Positions 1 to 43,619 of a stretch of DNA of 43,619 nucleotides are shown in pieces. The notes beneath the pieces are model-generated. The model searched no databases and was not told the origin of the DNA. It saw nothing but the letters and a program-made list of their open reading frames with translations. The stretch comes from Salpingoeca rosetta. Lineage: Eukaryota > Protista > Choanoflagellata. Numbering within the stretch: the stretch's first letter is position 1; every line of letters begins with the position of its first letter. The stretch is taken from the NCBI GenBank assembly GCA_033442325.1, contig JAWQFM010000007.1:529968-573586 (forward strand), written 5' to 3'. Both the position numbers and the translations under genes were made by a program.

Positions 1-2010
1 ATCACCCCGGGCTCAGCCCCGTTGCCGACAACCCGCACCGTCCCCGCGCGCAAGCGTCCGCAGCCGAACCTCCCGTCCAACCCCAAGCTCCATCCGCGTC
101 AGGTCCTCAAACACAGCGCTCACAAACACAGACGCCCGCTGGCCCTCAAAGTCAAGCACGTCCCGCTCAACCACAACAGTCGCCTCCGCGCTCGACCCAG
201 GGTCATTGCCAAGCTCGCTCATGCCGCCGCTCACGCGCACCGCGCTCGCAACAACAACGTCCAGCCCAACAATCCCAACGTAGCTGTCCTGCGCCTCAAG
301 CATCGCCTCGCCGATAACGCGGGACCCGCTCACCGCGGCGCTCAATACGCGCACCACCGTCTGCCCAGCGCCAACGCCCTGCACGTGCCCAGACACAACA
401 GGGTCAACCCGTGCCACGCTCTGGTTCACAACCGCAAGCTGCGACTGCCCCAGCAGCCCGCCCAGGCTCAGCGCTGCGCTCACAGCGTCCCCGCTCCGGA
501 ACCGCCCAACAACGCTCACGCGCGCCCGCTGGAACTGGCTTGTCCCCAGCGACACGCACCCGTCAGACGCATCGTGCCCAGCGTCGCGCTGCCACCGCGC
601 CACCCGCCGCACAACGTCCCGGTCAAGCACTACCTGCACCGGCTCCTCAGGGTACCACACGCGCACCCACACCCGCGCGGACTGCCCGCCATACTCAACG
701 CTCACGCCCACAGACGGCGACCCGCCGCTCTCGGCGCCCGTCACGCGCACGCGCCCGCAGTCAGCATCCGCCAGCAACACGCTCGTGTTCAGGCTCATGC
801 ACGCCAGCCCAGGGCTCCCCGCAGACACAACTGCAAACTGCCCAGGCCGCCAGCTGCTCACAGCACGCACAGAGAGCGCAGACGTCTCCTCGCTCCCGCT
901 CAGCACAGCCGTGTTCACAAGCTCAGCGCGCGCCGCGCTCGCAACAAGCCCAACCACTCGCTCAGGCTCCACAACAACAAATCCGTTGCCGTCACGCGCA
1001 AGCCCGTCGGTAGACCCGTAAGCCCCGCCTCGCCGCACAATCACAGTTGCAGGCTCCGCTCCGCCGCCAACAAGCAGCGGCCGCCGGTCAATGTCGCTCA
1101 GGTACACAGCCCGCACAGACACAAGCGGCTGCACTGCAGCGCTCGTCCCCGCGCCGTCCCGTACCCGCACCACAACCGTCGCAACCGCCTGCTCCTCCGT
1201 TTGTGCATCCTGCGACGCTGTCTTCGGGTCCCTCAGAATGTAGCTCCCAGTCGCGTTCCGCCCATCAGCCGTCACGCCGTACTGGCCCGTCCACACATCC
1301 TCGTCAACCTCAAACCGCACAAGCTCAAGCTCGGGCCCAACAAACAGGCTCGTGCGGAACGTGTTGATCGCACGCTCCGCCTGCACACTGAGTGACACCT
1401 CAAACTCGTCGCCGCTCTTCAGTGATGCCTGCGGCACCCGCGCAATCAGCAAGCCGTTGCTTCCGCTCGGGTCAAACGCGCTCTCGGGCCGCACCAGCAG
1501 CACCTCAGACACGCGCCCCGCGTCCTGGAACCCAGCCGTCAGCGCATACTCCACGCTCACATTCAGCGCGCCGCTGCCGTCGTCCCCGCCGCCGTTCTGG
1601 CTCGCATCAACCGCCGCAGCGTCAGTCACCCACGCCTCAGGCACATCCACAGACGCAATGCACGCGCCCGTCCCGCTGTCCGTGCTGCACGTTCCACTCG
1701 GCATGCTCGTGTCAACCTCCTGCTGCAGCGTCGCCCCGCCAACAAGCCGCACATGCACCGTCGTGCTGCTCGTCCGCGTGCTCCCGCGCGCATCCCGCAC
1801 CTGCACCGCAACGTACACCCTCCGCGAGTCCGGCCACACCTCCCCGGTCAGCAGCTGCGCCTCAACGCTGCTCGCTCCAGCGCGCCCGCGCGAGTACCCC
1901 AGCGATGCAGACAGCGACGCAGCCATCGCGCCAGCGCCCTCGCCCTGGTCAAGCTCAACAGAAACAGACGTGCTCCCGCCAGGCGCCAGGCCCGCTGGGA
2001 AGCCATATCG
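1..2010. repeat. Copy 2 (partial) of a 4938-bp intragenic tandem repeat; near-identical to 4940-6948
   Basis: The same ORF translations recur at offset 4938 (411/5349, 785/5723, 1047/5985). The only differences noticed are a synonymous SNP at 1393/6331 and a 1-nt insertion near 46. Confidence 0.95.
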
Positions 2011-5000
2011 AAACGTCCCGCTCGCGTCCGTGTCGCCACTCGTCACAGGGCTGTCCAGCGAAAGCACAACCCCGCCACTCTGGCCAACGCTTGCCAGCCA
2101 TTCGTCCTCGCTCGTCGTCGGCATCGTAGCGTTGCCGCCCGCACCCGCGCCGTCGCCCACAACCGCAAACGCGCCGCTGCCCTGGGGAACAACGTCCCCG
2201 ACTATCACAGCGCTGCCCGCGGCAATCGCATAGTCCCGGCAATACGTGTTGTTCGACAGCGTGCAAACGCCATCCAGCACCTGCCCGCCAGGACACGGAA
2301 CCACAGCACACAGTCCACTCGCAAGCTTGCAGCTCACGCTGTCAACCGTGTTGTCAAACGTCTGCAGCGGGTTGTACCCTTGTGGCACAGGTGTCTTCAC
2401 AGCCACATCGTCCCCGCCAAACGCGCCAAGCGTAACACTCACCTGGCCCGTGTACGCCTTGGAGCCCTGCGTCCGTCCGCCCATAAACACAAACAGCGCT
2501 TCCGGCGTGTCGCGCGTCACCTGGATCACGCTCAGCCCAATGTCCGTGCGAACCGTCGATACAGGCACGCTCACGCGCCACAGCCCCACGCTCGCATTCA
2601 CAAGCTCAGCCTCAACAATCGCTCCGCTCAGCGTGCCAGACCCTTTGCTCAGCGTCACAAACCGGCCCTCACTGAACACAGACGCGCTCGTGCTCAGCTC
2701 AAGCCCAAGGCTGCTCTCCCCGCTTGTCAAGCCAGCAGGCACGCTGCCGCCCTCAAGGTCAAAGTACACCCGCGTATCAGCGCCAGACGCTGCGCCGTCC
2801 CCCTTATCCAGGAGCACAGCGCTCACCTCAAGCTCACACGCCGTGCCGCTGCTCACAGCCTGCACACCAACACCCGTCACAAACCGCAGCAGCCCAAAGT
2901 TGACCCGGTTCAGGAACGCCGCATCGTCCTCGTTCCGCTCCGTGTTCAGGTCCGCGTCAAGCTCATCGTACGTGTACGGCTTGCTCGCATGCAGCGCAAG
3001 CACAGCCTGCCCACGCGCAGACACAAACTTGAGCTCCTTCTCAACAAGGTACGTCAGCACAAACCGCACATCGCTCACGCCAAACACGCCGTCGCCGTTC
3101 GTGTCGCCCCGCTGAGGTGCCCCCGTGTTGCGGCGCATCCGTCGCCGCGCTTCCGCGTGCGCTTCAACGGCCTCGTCAACCGCAGTTGCCCCAAGCAAAG
3201 CGCCCTGCTTCCCGCTGCCGCTGCCGCTGCCGCTGCTGCTGCTACGGCGGCGGCGCGTGCTCGTCGCCTCAAACGGTACGCGGCCAGCAATAAACGCACG
3301 CTCAGTCCCGCTGCCAATCGCCGTCCCGCTCACATCAGGCTGGCTCAGCGTCACAACAGTCCCACTCAGCACGCTCGACCCGGCACCCACAACACGGAAC
3401 TCAAGCTCAGCAACCTCAAGCGCGCTGCCAGACACACTGTCCCCAGACACTGTCCCGCCAAACTCAACTCGCCCCGCCGTCTGCGCGTTCCGGTCAAACA
3501 GCCCGTTCACACTCGCCGTCGCAGACACAAACTCAAGCACCGTCGTATCAAACATCACCGCAAGCTCGTACGCCCCAAGCGCTGCGCCGCCAGTGTTCAC
3601 GCGCACGGGAACCGTCACCGTCTCGCCCACCCTCAGTGGGCCCACGGCAACCCCGCTCGCAGACCCAATGTCCGCATCCCCAACCTCAGGATCAAGGTTG
3701 CACGCAACACCAACCGTCCCGCGCACCGCACTCCCGCCGCTGCGCCCATCGTCAACAGTCGCCGTCAGCGTCACAACATCTGCCGCGTTGCCTTCCAGGC
3801 GAACTACCCCGCTCCGCGCTCCGATGCTCGCGCCGCTCAGGTCGCTGCTCGAAAACACAACAAGCCCGGGATACAGCGCCTGGCCCCCAGAGAACAGCGT
3901 CGGCAGCACACGCCCGCTGTCAAGCACAGCTCGCATGTCCACCGTCGTCTCCGCGCCAACGCTCCCGCGCAGCGTGCTCCCAGCTGCAACACTAACGCCC
4001 TCCAGCGCAGCCACAACCGCAGCTTCCCGCGTCACATTCACCACAAGGTCCTGCGACGCAGATGTCACGCTGCTCGCGTACTCCAGCCGCAGCTGCACAA
4101 CAAGCGATCCGCTTGTGTTCGTACCGTTCAGCACAGCGCGCCCAGCACTGCTCGTCCCCACGCTCACGTGGTTCTGTGCGGTGCCGCTGCCGCTGCCCGT
4201 CACGCGCGAGATGTCAACAACAGCCTGTCCGCTCACGTCCGACACAAGCGCCCCGCCCTCAAACAGCTGAGCCGACTCCTGTCGCACAGCAAGCGCGCCC
4301 GCCGTCGACACCTCAATCTCCTGTCCGTTGCTCAGCGCAAGATACGCCCGCACCACAAGCGCCTCGTACACCGCCGGCGTCGTCCCAGCAAGCCGGTGCA
4401 GCGTCCGAACAGACACCCCGCTCGACCCGCTGTACGCAGGGTACGGGTTCGCGTCCGCCCGCACACCAACGCCCGCAACAACCGTCACAGACACAGTCGC
4501 GCTCACGTTCTCGTGCATGAAGCTCACCCGGATCACCGCAACAGACCCGGCGCCAAGCTCCCCGGCCTTGCTCGCGTTGGCCACAAGCCGCAGCCCCGTG
4601 CTTCCGCCTTCCTCAAGCGAAACCAGGCCCATCGCCCCGCTCAGGTCAATCAGCGTCCGGTTGTCCTGCGTCGCCGTCACAACACGGTCAGGGTACTCCA
4701 GCTCAACCGTCAGCTCCGCGCTCGTCGCAACGCCAGCAGTCTCAGCCGCGTCCCCCGCAAACGTCAGCCGGCTCGCAGACACCGTCGCCCGCGCTGCATC
4801 AGCAGGTGGCAGTGCAACGCTCACATACCCGCGCCCGCGCACAACCTCAAGCACGCCGCACTCCGCGTTCGCGTTGCCGCCCTGCCAAATCGCTTCAATC
4901 AACTCCCCGCTTCCATCCACCGCGCGCCCAGGCACAACAATCACCCCGGGCTCAGCCCCGTTGCCGACAACCCGCACCGTCCCCGGCGCAAGCGTCCGCA

Positions 5001-8000
5001 GCCGAACCTCCCGTCCAACCCCAAGCTCCATCCGCGTCAGGTCCTCAAACACAGCGCTCACAAACACAGACGCCCGCTGGCCCTCAAAGTCAAGCACGTC
5101 CCGCTCAACCACAACAGTCGCCTCCGCGCTCGACCCAGGGTCATTGCCAAGCTCGCTCATGCCGCCGCTCACGCGCACCGCGCTCGCAACAACAACGTCC
5201 AGCCCAACAATCCCAACGTAGCTGTCCTGCGCCTCAAGCATCGCCTCGCCGATAACGCGGGACCCGCTCACCGCGGCGCTCAATACGCGCACCACCGTCT
5301 GCCCAGCGCCAACGCCCTGCACGTGCCCAGACACAACAGGGTCAACCCGTGCCACGCTCTGGTTCACAACCGCAAGCTGCGACTGCCCCAGCAGCCCGCC
5401 CAGGCTCAGCGCTGCGCTCACAGCGTCCCCGCTCCGGAACCGCCCAACAACGCTCACGCGCGCCCGCTGGAACTGGCTTGTCCCCAGCGACACGCACCCG
5501 TCAGACGCATCGTGCCCAGCGTCGCGCTGCCACCGCGCCACCCGCCGCACAACGTCCCGGTCAAGCACTACCTGCACCGGCTCCTCAGGGTACCACACGC
5601 GCACCCACACCCGCGCGGACTGCCCGCCATACTCAACGCTCACGCCCACAGACGGCGACCCGCCGCTCTCGGCGCCCGTCACGCGCACGCGCCCGCAGTC
5701 AGCATCCGCCAGCAACACGCTCGTGTTCAGGCTCATGCACGCCAGCCCAGGGCTCCCCGCAGACACAACTGCAAACTGCCCAGGCCGCCAGCTGCTCACA
5801 GCACGCACAGAGAGCGCAGACGTCTCCTCGCTCCCGCTCAGCACAGCCGTGTTCACAAGCTCAGCGCGCGCCGCGCTCGCAACAAGCCCAACCACTCGCT
5901 CAGGCTCCACAACAACAAATCCGTTGCCGTCACGCGCAAGCCCGTCGGTAGACCCGTAAGCCCCGCCTCGCCGCACAATCACAGTTGCAGGCTCCGCTCC
6001 GCCGCCAACAAGCAGCGGCCGCCGGTCAATGTCGCTCAGGTACACAGCCCGCACAGACACAAGCGGCTGCACTGCAGCGCTCGTCCCCGCGCCGTCCCGT
6101 ACCCGCACCACAACCGTCGCAACCGCCTGCTCCTCCGTTTGTGCATCCTGCGACGCTGTCTTCGGGTCCCTCAGAATGTAGCTCCCAGTCGCGTTCCGCC
6201 CATCAGCCGTCACGCCGTACTGGCCCGTCCACACATCCTCGTCAACCTCAAACCGCACAAGCTCAAGCTCGGGCCCAACAAACAGGCTCGTGCGGAACGT
6301 GTTGATCGCACGCTCCGCCTGCACACTGAGCGACACCTCAAACTCGTCGCCGCTCTTCAGTGATGCCTGCGGCACCCGCGCAATCAGCAAGCCGTTGCTT
6401 CCGCTCGGGTCAAACGCGCTCTCGGGCCGCACCAGCAGCACCTCAGACACGCGCCCCGCGTCCTGGAACCCAGCCGTCAGCGCATACTCCACGCTCACAT
6501 TCAGCGCGCCGCTGCCGTCGTCCCCGCCGCCGTTCTGGCTCGCATCAACCGCCGCAGCGTCAGTCACCCACGCCTCAGGCACATCCACAGACGCAATGCA
6601 CGCGCCCGTCCCGCTGTCCGTGCTGCACGTTCCACTCGGCATGCTCGTGTCAACCTCCTGCTGCAGCGTCGCCCCGCCAACAAGCCGCACATGCACCGTC
6701 GTGCTGCTCGTCCGCGTGCTCCCGCGCGCATCCCGCACCTGCACCGCAACGTACACCCTCCGCGAGTCCGGCCACACCTCCCCGGTCAGCAGCTGCGCCT
6801 CAACGCTGCTCGCTCCAGCGCGCCCGCGCGAGTACCCCAGCGATGCAGACAGCGACGCAGCCATCGCGCCAGCGCCCTCGCCCTGGTCAAGCTCAACAGA
6901 AACAGACGTGCTCCCGCCAGGCGCCAGGCCCGCTGGGAAGCCATATCGGAGCGTTCCTGTGAGTTTGCTGTGCACATCTGTGTGATTTTCTGGGCTTGTT
7001 GGAATGATGCCATTGTCTACGGTGACGTGGAAGGCGCCGATGCTTGTGCTCACGTGGACAAGAGCCGATGCGTTGTATCCGACTGTGAATAATTGTGTGT
7101 GTGAGCGTTAGCATGTGATGAGAATGTAATGACGCAAGGAGTTGTAACATCGACAGGTGTACTTGGAACATGATTTAGCAATGAAAACTCGAACATTCCC
7201 ATCTCTTCATGAGTTGTACATGCATGTGTGTGCATGTGTTTGCATGTGCGTGTTCGCATGCAAGCTCGTGCGGCTCTCACCTCTACAGGTTGTGTCGGAT
7301 GTGGGTGTGCACTCCTGATCGACGAGGAAGCCAGGCTTGCACTCAGAGCAAGGGGAGCACGTGCGTTGCTTGTGCCTTGCGACGAAGCGGAGGGCTGCGA
7401 ATGTGACTTCGTTGCCGAAGAAGTTTTCCGTGTTGATGTGCGTGTCCCTGTTCTCGATGAGGAACGTGATGGGAACGAGCGCATCTGCAGTGATGGTGCT
7501 GAGGGTGTACCAGCCTGAGGAGGGGATGGTGCGCTGGTCGATTTCCAGGCTGATGGTGCGAAAAGGTGTGGTGATGGTTATGGGGACGTTGGTTGCTGCG
7601 TTTGTCTGTGCCTTGTAGGCGATTTCAACGTCATACACGCCAGGGTCGAGCATAGCGGATGCGTTGAGGTACACGTCGCCCTTGTTCTCGTCATTGTCGG
7701 TGAGGTAGGAGGCAAAGTCACCCGCCTGTTCGTTGACGCGCACCCACGGTCCCACAGCCGTGATGTGGGTGCTGTCAATGTCCAGCGTTGTGGTTGCATT
7801 GATGGCATCTGCGGCAATGTAGAGCTCACACTGCTGGGTACGATAGGAGCCATCTGGGCACTGGGCACACAAACTCTCGCACTGGCGGTCCGAGGTTGGT
7901 GTTGGTGCCATTGTCTGTATGGTGAGGTCGTGGCAGCCCGGCAAGACTGGCCGACAGTCTCTGTCTGAAGTTGGTGTTGGAGGTGTGTGCTCGTACTCGC

Positions 8001-9697
8001 CCGATGCGCACGTCGTGAGGTTTGCGCACTGGCGGTCTGTGGTCAGGGTTGGTGCGGCAACCTCGTACTGGGCGCTAGAGCAGGACGAGAAGGCCGTACA
8101 CACGCATTCTGGCCCGATGAACTGGCCTTCGCCGCAGGTGGGCGGCTGGGTGCACGGCTGGCAGATGATGGGCAGCTTGGCGGCATCAAGGCGAAGCTCG
8201 CGAAAGGTGACTGCGCTGCCAAAGTCGATGCCAAGGTTTGAGCTGTCCCTGTTCTCGATGAGGAAGGAGGCACCGGCGTCGTCGATGTAGAAGGTGCCGA
8301 GGGTGTGGAAGCCGGATGGGTCGATGGTGGACTGGTCCACGCGGGTGGAGAAGTTACCTGTGGCGTGGGTGAAGGAAACAGGCACGCGGGTGGATGCCGT
8401 GACAGACATGGCTGCGTACGAGAAGGAGACCTTGTAGAGGCCAGGGCGCACGGTGACGTTGATGCGCAGCTCTACCAAGCCCTTGTTGTCGTTGTTGTCG
8501 CTGAGGTACTGCACGTTGTTCTGGGTGATGGTAACCCAGGGACCAGTGATGTCGAAGGTGGCGCTTGCGGTGTTGGCCAGCTCTGGCAGCGGCGGCGTGT
8601 TGTCCTGGGATGCGAGCGTCTGCGTGAGGGCGTTGGCAAGCAGCGCACCGGAGGCGCCAGTGTCATCACAAGGGTAGCGTGTTTCCGAGTTTGGCGCACA
8701 GGCGTGGCAGTAAGGTCTGCACATGGTGTTGGAAGTTGGGGTGGCGACAACGGCTTCGTATGTGTTTGTGGTGTTGCACGCTGTGACGGGTTCACAGTCG
8801 ATGTCAGTGGTGCGGGTAGCCTCCTTGCTGACGAAGAAGCCCGGATCACACTGGGACACGTTTGCGCACGCGGCATCTGAGGTGAGGGTTGGCGGCACCT
8901 TCTGGTACAAGCCCATGTCAAGGCTGCAGTCTGTGATGTTGCTGCAGACGCGGTCGGAGCTTGAGGTGCAGGGCGCGGCCACAAACTGGGTGGTGGAGCA
9001 GATGGTGCTGCACGGGGAGCAGTCTGCGTCCACGGTAGCTGCCTGGATGAAGACGCCGTCGACAAAGACAAAGCTGCCGAAGAAGTTGTCGTTGTCCAGG
9101 TGCGTGCGCTCTGTGGAGACGGTGACGTTGATGTAGGACGTGGCCCTCAAGCTGGCAGAGAGGAGTGTTCCACCGACGCCGTCTGTGAAGTTTGCGCTTG
9201 TCTGCTCGCGCTGGTCGACGTAGACGAGGGTCGTCTCTGTGCTTGCGTCGGAGGTGATTCTGACGGGCACGCGAGAAGCAGCGACGATGCTGAGCGGGTG
9301 CAGGAGAGCCACGCTGTAAGTGCCTGGGGCAAAGACGCTGACGACCATGGTGATGACTTTTGTGCCTTTGCCCATATCATCGTCGCTGTAGTAGAAGGCG
9401 CCAAGGAAGTTTGATGGCGGCTCTGGACTTGACGGCTGTGGTGAAGCGACAATGGCCCAGTTGCCGGTGATGGTTGCCGTGCTGCTGGTTGCGTCCACGA
9501 CGATGGTTGTCTCGTTGGATTGAAGGGCAGCGGCGCAAGCCTCCTGGCTCACGAACCGGCCATCCGGGCACTGGCTGCACTCGTACCCAAGCGCCACTAT
9601 TAGCGTGCAGTGTGTTGTGAGTGTATGTGTGTGTTTGGGGAGGGGGGGGGGGTTGTGGGTTGTGTTTCGTGTGTGTGTGAGTGTGTGTGTGTGGGTT

Positions 9698-9736
<39 letters not shown>

Positions 9737-10169
9737 TGTGTGTGTGTGTGTGTGTGTGTTGTGTGTGTGTTATGTGTTGTTTGTGTGTGTGGCGGGGGTG
9801 TATTGTGAGGCGTACAGGACACGTATGTGCGTGAGTGTTGTGGCTGAATCAAAATTGGCCAGCAAGCCAAGTCAATGAGGAGACACCCCCCGCTCAATGC
9901 ATCATTGGCCCACATGCGACGACGCACAGCCACAACAATTGCTCCAGCCACACAATCACGCGTGCGCGCACACACACACACACACAAACATACACAAACA
10001 CAAGCACAAACACCATCACCCCTGCACAATCACACTGTGCACACGACAGCTGACCTGGTGTGGAGGCCAGGTTGCATGCGGCGAGGATGAAGATGAAGAT
10101 GAATGCCGTGAAGGTTGGTGTGAGTGCCCGCCGATGCCTGCAGGCACGTGCCTGCCATTCGTGTGTCAT
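1..10169 (-). CDS. Giant secreted multidomain polyprotein, 3'-partial (>3100 aa in window): signal peptide, 3x golvesin/Xly CBM-like domains, TNFR-like Cys repeats, then tandem TMEM132-like/cohesin/dockerin units
   Basis: Hand-spliced, phase-consistent GT-AG exons: 10169(or 10196)-10055 (donor CCAG|GTCAGC), 9596-7281 (acceptor ATAG|, donor AGAG|GTGAGA), 7082-<1 (acceptor CACAG|). Exons 1+2 join to give a signal peptide, FTAFIFIFILAACNLASTPVALG-YECSQC. ORFs 7207..10029 and 13..7053 supply the body. The apparent stop at 13 follows a 1-nt insertion near position 46. Confidence 0.85.
2890..3108 (-). other. Dockerin (type I-like) domain
   Basis: Duplicated Ca-loop/helix motif: GDTNGDGVFGVSDVRFVLTYL ... 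DADLNTERNEDDAAFLNRVNFG. Confidence 0.75.
3270..3640 (-). other. Cohesin domain
   Basis: VGETVTVPVRVNTGGAALGAYELAVMFDTTVLEFVSA...VAELEFRVVG matches the cohesin consensus GxTVxVPVxV....(F/Y)DxxVLE(F/V)...LxFxV. Confidence 0.75.
4810..6948 (-). other. TMEM132-like ectodomain module (N region, cohesin-like domain, tandem BIG/Ig domains), repeat unit 1
   Basis: ELVNTAVLSG..LACMSLNTSVLLADADCGRVRVTGAE..VRVWYPEEPVQVVLD..VARWQ..QFQRARVSVVGRF..FEGQRASVFVSAVFED parallels the remembered metazoan TMEM132 motif order LVNTAILTG..VECxSxD..CDY..TVWVPRLPLQIEVSD..IKGW..QYQHAxVRVLTQF..QEA..WVQFSD. Confidence 0.75.
7378..9505 (-). other. Three golvesin-C/xanthan-lyase CBM-like beta-sandwich domains (~9505-9043, ~8565-8187, ~7795-7378) interleaved with TNFR-like Cys-rich repeats
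   Basis: Motif repeated three times: G(N/P)W...Y(L/Y)xDxDxxKG...PGxYxVx(L/F/I)x(Y/H)....A(S/T)xxVP(V/I)...(V/I)DQ. The spacers carry CxxxxC..PTxTSDxxC repeats. Confidence 0.7.
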
Positions 10170-10196
10170 TGGCCTAACCCGTGTTACCGTTGGCAT

Positions 10197-10970
10197 CGTG
10201 GGTGTGCGCGATCGTCGTTGTGTTGGCGTGCATTGGTCTGATAAGGGTCGGGATCCATGTCCATGCAGCGAGCAACCCCGGTGCTCGCGCATAATTGCTG
10301 GTGGCCCTGTCGTTGCGTGCTTGTGCACCTGCCGCTCGTTCTCTCGCTGCTTCGCTCGCTGCTTTGGCTGCTTCGGCTGCTTCGGCTGCTTCGGCTGCTG
10401 CTGTCTTGGTGGAGCTGTGTCGTGTGTTGTTTGTCCTCTTCAGTGCCTGCAGGCAAAAAGCAAAAAGCAAAAACCCTGTGGCTGGCTGCGAGAAGGGCGT
10501 GTCGATAGAGGGTGTGATTGATGCCCTGTTGCCAGCTCTCTGTCTGTCCTGCTCTCTCTTCGCTCCGCCCGCTTTGGCTTTGCTTGTGCGTCCTCTCTCC
10601 TTTGTCGGCGATGGCGATGGCGATGGGTGGGCGGAGACAAGCCTTTGTCTTGCTGTCGTGTTGTTTGGGGTGGCGCTCCTTCCTTTCCAGGGATTTTTTT
10701 TTTCCTTTGCTGATTGTGGCGAAGCCATAACCGTGCATGGAATCATTCACTGATGAAACGGGCACAACATTTTTTTTCTTGTGCAGAAAGTTGACAGCTG
10801 ATGCTTGGGCCCGTACCACTCAGCAGTGCAGATGTCGCAATCGCAAGAAACCCCCACAGCTGACAGCAGCAATCGCATCAGCCATTTTCCCCGCGACTGG
10901 CTGGCTCGTGTTCGCTCAGATCCCCACCATCAACATCCATCCATCCGTCATCACCTGACCACCCTCCACG
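10197..10970. promoter_or_regulatory. Divergent intergenic region (putative bidirectional promoter) between the giant polyprotein gene and GDH2
   Basis: Head-to-head starts about 0.8 kb apart. No specific cis-element identified. Confidence 0.4.
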
Positions 10971-11128
10971 ATGTCTGCTGCCACAGAGCAACAAGTGCTG
11001 GAGCTGCTTGCCAGCAAGGCCGGCCGAGCCCTGGACTTTCTCAACCCAGACAAAGTCAAGGAGCTGGTGCGTTTATGTGTGTGTGTTTGTGTGCATGTGT
11101 GCATGTGCATGTGTGCATGTGCATGCTC

Positions 11129-11203
<75 letters not shown>

Positions 11204-14200
11204 CGTGGGCCCTTTGTCTGCATGTGTGCATGTGTATGTGTGCATGTCAGCACTTGTGCTTGTGAGTGGCACGGAGCTTTTACCTCCCCCTCCCTGCCTC
11301 TTCTCTTTGAGGCCAACGCCAGCCCATGATGATGTGTCCACTGCACGCTGTCGCTCAATTCACGCTGTCACGTCACTCACCCGCACGTGCGGCTGTCCGA
11401 TTGCGCGCATGCATGCATCGTCTCCACGCATGTGCCTGATCAGGTCCACTTTTGGATGTCCGAGATTGGTCTTCCAGCCCGCTACTTTGAGATTGTCAGC
11501 GCCGAGGACATCCTCAAGCATGTCGAGTCCCTTGCGGTATGTCCACCAGCCCCGGTGATCCCAACGGGGGCAAGGAGAGATGTGATGTCACATGTTCGAG
11601 ACGCACAGTGCAATCTCGTTTATGTGTTATGCGTGCGTGTGTGTGTGTGTGTGTGCGTGTGTGTGTGTGTGTGATCCACAGACGCAGACACAGACACAGA
11701 CGCACAGAGAGAGAGAGAGAGATCGCTTGTGTCTTGCCTCTTGCGGCGTGTGTATGCGTGGTTGCCACGAGGCTTCCCCCGACCCCTTCACTCACTCACT
11801 CACTCACTCACTCGATCGCTGCCTCGGCTGTTGTTGTTGTTGTTGTTGTTGTTTTCTTTCAGGCTGAGCTTGCCGGACAGGCCGCCTCTGGCAGCACCTT
11901 TGACATGGAAATCCGGCACGAGACGGAGACCTCTGCCCTGTATGTCGTGCCATCCTCTGTCTCCGGAAAGGACAGCGGCATGATGCGCTACAGCCTCGGC
12001 CCCGCGCAGTCCACGCCCGTGCACCGCGTTGAGAACTACATTGAGCAGACGTACGCTTGCCCTGTCGAGAAATGCCCTGTCGAGAAATGCGCGCGCGCAC
12101 AAACTGCCACTGTTTTTCGACTGAACACCCTCATACACGTTGCAATACGCACACATGCCCGTTCACACACTCATGTTAACATACATACTCACTCCTACTC
12201 ACTCACTCACTCACTCACTGGACTCACTCACTCACTCACTCATACATACAAATACACACACCAACGATGTGGCGCAGGTTCTTTTCTCGTTTCCACAACG
12301 ATGAGGACGAGCATGCTGATGTGCAAACACAGGCCCGCCGCACCCTCGTGCGCTCCCTGTCCACGGCGCAGCCCCACTCCCCAGGCTCCCCAACCCCAGG
12401 CTCCACCATCCTCGCCAACCGCCCTTTCCGCCTACAGGCGTTCCGATCCAAGTAAGAGAACACGGCTGCAACGTGCGAGCTTGCATGCATGCACCCGTAT
12501 CATCACTGACCGGTGTTGTTTGCCACAGCGGATTGTTCACAGTTAAACCTCGTGACTTCTTGCTCACCACCACAACTGATGGATGCACCCCTTGTATTGG
12601 TTTTGTTTCTCTCGCCCTCTCCACTCCTTTGCTTCTTCGTCTCCCTCGTGCGTGTTAGGGCTGCTGTGGAGGAGGCTGGCGGCGCCCACCTTCGCCTGTA
12701 CCTGCTGCAGGCGTGCGAGTTTGTCAACCCAAAGCCCGCAGACGACGAGACGCGCATTGAGGAGCTTGCAGACAAGGGCTTCCTCTCCGATGTCGACGCC
12801 AAGACCAAAGCCGCCTACCAAGTACGTCCGCGCTCATCACGCCCATTCGTGCACGTGTGTGTGTGTGCGTGTGCTTGTGTGTGTGTGCATGTGTGTGTGC
12901 ATATGTGTGCGTGTGTGTGCATGTGTGTGTGTGGTTGGTCTTCGTCTACTGGTGCAGCTTATTTCTTCATTCCTTTGCAACAACCCGACTCACCACGGCT
13001 GTTGCTTGCTTGCATGCATGTTCCATCTCCCCTGCAGGAGGTTGTGCGCAAGACCGTGGAGACGGGGGAGCCCGTGTTCCAGTTCTTCCAGGACTTTGAG
13101 GACGAGGGTCACAAGGCAACCCTGCTCCTCGTCTCCCACTTCATTGGCGACACCCACAGCTTCTTCGTCGGGTGAGTCTCACACACAGGAACACTTGTGG
13201 TGAATGCAAATTTACACATGCACACACGAGCACTCACACACACACACACACATGTACATGCACATGTACGCTCACACGGTCGTGCTATTTCTCGGTGCTT
13301 TTGCCATTCAATGACTCATCTTGAGACTGTCCGATCACCGTCGCCACCTGCTTTGTGTTCTAGTATGCCTGCCGTGTACCGCCACTACTACATGTTTGCT
13401 CACACCAAATACGTCGAGATGTTCAGCAACGGCATCGTACGTCGCGTGTGCATGCTTGCTTGTGTGCTGAGCGTGTGAGAACATACACATAAGCATGTGT
13501 GTGCCGTTTGTTTGGCATTGTGGCTCTGTACCGGTCTGATTTGACGGTTCCGCGCCCCTCCCTATGCGTATCATGCATGCTTTTTTCTCCCAATCCACAC
13601 ACTCAAGCTCACACACTCGTCTTTCACACTCACGCACTCTCTCACTCACCCGCGCGCGCACACACACAAATACACACACACACACTCACACACACTCACA
13701 CACACACACACGCTTACGCGCGCACGCGTTGACGCTGGCAGATTGTGTTTGCCTTCTACCTGAACCCGCTGAGCGTGATTCGGCAGCCGGACGGGTCGAC
13801 GGTCGAGCCCTCCTCCAAGCTCGTCTCCCGCATGGCCCACATGGAGCAGGACGCCTCCCTGCACTTTGTCCTGCCCAAGCACAGCTTCACCCCGCTGCTC
13901 ACCAGCGGCAAGCTCAGCGTGCAGGAGACGACGTACGCTTACTGCGCCGCCAAGTTTGCCTTCCACTTCCTCAACCGCGGCGAACGGGACCACCGCGAGG
14001 TTGCCCTTGCCCTGCAGTCGTCCGAAGCGCTGGCTGCGCTCTCCCGCCTTCGCGCCGCCTTCCGTATGCACGCCTTCAACGAGGGCTTCATCGTGGATGC
14101 CGTCATCACCAACAAGCAGCTCATCTCCGTGCTGTACGACGACTTTGCTGCGCGCCACATGCCAAGCTTCATGCACCGTCGCTCCCGCGTCATCAGCTCG

Positions 14201-15059
14201 TCCAACCCCGAGACTGGCGGTCCGTTGTTCTCCTGGTGCCCCTGCCTGCGTGTCGTGCTCAGCTGTCTGTCTTGTGCGCTGGTGTGATTCGATTGTCTGT
14301 TTGTGTGATGTTTGACATCGTGTGCGTGCATCTGTCGTCCCAAGAAAGGCTCATCACTTTCTCACCTTGTTCATTCCTCGCCCTTCGTTCCTGCCTTTGT
14401 CCTGCCTCGTTTCCTCCCTTGCTTGCAGGCACGATGGAGCGTGAGAGCGGCAAGGAGCGCCTGCTGCAGCTCGTGCGCGAGTCGTGCAAGACAGAGGGCG
14501 AGCGCACCGTGTTTGAGGCCTTTGTCACCTTCAACACGTCCATCCTCAAGACCAACTACTACAAGCCCTCCAAGCGCGCCATTTCCTTCCGCCTGGAGCC
14601 GTCCATCCTCTCCTCCAACGCCTTCACAGAGCGCCCCTTTGGCGTCTTTATGATTGTGGGCGCCGAGTTCCGAGGGTTCCACGTGCGCTTCCGCGACGTT
14701 GCGCGTGGTGGCATTCGCCTGGTGCGTTCCCGCTACCCGCAGGCGTACAACAACAACGTCTCTGCGCTCTTTGACGAGTGCTTCAACCTGGCGAGCACGC
14801 AGCAGCGCAAAAACAAGGACATTCCCGAGGGCGGATCCAAGGGCGTCATCCTGCTGGGCTGGAAGTACCAGGACAAGGGCCAGGTTGCCTTCCGCAAGTT
14901 TGTCGACGCCGTACTCGACTGCATGATCCCCGACGAGCAGTACATGATCGACCACTACGGCAAGGAGGAGCTTCTCTTCCTCGGCCCAGACGAGGGCACA
15001 GCTGACTTTATGGACTGGTGCGTTTCTGAACACGGTCGTGGTGGTGTGTAATGTGTGGG

Positions 15060-15108
<49 letters not shown>

Positions 15109-15942
15109 AGTGGTGGTGAAGGTGACGATGATGTGTGGGTGGGTGCGTGTGCTTGCACGTGTGTTGTTCCTTTGCATTCGCGTTCCTCGACTGTTCTTGT
15201 CCTCACAACTTCATGCCCACAAAACACACACACACACACACACAACTGTTATGTTCGCTTGTTCTCGCGTATGCAGGGCGAGCCTTCACGCCCGCAAGCG
15301 CGGGTACAAGTACTGGAAGGCGTTTACCACGGGCAAGGGCACGTCTCTCGGCGGCATTCCGCACGACACGTATGGCATGACCACAAACTCCGTGCGCGCG
15401 TACGTGGAGGGCATCCAGGAGCAGCTTGGCCTCGACCCAAAGAAGTGCACCAAGATGCAGACTGGCGGGCCCGATGGTGACCTTGGCTCCAACGAGATCA
15501 AGATGGGCCTGGAGAAGACGGTGGCCATCGTCGACGGCAGCGGCGTTGCCTACGACCCGGAGGGCCTGGACAAGGAGGAGCTCACCTCGCTCGCCACGCG
15601 CCGCATCATGGTCAGCAACTTCAACAAGGACAAGTTCTCGCCGCAGGGCTTCTTTGTCAACGTGGAGGAGTCAGACTGCCCGCTGCCGGACGGTTCCACC
15701 GTGCCGAGCGGCCTTGACTTCCGCAACGTGTTCCACCTCAACCCCATGGTGCACGTGGACTTTTTCGTGCCCTGTGGTGGCCGCCCTGCGGCTGTCAGCA
15801 CGGAGAACTACAAGGCGTTCCTGTACGACAACGACGGTCGCCTGCGTGTCAAGTACATTGTTGAGGGCGCCAACCTGTTCTTCACGCAGGAGGCGCGCCT
15901 CAAGATTGAGGAGGCAGGTGTCATCCTCATCAAGGACGCAAG

Positions 15943-15992
<50 letters not shown>

Positions 15993-17128
15993 TTGTGCTT
16001 GCAACACGCTTTGCAATGATGCGCAGCAACCCAACCCCACGCCTGAATTATTTTTCTCTTGTGTTCTCTTCTCAGCACACACGCGAACGCTCACGTTGAC
16101 GCTTTTCTCGTTCCCTCGCACACGCACCCACACAAATCCACCCATCCAATGTCCCTGGGTGCAGCGCCAACAAGGGTGGCGTGACGTCCTCCAGCCTCGA
16201 GGTGCTTGCCGCCCTCTGCCTCACAGGTACGCGCGCGCTTTGACTTTGGAAATCGGTTTTGTCCCCATCACTCGAATGCTTTTCCGTGGAACGGACACCA
16301 GCCAGCCCCGCCGCTCTGCTATTGCTCACCGTTCTTCTTGCTTCCTTTCCCTTGCCTCTTCTCCTCTCTCCGCTCTCCCCTCTCTTGTCTTCGCTTTCCC
16401 ATTGCTCTTTGCCATTCTCAGATGAGGAGTTTGTGGAGCACATGGCAATTGCTGGCGATGTTGTGCCAGAGCTGTACCAGACGTATGTCAAGGAGGTGCA
16501 GGGCATCATCAACAACAACGCCAAGCTTGAGTTCAAGTGCATGTGGGAGCACCACAAGGCCACCAACGAGCCCATGTCCATCATCAGCGATCTGCTCAGC
16601 AACAAGATTGTGCACCTGCGTGACGCCATTCTCGCCAGCGAGCGCATATGGACAAACCAGACACTCAAGACCAACGTAAGGGCTGCCTGCACATTTCCGT
16701 GTTGTTGTTGTTGTTGTTGTTGTCGTTGTCGTTGTTGTTTAAGTTGTCGTTGTTGTTGTTTAAGTTGTCGTTGTTGTTGTTGTTGTTGTTGCCGTCGTGC
16801 AGCCGAAACCCGTGTTGCCTGCTACTTTCACAGCCCATCCAAACCTCCACTCTCGCTCACACTGTCCCTCGTTGCCGCACCGCAACATCTGCTTAAATCC
16901 ATCTCGCTCCCCCTCTATTCCCGGCACTCGGAACCACAGATTCTGAAGCGGGCGATTCCCAAGACGCTTCAAGAGTTCCGTCCACTGGACGTGCTCACGT
17001 CCCGCCTGCCGGCCGTGTACCTGAAGACGCTCTTTGCCTCGTACCTCTCCAGCCGCTTTGTCTACTCGCAGGGTCTGCTTGCGTCCGACCTTGCCTTCTT
17101 CGAATACGTGCAGGAGCTGTCTGCCTGA
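10971..17128 (+). CDS. GDH2: NAD-specific glutamate dehydrogenase, large fungal/protist type (~1052 aa, 13 exons)
   Basis: Exons 10971-11066, 11444-11536, 11863-12050, 12278-12451, 12659-12821, 13038-13171, 13364-13436, 13742-14219, 14429-15017, 15277-15942, 16165-16226, 16422-16675, 16940-17128; all GT-AG, in phase, 3159 nt. Motifs: FRGFHVRFRDVARGGIRLV, QQRKNKDIPEGGSKG, LFLGPDEGTA, FTTGK..LGGIPHD.YGMT, QTGGPDGDLGSNEI, FVPCGGRP, IVEGANLF, SANKGGVTSSSLEVL. Confidence 0.95.
11130..11201. repeat. (TG)n intronic microsatellite, representative of many in the window
   Basis: Visible in GDH2 intron 1. Similar tracts at ~9700, 15950, 37680, 38070 and 39160. Confidence 0.95.
15061..15108. repeat. (GAT)n intronic microsatellite
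   Basis: Visible in GDH2 intron 9. Confidence 0.9.
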
Positions 17129-17819
17129 GTCTTTCTCTCGCTCGCTCGCTCCATGTCTCTCTCTGTCTGCCTGCCTGTGCGTCTGCGGTGTGGCGTTGTT
17201 TCTTCGTGTGACGACTCTTTTCGTGTTCGTGCTGTGTTGGGAGAAAGAGGGCTTGTGGTGTTGTTCGTGCGTCCTGGCATGAGGCAAGGCCACGCAAGCA
17301 AACCATTGGCTCTTCGTCCCATGCTTGTTTGTGTCTGTCTGTGCCTGTCTGCCCTCGTGCTTGCCCGTGTCTGTTCGCTTCCTAGATCATGCATGCTTTT
17401 TGTTTGCCGCCATCAAGGTCGTTGTTTGCGCCTTGCCATGAACACCGTCGCTGCTCGCTGTCTGTTCGTGTTGCCTTTGTGTGTCTGCTTCCCCTCCTCT
17501 GCGTGTCATGCGTGGCTTCGTGCCTGGCACGACCCAAGGAAACGAACAACAAGCCAAAAAAAAAAAAAAAAAGTGAAACGCTTCGGCAAGGTTCGCTTCA
17601 AAAAACGACATGCATGCTTACAACCACGCATTGAGTTCAAGGTCTGACCGCGAATACAAAACAACTGTACATCCAAGTGTAAGGCGGCGCACCTGTGGTG
17701 GTGCGTGACGTGTGTTTCCGCTACAACTGGCAAGACTGACTGGGTTATTTTTTTTTCATTATTATTATTTTGAACAATCAAAGGGGGCGCATGCATGCGA
17801 AAGGAATAACGTCACAAAT

Positions 17820-19439
17820 CTAGAAATGGGTTGAAGCATAACGAGGATGAGCACTTTGCCGCTGACTATGTGGCTGGCGTTGTCGGCGTTGTGGATGGTG
17901 GAGCGGACGGTGATTGCGAGCATGTTGACGGTCATCCGGCGTGCCAGGTAACAGCTCAAAGCTCGCGTGTTCACTGCTGTTATCACCACCGTTGACGTCG
18001 TGTTCGTATGGAAGGAGCTTGCTTCGGTGGCGGCGGCGCTGTGCACTGTCCACGCTCACACCGATGAACGAACCAAGTTTTGGATCCCCAAACGCAACGA
18101 GGGCGGGTGGCGTATTGTCGAACCCATCATCGACAGCTTCGCCACTGCCAACCAAGGCACTGCCCACCCTGTTCTTGTTCGGTGCCTCGCGCAGCAGCAC
18201 GGGACTGGCTACAAGGGCCACAGTGGAGCCGTCAGGGCGTGTCAGCACCACATGGCTTGTGCTTGTGGCCGACTGCTGGGGGTGCAGAGACGGGGACAAG
18301 GCGAGGGTGCCACTGTTATGGTCATGGGTGGTGGTGTAGCGACGATAATGGTGGCTGTGTGAGGGCGGCGACGACGCTGAGAAGTGGGATTGGTGCAGGA
18401 AGGCCGGGTCAGACTTGGTCCATCCCATGTCACTGGGCACAATCAACACCTCCCGCTTCTTTCGCCTGCACCATCGACGTGAACGAGTTTGATGGGCCAT
18501 GGGTGGCGTGTACGTGTCCGTGAGAAACGATTATGTTCCAGCACACACCCACACACTCCCTCGCTCATGGTACTCACTCACAAAACCGGCTGCGCGCGTA
18601 GTCACCACACACACAACCACACATATCCGCACACCCACACACAACCACACATATCCGCGCACGGACACCCGACACACACACACACCCACACACACCCACA
18701 CACATACATACAAACACACCTTGCCAGAAGTATAATGGCCACAATCAGTGCAATGATCAGTGCCAGAATCAGCACCAAGGTCACCCAAGTAAAAGTGGTC
18801 TCCCCTGCGGAGCTTGGGAATGCCGTGGATCTGGATGACGCAGTCATCGTTGATGTCGTGGACGAAAAGTGCAGTGGTCTCGTGGGTCCTGCGAAGCCAG
18901 CACACCTCACAGTCGATGCCTGGTGTTGTGGCAGGAAGGCGCGACACAATACGACACAGCATCATGGATGATGAGGGGCATTCTCGACTACCACACACTC
19001 GAAAGGGCGTGACACGTGACAGGAATGAATGCTAGTCAACGTGTTGGGTTGGCACGCACCTGATGAAGGCTCAGCGCCAAACACAGTCCATCCGGTAAAT
19101 TCGAGATCGCGCTGATGGAGGGCGATGTCATGTTTCCTCTCTCCTGCGGGTCCTCAGAGGCCTCGAGTACAACGTACAACACTGTAGCGCGCACGCACAA
19201 GAACATACAAAGAGACAAATTATTAGCCACAGCGCAAGTACATGCAGGCATCCGTTCCAAGATCACAGCACACCACAAAGATACCACAAACAAAACACAA
19301 AGAACAGTAATGATGACAGACATGGCGCGCTTTTTTTTTCTGGTTATCTATCATACATGCGGGCGAAAATTATGCACGCGCACATTTACGAGCACATGCT
19401 CTCATCTACACACGAGCACTGGACACACTCACTCACTCA

Positions 19440-19480
<41 letters not shown>

Positions 19481-22400
19481 TCTCTCTCACCCACCCACTC
19501 ACTCACTCACTCACTCACTCACTCACAGACTTGCGCCCACCCAAGCACATGCCTTGAGCCGTACCAGTGGACAGCGACACATTGTTGGCGACGTGGCTGC
19601 ACGTGAGATTCGTCAGTGCAAGGCTGTGCACGGGAACGCTGGTGCTGTTGCTGATGCTCAACAGCACCAGTTCAGCAACAGCGTCGAGGGCGTCGCACGA
19701 CATGTTCCCAGCACGCTCACGCGCCAGCTGTAAGGTCAGAGGCACTCGCTGAAACGACGTCCAGTTGCGTTGGCCGCAAGCCCCACACCAAGCGAGGCGT
19801 GGCCCCGATGTGTCTGAGCCCGGGGCACCATCAGACCCGGTCTCATCACCATACACGCGCAGCGTCTCTGCAGAGGCAACAAGCAAGTGCGGTGCTGTTG
19901 CTGCTGGCACGTGTGGTGGAGCTGGCACTGCTGGTGGTGGCGATGCACCACACAGGCTGCCACCGACGTTGTGCAGCGGCGGAAGCAGGGGGTGTGCGCA
20001 AACGCCCGACAATAAGGAAGGCGCATGTGCAACGCGGTACCCATCCAGCCACAGCCCAGCTCCAAAGTCTGGGCCAATGGTGACGGCAATGTGAAACCAC
20101 AGCGTTCCCACATGTGGCGCAGACGCCAGATGAAAGACGAGCGTCTGTGAGACGTGACGTGTTGGGGCTGACGTGTCTTGCAAGATAGCATCAAACAGGC
20201 TTGCTCCAACGGCTGGGGTGCGGCCGTCATGAATGCGCACTGCCTCGTGAAACACAACCCGCTTTGTTTCGACGTCCAGCGTGAGCCGCGCAGCCGTATC
20301 CCAACGCGAGCGGTTCAAGGAGGTGCAAGATCCACCGAACAGCGCCAGCTGTAACGCCCCGCTCGACGCTGTGGCCATGCCCCCAAGGACAGGAAGAATG
20401 CGGGCTGAATATGAAGGCATAGCTGGGACTTGGGTGCTTTGCACTACTGGAACAGTCACCTTCGCCCACATGCCAAATGCACGGATTGTAGCAGCGACAG
20501 CAGAAGAGGCAGCAAGCTCTGGCGTTGCGGTGAGGGCCGTGTTTGGAGATAAGACAACATACGGCTGCCCAACAGAAAACGGATTCACAGTTGACGTTGA
20601 CGCGTTCTGCAGCAGCAACGTCGTGTCAATGCGCTGCACAACCAGCGAAGACGTGTGACGTGCAATCGACGGGCCCGTCGTGCTGTCACGCGTGCTGAAC
20701 GAGCGCAGGAAAGCGGGCGCGAGGGTGCCTGCAGCCAACGGCAGCAGCTGCTCTGGTGGCACAACTTGCACACCCACAGCAGAAGACCGGGTGGGGAGCT
20801 GGACTCGTTCGTCCCCGCGTTCACCGAGTGGGACGCTCGCCCACGTTACTCTGTCCTCAAGTGCATCGTCGATGACAGCAAACGCTGCCGTGCTCAGCGG
20901 TAAGGGAGCAGTGTCCGTCCGCAGGCGCACGCACACAGCAAAGTGCTGCAACTGCGCCCGTGTCTGCACCAGCGACGCTGACGCCAAAGACACAGCACGC
21001 GCGCGTGCAACGATCCCTGATCGGGTGAAGGTGACAAACCCGCTCACGGTGGACGCAGTCAACATGGCAGCGTACGTTTCTGAGGTTGACAGCACGGCAA
21101 AGACAGCCACGCCATCACCAGCGCTCGCGGCGGTGTCAATCGACAGCGTCGTCGTTATGACCAGCGCGTGCGTGTACATTCCGCGTCCACAGCTGTGCTC
21201 AACAGCTGGCAGAGCACGCCTGCGCCGTGATGATGCCTGTGGCGCGAGCGCAATGAGCTCAGCGCCCACGATGAGCGGGCGGTCTTGTGTGATGGCGTCT
21301 GTCACATCAGCGACCACGGCCAGTGATGGGGCCTCGGTTCGCCCCTGCACCAGCGGTAGCCGTAACCCGCACATGCCAGCAAAAAACGATGGATGGAAGT
21401 GCCAGCAAAGAAACGCTGCAACATCTGCACCGTCACGCCGACAGCTGCGACCAGAGCCCGTGGTGCTGGTTGTGCTGCTGCTGCTACTACTGTTGCTACC
21501 GGTGTGCTCGTTCACGTCCAGCACGCACCGTGTCATTGTTTGCCCGCTGTCGCCAGCTTGCGATACTGCACGCCTTTGTCGTTGATGCGGCTGCTGGTGG
21601 TGGGTTTGTTGCTGTGGATTCGCAGCTGAGGACGACACCAGTCGAATTGGCAGCGAAGTCGACACGAGGTCCTGTCGAAATAAGGCAGACGCACTCATGC
21701 TGCTGCTGGTATTGTTGTCTGAATCCAGTGGTTGTGAGCGCACAATGTCCACAGATACATGCGCGGAGACTGCAGTGAATTCTGATGGTGATGGTTGTGG
21801 CTGTTCAGCACTGGCGAATGCAAGTCCCAGAACCCGAACCAGCCCCGCGCGAGGGGCAGCAGCAAGCACGAGCACGGCTTCCACTCGCCCAGCTGCGTTG
21901 CACTGTGTCATGTTCCTTGACCGATATATGAGCGGTATGCCCTCAGCCTCACCACCCGTCGCATCGCACCACCACGTATGGCGTACGGGTTGCATGCTGC
22001 CAGGTGGTACAAACACTTCAACAAGTTGAAGTGACGCTGGGTCGAAGGCTACGGAAGCCGAGTACACTGCGCCGACAGCCGCACTCAGGCTTGGCTGTTC
22101 AAACGCCAACACCATGCCTAACGTCGACGGTGGCGGTGGTGGTGGTACTGGTGCTGTTGTTGTCGGTGGTGGCGCTGTCGTTGCTGTTGTCGTTGCTGTT
22201 GTGGTTGCTGCTGGGGGCGGTGTTGTTGAAGACGACAAGACGGCGGCAGATGCAGGCCAGGGACCGAGATTGCCCCCGCCCCCACCGCCGCCAGCAGGCA
22301 CATCAGTGCCGTCACCGCTGCCGTTCATTTCTTCAGCTGCAGTTGTTCCAGGGGACAAGGGAATGGAGGTGGATGGGAGAAGCCACGTGGGACGAAAGAG

Positions 22401-23250
22401 GCGATGGGGTGCAAATACGGCAAGTGGCAGGCGGGCAAACGTGCCAACAGCACTGGGCGGTGTGGGCGACACCATCTCGTTCGCAGCGACAACAGCAATG
22501 GTGATGATCGGGTACAAGTGTGCAGAGATTGGCGGCGGCAAGCGCAGGGCTGCCGTTTGCGTGTCGCTTGAGACCAGCAAGTACATCTGATCCTCTGCCC
22601 TGTATGGGCGCAGCGCCAGCCCAAGTGCGGGCTGCAGGGCGCGGATGCTGGCAGTGATGTGCGTGCCGTCCGAGAACATAGCCGTCGCCAAGGGCAGAGG
22701 AAGCGGCTTTGGCTCTCCAACGTCAGCGACAAAGGCAAGTGTAGTGTCACCCAAGTGAGGCTGCAGGTGCACAAGTGTCGTTGGTCCTGCAATGGTGGAT
22801 GGCTCAGGAACGACCTGCACATCAGCGACAACAGCGGACGAGCTTGCGCCTGTCATGCGAACACTGATCACAACTGACTGTTGCTGCTGAAATGAGCCAC
22901 CAGTGTGGGTGAGGAGGAGCGCGTCAGGTAATGTTGACTGGGGCGATGGCGTCGATGCAGGAACAGAGGCGGTGCCGGGTGCTGTCGTTGCAGTATCCTG
23001 CGAGAGCGGCGTGGACGTGATGGAGAGAACGCTGGATGCAACGGACACATCCAAGTTGGACATGGGCAGCGCAACGCACCCTTGCTGTTGTGGGTCACAA
23101 TTGCCCGCAAGCAAGCAATCGTCATTGGCGCTGGTGTTGCTTGCGGCAACGACGCACGCGACCACACGCAAGAGCACTGGTCGTAACCGCATGTCCGGGG
23201 ATGCCTGCGGTTGTGAAGAAGGAACTGCAACCACAGGCCACTGAAACAAT

Positions 23251-23286
<36 letters not shown>

Positions 23287-25352
23287 TGAGCGAGAGGAGG
23301 GTTCAGCTGGCTGAGCGGGATGTGTGGTGGCAAGGGCAATGCCCAGGACACTGACAAGTGCGGCACGACTTGCGTGTACACGCTGTCAAGACGAGCGGAA
23401 GCCGTATGCACGCCTTCAGCTGTGTGCAGCTCAAATGTCATGGTGATGTCGCCTGCACACGGCAGCATCGCAGAAACGCGGGCAACCGTTGTTGGCGTGA
23501 TGGTCCTCGCGGCTGTGGATGAGGCGACGTGGTCCATGACGGAGGGGAATTGCTGGGGGTTGTCGGTCGTGTCCAAACCCTCGCCGTTTGCACCACTGCC
23601 CTCAAGCTCAACGTGCACTGCATCAGCGCAAGCGCCGTTTACTGCGGTGATAATGACGGAGTTGATGTTGGGAAGCGTGGCGTTTGCAAACAAGCACGTC
23701 TCCTCTTCCACCCGCACAACGTCTCGTGCCAGCGCAGGTGGTGCAACTCCGATTGTGCGCGCGGATGACTCGAGTGTCAAGTGCTGACGCAACGGAGGCG
23801 TTGGTGTGGCTGCTTGTGTGGATGCGGTTGCATTTGTGTTGATGGGGGTGGTCGTCGGTGTTGTGAAATTGGCGGCACCGCTGCTGCTGCTGCTGCTGCT
23901 GCTGTCTGCGCTTGCTGTTTGTACATAGATGGTGCGAGCTGTCAGCAGCAGTGTCTGCGCGGGATCGCTGGTGGTGCTGGTCAAGTGCACGAGCAAGCGC
24001 GCGCGGACGGTGGCACCAACATCTGCAGGTGGTGGTGGTGGTGGTGGTTGTGGTGAAGCCTCAGGGGCGATGGCGACGGCAAGCGGAAGACCCACGCTGG
24101 ACGTGGAGGGTGCCAGCACCAAATGGGGCATGGGCTCCACTGCGTCGGACACAGTCAAGGTCAAGCGAAGACGATGAGACGGCAGCAAGCGCGCCGGCTC
24201 AGCACCGACACGCGCCACCACAAACACAACATACTGCATGCGAGGCACGAGCGTTGATGTTGCCGTCGTAAGGCCGGCTGCGATGGTGGCCAGCGCGGCT
24301 GTTCGCGGCTGCTGTTGCTGCTGCTGATTGTCCTCGAGGGGGCATTCACCGTTGGATGACGATGCTCCCGGAAGCAAGCAGGCGCGAAGTGCGGCTTGCG
24401 TCGTGCCCAGTGCTGGAAAGGCAACGGCAGTGATTGTACTTGGTACTTGGGGCTGGGATGGGCGTAGTTGCAGATGCAGAGCGGCAAGTGACTGTGATTG
24501 GGAATCATTCGGTGCGGAGGGCAATGTCACCTGCACCTCAGGCGTTCCCGAGTGCTGCAGGAAAGAGTCATTGAGTGCTAGCACCGCATCGGCCCCTGTT
24601 TGCATCGTGATGGTGGCGCTGGTTGCTGGAAATATGCGCAATAACGGCAACACGTCTTCCGTGATATCACAGGGTACTGCACGGAAGCTCTCTGTGTCAG
24701 TGTCTTTGCTGCCGTCGTTGCTGTTGCTGTCATCTTTGCTGCTGTCGTTGCTGCTGTCGTTGCTGCTGCTGCTGTTGTTGTTGTTGTTGTTGCTCCTGTG
24801 GTGGCTGCTGCTGAGCTGCGGAAAAGTGGCTTCCACCCACACGGGGATCACCGGCCACACCATTTGCTGAAAATCCAACGTCTCAAGCAGTAGCGGGTGT
24901 GCTGCTGCGACTGCTGCTGCTGTCCCAGTGGTGTGGTTGCTTGCAGCGTCCATGCCACCACCGGTGGCATTGAGAGGGCTGGGTGAGGGTGTGCGGATGG
25001 CGACGTGCACGGGCTGGACAACGCGTACGGTGACGGCGGCTCGTGCCAGGTCACCTTGCAACACAGATGCAGCGACAGTGGATGAGTTGCGCACACGGAT
25101 GGTGGCGTTGATGGTGCCCCCGAACCCGACTGGAATGCGCAACTGCAAACACGACTGCGTTTCGTCTGTGTAAGTCGTGTTGCATGGTGGGGCCGACGCC
25201 ACATGCGCGCTGGTGTCGCGGCATGCTGTGATGGCACAGGAGAGCGGAATCGCTGCAGCACCGGCAGTGTCGAGATGACGCCTCAGGATTGGCAGCGACG
25301 AGTCATCGTCATCATCATCGTCATCACCAACAGCTTCATCATCATCATCATT

Positions 25353-25386
<34 letters not shown>

Positions 25387-27701
25387 GCATCAGCATCAAC
25401 AGCAGCAGCATCATCATCGTGAACAGCAGGAGCAGCATCATCTCTGTTTGTGCTGTTGGAGAGGATAATGTGCCACTGCGACTGCACATGATCAAAGGCA
25501 ACAAAACACGATGCACCGTCTGCCTCGCTCCAGATGTGAACTCGCACAGCGAGAAGGATGGGTGGATCGCTGCTCCCCGTGATGCTGCTGATGGACTGGA
25601 CGTATGGTGACCCCAGCACATGCGCGTGAAAGTGCAGTGGAACCAGTGGCTGAGTCTGTTGGCGTGCGACAAACAGCGGAGCGGAACGCGCTGCTGCGCC
25701 GCCAAGCTGTACCAGTGTTGGTGAAGCTGAACCAGCATTTGGTCTGGGTGCTGCTGCTGCTTCATGAGACAGGATATCGAGAAGGGTCACATGAGCGATG
25801 GAGAGCGGCGATGGTGGTGTTGCGGGGGAAAGGGATGACACGTTGGTGTCAATGGTGACGAACTGCACACGTTGTTGATGTGACCGCCACCGCTCAAGGT
25901 GGAGGTACAGGGTAACAGCTGGTGTTGCAGATGACAGCATGGCGGTTGCGGTGTGCGAGCACACGTCAGCGTCTGTTGTGCCTGTGATATTTTGCAGAGG
26001 GGGAGGGAGGTCGCTCATGACACGGCGCCTGCGTTGCTGCGGCGTCAAGTCTGTCCATGCAGCAACACCAAAGAAGGCGCGAAAGGCGGACGCTGCCTGG
26101 GCAACAACAGGTGACGCGCCCCAACAGCCAGCTGATGCGTGCACACGCACGAGGACAGCGCCACCTCCAGTGAGGGCCAATACGCCTGTACGTGACAGAT
26201 TGAGGCGAACAGTTATGCTGCCTCTGCCTCCTCCTGCTTCTAGTTTGCGTTGCGTCACGGCAACAACAGATGGGTGCGGTGCAGTGGCGCTGGCGGTGGA
26301 TCCAAGTACCGCTTCTGGATGGAGGAGGGCAGCCCGGATGTCCTGAGACTGCGCGCACCAGAGCTGTAGCGGTGTCACGTCCACGGTGACGTTGAGATGC
26401 ACACCAGCAATACGAGGTGATGCTGTGGGGCTGGTCGACGTGGTGGTGGTGGTGGCTGTGTACGACGGAGACGGGAGGTGAAGCGCCCAGTGCGCAGAAA
26501 ACGGCGTAAAGGCGGTTGTCGTGGCCGTGCCGACAATAGCATGTGGTGTGCATGGGGGCGCGCCGCTTTGCACCGTGAGCGAGCAGTCCACGCGCCGAGA
26601 TGATGATGATACGGGACGTGCGCGTGGCAATTGGAATGCTGGCGCACATGTTGCTCGCAGGCACGTTGTGTCGGACGTAGGATCGCATAGGACCACGGCG
26701 GGCAGCGAGGTGCTGTTTGTGAGTGCGAGGAGCGCGGGCGCAACGACGAGGCTGAATGCCAGGCGGACATGATCTTGCGACGTCTGAAGGATGCGCACGG
26801 CAGGGTCCACGAGTTGCACCTGCGCGGTGTTGCTATTGCTTTCATTCTTGGCATTGGCAGAGCTGGAAGGTGGAAGCTTGGCAAGGGTGCTTGCGAGCTG
26901 ATGGCGCTGGCGCTGTCCAACGTAAGCCAAGGGAACGTCGCCGATTGCCAGCGACACGGTGGTGGAAGAAGAAGCAGACGAAAGTGATGAAGACGAAGAC
27001 GAAGAGGACGGAAACGAAGACGAAGACGAAGGAAAGAGGGCGTCGGGGTCTGAGATGATGATGGTGGTGGGTCGAAGGGTGAGGCGATTTCCGGGAACAA
27101 AGACTGATGGGTTCGTCACCGCCATTGGGAGCCTCTTGCGCCGCTTCAAGGCGGCGAAGCGATCCTCTTTTGGTCCCGTGGAGGTCGAGGAGGAGGCCCC
27201 GGGTGTGCATGGTGCCGCTGCTGAAGGCGGTTGCGGAGAGTGTGTGGCCGAGGAGAGCAGCTCCTGGATGGAGAGCAGGTCTTGGCGAGGCCAGGTTGTG
27301 TGCAGCGTGGCAGGGAGGTATTGCAGTGTTGATTCATAGTCGCTGGTGACGCAGATGGCTGTTGAAGAGCAGAAGCCGAAGCCGGCCGACGCGGTGTGGC
27401 AGAGATCGTTCACTGGGGCGGGCCCAACAGGGGCGCAGGTGTCATCCGGCATGCACAGGCCGCGCACGCACGATCTCCATGTACACGGGGAGAAGGCAGG
27501 CCTGCCTGCGCATTGTGCTGCGGCAGAAGCTGCGCTTGCGATTGGTGATGCTGGGAGGATGGCCAGGAAGAGCAGGAGGGAGCCTACAACGTAGCCTGCT
27601 GCAACTGTGACAAACCCACCAGCAGGCACCACGGCCACCAGCACCACAGCTGTTCGCCGTTCATCGCTGCCGCTTCTTGCTCCTGTTAAGGAGCAGGCCA
27701 T
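17820..27701 (-). CDS. Very large (~3030 aa) single-pass membrane protein: diverged TMEM132-like ectodomain, cohesin-like/RxRR/dockerin-like segment, LamG-like domain, TM helix, disordered cytoplasmic tail
   Basis: Exons 27701-19565, 19181-19060, 18919-18720, 18465-17820 (GT-AG, in phase, 9105 nt). Hydrophobic N-terminal leader (YVVGSLLLFLAILPASPIASA). TM segment WVTLVLILALIIALIVAIILLA is followed after splicing by RRKKR. LWFHIAVTIG...LWLDG is LamG-like. C-terminus is ...YASTHF*. Confidence 0.75.
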
Positions 27702-28166
27702 TGAGTGAGGGCTTGAAGCGCAGGGAGGCGCTGGGTGGGTAGATTGCGTGTTTGGGTGTTTGGGTGTTTGGGTGGTTGGCTGTTGTGTTCGGTTGGTTGT
27801 GGGTGTAGAGGTTGGCGAGGTCGCGAAGCACAACAGCAGCGGTGGAGCGAGCTGCTTGCAGGCAAGCAAACAACAGCCGTGTTGAGATGCGCATTTGCGA
27901 CACCACAAACTGTGGTGAAACCAAGGGGCACAATTCGCCGCTTTGTGTGTTGTTCTCGACGACCACTGGCTGGCGCAACTCGACGACCCTCTCCAGCCCC
28001 TTGTGCTTTGTGCTTTGTTGTTGTGTGTGGTTGCAGCCACGCACTTCTGCACTTGTCACATCAAACACTGCTGTGCCACTGCTTGATAAGTGAGCATTTT
28101 TTTCCCAAAGCACCCTTCCTCTCCTCCTTCTCTCTCCCCATCTCACCACCGCTCCCACCCCTCGCG
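27702..28166. promoter_or_regulatory. Short divergent intergenic region (putative bidirectional promoter) between the TMEM132-like membrane protein and the GREB1-like gene
   Basis: Head-to-head ATGs at 27701(-) and 28167(+) with 465 bp between them. Confidence 0.45.
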
Positions 28167-31100
28167 ATGTCCGACCTCAAGGACGCCCAAGCAAATCAAG
28201 CCTCGTCCGCATCAGGACAGCAGCAGCAGCTGTCCGCAGCTGGGCCAACCAACGGCAACGCAGCCATGCACGGCACACCCAGCCTGGTCCCACACATCCC
28301 GTTCCTGCTTCCCTCAATGCAGCAGCCACTGTTTCCTTTGGTTCAGCAGCAACAGCAGCAGCAGCAGCCGGCAACGGCCGCAGGAATGCCGCGAAGCACC
28401 ACGCAGACCACATTGCCCGCAATGCTGCAGCGGACAACCTGGGCGGCTACCACGCAGCAAGCGCCAGTGCCCCTCCAACCAACATCCACGTCCGCACCCA
28501 CGTCCGCATCTCACCCTGCCACTGCTGGCGATGCCGAGCCGCCAGCCAAGAAAGCCAGAAGAGTTAGGAAGCACGGCCAGTCTGGTGCGCGTGCGGGCTC
28601 CGAGTCGTCTTCAACACAAGGGTCAACGTCATCGGCCGCTTCCTCGTCGAGTTCCTCGTCCTCCAGCTCCTCCAGGCCTGCATCCACACGAAAGGCTGCA
28701 GGTGGCTCGGCGCCCAACGCCAACAAGAGCAGGAAAGGCAAGAAGGACACCAAGGACAAGAAGGACAAGAAGGACAAGAAGGACAAGAAGGAAGATGCCC
28801 CTACAGGCGCAAACCCGAAGGACGGCAAGCGGAGCTCCCCCTCAGCCTCACCAAAGCCACAAGCCAAGCAGCCGAGAGGTAGCGCCAGCAACAAGAAGAG
28901 CAAGCCAGCCGATGCAAGCCGCCCCCGCGACACGGACAGCACACCCCGAAAAGCGAGCAGTTCCTCTACGCAGCGACGCTCATCATCTGCAGACAAGAAG
29001 AAGTCGCCACGAACTGCATCGCAGACCATACCAGCACCAGCATCAGCATCGAAGGCACGAGCCTCCTCCTCCTCCTCCTCGTTGTCAGCGGCATCTTCAT
29101 CGTCGTCGGTGGCGGCATCCTCCTCCAAGCGACGCCGCAGCTCCGCCGCCGCCGCTGCTGCTGCCACGAGTGGCGGTGGTGCTCGGGTCACATCCACCAC
29201 GAGTACGTCAAATGGCACGGCCAGAGCGAGCGATGACGATGGCCAAGACCTGCCACTGCAGTTCGTGGCGCTGCGCTGTGTCAAGGAGCAGCTCCCACCA
29301 ATCTTGCAGCCGCACTTTCTGGAGAACATTGACATGCGCAACCCAAGCAGCTCCATCGAGGAGATGCAGATGATGTACTGTTTCGTGACGTTCATTGCGG
29401 ACGACACCATTGCGGCCTTTGAGCAGAGCACGAGCAAGCGCGCAGACATCACCGACGCAGTCAACCGCCTGCGTCAAGTTGCAAGAAAGACGCTTGAGGG
29501 GCGTGCGCATATGAACCGCGCCACCATCGAGGCCCTGCTTCGCTTCAATGCCGAGATGATTGACATGCCCGTCGTTGCCGACGCGAACGAGCTTGATGAG
29601 GCGACCATGAAGAGCGTCAGCAGCGACACAGCCATCTTCGTCATGAACCCGTGCGGCGTGCTGTTCCGCGCCAGCGACATTGCCGTGGACGAGGAGGACC
29701 CCGACCTCAATGACGACACGGCCGTGGGCGCGCTCTCACCGCCGCACATTGGCGACGACCCCGACCTCGACACGGCCGTCGGAGCCATGCACGGCAGTAC
29801 CCCCGAGCAGCACGGCTTTGCTGGCAAATTCACGGAGCCGATTCATGACCTGCAGGTGATTCCCACGTCCCCGGTCGACCAGCAGCAGGCGGGCACCAGC
29901 GCCCCCAACATCTACCCGCACCAGCAGGCCGTGGGCGCCAGCGTGTTTGACCACATCCGCACCACGCTGCTGGCCTTGGAGCTGGACATTGAGAGAGACA
30001 GCATCGATGCGGCTGCGCGACTGCCGTTTGATGAGCTTGGCGGCATCCTCATGTTGGTGCCCAACTTCAACTCCCTGTACGCGCAGACGCGCTCGCGTGC
30101 ACAACAGTTCCTGCGGCAGCAAGGCGTTCCCGAAGACAGGGTGTTGGTGGTGAAGTGCAACATGACCATGACAGAGGAAGTCACCGCCTTCTGGCGGGCA
30201 GTGGAGACGAACAGGAACAAGTTGTTTGTGGTGCTGCACGACGAAGCGCACTGGGCCATCGACAAGTCCCCCGCTGACGACAGCCCGAGTGGTGTTGCTG
30301 ACCTGTTCCTCAACCAACCCAGAAACGACAGGGTTAAGGATGCGCCCAACCTTGTCCGCTTGCTGGTCACAGCCACGCCCTATGCCTTGCAGACCCAGAT
30401 CTCCAGGATTCACTTTGCAAACGAGATCCACTGGGATGCCGTCACGCGCGGCAGCGAAGAGTCGTCTGGTGAGAATGTGTTGTGTGTGTGTGTGTGCGTG
30501 TGTGCGTATTTGTTTGTGTTGGTATGTGTATTTGTGTGTGTAATTGTGTGTGTGTGTGTGTGTGTGCGTGTGTCTATCCCTGTAGGTGTGATTGCAGCAG
30601 CTTGTCAATCAGTTTCAGTTCTCACCAATTGATCAACCACACACACACAAATACGCCCACACACTCACACGAACACAAACACACACACACACGCACACAC
30701 AACAGAGAACCACGGGCCGCGATACTTTGGACTGCTTGACCTGCAGGCACATCTGGAGGACACGTCGGACCGGCAGCGAATCATTGTGGATGCGCCATTT
30801 GCGGACATGGTGTCCGACTACGTTGGGCGTCGCAGCAAAACCGCGCGCGAACAGCTGATTGCCACGTTCTTCGAGTGCTACGAGGCGGCCTTTCTCCTGG
30901 CCCTCAACGACCTCGCGCGCAACCACATCCCCAACAGAGAGCAGCTGGAGAGCCGCACAACGAAAGTGACGCACAACATGATCACCCGCTTCCTCAGGGC
31001 GACGACCAGCACCAACGGCCATGGACACATGCTCCTCATCCGCGTTGTCAACAACCGAATGGGCCGCGTGTTGACGGAGCGGCTAAGAGAGCTTCGCGCC

Positions 31101-34100
31101 AAGCTTGGCCTTGACAAGCGGTTTGCGGTACTGCAGGACACCAGCGCCGACCCACTGCGACGCGTGCTTGAACTTGATGAGCGCAGCTCCGAGTGCCTCT
31201 CGCGGCTGCAACAGATGACGGGCGCAAGCGACATTGCCAGCTATGAGCAGCTGGAGCACCTCCCATGCATCCTTGTGCTCTGCGACAAGGGCCGCATGGG
31301 CGACACCTTCCCCAAGTCGCTGCAGTACTACGACCTCCGCCTGCGGTACGGTAGCTCCTCCACGCGCTCCTACATGGAACAGGATCTCGGACGCATGTTC
31401 CGGTACGCGCGCAGTCTGGACGAGCTTCCCCTATGTCTGTTGCCGCCAACGGCACACGAGTGCCTCCAGCGAAGCCTCACACACCTCTCCCCTGACGCCA
31501 AGGTGTGTGCGTGTGATCCTGTGAATGTGTGTGATCATGTGTGAGTGCGCGTGTGTGAGTGTGTGCGTGTGTGTGATCATGTGTGAGTGCGCGCGCGTGA
31601 ATGTATGTGTGTGTGCGTGCGCGCGTGATCAATTATGTGTTCCCTACTGCTTCCATCCCGCCTTCATCTTGCATGGACAAACATGACTTCTTCTCACTCA
31701 CCATCTGTCTCACTTCTCACTCTCCCTTGACTTGGTACTTCCAGGTGCGCATGGCGCGTGAGCGTGGCGATGTGCAACTGCCCCGGCCAAAACCGAACGA
31801 GACGCTGACCCAGCGTGACGCGCGCTACTACCGCAGGTTTGCTCGCCCAACAAGCAAGAACTACGACGAAGGCAACCGCCGGGGTGCAGACCCACGCCGC
31901 TTCCTCCTGCAGGGCAAGCCGCAGGTGGGGAAGACGGGCGCGTACCTGTGGGCGCTCAAGCTGCTCGCTGAGCACCTCAACACAACAGCAGCACCCGTGG
32001 AGACGGAGGAGGTGGTGGTGTGCTGTGACGACGACGACTTTGATGATGAAGGAAACGAGCGGTTCCCTGCTATGGACGAGGATGAGCAGCAGCAGCAAAA
32101 CCACCGCGGCGTGCTGCCTGTGCACACGGTGGTGCAATCCCTGCCCTTTGTGGCGCCACAGCCCGGCAAGTATGGCGCCATCATCATGGACCAGCGTGTG
32201 CACGCAGCGCGGCTGGCAGCAGCAGAGGCAGCGGCACACGGCGACAATGGCGACGTTGTTGTGGATGGTGCACCCGGGAACCGGTCACGACTCGTGGTGC
32301 GCAAGACTGTGAGCAGCGAGTATGCGCTCATGGCGCGACCACAGCCGCCGTCAGCTCAGGCGGCAGCAGGCGACAGCGCTGTCGTGGCCGAGTTTGCGCC
32401 GCCGGTCGTGGCTGAGCTGAGCGTGAACAGCGACAACGAGATCAACCGTGAGAGGACGCTGGGCAGCCGATGGCACATTCCCGCAGCCAAGGCGGGCCTG
32501 TTCCAAGGGCTCACCAGCCGTGACAACAACGGCACCGCTGCTGCGTTTGAGCGCATTCGTGTTGAGGACCTTGACATGCCCGTCGTGTTTATGCCATCGA
32601 GTGGGCGTGCCGCCATCGGCCTCCTCGACCTCAGCAGAACACTCCGCAGTCGTCAGAGCAATAGCAGCGGGAACAGCAGCACAAGCAGCAGTGACAACAA
32701 CGGCGGTGGCGACGGTGGTGTTAGTGCGCTGCAGGTGATTGTGGTGAAACAGGGCGAGTTTGACGCCTATTGCAAGCACTACCCCGACGTGGTGGTGTGT
32801 GCGCTGCCAGAGGCTGCAAGCAGCCCTGACAAGGGCATTGGTGCGAGCCGCGACTTCATCAAGCGGTTTGCCACGCTCAACCTCGACCTGACCCGCCACG
32901 CAGCGCTTGCTGGCGGTGTGAGGCTGGGGCGGGTTGCGAGCCTCATCCTCATGCTGGACGACTCGTGCTTGGTGTTCAAGCGTGCCGTCGTGAAGCAGGA
33001 TCCCTGCGACTTTCACACTGCTGATGATGTTGATGTTGTGGACGGCGCCCAGCATGGCGGTGCGAGCGACGATCACCAGCGAGAGTGGAGGTGGGACTGG
33101 GCGAACCGTGAGAGCCGCAGTGAGTTCACCATGGAGGACGTGCCGCTGCTGCACGTGCTGCAGCACATGCTGAGCGACCCTGAGCTGCACAGGTACGCGC
33201 TGATGGGCATTTCGCGCTGGCATCCATTCTTGCGCAACATGCAGAGCGCGTACAAGCGGTCGCACGTGTACTCCTTCCAGCTGCTGAACGTGGACCTGAC
33301 ACGCGACGTGCACTACGAGCCGGGCGATCTGCTGTTTGAGGACATCCGGTTCAACGAGCGGATGTACGCGCGGGATCTGCTGTTTGTCAAGTACTGTCGC
33401 TTCTTGGTGATGAAGAAGCAGCTGGCTGAGGGCGGCTGCAGCGCCCTGCTGGAGGAGGCGCAGGCGGATGCGCAGAAGCCGACGCACGAGCGCAGGTTTG
33501 AGGTGACCGTCCCTCCTCCCTCAAGCAACGATGGTGCACCGGCACGCGATGACGGTGCAGACGGTGCGATGTTTCCTGTCACCGTTCCTGCCATCCCGAC
33601 AGCTGAGCTCGTCGCTGCCGTTGGGGGCAACGCAGGTGACTTGCTGGAGCGGTTGCGGGATGCGCTTCGCACGGTGTTGCATTCCGATCTCATGCCACTG
33701 CTGAAGCTGGAGCTGGTTGAGCCCCGCATGCTGTGTGCGCCGCCAAGCACATCGCCCCGCCCCCACCGCGTGCTGTGTCGGGTGTGTCTGAAGGAGGCTG
33801 GCCAACCGCTGACGGTGGAGGGCTTTGAGCAGCTTGAGGCGGCGCTTCCTCACGTTGCTGTCCACGCGTGCGCGCGGCCGTCTGCACCCCTGGCGACCGT
33901 GCTGCGGTTTATGCAGCTTCACCTGGGCGCATTGCCCGCTGGTGCGCAGGTGGTCACGCTCGGCGAGAAGCCAGCACGTGACGCAAGCGTGGACACCGTT
34001 ACCGACGGCATTGAGCACGCCAGCGTCGTGGCGTCGTACACGGCGCACCCGGTTGCCATGCGAGGGCTGGCAAGCAACGCTGACTTCCGGGTCATTCTCT

Positions 34101-34222
34101 TTGACATGCACAATGCCAGGGACGTGCGCGGGCTCAACTCGCTCGTGACCAATGCAGGCCCGAATGTGCAGTCAAGTTACTACTTCCACTTGGGCTGGGT
34201 CGTGGTCATGCAGCGCACATAA
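28167..34222 (+). CDS. GREB1: GREB1-like protein (~1858 aa): low-complexity N-terminus with NLS, permuted SF2 helicase, C-terminal TAGT/JGT-like GT-A glycosyltransferase
   Basis: Exons 28167-30468, 30706-31502, 31745-34222 (5577 nt, in phase). RRFLLQGKPQVGKTGAYLWAL resembles GREB1 RRLLLSGPPQIGKTGAYL. GT region: VFMPSSGRA..VIVVKQGEFDAY..HYPD..LP..GIGASRDFIK..LMLDDS..SHVYSFQLLNVDLT..Y....FEDIRFN. Helicase motifs: HDEAHW, TATP, KGRMGDTFP, EQDLGRMFRY. Confidence 0.85.
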
Positions 34223-34562
34223 CCATGCATGAACCTGATGGGATGGAGGGATTGGTCTTGTATTGTGTTGTTTGTTGTGAGTATGTGTGCATGTGAGTAT
34301 GGTTGTATGTGTGTACGTGTGAATGTGTGTTTTGTGTATTTGTGTATGTGTGTGCGTGAGGTGTATGTGTGCGTCTCTTTTATTTTATTTTGCTTTCATG
34401 TGTTTGTGTATGGGGGGGGGGGTGGTGTTTGCACGCTCCTCATTGTGTCGACGTTGCCTGCGATGTTCAGTTCTCTTTTGTTACAATTTTGCGTGTCTCA
34501 CACCGCAACAGCAGACAACATACAACATACAAGATCAGTCGTAACAGCAACATTGCGGAAGA

Positions 34563-34700
<138 letters not shown>

Positions 34701-34799
34701 CAGACACACACAGAGCAGACATACACGAACTGAATTCAGTCGGACCATGATTATTCAGCTAAATCTCGGAACATTTTTCTACACTTGTGTTTGCAAAAC

Positions 34800-36919
34800 A
34801 TGCTGCCTGGAACAGCGGTTGTGAGCCAACAGCTGCAAACGGCGCTGCGGATGCGCCCTCGCACTGGCACAGGTGATGCTTGGACCGACGATGACCGGTG
34901 CATCCTGGTCACGGGTGCTTCTGGAACAGGGAAGACCACGTGGCTGCGACACTTCATGACCACGAACGGTATATGTGGATGCAGACACGTGCAATGCAGA
35001 GAAAAGAAGAGCACTGCTTGCTTGTCATGTCCTCTCACATTGTCATGTTGTGTGATGTGGCTTCTCTAGCCTCTCCTCTCCTTTCTCATTTTTTTTTCCG
35101 TGACGGTTGTTCAGGCGTGGCATTTGAGGAGACAAGCGCCGATGCGTTTTTCACGGCCTCGGATCAGTTTGCAGCGATCAATCGCCGTTTCAAGCGCGCC
35201 GTGCGTATGCGGTTTTTTTGTTTGTGTTTGTGCTTGATTCTGTGTGTGTGTGTGTGTTCATGTGTGTTCGTGTGTGTTCATGTGTGTGTGTTTGTGTGTG
35301 TGGTGCTTGCGGGGATTCTTCTCACTCGCTGGTGCGATGGAAGCGTCTGATATTTTTGATGCTGGGTGTATTGCAGGTTGAGCGCGGTAAGCAAGCTCGG
35401 TTTGTGTGGATTCTGGACAACTTTGAGATGGTGGGCGCCAAAACCTTTCGCAGGTCAGTTCACAGCTGTTCCAGAGCACTCTGCGTGTACACGCCACTGC
35501 TTTCCTCATCTCATGTGCTCACGTCCGTGGCCACCTCACGGCACATGAACAACAACAAACAAACACCAAACAACAAACAAACAGTATCGTTGAATCGCAT
35601 GTGAAAGCACACTTCCTGGACGCCCTTCGAAAGTTTACACAGAGGACGGCACGCCACAACACCTACATTGTTGGTGTGTTGCTGCTGTTGCTACTGTTGT
35701 GTGCTGTCAAGAGGGGAGCATACAGGGAGGAGCACGTCAGTCACTGTTGTTGTTGTATGTGTGTGTGTGTGATTGCAACGATTATGTTTTCTGCTGCCTT
35801 TTCATCACACACGCAAACATACACACACACACACACGCAAACATACACACACACACGCAAACACACGCCAAAAGCCGTGACAAGCAAGCCCGATCAGCTT
35901 GACGAGCGGCTTCAGCGGTTTGGACAATTCTTCCACACGTGCATTGAACTGTCTGCACCAACGGCGCGCGTACGCCGGGAGATTGTGGAGATGTTTCTTC
36001 AGAAGCGACCCAGCACGAGGGACACGCATGGTGGTGGGGATGGTGACACGCACGATAACAAGGGACAGCAGCAGCAAGAACAGGGGGATTGCGACGGGAA
36101 GAAAGTCGAGGCACGCGCGGACAGACCGCTGTCTCATCGCAAATCAGCGACAGATACATGGCAGCGCTTTTCGCAAGGTTGGCTGGTGCTTGTGTTGATC
36201 GCAGAAGCCACGCATGCCTCGTATTGCTTTGCATTCTCTTCGCAGCCACTGGTGTTGCTGCTGCATCTTCTGCTGCTTGGTGCCTATTGGAGCCACACAT
36301 TGCTTGAATCACGCTCGTCCATGCTCCCGCACCACCTCACACCACCTCCCCGTTGTCATCGCCAACCAACGACTCCCCTCACTCTGTCTCCTTCTCCAAT
36401 GTCCGTCCACGTGTATCTAGATCTAGCGCGGTTGATAGAAGCGCGCGGGCACGGGTTCAAAGCGGGCGATATACAGGCGTTTCTGCAGCAGGCACTCACC
36501 CGCAACAGCCGCATCTACGACAAATACGGCCGCTGTGCAGGGGTGAGGGAGCTGGCTGTTTGGCTGCACAAGTTTCGAGGAACGCTTCCATCGTCCACAG
36601 TTCCATCTGGCACCCACCTCTCCCTGGCTGACCTTTGCGGTATGTGTGTGTATGCGTGCATGTATGTGTGTGTGCTTGTACATGTGTGTGCGTGCATGTG
36701 TGGTTGGCTGCTGACCTGCATGTTGTCTCATCACTGTCCAAAGTGTTGGACACTGACCTTGTCAAGTCATCAAACTGCGTACCCTGACAAGTGCACCTCG
36801 ACTGACCAACGCAACCACTTTCACACACACGCACACACACACACACGCACATGCATGCACACATACATGCACACATACATGCACACATACATGCACACAC
36901 ATGCACACCTCTCCCCGCC

Positions 36920-37007
<88 letters not shown>

Positions 37008-37678
37008 GTTGCAGGGTGCTGTGCGGTGAAGCGGCAGCTGTGGCAGTACTTCCTCACACCGCTGGCCGCCGCCATGGCGAGCGCAGCGGATGGCTGTGAT
37101 GACGACGCGCCTTTCGCCTCGCGCGATGCACAGCAGATGCACCGGGGAGACGCCGAAGCGCAGGCGTGTGGCACGGCTCCTTGCGATGCAGTACACCCAA
37201 CGTCAACAGCAGCGCCCGTGCCAGCGCCAGCGCCGGTGTCGGTGCCATTGCGACGAGGGACAGCGCATGCGAGTGTCCGCCCATCACACGGCATCCTGTT
37301 GCATGGGCCAAGCGGCACGGGCAAGACGAGCCTTTGTCTGGCAACAGCAGCCGCCGCGGGCCTGAATGTGATCCACGTGCTCGGCTCCAACATCCGCTCC
37401 AAGATTGTTGGCGAGAGCGAAGCTGCCGTGGCCAAGGTTTGGGGTTGTGAAGCAATGCGAGGGTGAGGGCGGGGGATGCCGGATGGCTGTGCTGCCCACA
37501 AGACACACAAAATCACACACACACACACACACACGCACACTTATCCTCTCGACAACCTTGACTGATTGCATCGCTTTGTCGTCAGGTGTTCCGCGACGCC
37601 GCCAACTGCCGCCCGTGTGTTCTTCTCGTCGACCAGCTCGAGTCCATCTGCGGCAAACACGTGAGAAGGCGGGGGAGT

Positions 37679-37733
<55 letters not shown>

Positions 37734-38065
37734 TATTGTATTCGTCTTCTATCTCTGCAATTTCTGATGCAGTAATCGACCACGTGGCTGCGCATCTTAC
37801 AAAAAATCGTTATAGGGATGTAAAAACTTCCAGCAGCTAAGTACTGTCTGTGGAGGAAGTCTTTATGCGGCACCCAAACTGCCACTTCTCACAAAATGCG
37901 ATGCAACAATTTAATCAGGTTGATGCTGTCAAAGCAGTCTGAGGCCTCACATTCTGGGACTACTGTACGCAACGGGTCTTGATCCGTTATAATGTGCTTT
38001 ATTGCCAAGAAAATCCCCACAACAGCGTACGCACTCGTCATCATAGACTATTCATTCAGGGTGGT

Positions 38066-38120
<55 letters not shown>

Positions 38121-39148
38121 TTGATTGCTTCTGTCTTTATCTCGCTATCTTATTTTCTCTCTCTCTCAACCCCCCCCTCTCTCAACCCCCTTGTCCCCTC
38201 TCACTCCCACTGCCTGCCTGACTCCCTCACTCCCTGCACCCGTTGCCCCACACACCCCTCTCACCCGCACTTTCACGCCTGTTATCGTGCCATGTCCTCA
38301 TCTGCTCAGAGCGAGGACGATCGGGCAAGCCAGCGGCTGACGGCGGCGTTCGTTCGTGAACTTGACGCTGTGCACGTGAGATCCCCCTCCCACCCACCAA
38401 GCTACTGCTATTTCTTGTTGCTGCTTTCATTGTTGACTGGCTTGTTCCTCCCCTCCTCTCCTTGCACGGTGGCCATTGTACTTCTGTCAGCGTGCGTGTC
38501 GATGTCTCGCAGAGTTTGGCAACCACGTCTTGCGCAGCCGCTACCACCATCCTCACTTTGTTTTTTTTGTTTTTCCGCGTGCGCCAATGGTTCTGTGCCA
38601 GGCAAATGCTGACGCGTGGGCGAGCAGCGGTGGCGGTGTGTATGTGCTGGCAACGACGCAGGACGTCAACTCCATCGATCCAGTTGGTGAGCACGAGTGG
38701 TTGTTGTGTGCATGTGTGTGTATTGTGTGTATTGTGTGCAGCGATTTGATTTGTGAGGAATGTGCTTCCATTGGCAATGTGCAATCATGACCGCCACCAA
38801 ACTACTCTACTGACACACGTGCACACACGGGCACACACGGGCACACACGTGCGTGCACGCGAGCGCTTCCTCCTTGAACCCTTACTCATGCCACACACCA
38901 CCACCACCACCACGACGGGTGTTTTGGGTGTGAATGCAGTGCTGCGGCCTGGTCGTGTGGAGACGCTGGTGCGGACAACTATTCCGACAGCAGAGGAGCG
39001 TCGAGAAATGCTCGATGAATTGATCTGGAACACCCCACTCCAGCTTGAGGTGTGATTGCGTGTGTGTGTGTATGTGTGTGTATGTGCGTGTATGTGTGTG
39101 CGTGTGTGTATGTGTGATTGCGTGTGTGTATATGTGTATGTGTGTGTA

Positions 39149-39191
<43 letters not shown>

Positions 39192-39871
39192 CATGCGGAA
39201 TGTGCACCACTGCCACCATATCTTCACCGTGCCTCTACCATGTCCTCGGTGCACATTCATGCACATGTGCGCTTATGCCAAACCCTTTGCACGGTGCGCA
39301 TGTGTCACGCCGTTGCTTTTGTTGCACTGCTTTTTGCATTGCTGTGTTTGACCTAGGATGACACGTTTGAGCTTCGAGATGATCTCGTTGACATGACTGC
39401 AGGTGAGCATCTGACCAGCCCAGGAGCGCATGCGCTCCGTGTGTGTGTGTGTGATGTGTGTGTGAGAGAGCGCGCGCGCGTGTGTGTGAGTCTGTGTCTG
39501 TGTGTGTGAGTCTGTGTGTGCCTGTGTGTGTGTGTGAGTGTGAGCGAGCGTGTGTGTCCTTCTGTCTCTGTATCTCTCCCTACCTCTCCCTGCCTCTCCC
39601 TGCTTCTCCCTGTCTCCCTGTCCCTGTCCCTCCCCGTTTCCCATCTCTATAAGTCCTTTCAAGCGCCGTGTTCGTGTCCTCACGTGCATGGTGTGTGTGT
39701 TATTGTGTGTGTGCGGAAGGGTTTTCGCATGCTGAGATTGCGCAGGTGTTTCAGGAGGCCGGCATGGCTGCGCTGCGGCAGTGGCCGCACTTTCACGATG
39801 CAGACGACCTCCACGTCCGCGGCAGGCACCTCATCTCCTGTGCTCGCAGCCTCGCACAACAGCAGCACTGA
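34800..39871 (+). CDS. CDC48/AFG2-clade double-ring AAA+ protein without an N-domain (~632 aa, 13 exons), with degenerate Walker B motifs
   Basis: Exons 34800-34968, 35115-35200, 35377-35453, 35585-35673, 35875-36177, 36421-36639, 37015-37436, 37586-37660, 38310-38375, 38602-38686, 38940-39049, 39357-39402, 39720-39871 (1899 nt, in phase). D1: [16 protein letters not shown]2: [49 protein letters not shown]. Confidence 0.8.
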
Positions 39872-40294
39872 TTCGTGTGCATGTCCGTGTACTGCTGTGT
39901 GTGCATTCGTGCATTTGCGTGCGTCAAACTACTCTTCCTTCTTCCTTGCCGCGTTTGCTTTCTCCGCTTTTTGATGAGTCAGCAGTTTATTAGCACCGTC
40001 TATTTTTGTCGTCAGCAAGCAAGCAAGCAAGAAGGAGCACGCTTTGTATGGTGTTTGCGTGCAAACAAAGAAAAAGCACGAAGATCGAAGGAGGAAGAGG
40101 AACGAACGTTTTTTTTTTTCTGACGACCGCGATGATCGTTGTTGCCGTCAGAGTGCACGACACACAAAAAAAAACACACAAGAAGCAAGCACACCACAAC
40201 AACAACAAGACGGGCACTCCTTTGTGCATCGAATCAAATTTTTGTTGGCCCACGAACAGCCGCCAAAAGAAGAGAAAAGGGACAGACAAGCACG

Positions 40295-40332
<38 letters not shown>

Positions 40333-40980
40333 AGAGAAAGAGAGACAAGCAGACAGAGACGACAGGGGAAGAGACAAGAGGCAGCGTGAAGGGCACGATC
40401 AGGTGCAGTCGGCGAGGGTGGCGGTCGGCAAATCCAGAGTCCAAGTAGAAACGAAGAAACGAGGAACCAATGTGCATGCGTGGTGTGTCTGTGAGTAAGT
40501 GTGGGTGCAAGCATGTGCATGTGTGTGTGTGTGTGTGTGATCATTTGAGTGAGAGGAGTTGGTGTTGTTGCAAGGTAGCAAGGTGCTTACCTTCCTCGCC
40601 GAGGCGAGGATGGCTCGTTGGTTGGGACGCCAAAAATGGCACCATACCAACTCACCAAAACAAAAAAAGGAGGGGAAAAAAGTGAGTGTCAGCCGTCCAC
40701 TTCCGGGACTGACTGGTACCTAAGAGAGAGAAAAAAAAGTGTGAGGGTGTGGGGGGCTTAGTACATGTGCATGTGACCGAATGTACATGTGTGTGGTGGT
40801 GGGGGGGGGGGTTGTGTGCGTGTGTCTTACCTTAATCAGTGCTGAAAGCACTTTTGGGAGGCCCGCGATGTGTTGCCACCACCACCACAGCGGTGGTGGT
40901 GGTGTGTGTGTATGTGTGTGTGTCTGGGGTGGTGTTGGTGTTGGTGGTGAGGGAGAAATGACAACGGCCTCTTTTCTCCG

Positions 40981-41059
<79 letters not shown>

Positions 41060-41060
41060 A
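40981..41060. repeat. (CAA)n microsatellite
   Basis: Directly visible perfect trinucleotide run. Confidence 0.95.
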
Positions 41061-41587
41061 CAAACAAACAAAACACACACACACACACACTGGCTGGCTG
41101 CTGGGGTTTTCTCAGCAAAGTTTCTTCCCCCATTTAACCAATCACCTGCGACAAGACAGAAGACACGCCCATCTGTCGAAAGTTTGCCAATTACAAAGCG
41201 GCAAGCGGGAGCGGCATTGACAGATTATCGTCAACGCGCCATTCACAGCCACGCCCCCTTTACCAACATTTTACCACCTGTCTTTCGGTTGGAGGTACGC
41301 CACTGCCTTTGCACAAAAGCCAAAGCTCGAGCTGTCGAGCTTTGTCAGGTATTGTTGTGGTGTCCCATTCTAGCATTCTGAGCTTTCTGTGCATTGTGTG
41401 TCAAATCATGTCACATCAACACGTTGCCTTTCATCTTTACTCAAGGACCTAAGGACACAAGGCACATGCAGAACCACAGTGCAGCAGCAGTAGCGGTAAG
41501 TTTAACACACGCCTACACAACAACACAGGCAACCAGGGTGCTTCTGTGCGGCCCGCCAACTGCAGCGCGCACTCGCACAACGCACAA

Positions 41588-42214
41588 NNNNNNNNNNNNN
41601 NNNNNNNNNNNNNNNNNNNNNNNNNNNNNNNNNNNNNNNNNNNNNNNNNNNNNNNNNNNNNNNNNNNNNNNNNNNNNNNNNNNNNNNNNNNNNNNNNNNN
41701 NNNNNNNNNNNNNNNNNNNNNNNNNNNNNNNNNNNNNNNNNNNNNNNNNNNNNNNNNNNNNNNNNNNNNNNNNNNNNNNNNNNNNNNNNNNNNNNNNNNN
41801 NNNNNNNNNNNNNNNNNNNNNNNNNNNNNNNNNNNNNNNNNNNNNNNNNNNNNNNNNNNNNNNNNNNNNNNNNNNNNNNNNNNNNNNNNNNNNNNNNNNN
41901 NNNNNNNNNNNNNNNNNNNNNNNNNNNNNNNNNNNNNNNNNNNNNNNNNNNNNNNNNNNNNNNNNNNNNNNNNNNNNNNNNNNNNNNNNNNNNNNNNNNN
42001 NNNNNNNNNNNNNNNNNNNNNNNNNNNNNNNNNNNNNNNNNNNNNNNNNNNNNNNNNNNNNNNNNNNNNNNNNNNNNNNNNNNNNNNNNNNNNNNNNNNN
42101 NNNNNNNNNNNNNNNNNNNNNNNNNNNNNNNNNNNNNNNNNNNNNNNNNNNNNNNNNNNNNNNNNNNNNNNNNNNNNNNNNNNNNNNNNNNNNNNNNNNN
42201 NNNNNNNNNNNNNN
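41588..42214. other. Assembly gap (N run)
   Basis: 627 consecutive N. Confidence 1.
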
Positions 42215-43619
42215 GATGCTGCTGATGGACTGGACGTATGGTGACCCCAGCACATGCGCGTGAAAGTGCAGTGGAACCAGTGGCTGAGTCTGTTGGCGTG
42301 CGACAAACAGCGGAGCGGAACGCGCTGCTGCGCCGCCAAGCTGTACCAGTGTTGGTGAAGCTGAACCAGCATTTGGTCTGGGTGCTGCTGCTGCTTCATG
42401 AGACAGGATATCGAGAAGGGTCACATGAGCGATGGAGAGCGGCGATGGTGGTGTTGCGGGGGAAAGGGATGACACGTTGGTGTCAATGGTGACGAACTGC
42501 ACACGTTGTTGATGTGACCGCCACCGCTCAAGGTGGAGGTACAGGGTAACAGCTGGTGTTGCAGATGACAGCATGGCGGTTGCGGTGTGCGAGCACACGT
42601 CAGCGTCTGTTGTGCCTGTGATATTTTGCAGAGGGGGAGGGAGGTCGCTCATGACACGGCGCCTGCGTTGCTGCGGCGTCAAGTCTGTCCATGCAGCAAC
42701 ACCAAAGAAGGCGCGAAAGGCGGACGCTGCCTGGGCAACAACAGGTGACGCGCCCCAACAGCCAGCTGATGCGTGCACACGCACGAGGACAGCGCCACCT
42801 CCAGTGAGGGCCAATACGCCTGTACGTGACAGATTGAGGCGAACAGTTATGCTGCCTCTGCCTCCTCCTGCTTCTAGTTTGCGTTGCGTCACGGCAACAA
42901 CAGATGGGTGCGGTGCAGTGGCGCTGGCGGTGGATCCAAGTACCGCTTCTGGATGGAGGAGGGCAGCCCGGATGTCCTGAGACTGCGCGCACCAGAGCTG
43001 TAGCGGTGTCACGTCCACGGTGACGTTGAGATGCACACCAGCAATACGAGGTGATGCTGTGGGGCTGGTCGACGTGGTGGTGGTGGTGGCTGTGTACGAC
43101 GGAGACGGGAGGTGAAGCGCCCAGTGCGCAGAAAACGGCGTAAAGGCGGTTGTCGTGGCCGTGCCGACAATAGCATGTGGTGTGCATGGGGGCGCGCCGC
43201 TTTGCACCGTGAGCGAGCAGTCCACGCGCCGAGATGATGATGATACGGGACGTGCGCGTGGCAATTGGAATGCTGGCGCACATGTTGCTCGCAGGCACGT
43301 TGTGTCGGACGTAGGATCGCATAGGACCACGGCGGGCAGCGAGGTGCTGTTTGTGAGTGCGAGGAGCGCGGGCGCAACGACGAGGCTGAATGCCAGGCGG
43401 ACATGATCTTGCGACGTCTGAAGGATGCGCACGGCAGGGTCCACGAGTTGCACCTGCGCGGTGTTGCTATTGCTTTCATTCTTGGCATTGGCAGAGCTGG
43501 AAGGTGGAAGCTTGGCAAGGGTGCTTGCGAGCTGATGGCGCTGGCGCTGTCCAACGTAAGCCAAGGGAACGTCGCCGATTGCCAGCGACACGGTGGTGGA
43601 AGAAGAAGCAGACGAAAGT
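42215..43619 (-). repeat. Apparently identical 1405-bp duplicate of 25581-26985 (internal part of exon 1 of the TMEM132-like membrane gene)
   Basis: Same ORF translations at offset 16634 (25604/42238, 25939/42573, 26521/43155). Starts immediately after the gap. Confidence 0.95.

What the first reader, a model, noticed from the sequence alone, without database searches (positions are those of the whole stretch)
4810..6948. Pre-metazoan TMEM132-like module used as a tandem building block
The unit carries TMEM132 hallmark motifs in order (LVNTAVLSG; C-x-S..ADC; VWYP..PVQV; QFQRARV; EGQ..V..FED; GSGEL..C..GRG). Animal TMEM132 proteins have one cohesin-like domain plus three BIG domains before a single TM helix. 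Here the module is extended with further BIG-like domains, a second cohesin and a dockerin, and it is multiplied. Inference: the orphan cohesin of animal TMEM132 may be a relic of an ancestral cohesin-dockerin adhesion system.
Basis: partly seen in the sequence, partly recalled or inferred. Interest (0 to 1): 0.8.

Follow-up and report, generated by a model that had tools for sequence, protein, structure and literature searches.

The report
TMEM132-like repeat unit in choanoflagellate adhesin
The stretch encodes a real TMEM132-like domain module that, followed by a cohesin and a dockerin, forms a large repeating unit of a giant surface protein of the choanoflagellate Salpingoeca rosetta; the module's pre-animal origin was published in 2017, but its linkage to a dockerin, which I also found in sponges, was not in any paper I could read.

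Summary
Observation confirmed. Window 13-7053 (minus strand), plus the exon at 7207-10029, is Salpingoeca rosetta PTSG_03507. Window 4810-6948 encodes a module with significant Pfam matches to TMEM132 domains 4 and 5. Paralogous units add domains 2, 3 (cohesin-like) and 6. Its predicted structure is closest to chordate TMEM132 clusters.

The module is the head of a 1646-aa unit that continues with beta-sandwich domains, a canonical cohesin, two conserved polybasic sites and a dockerin. Public reads confirm the tandem arrangement. Diverged copies of the unit occur two or three times in each of several giant S. rosetta paralogues. The unit core also matches 844 protein clusters elsewhere, including four choanoflagellate species and two sponges.

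The pre-metazoan, repeated TMEM132 architecture was published by Sanchez-Pulido and Ponting in 2017, so the title claim is not new. An ancestral cohesin-dockerin system linked to the module is plausible. However, the dockerin's likely partner is the adjacent canonical cohesin, not the TMEM132-type cohesin-like domain.

This scan had already noted the cohesin, double site and dockerin joint on other DNA of this genome. Cleavage and binding remain untested.

The parts
7207..10029 (-). Upstream exon of the same gene (N-terminal region of PTSG_03507): three Golvesin_C-like domains interleaved with TNFR-type Cys repeats
   Evidence: Pfam Golvesin_C E=8.8e-17 and TNFR_c6 E=1.3e-17. NCBI model P0001 joins it to the ORF below.
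2011..6948 (-). Complete repeat unit A (4938 nt, 1646 aa)
   Evidence: Period 4938 nt.
6424..6849 (-). N-terminal beta domains of the module (ORF aa about 69-210), counterpart of the TMEM132 region before the cohesin-like domain
   Evidence: Model pLDDT 80-93. phmmer finds it in 11 paralogous units. Ig_TMEM132_2nd matches 1 of 13 units, E=3.5e-4.
5890..6393 (-). TMEM132-type cohesin-like domain (ORF aa 221-388)
   Evidence: hhalign of the canonical cohesin profile against the module gives probability 94% and E=1.2e-7 on aa 226-345. Pfam TMEM132_3rd matches 2 of 13 units, E=1.3e-6. A weak PDB cohesin hit, 5aoz_A, has E=0.0068.
5584..5889 (-). Ig_TMEM132_4th domain (first BIG domain)
   Evidence: Pfam PF16070, 77.6 bits, E=7e-22.
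5215..5538 (-). Ig_TMEM132_5th domain
   Evidence: Pfam PF23486, 41.4 bits, E=2e-10.
4804..5208 (-). TMEM132 sixth-domain counterpart (ORF aa 616-750)
   Evidence: PF23487 matches 6 of 13 aligned units, best E=1.6e-8. The Atlas T132D fragment cluster aligns on model residues 490-718 with TM 0.67 by the row.
3694..4773 (-). Further beta-sandwich (BIG-like) domains (ORF aa 761-1120)
   Evidence: All-beta model with pLDDT 60-85. Segment s6a is conserved in 10 paralogous units.
3259..3693 (-). Canonical cohesin domain
   Evidence: Pfam Cohesin, 35 bits, E=1.9e-8. Conserved in 10 paralogous units.
3241..3255 (-). Polybasic site 1 (RRRR-S), directly after the cohesin
   Evidence: Invariant R-R in 9 aligned units. 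Present in sponge and other choanoflagellate homologues.
3130..3147 (-). Polybasic site 2 (RRRMRR), just before the dockerin
   Evidence: Invariant R-x-R-R column in 9 units. Present in the named homologues shown, as a dibasic KR in Corticium.
2875..3108 (-). Dockerin-like domain with two calcium-loop/helix repeats (GDTNGDG..., DADLNTERNEDD...)
   Evidence: The profile of 12 units hits solved type I dockerins: 4dh2_B E=2.3e-6 and 1ohz_B E=4.5e-4. Pfam Dockerin_1 misses this copy, but scores 37.3 bits in the Monosiga homologue and 16.9-33.6 bits at the same position in paralogues.
2011..2874 (-). Post-dockerin beta domain and Cys-rich tail of unit A
   Evidence: Conserved in orthologue P0002. 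The model is poor.
1..2010 (-). Head of repeat unit B, cut by the window edge
   Evidence: Two differences from unit A in 2010 nt. The tail-to-head junction at 2010 is present in contigs of four public runs.
47..47 (-). Extra base that frameshifts unit B and creates the annotated stop at 13-15
   Evidence: The base is absent from the covering contig in all four runs laid.

Best explanation
Shown. The stretch is the head of a 1646-aa repeat unit of PTSG_03507, a giant secreted or membrane adhesion-type protein of Salpingoeca rosetta. The head is homologous, domain by domain, to the ectodomain of animal TMEM132: N-terminal beta domains, a cohesin-like domain and three BIG/Ig domains. Each unit continues with more beta-sandwich domains, a canonical cohesin, a variable linker bounded by two conserved R-x-(K/R)-R sites, a dockerin, a further beta domain and a Cys-rich tail. 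Units follow one another head to tail. There are at least two here and probably three or four. They are kept nearly identical, most likely by unequal crossing-over or gene conversion.

Inferred. The protein is a type I membrane protein, as its 66%-identical orthologue is. In the secretory pathway a furin/kexin-type convertase cuts at both sites and removes the linker. The cohesin at the end of one segment stays bound, through calcium, to the dockerin at the start of the next. The stalk would then be a chain of segments of about 1600 aa held by strong non-covalent joints. The TMEM132-like modules would be the displayed adhesive or ligand-binding parts.

Animal TMEM132 looks like one module of such a unit that kept its membrane anchor but lost the canonical cohesin and the dockerin.
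For: Identity of the gene:
- 100% match to PTSG_03507.

TMEM132 homology:
- Pfam domains 4 and 5 match in this copy. Domains 2, 3 and 6 match in aligned units.
- The model has pLDDT 80.1. Its nearest Atlas clusters are chordate TMEM132C/D/A, with TM 0.50 over 477 residues.
- The cohesin-like domain matches the canonical cohesin profile at hhalign 94%, E=1.2e-7.

Cohesin and dockerin:
-. Atlas feature neighbours are cohesin/dockerin clusters, score 0.93.

Tandem use:
- The unit order is repeated 2-3 times in giant ORFs on contigs C4, C6 and C7, with further unit parts on C24, C18 and C12, at 22-39% identity.
- An exhaustive search finds 844 clusters at E<=1e-30. Most of the best 150 match the T4-to-dockerin profile end to end, many with 2-8 stretches.

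Reality of the identical repeat:
- Junction contigs occur in four runs. A second junction variant occurs in run X12.
- DNA-run depth is 126 on the unique N-terminal side, 394 at the junction and 446 in the repeat body.
- The Tara orthologue scaffold breaks inside its first unit.
- Monosiga P0017 and metagenomic P0005 also have 100%-identical units.

Membrane anchor:
- Orthologue P0002 ends with a TM helix and a short tail. The C4 paralogue ends likewise.

Joint:
- Both polybasic sites are invariant in 9 units and are kept in two sponges and three other choanoflagellates.
- The cohesin and dockerin are the best-conserved parts of the unit.
- Four proprotein-convertase P domains occur in the genome.
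- Complex prediction gave weak support: score 0.52, best control 0.03. That mark was reached by 51 of 78 solved complexes and 2 of 108 mismatched pairs. At 0.60 or under it was reached by only 5 of those 78 solved complexes, and by all 4 mismatches that passed. The runs agree in at least 84% of contacts and the partner's pLDDT is at least 51.
Against: No experiment shows cleavage or cohesin-dockerin binding.

The complex score is in the weak band. It may also reflect the model's memory of solved bacterial complexes.

Pfam Dockerin_1 does not hit this particular copy, whose two calcium loops are about 12 aa further apart than usual.

The 3' continuation of the gene reads N for me. The unit number and the membrane anchor of the S. 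rosetta protein are therefore inferred from read depth and from an orthologue.

In the reference the second unit is frameshifted. If that is real, the protein ends there without an anchor.

The second-half model is poor, with pLDDT 55.8.

The runs labelled RNA are guesses, so expression is not shown.
Confidence: 0.6

Rival explanations
1. The near-identical tandem copy is an assembly artefact. The gene would have a single unit, and the 'multiplication' in this window would not be biological.
For: The copies differ by 2 positions in 2010 nt. Copy B carries a frameshifting extra base that no laid contig shows. Short-read assemblies collapse the repeat.
Against: The tail-to-head junction at 2010 is present in contigs of four independent runs, and two junction variants occur in run X12. 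Repeat-body depth is about 3.5 times that of the unique N-terminal contig in a DNA run. The same kind of identical repeat occurs in Monosiga and in a metagenomic homologue. Diverged tandem units exist in paralogues.
Confidence: 0.05
2. The cohesin and dockerin are structural spacer domains, and the polybasic motifs are not cleaved. They might be glycosaminoglycan-binding or simply flexible charged linkers. The protein would then work as one covalent beads-on-a-string adhesin.
For: There are no cleavage data. The complex prediction is only weak. Calcium loops of the dockerin type can be purely structural. The dockerin in this copy is atypical.
Against: Two R-x-(K/R)-R sites lie at fixed positions on either side of an otherwise unconserved linker. 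They are invariant over units that share only 22-39% identity, and are kept from choanoflagellates to sponges. The cohesin and dockerin are the most conserved parts of the unit. Convertase genes are present.
Confidence: 0.25
3. The dockerin binds the TMEM132-type cohesin-like domain, in the same or a neighbouring molecule. In that case the animal TMEM132 cohesin would be a true relic of a dockerin receptor.
For: The cohesin-like domain is homologous to cohesins. It sits in the same polypeptide as a dockerin in choanoflagellates and sponges. Each unit has two cohesin-type domains for one dockerin.
Against: It is the least conserved domain of the unit, at 21.9% against 36.2% for the canonical cohesin. 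It does not match Pfam Cohesin. The canonical cohesin is always the dockerin's immediate neighbour.
Confidence: 0.12
4. The TMEM132 likeness is only generic bacterial-Ig (BIG) similarity, not specific homology.
For: Foldseek against the PDB returns only generic Ig arrays and S-layer proteins. Big_2 gives a weak hit in the fifth domain.
Against: The TMEM132-specific Pfam models score far above their cut-offs (77.6 and 41.4 bits) while Big_2 scores 14.5. Five TMEM132-specific models match across the aligned units. The top Atlas neighbours are TMEM132 clusters.
Confidence: 0.02

Closest known systems
Animal TMEM132A-E (Sanchez-Pulido and Ponting 2017, PMC6030884; Pfam PF23481, PF23039, PF16070, PF23486, PF23487)
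   Same: It has the same ordered module: beta domains, a cohesin-like domain and three BIG/Ig domains. This is supported by specific Pfam matches and by the nearest predicted folds. Membrane topology is probably type I, as in the orthologue.
   Different: The module is not followed by the TMEM132 C-terminal region and a TM helix. It is followed instead by more beta domains, a canonical cohesin, two polybasic sites and a dockerin. It occurs several times per protein. No TMEM132_C or TMEM132D_N match was found.
[quoted passage not shown] 2012, as cited in PMC6030884)
   Same: They are pre-metazoan giant adhesion proteins in which the TMEM132 five-domain architecture is 'a repeated constituent'. 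S. rosetta paralogues on C4, C24, C23 and C18 combine the same units with cadherin repeats.
   Different: PTSG_03507 has no cadherin repeat. Its N-terminus has Golvesin_C and TNFR-Cys domains. I could not read the two primary papers, so I do not know whether they mention the dockerin or the cleavage sites.
Bacterial cellulosome cohesin-dockerin pairs (for example PDB 1ohz, 4dh2, 4fl4)
   Same: There is a Pfam cohesin, and a dockerin with two calcium-loop/helix repeats that matches solved type I dockerins by profile. The predicted pairing is weakly supported.
   Different: Both partners lie in one eukaryotic polypeptide, 40-100 aa apart, separated by convertase-type sites. In cellulosomes they lie on separate scaffoldin and enzyme proteins. 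The dockerin here has a longer inter-repeat insert and often an N-terminal Cys-rich piece.
Furin-cleaved but non-covalently held receptors (Notch S1 heterodimer), and autoproteolytic SEA and GAIN domains (from my own knowledge)
   Same: The proposed logic is the same: cut in the secretory pathway, with the two halves staying together through a dedicated interface.
   Different: The holding interface would be a cohesin-dockerin pair, and the joint would be repeated along one protein. This is an analogy only and nothing was tested.

Membership tests
TMEM132 family (animal TMEM132A-E) | Ig_TMEM132_4th domain | tested here: met
   PF16070: 77.6 bits against a cut-off of 27, E=7e-22 per copy.
TMEM132 family (animal TMEM132A-E) | Ig_TMEM132_5th domain directly after the 4th | tested here: met
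   PF23486: 41.4 bits against a cut-off of 28, at aa 506-613.
TMEM132 family (animal TMEM132A-E) | Ig_TMEM132_6th domain | tested here: inconclusive
   There is no direct Pfam hit in this copy. PF23487 matches 6 of 13 aligned units, best E=1.6e-8. The Atlas T132D fragment aligns on residues 490-718 with TM 0.67 by the row.
TMEM132 family (animal TMEM132A-E) | Cohesin-like third domain before the BIG domains | tested here: met
   hhalign against the cohesin profile gives 94% and E=1.2e-7 on aa 226-345. PF23039 matches 2 of 13 aligned units, E=1.3e-6.
TMEM132 family (animal TMEM132A-E) | One module per protein, followed by the TMEM132 C-terminal region with a single TM helix | tested here: not met
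   The module is repeated and is followed by cohesin, dockerin and other domains. No PF15706 hit was found.
Cohesin-dockerin system | Cohesin domain | tested here: met
   PF00963: 35 bits against a cut-off of 24.1.
Cohesin-dockerin system | Dockerin with duplicated calcium-binding loop-helix | tested here: met
   Both loops are visible in the sequence. The unit profile hits PDB dockerins over both repeats, E=2.3e-6. Pfam Dockerin_1 misses this copy but passes in the Monosiga homologue at 37.3 bits.
Cohesin-dockerin system | Cohesin binds dockerin, dependent on calcium | tested here: inconclusive
   Complex prediction gave weak support: 0.52 against a best control of 0.03, with the calibration counts given in the best explanation. 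Calcium dependence is not testable with these tools.
Pre-metazoan cadherins carrying the TMEM132 architecture (coherin, lefftyrin, hedgling) | Cadherin repeats | tested here: not met
   No PF00028 hit at E<=0.1 in the 2346-aa ORF, and none among the precomputed domains of P0001. Paralogues have many.
Proprotein-convertase substrates | Conserved R-x-(K/R)-R motif in an exposed linker | tested here: met
   The two sites are invariant in 9 units and kept in sponges. The linker is predicted to be disordered.
Proprotein-convertase substrates | Actual cleavage | not testable with these tools
   This needs proteomics or blots. P-domain convertase genes are present in the genome.

The most novel reading that the evidence does not exclude
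Animal TMEM132 may be the surviving stump of one unit of an ancestral polyprotein adhesin. That adhesin would have been cut by convertases and re-joined by cohesin-dockerin clasps. The system would still be complete in choanoflagellates and sponges. The TMEM132 cohesin-like domain may still recognise a dockerin-like or calcium-loop ligand in animals.
Probability: 0.25. Interest if true: 0.75.

Novelty: new member of a known kind. Interest (0 to 1): 0.45.

Why it matters
[quoted passage not shown] The 2017 paper noted that the TMEM132 cohesin has no known dockerin partner in vertebrates.

This work shows that in choanoflagellates and in two sponge classes the same module is always embedded in a unit that does carry a dockerin. 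That gives concrete recombinant domains with which to test what the TMEM132 cohesin-like domain binds.

It also points to a possible way of building very long cell-surface stalks from non-covalently joined segments. The title claim of the finding itself is already in the literature.

Tried and rejected
- **Word-index protein search.** With the 713-aa module it found nothing. With the unit alignment A5 it found only two unnamed hits. The tool's length window and word selection make these blanks uninformative.
- **Foldseek against the PDB.** It gave only generic Ig arrays, S-layer proteins and scaffoldin cohesins. The module profile found no TMEM132 chain in the PDB by sequence.
- **Second structure job** (aa 761-1690). 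It gave a poor model, pLDDT 55.8. I did not search with it.
- **DNA upstream of the window** (C7:511213-529967). It reads N, so the 3' end of the gene could not be read.
- **Papers not held.** Nichols 2012 and Peer 2009. No paper mentions PTSG_03507. No held paper links dockerin with Salpingoeca.
- **Taxonomy of hits.** Most top hits of the exhaustive search are unnamed metagenome proteins. Another gave no organism.
- **Complex test.** Only the canonical cohesin with the dockerin was tested. The TMEM132-type cohesin-like domain with the dockerin was not, because only one job was allowed.
- **Neighbouring ORF.** My module, cohesin and dockerin profiles find nothing in the 2845-aa ORF at 19515-28052.

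Full report
**What the DNA is.** The window is G000:C7:529968-573586 of a 55.4-Mb genome. The minus-strand ORF at 13-7053 is 2346 aa long. Together with the exon ORF at 7207-10029 it matches the NCBI protein PTSG_03507 of Salpingoeca rosetta (3207 aa) at 100% identity. Other genes in the window are eukaryotic: a TNFR and Golvesin region, a GREB1-like helicase with a TAGT domain, an AAA protein and a glutamate dehydrogenase.

**Check of the observation.**
- Pfam gives Ig_TMEM132_4th at E=2e-42 for the two copies together, or 7e-22 per copy. It gives Ig_TMEM132_5th at E=2e-10 per copy and Cohesin at E=1.9e-8.
- The first 350 aa of the ORF and aa 616-1100 have no direct Pfam hit.
- I aligned this module with twelve others: eleven from S. 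rosetta paralogues and one from a 66%-identical orthologue (A1). Scanning each member gave the 4th domain in 11 of 13 and the 5th in 11 of 13. The 6th matched in 6 (best 1.6e-8), the cohesin-like 3rd in 2 (1.3e-6) and the 2nd in 1 (3.5e-4).
- A profile of the canonical cohesins (A3) matches module residues 226-345 with hhalign probability 94% and E=1.2e-7.
- An AlphaFold2 model of the 725-aa module has mean pLDDT 80.1 and pTM 0.69. Its nearest clusters in the ESM Atlas are chordate TMEM132C, D and A. The best has TM 0.50 by the query over 477 aligned residues spanning 1-717. A T132D fragment reaches TM 0.67 by the row on residues 490-718.

**The rest of the unit.**
- After the module come about 360 aa predicted as beta-sandwich domains, at modest confidence. 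The Pfam cohesin follows at aa 1141-1230.
- The linker carries RRRR-S at aa 1267-1271 and RRRMRR at aa 1303-1308.
- Next is a segment with two calcium-loop and helix repeats, GDTNGDG... and DADLNTERNEDD....
- Pfam Dockerin_1 does not hit this copy. A profile of twelve such segments (A2) hits solved type I dockerins over both repeats: 4dh2_B at E=2.3e-6, and 1ohz_B, 4fl4_A and 2ccl_B below 1e-3.
- In the own-genome scan, Dockerin_1 gives hits of 16.9-33.6 bits at the equivalent position, just downstream of the cohesin, in nine ORFs. It scores 37.3 bits in the Monosiga brevicollis homologue.
- Language-model neighbours of the cohesin-to-dockerin piece are cohesin and dockerin clusters, score 0.93.

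**Is it multiplied?**
- Window 1-2010 repeats 4939-6948 with a period of 4938 nt. The only differences are an extra base at 47 and a T/C at 1393.
- The extra base shifts the frame and produces the annotated stop at 13-15.
- Contigs of four public runs of the same organism contain the tail-to-head junction at 2010. One run has two junction variants.
- All four covering contigs lack the extra base. This does not prove its absence, because contigs drop minority variants.
- In a DNA run the unique N-terminal contig has depth 126, the junction contig 394 and the repeat body 446. I read this as at least two and probably three or four units. The tool warns that such depths are no copy number.
- The DNA beyond the window start reads N for me, so I could not read the remaining units or the gene's end.
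- A Tara Oceans metagenome orthologue (P0002, locus L042) has the same N-terminal region, an intron and the start of a unit. A 100-N scaffold gap follows, then the end of a unit and one full unit. It ends with a Cys-rich piece, a TM helix and a short tail.

**Independent support for a tandem building block.**
- The S. rosetta genome has 17 places matching Ig_TMEM132_4th and 16 matching Cohesin. They lie in the order module, cohesin, dockerin inside ORFs of 2000-7600 aa.
- phmmer with segments of this unit finds the whole order two or three times in the giant ORFs on C4, C6 and C7 (2.02 Mb). It finds parts on C24, C18 and C12. Identity is 22-39%.
- Four of the paralogues (C4, C24, C23, C18) also carry cadherin repeats. 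PTSG_03507 has none.
- An exhaustive profile search with the T4-to-dockerin part of the unit (A5, 978 positions) finds 4672 cluster representatives at E<=0.001 and 844 at E<=1e-30. Most of the best 150 match end to end, and many match in 2-8 stretches.
- Named members are Monosiga brevicollis MONBRDRAFT_27653, Codosiga hollandica and Barroeca monosierra. Two sponges are also named: Corticium candelabrum XP_062511329.1 and Sycon ciliatum XP_065196373.1.
- Both sponge proteins have the cohesin, the basic sites and the dockerin.
- The Monosiga protein and the top metagenomic hit also contain 100%-identical tandem units, with periods of 1583 and 1735 aa. Homogenised units therefore recur in this family.

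**How it probably works.** The following points are shown:
- The two basic sites are invariant in nine aligned units, although the linker between them is unconserved.
- Among paralogous units the canonical cohesin (36.2% mean pairwise identity) and the dockerin (34.1%) are the best-conserved parts. The TMEM132-type cohesin-like domain is the worst, at 21.9%.
- The genome encodes proprotein-convertase P domains at four places.
- A complex prediction for the canonical cohesin with the dockerin gave weak support: score 0.52 against a best control of 0.03. That mark was reached by 51 of 78 solved complexes and 2 of 108 mismatched pairs. At 0.60 or under, it was reached by only 5 of those 78 solved complexes and by all 4 mismatches that passed. 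The runs agree in at least 84% of contacts and the partner's pLDDT is at least 51. Because like complexes are solved, the pass may be from memory.

From this I infer that convertases excise the linker and that each cohesin holds the next segment's dockerin. The result would be a membrane-anchored chain of non-covalently joined segments that display TMEM132-like modules. Cleavage, binding, expression and the anchor of the S. rosetta protein are all inferences.

**Comparison with what is known.**
- Sanchez-Pulido and Ponting (2017, PMC6030884) defined the TMEM132 architecture. They stated that all five domains occur in the same order in choanoflagellate and sponge lefftyrins, coherins and hedglings, as 'a repeated constituent' of these cadherins.
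- They also noted that no dockerin is detectable in vertebrates. The core of this finding is therefore published.
- The held literature did not contain the regular presence of a dockerin, the double basic site, or the non-cadherin member PTSG_03507. I could not read Nichols 2012 or Peer 2009.
- Pfam already calls a dockerin in the Monosiga protein, so databases hold that piece implicitly.
- Earlier notes of this scan describe the same joint of cohesin, two sites and dockerin on other DNA of this genome. My results agree with them.

The combination of TMEM132 module and cohesin-dockerin pair is old enough to have been in the ancestor of animals, because choanoflagellates and two sponge classes have it. 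However, the domain that animal TMEM132 kept is the diverged cohesin-like one. It is not the canonical cohesin that neighbours the dockerin. The 'relic of a dockerin receptor' idea remains possible but is not the simplest reading.

**Verdict.** This is a real feature. It is a new, non-cadherin member of a known kind of pre-metazoan adhesion protein. The testable extension (dockerin linkage, conserved cleavage sites, retention in sponges) gives it moderate interest.

Noticed in passing
window 47 and 13-15: The annotated C-terminus of PTSG_03507 (...LARGDGAGCRQRG) arises from one extra base in the second repeat unit. None of the four runs' contigs shows that base. The public gene model is probably truncated by a reference error or by a minority copy.
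   Followed up: partly
P0017 (Monosiga brevicollis MONBRDRAFT_27653) and P0005 (ENA metagenome): Both proteins contain 100%-identical tandem units, with periods of 1583 and 1735 aa, like the S. rosetta gene. Homogenisation of these huge coding repeats recurs in at least three organisms.
   Followed up: partly
window 19515-28052 (-): This 2845-aa ORF has no Pfam hit. It also has no match at E<=1 to my module, cohesin or dockerin profiles, although it has four R-x-R-R motifs. My profiles do not support that.
   Followed up: partly
ESM Atlas cluster, row 3: A 161-member cluster in which 68% of members carry Ig_TMEM132_4th is labelled mostly Haptophyta (phylum known for 14 members). If the labels are right, the module is not restricted to Holozoa.
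   Followed up: no
window 27735-34222 (+): There are GREB1-type circularly permuted SF2 helicase matches in two ORFs and a TET-associated glycosyltransferase (TAGT) domain. This is probably one intron-containing gene.
   Followed up: no
window 41588-42214: There is a run of 627 N (an assembly gap or a withheld stretch) inside a region of low G+C (0.40).
   Followed up: no
C7b giant ORF (G000:C7:2019845-2040376) C-terminus: The cytoplasmic tail of this paralogue contains a PDZ-like sequence (GVGFSIYGG...). The Monosiga homologue ends in ankyrin repeats. The family therefore couples the same ectodomain units to different intracellular adaptors.
   Followed up: no

What the first reader, a model, noticed from the sequence alone, without database searches (positions are those of the whole stretch)
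2890..3640. Cellulosome-type cohesin and dockerin separated by furin-type sites inside a eukaryotic secreted polyprotein
Seen: a cohesin (3640-3270), then TRRRRSSSSGSGSGSG and ARRRMRR/N (two R-x-x-R polybasic sites, ~3257-3130), then a two-loop dockerin (3108-2890). Established: cohesin-dockerin pairs are the Ca2+-dependent, high-affinity assembly code of bacterial cellulosomes, and R-x-(K/R)-R is the furin/kexin consensus. Inference: cleavage within each 1646-aa unit would release protomers with an N-terminal dockerin and a C-terminal cohesin. These could stay non-covalently linked or re-polymerise head-to-tail, forming a self-assembling, Ca2+-dependent extracellular filament or matrix (theca, stalk, colony ECM or adhesive). 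Cohesin domains are known in choanoflagellate cadherins, but I know of no described cohesin-cleavage-dockerin polymer system.
Basis: partly seen in the sequence, partly recalled or inferred. Interest (0 to 1): 0.92.

Follow-up and report, generated by a model that had tools for sequence, protein, structure and literature searches.

The report
Cut-and-hold cohesin-dockerin joint in choanoflagellate protein
A giant surface or secreted protein of the choanoflagellate Salpingoeca rosetta carries a bacterial-type cohesin and dockerin joined by a floppy linker with two convertase-type cutting sites. The same cassette is conserved in about 20 paralogues, other choanoflagellates and a sponge, so these proteins are probably cut and then held together by a calcium-dependent snap joint.

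Summary
On the minus strand, window 3256-3690 is a cohesin: Pfam gives 38-40 bits against a cut-off of 24.1, and the top 30+ fold matches are solved cohesins. Window 2881-3129 is a two-loop dockerin. This copy misses Pfam Dockerin_1, but 13 of 16 paralogues hit it, and the paralogue profile hits solved dockerins at E=3.6e-7. The pLDDT-92 model has dockerins as its 27 best fold matches.

The two domains are joined by a disordered 42-aa linker. It holds the only two R-x-[KR]-R sites in the 2346-aa frame.

The cassette recurs at 18 other places in this genome and in 167 modules of 124 database proteins, including Sycon ciliatum. Such sites are about 186 times denser in the linker than in the rest of those proteins. 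The genome encodes a convertase. A complex test supports cohesin-dockerin binding (0.86, best control 0.00).

Cleavage and binding are inferred, not shown. Only one module of this gene is assembled, because the second unit runs into an 18.7-kb gap. The filament idea is less likely than a cut-and-hold joint.

The scan has already noted this cassette on other DNA of the same genome. I found no paper describing it.

The parts
3256..3690 (-). Cohesin domain (145 aa), module residues 1-145
   Evidence: Pfam PF00963 scores 38-40 bits against a cut-off of 24.1. The AF2 model has pLDDT about 90 here. The Foldseek top 30+ PDB matches are all cohesins, for example 2jh2_B at E=4e-8.
3244..3255 (-). First polybasic site, RRRR followed by S, directly after the last cohesin strand
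   Evidence: Translation. The R column is invariant in 14 paralogues. Profile positions 148-151 are R in 49-72% of 167 modules. pLDDT is below 50.
3148..3243 (-). 32-aa spacer between the two sites, low-complexity and non-conserved. It is the candidate excised peptide.
   Evidence: The AF2 model has pLDDT below 50 over module residues 146-169 and 180-189, which covers most of this spacer. Length and sequence are not conserved among paralogues. The whole linker has a median of 37 aa and a range of 19-107 in 167 modules.
3130..3147 (-). Second polybasic site, RRRMRR followed by N (R-x-R-R consensus)
   Evidence: Translation. The RR is invariant in 14 paralogues. R is found in 69, 77 and 84% of sequences at profile positions 179, 181 and 182 of 167 modules.
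2881..3129 (-). Dockerin-like domain with two Ca-loop-plus-helix repeats (loops at 3070-3105 and 2923-2958). This copy lacks the Cys motif CPCxC...GDC seen in most relatives.
   Evidence: Loop positions 1 and 12 are invariant in both loops. Paralogue profile against PDB: 4dh2_B E=3.6e-7 and 4fl4_A E=3.6e-6 with both loops aligned. 13 of 16 paralogues hit Dockerin_1. The AF2 model has pLDDT 91.9, and its 27 best Foldseek matches are all dockerins with TM by target up to 0.83.
16..7053 (-). Host reading frame (2346 aa), part of gene PTSG_03507. It contains TMEM132-type Ig domains (about 5215-5889) upstream of the module. The 3' end is lost in an assembly gap.
   Evidence: The public gene model ends where the window sequence stops matching its own repeat, next to the 18,756-N gap.

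Best explanation
This is one copy of a conserved eukaryotic cassette: cohesin, then a disordered linker with two proprotein-convertase sites, then dockerin. The likely sequence of events is as follows. The precursor enters the secretory pathway. A furin/kexin-type convertase cuts after RRRR and after RxRR and releases the spacer of about 32 aa, in the way the C-peptide is released from proinsulin. The cohesin, now a C-terminus, and the adjacent dockerin, now an N-terminus, stay bound to each other through the canonical Ca2+-dependent type-I interface. The chain thus becomes non-covalently joined subunits. This joint could be force-bearing and calcium-sensitive and could allow shedding, functionally like Notch S1, GAIN or SEA junctions. 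Shown here: the domain identities, the motif conservation and the presence of a convertase gene. Inferred: cleavage, Ca2+ binding, binding in cis, and the biological role.
For: The domains are identified. The full 287-aa cassette recurs at 18 other places in this genome at 30-43% identity, inside open frames of up to 7568 aa. An exhaustive profile search gave 300 cluster representatives at E<=1e-30, most covering the whole profile. R-x-[KR]-R clusters number 2.79 per 100 aa in the linker, 0.0025 in the flanking domains and 0.015 in the rest of the 150 proteins. 121 of 167 modules have at least one cluster and 67 have two or more. The sponge Sycon ciliatum and transcriptome-derived S. urceolata proteins keep both sites. 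S. rosetta encodes a Peptidase_S8 plus P-domain convertase. The linker has pLDDT below 50 between two well-folded domains, and the single-chain pTM is 0.73. Complex test of cohesin, 2 Ca and dockerin: ipSAE 0.86 with best control 0.00. That mark was reached by 51 of 78 solved complexes and 2 of 108 mismatched pairs. The runs agree in at least 97% of contacts and the partner pLDDT is at least 76. The interface uses the helices after each Ca loop. Many relatives have one membrane-proximal module, which fits a heterodimer joint.
Against: There is no direct evidence of cleavage, Ca2+ binding or binding. The complex pass may reflect the model's memory of solved cohesin-dockerin complexes, and it cannot tell which cohesin is the true partner. 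This copy fails Pfam Dockerin_1, lacks the family's cysteines and has a longer insert between the loops. 46 of 167 modules lack a strict R-x-[KR]-R site, and a haptophyte homologue has degenerate sites. RNA evidence for this locus could not be obtained. The RRRR/SSSS stretch is low-complexity sequence.
Confidence: 0.58

Rival explanations
1. After cleavage, the internal protomers (dockerin...cohesin) exchange partners and dock in trans, head-to-tail or between different cassette-bearing proteins. The result is a Ca2+-dependent filament or matrix, a cellulosome-like extracellular assembly code.
For: Paralogues carry 2-4 modules per chain, 1332-2785 aa apart, so doubly ended protomers would exist. 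More than 20 cassettes in one genome give many potential partners. The modelled binding is between separate chains.
Against: Strict 1:1 adjacency of cohesin and dockerin, with a linker long enough for cis binding, is what a pre-formed intramolecular pair predicts. Most family members have one module, and many are membrane-anchored. The predicted interface positions are as variable among paralogues as the rest of the domains (entropy 1.93 vs 1.89 for the dockerin, 2.17 vs 1.93 for the cohesin). That speaks against one shared promiscuous interface, though it proves nothing. Only one module is assembled for this gene.
Confidence: 0.15
2. The chain is not normally cut. The cohesin and dockerin form an intramolecular clasp, a structural or elastic element. 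The polybasic motifs would then serve another purpose, such as binding sulfated glycans, or cleavage only during regulated shedding.
For: 27% of modules lack a strict site. Bacterial single-chain proteins with cohesin plus dockerin exist without such sites (clusters).
Against: The consensus is specifically R-x-[KR]-R rather than general basic charge. It occurs twice at fixed positions flanking a variable spacer and is about 186 times enriched. This is the signature of convertase processing with excision.
Confidence: 0.17
3. The two domains are decayed relics that no longer bind each other. The dockerin-like part is merely an EF-hand-like Ca-binding spacer.
For: This copy has no Pfam Dockerin_1 hit. 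Its own PDB matches are marginal, E=0.021 and 0.11.
Against: The Ca-ligand positions are invariant, F203 is invariant and F270 is conserved in at least 90% of paralogues. The model is confident and dockerin-like. The complex score is 0.86 against 0.00 for controls.
Confidence: 0.06

Closest known systems
Bacterial type-I cohesin-dockerin pairs (cellulosomes, and non-cellulosomal pairs such as those of Clostridium perfringens glycoside hydrolases)
   Same: Both domain folds and the duplicated Ca-loop-plus-helix dockerin are the same. The predicted interface uses the two dockerin helices against one cohesin sheet. Single-chain bacterial proteins with cohesin plus dockerin also exist.
   Different: The host is eukaryotic. 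The pairing is 1:1 within one chain, not a scaffoldin with many cohesins plus enzymes bearing dockerins, and no enzyme cargo is present. A conserved double convertase site lies between the domains. Most family members carry an extra Cys motif before and inside loop 1, but this copy does not.
Furin-processed or autoproteolytic non-covalent junctions of animal surface proteins (Notch S1 heterodimerisation domain, GAIN domain of adhesion GPCRs, SEA domain of mucins, processed Fat cadherin). This comparison rests on general knowledge.
   Same: A precursor is cut in the secretory pathway and its halves stay together non-covalently, often near the membrane. Family members here include cadherins, a 7TM receptor and a protein annotated 'notch-1'.
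   Different: The holding device would be a cohesin-dockerin pair, unrelated in fold to HD, GAIN or SEA domains. There are two cuts that excise a spacer, rather than one cut inside a folded domain.
TMEM132 architecture and coherin-type cadherins of choanoflagellates and sponges (PMC6030884)
   Same: The host protein has TMEM132 fourth and fifth Ig domains. Relatives combine these with cadherin repeats and a cohesin. Cohesins in choanoflagellates and sponges are already on record.
   Different: That paper states that dockerin homologues are not detectable in vertebrates and describes no dockerin partner or cleavage sites. The cohesin here is a second, canonical one, C-terminal to the TMEM132 block and paired with a dockerin. 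This gene has no cadherin repeats.
Proinsulin-type excision of a connecting peptide between two dibasic sites (general knowledge)
   Same: Two convertase sites bracket a variable, disordered spacer, and the flanking parts remain associated.
   Different: The association would be non-covalent through Ca2+ and cohesin-dockerin binding, not through disulfides.

Membership tests
Cohesin (PF00963) | Sequence match above the curated Pfam cut-off | tested here: met
   35-40.4 bits against 24.1.
Cohesin (PF00963) | Beta-sandwich cohesin fold | tested here: met
   The AF2 model has pLDDT about 90 over residues 20-140. The top 30+ Foldseek PDB matches are cohesins, with E down to 4e-8 and TM by target up to 0.76.
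Dockerin type I (PF00404) | Sequence match to the Pfam model | tested here: inconclusive
   This copy has no hit at E<=10. 13 of 16 paralogous domains hit, with best E=3.4e-6. The relative P0019 passes the cut-off at 28.1 against 22.9 bits. The paralogue profile hits about 30 solved dockerins, best E=3.6e-7.
Dockerin type I (PF00404) | Two duplicated segments, each a 12-residue Ca-binding loop with acidic or amide ligands at positions 1, 3, 5, 9 and 12, followed by a helix | tested here: met
   Loops DTNGDGVFGVSD and DADLNTERNEDD. Positions 1 and 12 of both loops are invariant. Helices 18-32 and 67-77 follow the loops. Position 9 of loop 1 is G here. The spacer between the repeats is longer than in bacterial dockerins.
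Dockerin type I (PF00404) | Dockerin fold | tested here: met
   The model has pLDDT 91.9. Its 27 best Foldseek PDB matches are all dockerins with probability up to 1.00 and TM by target 0.58-0.83. E-values are weak (0.07-2.5), as expected for a small domain.
Dockerin type I (PF00404) | Ca2+-dependent binding to a cohesin | not testable with these tools
   Only a model is available: ipSAE 0.86, best control 0.00, and the mark was reached by 51 of 78 solved and 2 of 108 mismatched pairs. The pass may come from memory of solved complexes.
Proprotein-convertase (furin/kexin) substrate | R-x-[K/R]-R motif in an exposed, disordered segment of a secretory-pathway protein | tested here: met
   There are two motifs and both are in the linker, which has pLDDT below 50 at both motifs and over most of its length. 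The motif is about 186 times enriched in the family's linkers. The annotated protein has an N-terminal hydrophobic segment, but the signal peptide was not formally predicted.
Proprotein-convertase (furin/kexin) substrate | A convertase is present in the organism | tested here: met
   Four P-domain loci were found. The L027 frame has Peptidase_S8 plus P_proprotein.
Proprotein-convertase (furin/kexin) substrate | Cleavage observed | not testable with these tools
   This needs proteomics or N-terminal sequencing.
Cellulosome system | A scaffoldin with several cohesins that recruits separate dockerin-bearing enzymes | tested here: not met
   One cohesin and one dockerin sit side by side in one chain. 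Pfam finds no catalytic domain in the host protein.
Coherin-type cadherin | Cadherin repeats together with a cohesin | tested here: not met
   PTSG_03507 has no Cadherin hit. Relatives P0019 and Sycon P0040 do have one.

The most novel reading that the evidence does not exclude
The 20-odd cassette-bearing surface proteins of S. rosetta, and their sponge counterparts, use convertase cutting plus cohesin-dockerin docking as a general, exchangeable extracellular assembly code. Cut protomers would re-dock in trans to build matrix, theca or cell-cell links. The joints would act as calcium- and force-sensitive fuses, a pre-animal functional counterpart of Notch S1 or GAIN junctions built from bacterial cellulosome parts.
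Probability: 0.15. Interest if true: 0.9.

Novelty: new variant of a known kind. Interest (0 to 1): 0.76.

Why it matters
Cohesin-dockerin is among the strongest known non-covalent protein links and has been treated as a bacterial device for assembling enzymes. Here it appears as a conserved, apparently convertase-processed joint inside giant adhesion-type proteins. These include TMEM132-like proteins, cadherins, a 7TM receptor and a protein annotated 'notch-1', and they come from the closest relatives of animals and from a sponge. If the joint is real, it supplies the dockerin partner that the TMEM132/coherin literature could not find. It adds a third structural solution, beside GAIN/SEA and Notch HD, to the cut-but-held design of surface receptors. 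It also makes a question about pre-animal adhesion and mechanosensing directly testable in a genetically tractable choanoflagellate.

Tried and rejected
1. Pfam Dockerin_1 on this copy alone gave no hit. I resolved this with paralogue profiles.
2. phmmer of this copy against PDB gave only marginal dockerin hits, E=0.021 and 0.11.
3. The RNA check failed. The look-up of sequencing runs listed no holder on record as RNA; the holders are only guessed to be RNA. No read evidence was therefore obtained.
4. I looked for the 3' end of the gene across the gap. The far side (L025) holds an unrelated ankyrin-repeat gene, so the C-terminus is unknown.
5. I tested whether the predicted interface residues are more conserved than the rest, as a promiscuous polymer would predict, or more variable. 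There was no clear difference, so this does not decide the matter.
6. Peer et al. 2009 (PMC3035643) and Nichols et al. 2012 (PMC3420208) are not held. Their content is cited only through PMC6030884.
7. Searches for cohesin+dockerin+furin, dockerin+choanoflagellate terms and PTSG_03507 found no description of the cassette.
8. The second large ORF in the window (19515-28052, minus strand), said to repeat the arrangement in degenerate form, has no Pfam hit and did not appear in the genome search. I did not count it as a member.

Full report
**What is there.** The window is G000:C7:529968-573586 of a 55.4-Mb, 68-contig genome. The finding lies in a 2346-aa minus-strand open frame, window 16-7053. 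A word-indexed protein search matched this stretch at 100% identity to Salpingoeca rosetta PTSG_03507, a 3207-aa protein annotated as 'hypothetical protein'. The organism is therefore the choanoflagellate S. rosetta.

Pfam on the frame finds TMEM132 fourth and fifth Ig domains. It also finds a Cohesin domain at 35 bits against a cut-off of 24.1, or 38-40 bits when the segment is scanned alone. The annotated protein also has three Golvesin_C domains and TNFR cysteine repeats at its N-terminal end, after a hydrophobic segment.

**Coordinates.** The positions were checked by translation:
- Cohesin: 3256-3690.
- First site, RRRR followed by S: 3244-3255.
- 32-aa Ser/Gly/Ala-rich spacer: 3148-3243.
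- Second site, RRRMRR followed by N: 3130-3147.
- Dockerin-like domain: 2881-3129, with two 12-residue loops at 3070-3105 and 2923-2958.

R-x-[KR]-R occurs only twice in the whole 2346-aa frame, and both occurrences are in this 42-aa linker. Composition shuffles predict 0.88 per frame.

**Is the dockerin real?** This copy alone does not hit Pfam Dockerin_1. Against PDB sequences it gives only marginal hits, although the two best are true dockerins at E=0.021 and 0.11. Family-level evidence settles the question:
- A search of the genome itself with the 287-aa module found 18 further places matching nearly end to end at 30-43% identity. They lie inside open frames of up to 7568 aa, several per frame at a spacing of about 5 kb.
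- In the alignment of 14 paralogous modules, the invariant columns are one R of the first site, the RR of the second site, positions 1 and 12 of both Ca loops, and one conserved Phe.
- A profile of 16 paralogous dockerin parts hits solved type-I dockerins. 4dh2_B scores E=3.6e-7 and 4fl4_A scores E=3.6e-6 with both loops aligned. About 30 of the 40 listed matches are dockerins.
- 13 of the 16 dockerin parts hit Pfam Dockerin_1 individually, with best E=3.4e-6.
- An AF2 model of the window's dockerin has pLDDT 91.9. Its 27 best Foldseek PDB matches are all dockerins, with TM by target up to 0.83 for 3ul4_B. The E-values are weak, as expected for so small a domain.

The cohesin part of the module model has pLDDT near 90, and its top 30+ matches are solved cohesins. 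The linker (module residues 146-189) has pLDDT below 50 over residues 146-169 and 180-189, which include both cutting sites.

**Are the polybasic motifs meaningful?**
- An exhaustive profile search of 1.84 billion representatives gave 7496 hits at E<=1e-3 and 300 at E<=1e-30. Most of the top hits span the whole profile. The proteins reach 7984 aa and show up to 12 matched stretches, and full cassettes number up to four per protein.
- I extracted 167 full modules from 124 of the top 150 proteins. Profile positions 148-151 are R in 49-72% of them. Positions 179, 181 and 182 are R in 69, 77 and 84%.
- The GD of loop 1 is present in 98-99% of modules, and both position-12 aspartates in 100%. Most members also have a CPCxC motif before loop 1 and a Cys inside it, which this copy lacks.
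- R-x-[KR]-R clusters occur at 2.79 per 100 aa in the linker. The figure is 0.0025 in the flanking domains and 0.015 in the rest of the same proteins. 121 of 167 modules have at least one cluster and 67 have two or more. Linker length varies from 19 to 107 aa, with a median of 37.

Two fixed sites bracketing a variable, disordered spacer is the pattern expected for convertase processing with excision of the spacer. S. rosetta has the enzyme: four P-domain loci were found, and one frame carries Peptidase_S8 plus the P domain.

**Who has it?** The named members are:
- S. rosetta PTSG_01972, a variant protein, and a protein annotated 'notch-1'.
- The choanoflagellates S. urceolata and Barroeca monosierra.
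- The calcareous sponge Sycon ciliatum (XP_065196373.1, 'mucin-3A-like'), a cadherin- and TMEM132-containing protein that keeps RRRR-S and RHRR-S.
- A Pavlovales haptophyte, whose sites are degenerate.

Relatives combine the cassette with cadherins, Kunitz, LDL-A, ankyrin or a secretin-type 7TM domain. 94 of the 124 proteins have a single module. By a crude hydropathy scan, 55 of 124 have a membrane-like segment after the last module, often 180-1200 aa downstream and near the C-terminus.

It gave ipSAE 0.86 (median of three runs) with a best control of 0.00. That mark was reached by 51 of 78 solved complexes and 2 of 108 mismatched pairs. The runs agree in at least 97% of contacts and the partner pLDDT is at least 76. 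The interface uses the dockerin helices after each Ca loop (residues 17-26 and 70-80) against cohesin strands.

The tool itself warns that families with solved complexes can pass from memory, and that a pass does not say which family member is the partner. The single-chain AF2 model has pTM 0.73 despite about 70 disordered residues. This is compatible with the two domains packing in cis, but I could not inspect the coordinates.

**Most likely mechanism.** The precursor is cut at both sites in the secretory pathway and the spacer is lost. The neighbouring cohesin and dockerin remain latched in a Ca2+-dependent way. A single chain thus becomes non-covalently joined subunits. This fits the strict 1:1 adjacency, the linker lengths and the many single-module, membrane-proximal cases. 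In those cases the product would be a heterodimer like processed Notch, Fat or GAIN-containing receptors.

Paralogues with 2-4 modules would provide them, so it is not excluded. It has no specific support, however. The predicted interface positions are neither more nor less conserved than the rest.

**Limits specific to this locus.** The '1646-aa unit' rests on one complete unit plus a 1963-nt copy (window 48-2010 = 4986-6948, one mismatch). That copy ends at an 18,756-N gap immediately before the window. The public gene model stops there on junk sequence, and the far side of the gap holds a different gene. Only one module of this gene is visible, the number of units is unknown, and the C-terminus (secreted or anchored) is unknown.

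No RNA-read evidence was obtained. 

**Novelty.** Cohesins in choanoflagellates and sponges, and the TMEM132 architecture, are published (PMC6030884). That paper notes that no dockerin homologues are detectable in vertebrates, and it describes no dockerin partner or processing sites. Bacterial single-chain proteins with cohesin plus dockerin exist. Full-text searches found no paper linking cohesin, dockerin and furin-type processing, and none naming this gene. Two key older papers could not be read.

The scan has already noted and followed up the same cassette at other loci of this genome. My results agree with those notes but were obtained independently here. I class the finding as a new variant of known kinds: cohesin-dockerin pairing, and cut-but-held surface proteins.

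Noticed in passing
G000:C7:511212-529967 (immediately before window position 1); window 1-47: An 18,756-N gap abuts the window. The first 47 bases of the window do not match the repeat and create the stop that ends the public gene model PTSG_03507. The gene is therefore truncated by the assembly, and the tandem-repeat count is unknown.
   Followed up: partly
window 19515-28052 (-): A second giant ORF (2845 aa) has no Pfam hit. Around 21000-22300 it has a weakly cohesin-like stretch, a QRQRR-A motif and an SRRRR-A motif, but no recognisable Ca loops. It was not recovered by the genome search with the module, so it is at best a very degenerate relative.
   Followed up: partly
window 7207-10029 (-), via protein P0032 residues about 85-860: The N-terminal part of the same gene has three Golvesin_C (carbohydrate-binding-like) domains interleaved with TNFR-type cysteine repeats.
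   Followed up: no
P0100 (Pavlovales sp. CCMP2436, KAJ1626334.1): A haptophyte protein carries the full cohesin-linker-dockerin module, but its basic sites are degenerate (ARRL, QRRRL). This could be a wider eukaryotic distribution, a transfer or contamination. It was not resolved.
   Followed up: no
P0034 (S. rosetta protein annotated 'notch-1', 6376 aa): The cassette sits at residues 6063-6319, only about 50 residues from the annotated C-terminus. That suggests another truncated gene model.
   Followed up: no
window 41588-42214: A 627-N run, a second assembly gap, lies inside the window.
   Followed up: no
   Followed up: no
L015 (C12:51015-51830) and L016 (C5:1866041-1866856): Two cassette copies on different contigs are nearly identical at the protein level, with a few changes confined to the spacer. 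This is either a very recent duplication or an assembly duplicate.
   Followed up: no

Follow-up and report, generated by a model that had tools for sequence, protein, structure and literature searches.

A candidate decayed cohesin module in a predicted giant membrane glycoprotein of the choanoflagellate Salpingoeca rosetta

Our analysis of a 43,619 nucleotide window of the Salpingoeca rosetta genome (contig JAWQFM010000007.1, positions 529,968 to 573,586) leads us to think it moderately probable that gene 3 encodes a lineage-specific type I membrane (surface) glycoprotein of roughly 3,000 residues, that its residues 1975-2141 fold into one highly diverged beta sandwich of cohesin type and that the region as a whole is a decayed, cohesin-only relative of the cut-and-clasp cassettes of this organism, this being one joint judgement. 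The genome contains about 21 such cohesin / cut-site / dockerin cassettes scattered over many contigs. In gene 3 the cohesin half and one correctly placed cut site would survive from the ancestral cassette, with the dockerin half having lost its calcium loops and being no longer recognisable. The cleavage, ancestry and shedding that we infer would have a kexin/furin-type convertase cut the protein in the secretory pathway, giving an N-terminal fragment of ~2,040 residues that ends in the cohesin and a membrane-bound stub. The large fragment, having no functional dockerin to hold it, would either be shed or stay attached through a weaker contact of another kind.

Gene 3 is represented by a minus strand ORF of 2845 codons (19515-28052) in which every string quoted in the initial annotation was found correctly placed and in one frame (residues 1975-2291 of the ORF). 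Exon 1 (~2725 codons), which contains this region, encodes an S/T/P/A-rich ectodomain, and its N-terminal hydrophobic segment may serve as a signal peptide or signal anchor. Two phase-compatible downstream exons would supply a membrane helix (exon 2, 18790-18722) and then a stop-transfer sequence RRKKRE with a cytoplasmic tail of ~214 aa (exon 3), and with these the protein is very probably anchored in the membrane through the helix of a downstream exon, as had been proposed. The putative three-exon model was built from reading phase across the junctions with the exons handled separately, and the layout it predicts starts with a signal sequence and continues with a very large S/T/P-rich ectodomain, the exon 2 membrane helix and the exon 3 cytoplasmic tail. 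No Pfam family was found in the six pieces of gene 3 that were searched or in the tail of exon 3, and no paralogue of residues 1975-2845 was found in the S. rosetta genome.

Table 1 Features of gene 3 and its surroundings, with positions in the window and the evidence for each
Feature	Position	Strand	Evidence
Exon 1, first ATG (MACSL...) to GTGAGT donor	19527..27701	-	Donor and reading phase
Predicted exon 2	18720..18919	-	CAG acceptor and GTGTGT donor, phase-compatible with exon 1
Predicted exon 3	17820..18465	-	Acceptor 18466-18467, phase-compatible frame
N-terminal hydrophobic segment, aa 135-166	27555..27650	-	Top hydropathy segment of the ORF
Multibasic KRRKR/L, aa 303-307	27132..27146	-	Motif
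Multibasic RRRR/V, aa 674-677	26022..26033	-	Motif
Predicted divergent cohesin-fold domain, aa 1975-2142	21627..22130	-	AlphaFold2, Foldseek, VIA-align
Cohesin hallmark strand pair VYSASVAFDPASLQLVEV (h-x-h-x-F-D-P-x-x-L-x-h-V-x-V)	22014..22067	-	hhalign and HMMER alignment
Convertase-type RQRR/A	21570..21581	-	Motif; 16 residues past last cohesin strand
CVLDVNE	21507..21527	-	hhalign register on dockerin Ca-loop 1 positions 6-12
Ser/Thr-rich low-complexity insertion, in frame	21444..21503	-	Sequence read directly
Stretch called dockerin-like loops	21243..21434	-	No dockerin support
Quoted string DGADVAAFLCWHF	21434-21396	-	Read in ORF frame
Quoted string VADVTDAITQD	21314-21282	-	Read in ORF frame
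Second convertase-type site SRRRR/A	21216..21230	-	Motif

An exhaustive search returned a sole relative, a single metagenome fragment (P0001) whose domain is 35% identical to that of gene 3. A profile-guided word search also returned P0001 only, a scan of metagenome contigs found no further relatives and Pfam found no family in the fragment. Word searches over residues 1950-2450 and 2285-2845 gave no match at all and missed even the protein encoded in the window, probably because their candidate lists were crowded with low-complexity words. With the two-sequence alignment as input, AlphaFold2 folded one of five models in each run and predicted a 9-10-stranded beta sandwich for gene 3 (pLDDT of the domain 60-83) and again with the relative as target (63-89). 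Both models show the nine-stranded jelly roll that characterises cohesins, at moderate confidence, and the gene 3 domain is without the first canonical strand and has an S/N-rich loop preceding the last one. Foldseek searches of the PDB with either model gave matches that are almost all cohesins with probabilities of 0.9-1.0. In VIA-align, which is independent of Foldseek, cohesins also rank first with Z of 9.1-8.3 for gene 3 and 9.2-7.9 for the relative, 110-119 of about 140 residues being aligned at an rmsd of about 3 Å, and the best Z of ~9 is barely higher than the stated background of 7-8 for this method. The initial annotation had named the absence of a cohesin fold here among the grounds for giving up its proposal, and what we found is a predicted cohesin-type fold.

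At the level of sequence the alignments that hhalign and HMMER make to cassette cohesins are confined to the hallmark strand pair, which is kept in P0001. The Pfam Cohesin family (PF00963, gathering score 24.1 bits) has no match in gene 3 or in the relative even at E up to 10; the polyprotein gene 1, a nearby cassette gene, scores 35 bits. A search of PDB sequences with the two-sequence profile likewise returned nothing at E up to 10, and no internal repeat was found that would indicate a second copy of the domain inside gene 3. When compared with shuffled sequences in HMMER, the cassette cohesin profile gave a weak signal, with p = 0.06 in gene 3 and 0.001 in the relative.

Multibasic sites of the form R-x-[KR]-R occur four times in gene 3 where 0.38 are expected (P = 0.0004), and the HQRQRR/AV and SRRRR/AL sites reported earlier are both present in frame and belong to this excess over chance. 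All of the true cassettes have a multibasic site just after the last cohesin strand, and RQRR/A stands at the corresponding place in gene 3, within a Q/H-rich linker modelled by AlphaFold2 at low confidence. SRRRR/A follows 118 residues beyond, and both sites sit in low-pLDDT linkers, so that these predicted sites have the motif in an exposed segment as is expected of a convertase substrate. The S. rosetta genome also encodes proprotein-convertase P domains. Only a dibasic ARR/S is kept at the RQRR/A position in the relative.

The most serious rival to a decayed cassette, although one we consider rather unlikely, is that the domain is an unrelated generic cohesin/pilin-like sandwich, that the RxRR motifs are ordinary maturation sites and that the dockerin likeness and the order of the parts arose by chance. 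In its favour, no method gives significant sequence similarity, Gram-positive pilin domains reach Z of about 8 in VIA-align, no more than one unit away from the cohesins, and the ESM Atlas gave no usable match at first and later only weak DUF7933/DUF11 leads. Two of the four multibasic sites also lie far from any cohesin-like domain, and the flanks of gene 3 are unlike those of the cassettes. Against it, cohesins make up almost the whole of the Foldseek lists, the one segment that aligns is the hallmark F-D-P..L..V.V motif, the multibasic site falls just past the last strand and the cassette cohesin profile outperforms shuffles for the relative, whereas a profile of TMEM132-type cohesins made from gene 1 fails in the same comparison (p = 0.26 and 0.39).

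The stretch following RQRR/A was originally described as containing remnant dockerin-like loops, and neither motif searches nor profiles nor the predicted structure detect any such remnant. A type I dockerin (PF00404-like) has two 12-residue calcium loops with D/N at positions 1, 3, 5, 9 and 12, each followed by a helix, and this arrangement is not seen in the stretch. A relaxed calcium loop motif that matches 24 of the 28 loops in 14 true cassettes has no match in residues 2151-2420, Pfam Dockerin does not match the stretch, and a dockerin profile performs no better than chance against shuffles (p = 0.14 for gene 3 and 0.65 for the relative). AlphaFold2 predicts no helices here in either model, with pLDDT below 50. 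One possible relic is CVLDVNE, which may represent the second half of calcium loop 1 and is aligned to that loop by hhalign at E 0.089, with a probability under 1% and a shuffle test that is not significant; none of the ligands of positions 1, 3 and 5 is present in it, and D and E are kept at positions 9 and 12. We also considered whether the Ser-rich insertion is an intron and rejected this, the only GT...AG interval being 91 nt and frame-breaking, and a dockerin located after SRRRR/A instead was likewise rejected (p = 0.6).

It is improbable, in our view, that a calcium-independent clasp persists in which CVLDVNE ... DVAAFLCWHF ... ADVTDAITQD still docks on the cohesin and keeps the cut protein together. 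Such a clasp would fit with the CVLD of the relative, which is identical and has the same position and spacing from the dibasic site, with the hhalign register that retains D and E at positions 9 and 12 and with an RR-to-Cys spacing that differs from the gene 1 spacing by at most one residue. The missing helices and low pLDDT of both models speak against it, as do the failure of the dockerin profile and the absent calcium loop motif; moreover the low-complexity insertion of ~25 residues breaks the would-be first helix, and the second cut site would excise the very stretch concerned.

The relation to the cassettes and to gene 1 was examined directly. The same order of parts as in the polyprotein had been claimed, and this holds for the cohesin followed by a cut site; the second site comes after and not before the supposed dockerin, whereas in true cassettes the cohesin is separated from the dockerin by both cut sites. 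The further proposal that gene 3 is a diverged paralog of gene 1 was not borne out by BLASTP, HMM or hhalign comparisons, either for the cassette or for its flanks. With gene 1 as target, BLASTP gave nothing better than E of about 1, either for gene 3 as a whole or for the studied region. An HMM of 14 cassettes, run with filters off, scored gene 3 at -17.5 bits over the whole gene and about 0-3 bits over the segment, compared with 44-89 bits for held-out true cassettes, and a genome-wide search with the cassette profile at E up to 10 did not recover gene 3. With hhalign, the HMM-HMM comparison that had been suggested as a check, single- and two-sequence profiles aligned 19-29 columns at a probability of at most 1.5% and revealed no detectable homology to gene 1, and 500-residue cassette-flank profiles had no match in gene 3. 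The whole-cassette profile compared with shuffles gave p = 0.017 for gene 3 and 0.004 for the relative. The descent of gene 3 from a cassette is therefore argued from fold and position, with no significant sequence homology.

We think it very unlikely that gene 3 presents a free cohesin socket on a mucin-like membrane stalk that captures in trans the dockerins of cleaved cassette proteins, including those of gene 1. A socket that had retained its activity would stand out as the candidate receptor acting in trans in the cassette system, and were trans capture true this would be a eukaryotic, cellulosome-style cell-surface assembly. Very improbable too is the narrower proposal of the initial annotation that gene 3 is a scaffoldin-like anchor forming a two-gene system with the dockerins of gene 1 units, which is in keeping with a predicted cohesin fold in a protein where no dockerin can be recognised, a probable membrane anchor and a dockerin-bearing gene 12.5 kb away, but which is opposed by the lack of sequence relation between the two genes, by the unrelated glutamate dehydrogenase gene that lies between them on the other strand, by the cohesin that already adjoins each gene 1 dockerin and by the scatter of the cassettes over many contigs, because of which proximity means little.

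Cohesin domains are already known from choanoflagellate surface proteins, and as it stands the gene 3 cohesin would be a modest addition to the catalogue with no new mechanism. A cohesin-only, sequence-orphan form does suggest that the module is open to decay or to re-use in the absence of its partner, and that structure prediction can recover cohesin members missed by every sequence profile.

Among known systems gene 3 resembles the S. rosetta cassettes in the predicted cohesin fold placed within a very large extracellular part of a giant surface protein, in the R-x-R-R/A of a disordered linker and in the F/Y-D-x-x-x-L-x-x-V motif. It differs from them in lacking the first cohesin strand and the CNL..GDVDLG motif that this carries, and in having one cut site rather than two between the cohesin and the 'dockerin' with the second beyond, neither calcium loops nor predicted dockerin helices, and unrelated flanks. 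Convertase-processed heterodimeric surface proteins are exemplified by Notch with its S1 cleavage and by similar receptors that are cut and then held together. The gene 3 ectodomain has a multibasic site in its juxtamembrane third, which similarly predicts a large extracellular fragment and a membrane stub; in gene 3, unlike these receptors, no holding module is recognised and the cleavage is a prediction. The bacterial cellulosomal and non-cellulosomal cohesins (PDB 4UYP, 6KGC, 2VO8, 2XDH) have folds like that predicted for gene 3, at Z of 8-9, and differ in showing 7-16% identity to a protein that is eukaryotic, probably membrane-anchored and has no known dockerin partner. A cohesin homology domain of the TMEM132 / coherin type has been described (Sanchez-Pulido and Ponting 2017, PMC6030884), and on the failed profile comparison given above we rejected gene 3 as TMEM132-like, Pfam finding no TMEM132 Ig or N/C domains in it. 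Both would nevertheless be holozoan type I membrane proteins of adhesion type, each with a cohesin-like domain for which no dockerin is detected.

On balance we read gene 3 as a lineage-specific giant surface glycoprotein carrying a relative of the cut-and-clasp cassette that has decayed to the cohesin only, and probably cut by a convertase. Cleavage would probably fall after the cohesin and the large N-terminal fragment would then be shed or weakly retained. An ORF of this length at 60% G+C cannot be due to chance, and all the strings that the initial annotation had quoted were found within it in a common frame on the minus strand. The search covered the S. rosetta genome (55.4 Mb, 68 contigs; window at G000:C7:529968-573586). 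No piece of gene 3 matched a Pfam family, the genome contains no paralogue of residues 1975-2845 and the cohesin-like domain has no internal repeat within gene 3.

Coordinates of features in and around gene 3 (window positions unless given as residues; / marks a putative convertase cut)
Feature	Position	Strand	Remarks
Gene 1 ORF	13-7053	-	the polyprotein of the initial annotation; Pfam TMEM132 Ig domains; Cohesin match 35 bits
Gene 3 main ORF	19515-28052	-	2845 codons
Region under study	residues 1975-2291	-	gene 3 ORF numbering
N-terminal hydrophobic segment	residues 135-166		gene 3
R-x-[KR]-R sites	residues 303-307, 674-677, 2158-2161, 2275-2279		gene 3
Cohesin-like strand pair	22067-22014	-	
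RQRR/A	21581-21570	-	
CVLDVNE	21527-21507	-	
DGADVAAFLCWHF	21434-21396	-	
VADVTDAITQD	21314-21282	-	
SRRRR/A	21230-21216	-	
GTGAGT donor	19526	-	terminates big ORF; frame still open one codon earlier
CAG acceptor	18920	-	starts in-phase 200-nt exon
23-residue hydrophobic helix	18790-18722	-	in 200-nt exon
GTGTGT donor after helix exon, then acceptor	18466-18467 (acceptor)	-	in phase
Final inferred exon		-	RRKKRE and open frame of ~214 residues

Taken together, the N-terminal hydrophobic segment and the predicted in-phase exons for the helix and for RRKKRE suggest that gene 3 encodes a membrane protein of type I. The membrane anchoring claimed initially is very probable, and the inferred exon model would place the cohesin-like domain ~750 residues outside the membrane. 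Both inferred introns have a microsatellite that starts at their donor end or just within it, (CACT)n in ~26 copies at 19426-19526 and, at 18603-18719, a repeat of (CA)n / 10-28 nt. On the coding strand they are GTGA/GT repeats, so that a series of potential GTGAGT donors opens the first intron. Repeats within the coding sequence (25303-25442, 23252-23288 and 24701-24813; long trinucleotide and 12-42 nt units) code for a poly-Asp tract at residues ~880-915 and also for poly-Gln and for Ser/Asn-rich stretches.

Four R-x-[KR]-R sites are present in gene 3 where 0.38 are expected from composition (P = 0.0004, 5000 shuffles), the two in the region falling in low-confidence Q/H/S-rich linkers, and convertase cleavage at these predicted sites is plausible. 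Proprotein-convertase P domains are encoded at least three to four times in the genome. Those above cut-off (PF01483) lie at G000:C1:1688627-1688833, C9:1065765-1066019, C13:164974-165258 and C17:91974-92321, and these four loci may encode the enzymes acting at the RxRR sites of the gene 3 and cassette proteins.

An exhaustive comparison of residues 1975-2845 against 1.84 billion representatives yielded a single protein, P0001 (E 2.9e-8), a fragment of 274 residues encoded by two metagenome contigs of 1.2 kb and 59% G+C. It is 35% identical to gene 3 across the cohesin-like domain, keeps the F-D-P motif, R-H-x-W-W-C and M-x-x-C-N-x-A-G-R-V, and has a dibasic ARR/S at the position of RQRR/A followed by C-V-L-D at the same distance. 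Past CVLD the contig can no longer be aligned with gene 3 and possibly enters an intron, so it is uninformative on the rest of the supposed dockerin. At the 3' end of the contig carrying P0001 (L023, 1090-1192) lie non-coding tandem copies of a ~30 bp 'catcattttcca.tcgcgggcaccgcgcgggt'-like unit, which is probably why the assembly ends there. Neither a word search with the profile nor a scan of metagenome contigs added a relative. Word-index searches were blank, missing even the window's own protein, probably because their candidate list was taken up by low-complexity words; the public gene model at this locus may also be missing from that collection or be split unlike the single 8.5 kb ORF.

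Gene 3 had been proposed as a diverged paralog of gene 1, and this found no backing in BLASTP, the cassette HMM, hhalign or flank profiles. With gene 3 or the region alone as BLASTP query, the best match to gene 1 reached only E ~1. The genome holds about 21 cassettes (cohesin / RRRRS / linker / RxRRA / dockerin), the gene 1 cassette giving 21 matches and a 14-member profile 23 at E <= 2e-11; gene 3 did not appear in the genome-wide profile search at an E threshold of 10. When every HMMER filter was disabled, the cassette profile scored negative or near zero on gene 3, and divergent cassettes held out of the profile scored 44-89 bits per half. Using hhalign, gene 3 alone or with P0001 aligned to the cassettes over only 19-29 columns at a probability of <=1.5%, corresponding to the F-D-P-x-x-L-x-x-V-x-V strand pair and, separately, to RQRRA plus CVLDVNE. 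Neither profiles of the 500 residues on each side of the cassette nor a profile of the gene 1 TMEM132-type cohesin matched gene 3. Against 1000 composition-preserving shuffles, p values for gene 3 and P0001 were 0.06 and 0.001 (cohesin half), 0.017 and 0.004 (whole cassette) and 0.14 and 0.65 (dockerin half). Taken with the profile and hhalign results, these indicate by sequence a faint cohesin signal at most and no dockerin signal. Elsewhere in gene 3, residues 617-680 (26013-26200), before the second multibasic site (..QQRRRR/V), aligned weakly and not significantly (-3.6 bits) with the last cohesin strands and site 1 of the cassette profile.

AlphaFold2 modelling of residues 1975-2345 from an alignment of two sequences gave a 9-10-strand sandwich over model residues 1-167 (pLDDT 60-83 for the first 130); all that comes after has pLDDT <50 and no helices. 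With P0001 as target the same sandwich (pLDDT 63-89) and an unstructured tail were obtained; one of five models folded in each case. Foldseek matches in the PDB were nearly all cohesins (E 4e-3 to 0.1, probability up to 1.0). In VIA-align, a Foldseek-independent search of 48,161 chains, cohesins took ranks 1-5 for gene 3 (Z 9.1-8.3) and 1-7 for P0001 (Z 9.2-7.9), aligning over 110-119 of ~140 residues at an rmsd of ~3 Å. Gram-positive pilin domains came next at Z ~8 against a background Z of 7-8, which makes the structural call moderate rather than strong. The two search methods agree, as do both target sequences, and the sequence alignment to true cohesins is confined to their hallmark strand pair; a cohesin-type fold is nonetheless a likely and the best reading, in keeping with the cohesin-like domain first described. 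The main rival, a sandwich unrelated to the cassette whose likeness in order arose by chance, we consider rather unlikely.

The dockerin is not supported. A relaxed 12-residue calcium-loop pattern that matched 24 of 28 loops in 14 true cassettes had no match in residues 2151-2420, and within gene 3 it matches only, and trivially, at the poly-Asp tract. No helices are predicted in the supposed dockerin, Pfam is empty and profile scores are at chance, so the remnant loops initially described are not borne out. Any relic is at most half of one loop: in the hhalign register CVLDVNE occupies loop 1 positions 6-12, with positions 9 and 12 acidic and Q, M and R at 1, 3 and 5. It is followed by a Ser/Thr-rich insertion of ~25 residues that breaks the would-be first helix and is not an intron, since its sole GT...AG interval is 91 nt and breaks the frame. 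Nor do the parts fully keep the cassette order, as had been claimed: in the cassettes the two cut sites separate cohesin from dockerin, whereas the second site of the region (SRRRR/A) lies past the supposed dockerin, and no dockerin was found after it. A surviving clasp working without calcium is improbable.

It is highly improbable that gene 3 is a trans-acting 'anchoring scaffoldin' for gene 1 units, as the initial annotation suggested, given that the two genes have no detectable shared sequence, that a glutamate dehydrogenase gene lies between them on the opposite strand, that cassettes are spread across many contigs and that every gene 1 dockerin is already adjoined by its own cohesin. In the intervening locus (13564-16099, +) two adjacent ORFs match PF05088, the catalytic domain of bacterial-type NAD-glutamate dehydrogenase (E 6e-9), and PF00208, ELFV dehydrogenase (E 6.5e-29); they are probably one large intron-split NAD-GDH gene. 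Near the window end, 41001-42000 is a sharp AT-rich island (G+C 0.29 vs 0.5-0.68 elsewhere).

Overall the earlier observation is confirmed in part and its interpretation partly supported, and we retain the cohesin-only surface glycoprotein as the preferred reading. Structural alignments begin at residue 11-18 of bacterial cohesin chains; cassette cohesins bear an invariant CNL..GDVDLG on the first canonical strand, whereas gene 3 has a Pro/Thr-rich linker instead. Cohesin domains have been described in choanoflagellate and sponge cadherins, with a cohesin homology domain in TMEM132 (PMC6030884); the same paper remarks that dockerins are not detectable in vertebrates.

Follow-up and report, generated by a model that had tools for sequence, protein, structure and literature searches.

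A circularly permuted SF2 helicase core with intact catalytic motifs, joined to a TAGT-type glycosyltransferase domain, in a GREB1-like protein of Salpingoeca rosetta

A three-exon gene with GREB1-like architecture

The window, i.e. the whole stretch of 43,619 nucleotides of Salpingoeca rosetta DNA that was analyzed, contains an expressed GREB1-like gene, for which a splice model and RNA-seq give three exons and a protein of 1858 aa. Stranded RNA-seq reads represent its + strand transcript, and the locus is laid out as follows:

28167..34222, + strand: whole GREB1-like coding region (ATG at 28167, stop at 34222; from ORFs, splice model and stranded RNA-seq)
28167..30468, + strand: exon 1, N-terminus and N part of the cpSF2 domain (motifs Q-like, Ia, II and III)
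30469..30705, + strand: intron 1, GT..AG, phase 1, with a GT/CA microsatellite
30706..31502, + strand: exon 2, RecA2 half of the cpSF2 domain with motifs V and VI (Pfam PF20692, E = 5.1e-38)
31503..31744, + strand: intron 2, GT..AG, phase 0, with a GT/CA microsatellite
31745..34222, + strand: exon 3, linker, relocated strand-P-loop-helix unit, TAGT domain and C-terminal region (PF20692 and PF20691)
32516..33445, + strand: TAGT-type glycosyltransferase domain (best Pfam stretch 32717-32974; aligns to family members)

The helicase motifs are spread over the three exons and two reading frames, a detail absent from the original prediction. RNA depth is zero over 30500-30699 of intron 1 in four runs, an RNA contig terminates exactly at its 5' edge (30468), and the 242-nt GT..AG joint of intron 2 is present in the X18 RNA reads and in the X4 and X8 contigs. 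The spliced frame has no in-frame stops across 1858 codons. A paralog, PTSG_06081 (P0001), lies on contig 15 and is 75-81% identical to the window protein; it too is expressed, its three-exon structure is the same and its catalytic motifs are identical, but it sits at a different locus, is annotated at 1908 aa and begins with a low-complexity stretch that has diverged. Its public gene model has the homologous intron 1 junction, between SEESS and ENHGPRYFG, and the C-terminus of the window gene is colinear with it to the stop codon. The dN/dS between the two copies is 0.30 over the domain and drops to 0.06-0.15 around motifs V and VI, and both are under purifying selection.

The protein begins with an S/K/Q-rich low-complexity N-terminus followed by a conserved region without an assigned fold (~aa 355-570), and a Pfam search of aa 1-578 found no domain. 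Thereafter the Pfam cpSF2-GREB1 profile matches the pieces encoded by exons 1, 2 and 3 with E = 1.1e-31, 5.1e-38 and 1.1e-12 (110.6, 131.6 and 47.9 bits, all above the curated cut-off of 26.2 bits), and a whole-genome scan with it scores 249 bits at this locus. These matches are colinear, at positions 39-176, 237-431 and 646-705 of the 716 in the profile, and the occurrence of the motifs is not a matter of chance. Downstream of the cpSF2 domain the TAGT profile is matched with E = 1.6e-19 (71.1 bits against a cut-off of 27.5 bits). A cpSF2 domain with a C-terminal TAGT domain constitutes a GREB1-like architecture, in agreement with the identity proposed in the original prediction. The Pfam families GREB1_N (PF15782), GREB1_2nd (PF20688) and GREB1_C (PF20267) are absent from aa 1-578 and exon 3 of the window gene and from the paralog, while the same comparison found all three in bowfin GREB1; hence we class the protein as GREB1-like rather than as GREB1. 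The circular permutation is a curated trait of this family and not peculiar to the S. rosetta gene; indeed the family, its permutation and its occurrence in choanoflagellates had already been published or curated. The prediction of the cpSF2 domain reportedly goes back to Iyer et al. in 2013.

The permuted helicase core

Along the chain the Q-like motif comes first, followed by Ia, DEAH, TAT, V and VI and only then by the P-loop:

29910..29933, + strand: Q-like motif IYPHQQAV (family pattern h-[YH]-P-x-Q-x-x-V-A; the conserved Gln is Q586)
30054..30089, + strand: motif Ia LVPNFNSLYAQT (translation, alignment)
30237..30254, + strand: motif II (Walker B) HDEAHW, with D692, E693 and H695
30369..30380, + strand: motif III TATP (translation, alignment)
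31287..31313, + strand: motif V KGRMGDTFP (translation, alignment)
31377..31406, + strand: motif VI EQDLGRMFRY, with R997 and R1000 as candidate arginine fingers
31895..31987, + strand: relocated beta1-Walker A-alpha1 unit PRRFLLQGKPQVGKTGAYLWALKLLAEHL, with K1096 and T1097
31904..31936, + strand: P-loop LLQGKPQVGKT, inside the relocated unit

Translation of the window bore out all seven motifs at the positions and in the order originally predicted and, together with the alignment, the claim that the recognizable catalytic motifs are intact. Regular-expression searches over the spliced 1858-aa protein returned a single match each to [AG]xxxxGK[ST], at residue 1090, and to DExH, at residue 692; the stretch from the Q-like motif to motif Ia lacked a Walker A, as had been claimed, and there was no second Walker B after the P-loop. 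The location of Walker A after RecA2, likewise predicted, is family-wide among the representatives compared. The P-loop unit lies ~85 residues beyond motif VI and is followed by low-complexity sequence. Every motif required for ATP binding, hydrolysis and coupling is intact; a motif Ib or IV was not recognized. Conventional SF2 proteins, such as HsdR of EcoR124I, Snf2h/Sth1, RadD, Prp2 and RIG-I, have the two-RecA fold and motif chemistry in common with it, but their Walker A is N-terminal, after the Q motif, whereas in S. rosetta it is part of a strand-loop-helix unit placed after motif VI. The Q-like motif h-[YH]-P-x-Q presumably resembles the LRPYQ type.

An AF2 model of the domain, made on the 80% identical paralog P0001 and not on the window protein, has a pLDDT of 85.3 and a pTM of 0.88, and within it a strand (522-526) and a helix (533-549), with pLDDT 91-96, make up the P-loop unit. 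The top Foldseek matches of this model are HsdR of EcoR124I, Snf2h, Sth1 and RapA, with a probability of 1.00 for HsdR and Snf2, and VIA-align gives Z of 12-13 across 290-345 residues to Prp2, RadD, Dbp5 and RIG-I. These VIA-align alignments end immediately ahead of the relocated strand, at ~residue 519, with the one exception of FANCM (12..564). Comparison of the domain profile with PDB sequences gave no significant helicase match and only chance-level P-loop matches. The models predict a two-RecA-domain SF2 fold for the cpSF2 domain.

The placement of the relocated unit was addressed by docking with ESMFold2 without alignments, using fragments of one chain, namely the window's own N piece and P-loop piece. 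The two pieces gave an ipSAE of 0.78, compared with 0.56 for the best control. This mark is reached by 51/78 solved complexes as against 2/108 mismatched pairs, and among eukaryotes by 39/65 solved complexes as against 2/126 unrelated pairs. The runs share at least 75% of contacts, with partner pLDDT of 61-64. In the docked model the motif III strand is contacted at R731-V734 by F1086-L1088, D692 of DEAH is part of the interface together with the Q-motif helix, and the helix after the Q-like motif contacts the P-loop helix. Thus the relocated strand is predicted to complete the RecA1 sheet beside Walker B; the P-loop piece is predicted to dock by the DEAH and motif III strands, as the original prediction implied, and not far from DEAH.

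Conservation across relatives and erosion in deuterostomes

We compared motifs in phmmer-anchored alignments and counted them over 50%-identity representatives. All representatives in which the three helicase pieces were matched keep the N-M-C-GT order, except P0010 and P0011. Motif II takes the form D[ED][ACSGT]H in 55/63 representatives, motif III that of [ST]AT in 58/67 and motif VI that of Q..GR in 94/98, while 37/37 sequences carry the same Q, G, K and T in the P-loop; alignment A1 keeps the D and H of motif II in at least 90%. Every exception for motifs II and III is a named deuterostome GREB1/GREB1L protein, and motifs II, III, V and VI are retained by nearly all the non-deuterostome members compared, with intact motifs also in Capsaspora, annelids, Cyanophora, Guillardia and Hondaea. 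The protein of the unicellular holozoan Capsaspora owczarzaki (CAOG_01586 / CAOG_009446; P0157, P0016) has no annotation beyond hypothetical protein; like that of S. rosetta, to which it is ~30% identical, it is GREB1-like with a TAGT domain, and its motifs are intact (QDEAHW, TAT, KGKMGDTFP, QDLGR and GRPQVGKTG).

The deuterostome GREB1/GREB1L proteins, such as bowfin GREB1 (P0084) and stickleback GREB1L (P0043), combine the cpSF2-GREB1 and TAGT domains in the identical motif order, have an invariant GxPQ[IV]GKTG loop like that of S. rosetta, are ~30% identical to it over the helicase domain and fall with the S. rosetta pair in one larger clade. Unlike the S. rosetta proteins, they bear GREB1_N, GREB1_2nd and GREB1_C, and their helicase motifs are eroded: motif II is D[NQH][AS]H, without the glutamate of HDEAHW; motif III is SCF, TSF or TPT in place of TATP; motif V is GKDPLGE in place of KGRMGDTFP; and the first arginine of motif VI, kept in S. 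rosetta, is gone. The original prediction had held that the motifs are eroded in vertebrates, and the alignment agrees. Given that the GKT loop is kept, the erosion concerns the hydrolysis and coupling motifs and not Walker A, and the persistence of the P-loop without DEAH suggests that nucleotide binding alone may be the conserved role. The eroded proteins form one clade (SH-aLRT 100) that needs one change, and a single loss is therefore enough to explain them; motifs II, III, V and VI look to have been lost once in deuterostome GREB1/GREB1L, with the P-loop kept. Because this clade alone is eroded and one loss suffices, the intact motifs are the ancestral state among the representatives compared, which is what had been suggested from the S. 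rosetta sequence.

No relatives were found on viral contigs. Bacterial and archaeal genome contigs gave two weak matches, both in MAG contigs, one of them only 1.2 kb long and the other with almost no long ORFs and a sequence of the annelid-type subfamily; we rejected these as evidence for a bacterial cpSF2, given that they are probably eukaryotic contamination.

Function of the permuted core and its fused glycosyltransferase

We consider it probable that the gene encodes an intact, ancestral permuted SF2 core with a TAGT domain, and that this core most likely works as an NTPase or nucleic-acid translocase, as judged from the motifs and models. The 1858-aa protein would comprise a disordered N-terminus, the permuted SF2 core and the TAGT domain. 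The core would open with the Q-motif helix and lead directly into strand 2 with motif Ia, after which the rest of RecA1 (DEAH, TAT) and then the whole of RecA2 (V, VI) would be built. Only ~85 residues further on would the chain return with the central strand that RecA1 had lacked so far, along with the Walker A loop (GKPQVGKT) and the helix belonging to it. This strand is predicted to enter the sheet between its edge and the motif III strand, adjoining the DEAH strand and beneath the Q-motif helix, and its insertion would recreate an ordinary SF2 ATP site. The motor would then position or expose the substrate for the fused glycosyltransferase.

Other readings were weighed against this one. 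The stop codon and frame change in the genomic DNA between the motif blocks and the near-copy on contig 15 might point to an annotation artefact, either a decaying duplicate or ORFs never joined in one mRNA, but both introns are canonical, the intron 2 joint is present in RNA, the same junctions occur in the paralog's public model, the frame is open throughout and the dN/dS between the copies is 0.30; we rejected this reading as extremely improbable. Alternatively, the GKT loop, lying so far past motif VI, in another exon and ahead of low-complexity sequence, could belong outside the helicase core, as a separate small nucleotide-binding element or on the glycosyltransferase side, so that RecA1 would be incomplete and without activity. 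A RecA fold without the GKT strand would miss its central strand; moreover, the Pfam cpSF2 profile covers the GKT segment, the unit is confidently modeled in the paralog, it docks specifically against the Q-motif helix and the strands of motif III and DEAH, and no second Walker B lies downstream of it. On these grounds this reading was likewise rejected, and we regard it as very unlikely.

A less easily dismissed, though still rather unlikely, reading is that the domain binds nucleotide, perhaps with slow hydrolysis, and acts as a switch or scaffold for the glycosyltransferase rather than as a processive translocase or helicase. The P-loop is the sole motif that is invariant family-wide, even in the deuterostome proteins, where the DEAH glutamate and motif VI arginine are gone, and human GREB1 is a protein O-GlcNAc transferase with a helicase domain that has been called catalytically inactive (PMC7968844). 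The genomic search for TET/JBP described below has also been counted in its favor. On the other side, outside deuterostomes the coupling motifs Ia, III and V are as well conserved as the ATP-site motifs, and the nearest folds to the cpSF2 domain by Foldseek and VIA-align are translocases and helicases.

The TAGT domain of GREB1 is related to the kinetoplastid base-J glucosyltransferase and phage TAGT enzymes, which put sugar on 5-hydroxymethylated cytosine or thymine in DNA (PMC7968844). The C-terminal domain of the S. rosetta protein belongs to this TAGT family in common with those enzymes. TET/JBP hydroxylases are the type of enzyme that makes 5-hydroxymethylated bases, and a search of the S. 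rosetta genome for Tet_JBP (PF12851) gave no match, as was also the case for the controls, so that a base-J-like DNA substrate is without support. It is possible, though we hold it only tentatively, that the S. rosetta GREB1-like proteins work as nucleic-acid or chromatin motors, driven by ATP and built on the permuted SF2 core, which deliver the TAGT domain to its target, and that animal GREB1 descends from such a motor-coupled glycosylation machine, the motor having been lost once alongside the gain of GREB1_N, GREB1_2nd and GREB1_C and a shift to protein O-GlcNAcylation. If so, a nucleic-acid or chromatin glycosylation mark independent of TET/JBP may exist in choanoflagellates.

GREB1 and GREB1L, linked in published work to hormone-dependent cancers and hearing loss, are under study in human disease and have a poorly understood biochemical mechanism. 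Since the permuted family, and the fact that choanoflagellates have it, were known beforehand, the gain here is modest, and consists in part of a sharper picture of the deuterostome proteins, with their ATP-binding loop kept and their hydrolysis and coupling motifs lost, apparently once. The two expressed, motif-complete copies of S. rosetta, an organism that published methods allow to be transfected and knocked out, offer a direct route to the original role and substrate of the paired motor and glycosyltransferase.

Gene model, expression and copies in the genome

Within the GC-rich, eukaryotic DNA of the window, three long ORFs on the + strand, occupying two frames between 27.7 and 34.2 kb, combine into a stop-free spliced model of 1858 codons:

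ATG 28167, +, coding start
28167-30468, +, exon 1
30469-30705, +, intron 1 (GT..AG, GT/CA microsatellite; zero RNA depth in all four runs)
30706-31502, +, exon 2
31503-31744, +, intron 2 (GT..AG, 242 nt, GT/CA microsatellite; joint seen in RNA)
31745-34222, +, exon 3

The gene is expressed, with stranded RNA-seq reads in the orientation of a + strand transcript, and the joint across the 242-nt GT..AG intron 2 is present in raw reads of run X18 and in contigs of runs X4 and X8. Joints at intron 1 were filtered out of the RNA analysis owing to the repeat; at this site an RNA contig terminates at exactly 30468, the end of exon 1. The public protein model of the paralog, PTSG_06081, has the homologous junctions SEESS/ENHGPRYFG and SPDRK/ANISKPPKG (slash at the junction). 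GT/CA microsatellite makes up nearly the whole of both introns, and likewise of the homologous introns of the paralog.

The original identification of this protein as a GREB1-like SF2 helicase is borne out by the Pfam profile cpSF2-GREB1 (labeled 'Circularly permuted SF2 helicase found in GREB1 proteins'), which matches three exon pieces colinearly at 39-176, 237-431 and 646-705 of its 716 positions (E-values 1e-31, 5e-38 and 1e-12), and by a TAGT glycosyltransferase domain downstream (E = 1.6e-19). An exhaustive search with exon 2 recovered 337 matches, the best of which (81% identity) was PTSG_06081, the second complete copy of the gene, located on contig 15 of the 55.4 Mb, 68-contig genome (1353189-1357412; 75-81% identity). 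This copy shares both intron positions and identical catalytic motifs with the window gene, and its own expression is indicated by a spliced junction among the X19 RNA reads. On contig 26 a further, third TAGT-like stretch, a weak one (263399-263785; 23.6 bits, under the Pfam cut-off), lies in a 3831-aa open frame devoid of a cpSF2 domain.

Upstream of the helicase, residues 355-570 (window 29229-29876; DLPLQFVALRCVKEQLPPILQPHF...) are conserved between the two S. rosetta paralogs and gave no Pfam match; this region occupies the place that GREB1_N and GREB1_2nd hold in animal GREB1. At 28700-28899, on a repeat coding for KKDKKDKKDKK, the RNA depth spikes, with joints that go back 21-30 and many loose ends, which is probably due to cross-mapping from other K/D-repeat transcripts or to variation in repeat length. 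Across 29312-33185 there are dozens of sites at which nearly all X19 and most X18 RNA reads mismatch the window, which could reflect either strain variation or paralog cross-mapping in conserved patches.

Permuted motifs and the predicted ATP site

Translation of the window recovers seven helicase motifs exactly at the positions and in the order originally proposed:

29910, +, Q-like motif IYPHQQAV
30054, +, motif Ia LVPNFNSLYAQT
30237, +, motif II HDEAHW
30369, +, motif III TATP
31287, +, motif V KGRMGDTFP
31377, +, motif VI EQDLGRMFRY
31904, +, motif I (P-loop) LLQGKPQVGKT

The spliced protein, whose cpSF2 domain spans roughly residues 570-1125, has a single DExH (residue 692) and a single Walker A (residue 1090). 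No Walker A occurs in it between the Q-like motif and Ia, and the sole copy follows motif VI, as originally described.

A sequence search of solved structures returned none matching the domain. Structure prediction was carried out on the paralog domain (residues 625-1201, about 80% identical to the window protein and with identical motifs), using a 37-row alignment, and yielded a model with pLDDT 85.3 and pTM 0.88. In this model the unit formed by RFLLQ, GKPQVGKT and the following helix (strand 522-526, helix 533-549) has a pLDDT of 91-96, values that a detached segment would be unlikely to show. The top Foldseek matches of the model were HsdR of EcoR124I, Snf2h, Sth1, RapA and MDA5, and VIA-align gave Z-scores of 12-13 over 290-345 residues to Prp2, RadD, Dbp5, RIG-I and FANCM. 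Excepting FANCM (12..564), these alignments stop around model residue 519, immediately ahead of the relocated strand, which is where a permutation would make them end.

A complex test on the window's own fragments paired the N piece (29877-30467, with motifs Q, Ia, II and III) with the P-loop piece (31850-32017) and scored 0.78, versus 0.56 for the best of three controls; among solved complexes 51 of 78 reach the mark for this test, against 2 of 108 mismatched pairs, and the corresponding figures for eukaryotes are 39 of 65 solved complexes and 2 of 126 unrelated pairs. At least 75% of contacts agree between the runs, with a partner pLDDT of at least 61. The lowest-error contacts place F1086-L1088 against R731-V734, i.e. 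the strand leading into TAT, while the interface includes residues 686, 688, 690 and 692 of the DEAH strand, D692 among them, and the helix starting at the Q-like motif packs on the P-loop helix. In the canonical RecA topology strand 1 adjoins the motif III strand, and this is the arrangement that the docked P-loop strand adopts in the model. The GKT loop is thus predicted to adjoin DEAH rather than to lie far from it, and to complete the ATP site, in line with the original proposal that Walker A is supplied from after RecA2.

Family-wide motif comparison and erosion in deuterostomes

The same order of helicase N, middle and C pieces followed by the glycosyltransferase was found in all but two (P0010 and P0011) of the representatives in which all three helicase pieces were matched. 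The motif II pattern D[ED][ACSGT]H is present in 55 of 63 representatives, the motif III pattern [ST]AT in 58 of 67 and the motif VI pattern Q..GR in 94 of 98; the Q-like motif is conserved as h-[YH]-P-x-Q-x-x-V-A, and all 37 sequences of the domain alignment have the P-loop residues Q, G, K and T. The exceptions at motifs II and III are all named GREB1 or GREB1L at source, bar one unnamed lamprey protein, and come from hagfish, lamprey, bowfin, stickleback, Paramormyrops, peafowl, Saccoglossus, a crinoid and sea urchin. Such proteins read D[NQH][AS]H, SCF/TSF/TPT, GKDPLGE and QE.GL, and retain GPPQVGKTG; alignment with GREB1/GREB1L therefore finds motifs II, III, V and VI eroded there and the P-loop kept, with the window motifs intact.

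In a maximum-likelihood tree of the domain the eroded proteins form one clade (SH-aLRT 100), for which one change is needed; the S. rosetta pair and Capsaspora fall in the same larger group. Intact motifs are also found in Capsaspora, the annelids Owenia and Paralvinella, Cyanophora, Guillardia and Hondaea. Given the single eroded clade and the intact motifs elsewhere, sequence comparison indicates that the intact state is ancestral, and the erosion derived in the deuterostome GREB1/GREB1L lineage, so that the suggestion of an ancestral form stands.

Between the two S. rosetta copies dN is 0.13, dS 0.44 and dN/dS 0.30 over 561 aligned domain codons, with dN/dS falling to 0.06-0.15 around motifs V and VI. 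Along the domain dS ranges from 0.18 to 0.84, and this unevenness may represent patches of gene conversion.

A second cpSF2 subfamily (P0087, P0202, P0203, P0089, P0108 and P0011) has A....GKT for G....GKT and often DECH; its motifs are intact in annelids, Cyanophora, Guillardia and Hondaea. Members of 2400-4800 aa with extra domains occur in it, one source name citing a ZZ-type domain and another a caspase p20 domain.

Possible function and origin

GREB1-like proteins have been listed in Choanoflagellatea, and the human helicase domain has been described as catalytically inactive as well as circularly permuted (PMC7968844). Publications or curated records already cover the permutation, the fusion to TAGT and the occurrence in choanoflagellates; the present analysis adds the verified gene model for the window copy, the motif-by-motif family comparison, which points to one deuterostome loss with the P-loop retained, and the in-silico support for a predicted strand insertion.

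TAGT relatives glycosylate hydroxymethylated bases, and human GREB1 O-GlcNAcylates a protein (PMC7968844). We propose that the cpSF2 domain would hydrolyze ATP and move on, or remodel, a nucleic-acid substrate, thereby letting the fused TAGT domain act. From its K/R-rich N-terminus, the protein is predicted to be nuclear. A profile search of the whole S. rosetta genome for Tet_JBP (PF12851) gave no match, and the control genomes gave none either. The main alternative to a motor is a nucleotide-dependent switch, which is suggested by the P-loop alone being invariant across the family.

No cpSF2 relatives were found in viral contigs. Two weak matches in contigs filed under bacterial MAGs (L009 and L010) are cpSF2 exons with motif VI followed by the P-loop; they lie on ORF-poor DNA and are probably eukaryotic contamination of the bins rather than bacterial genes.
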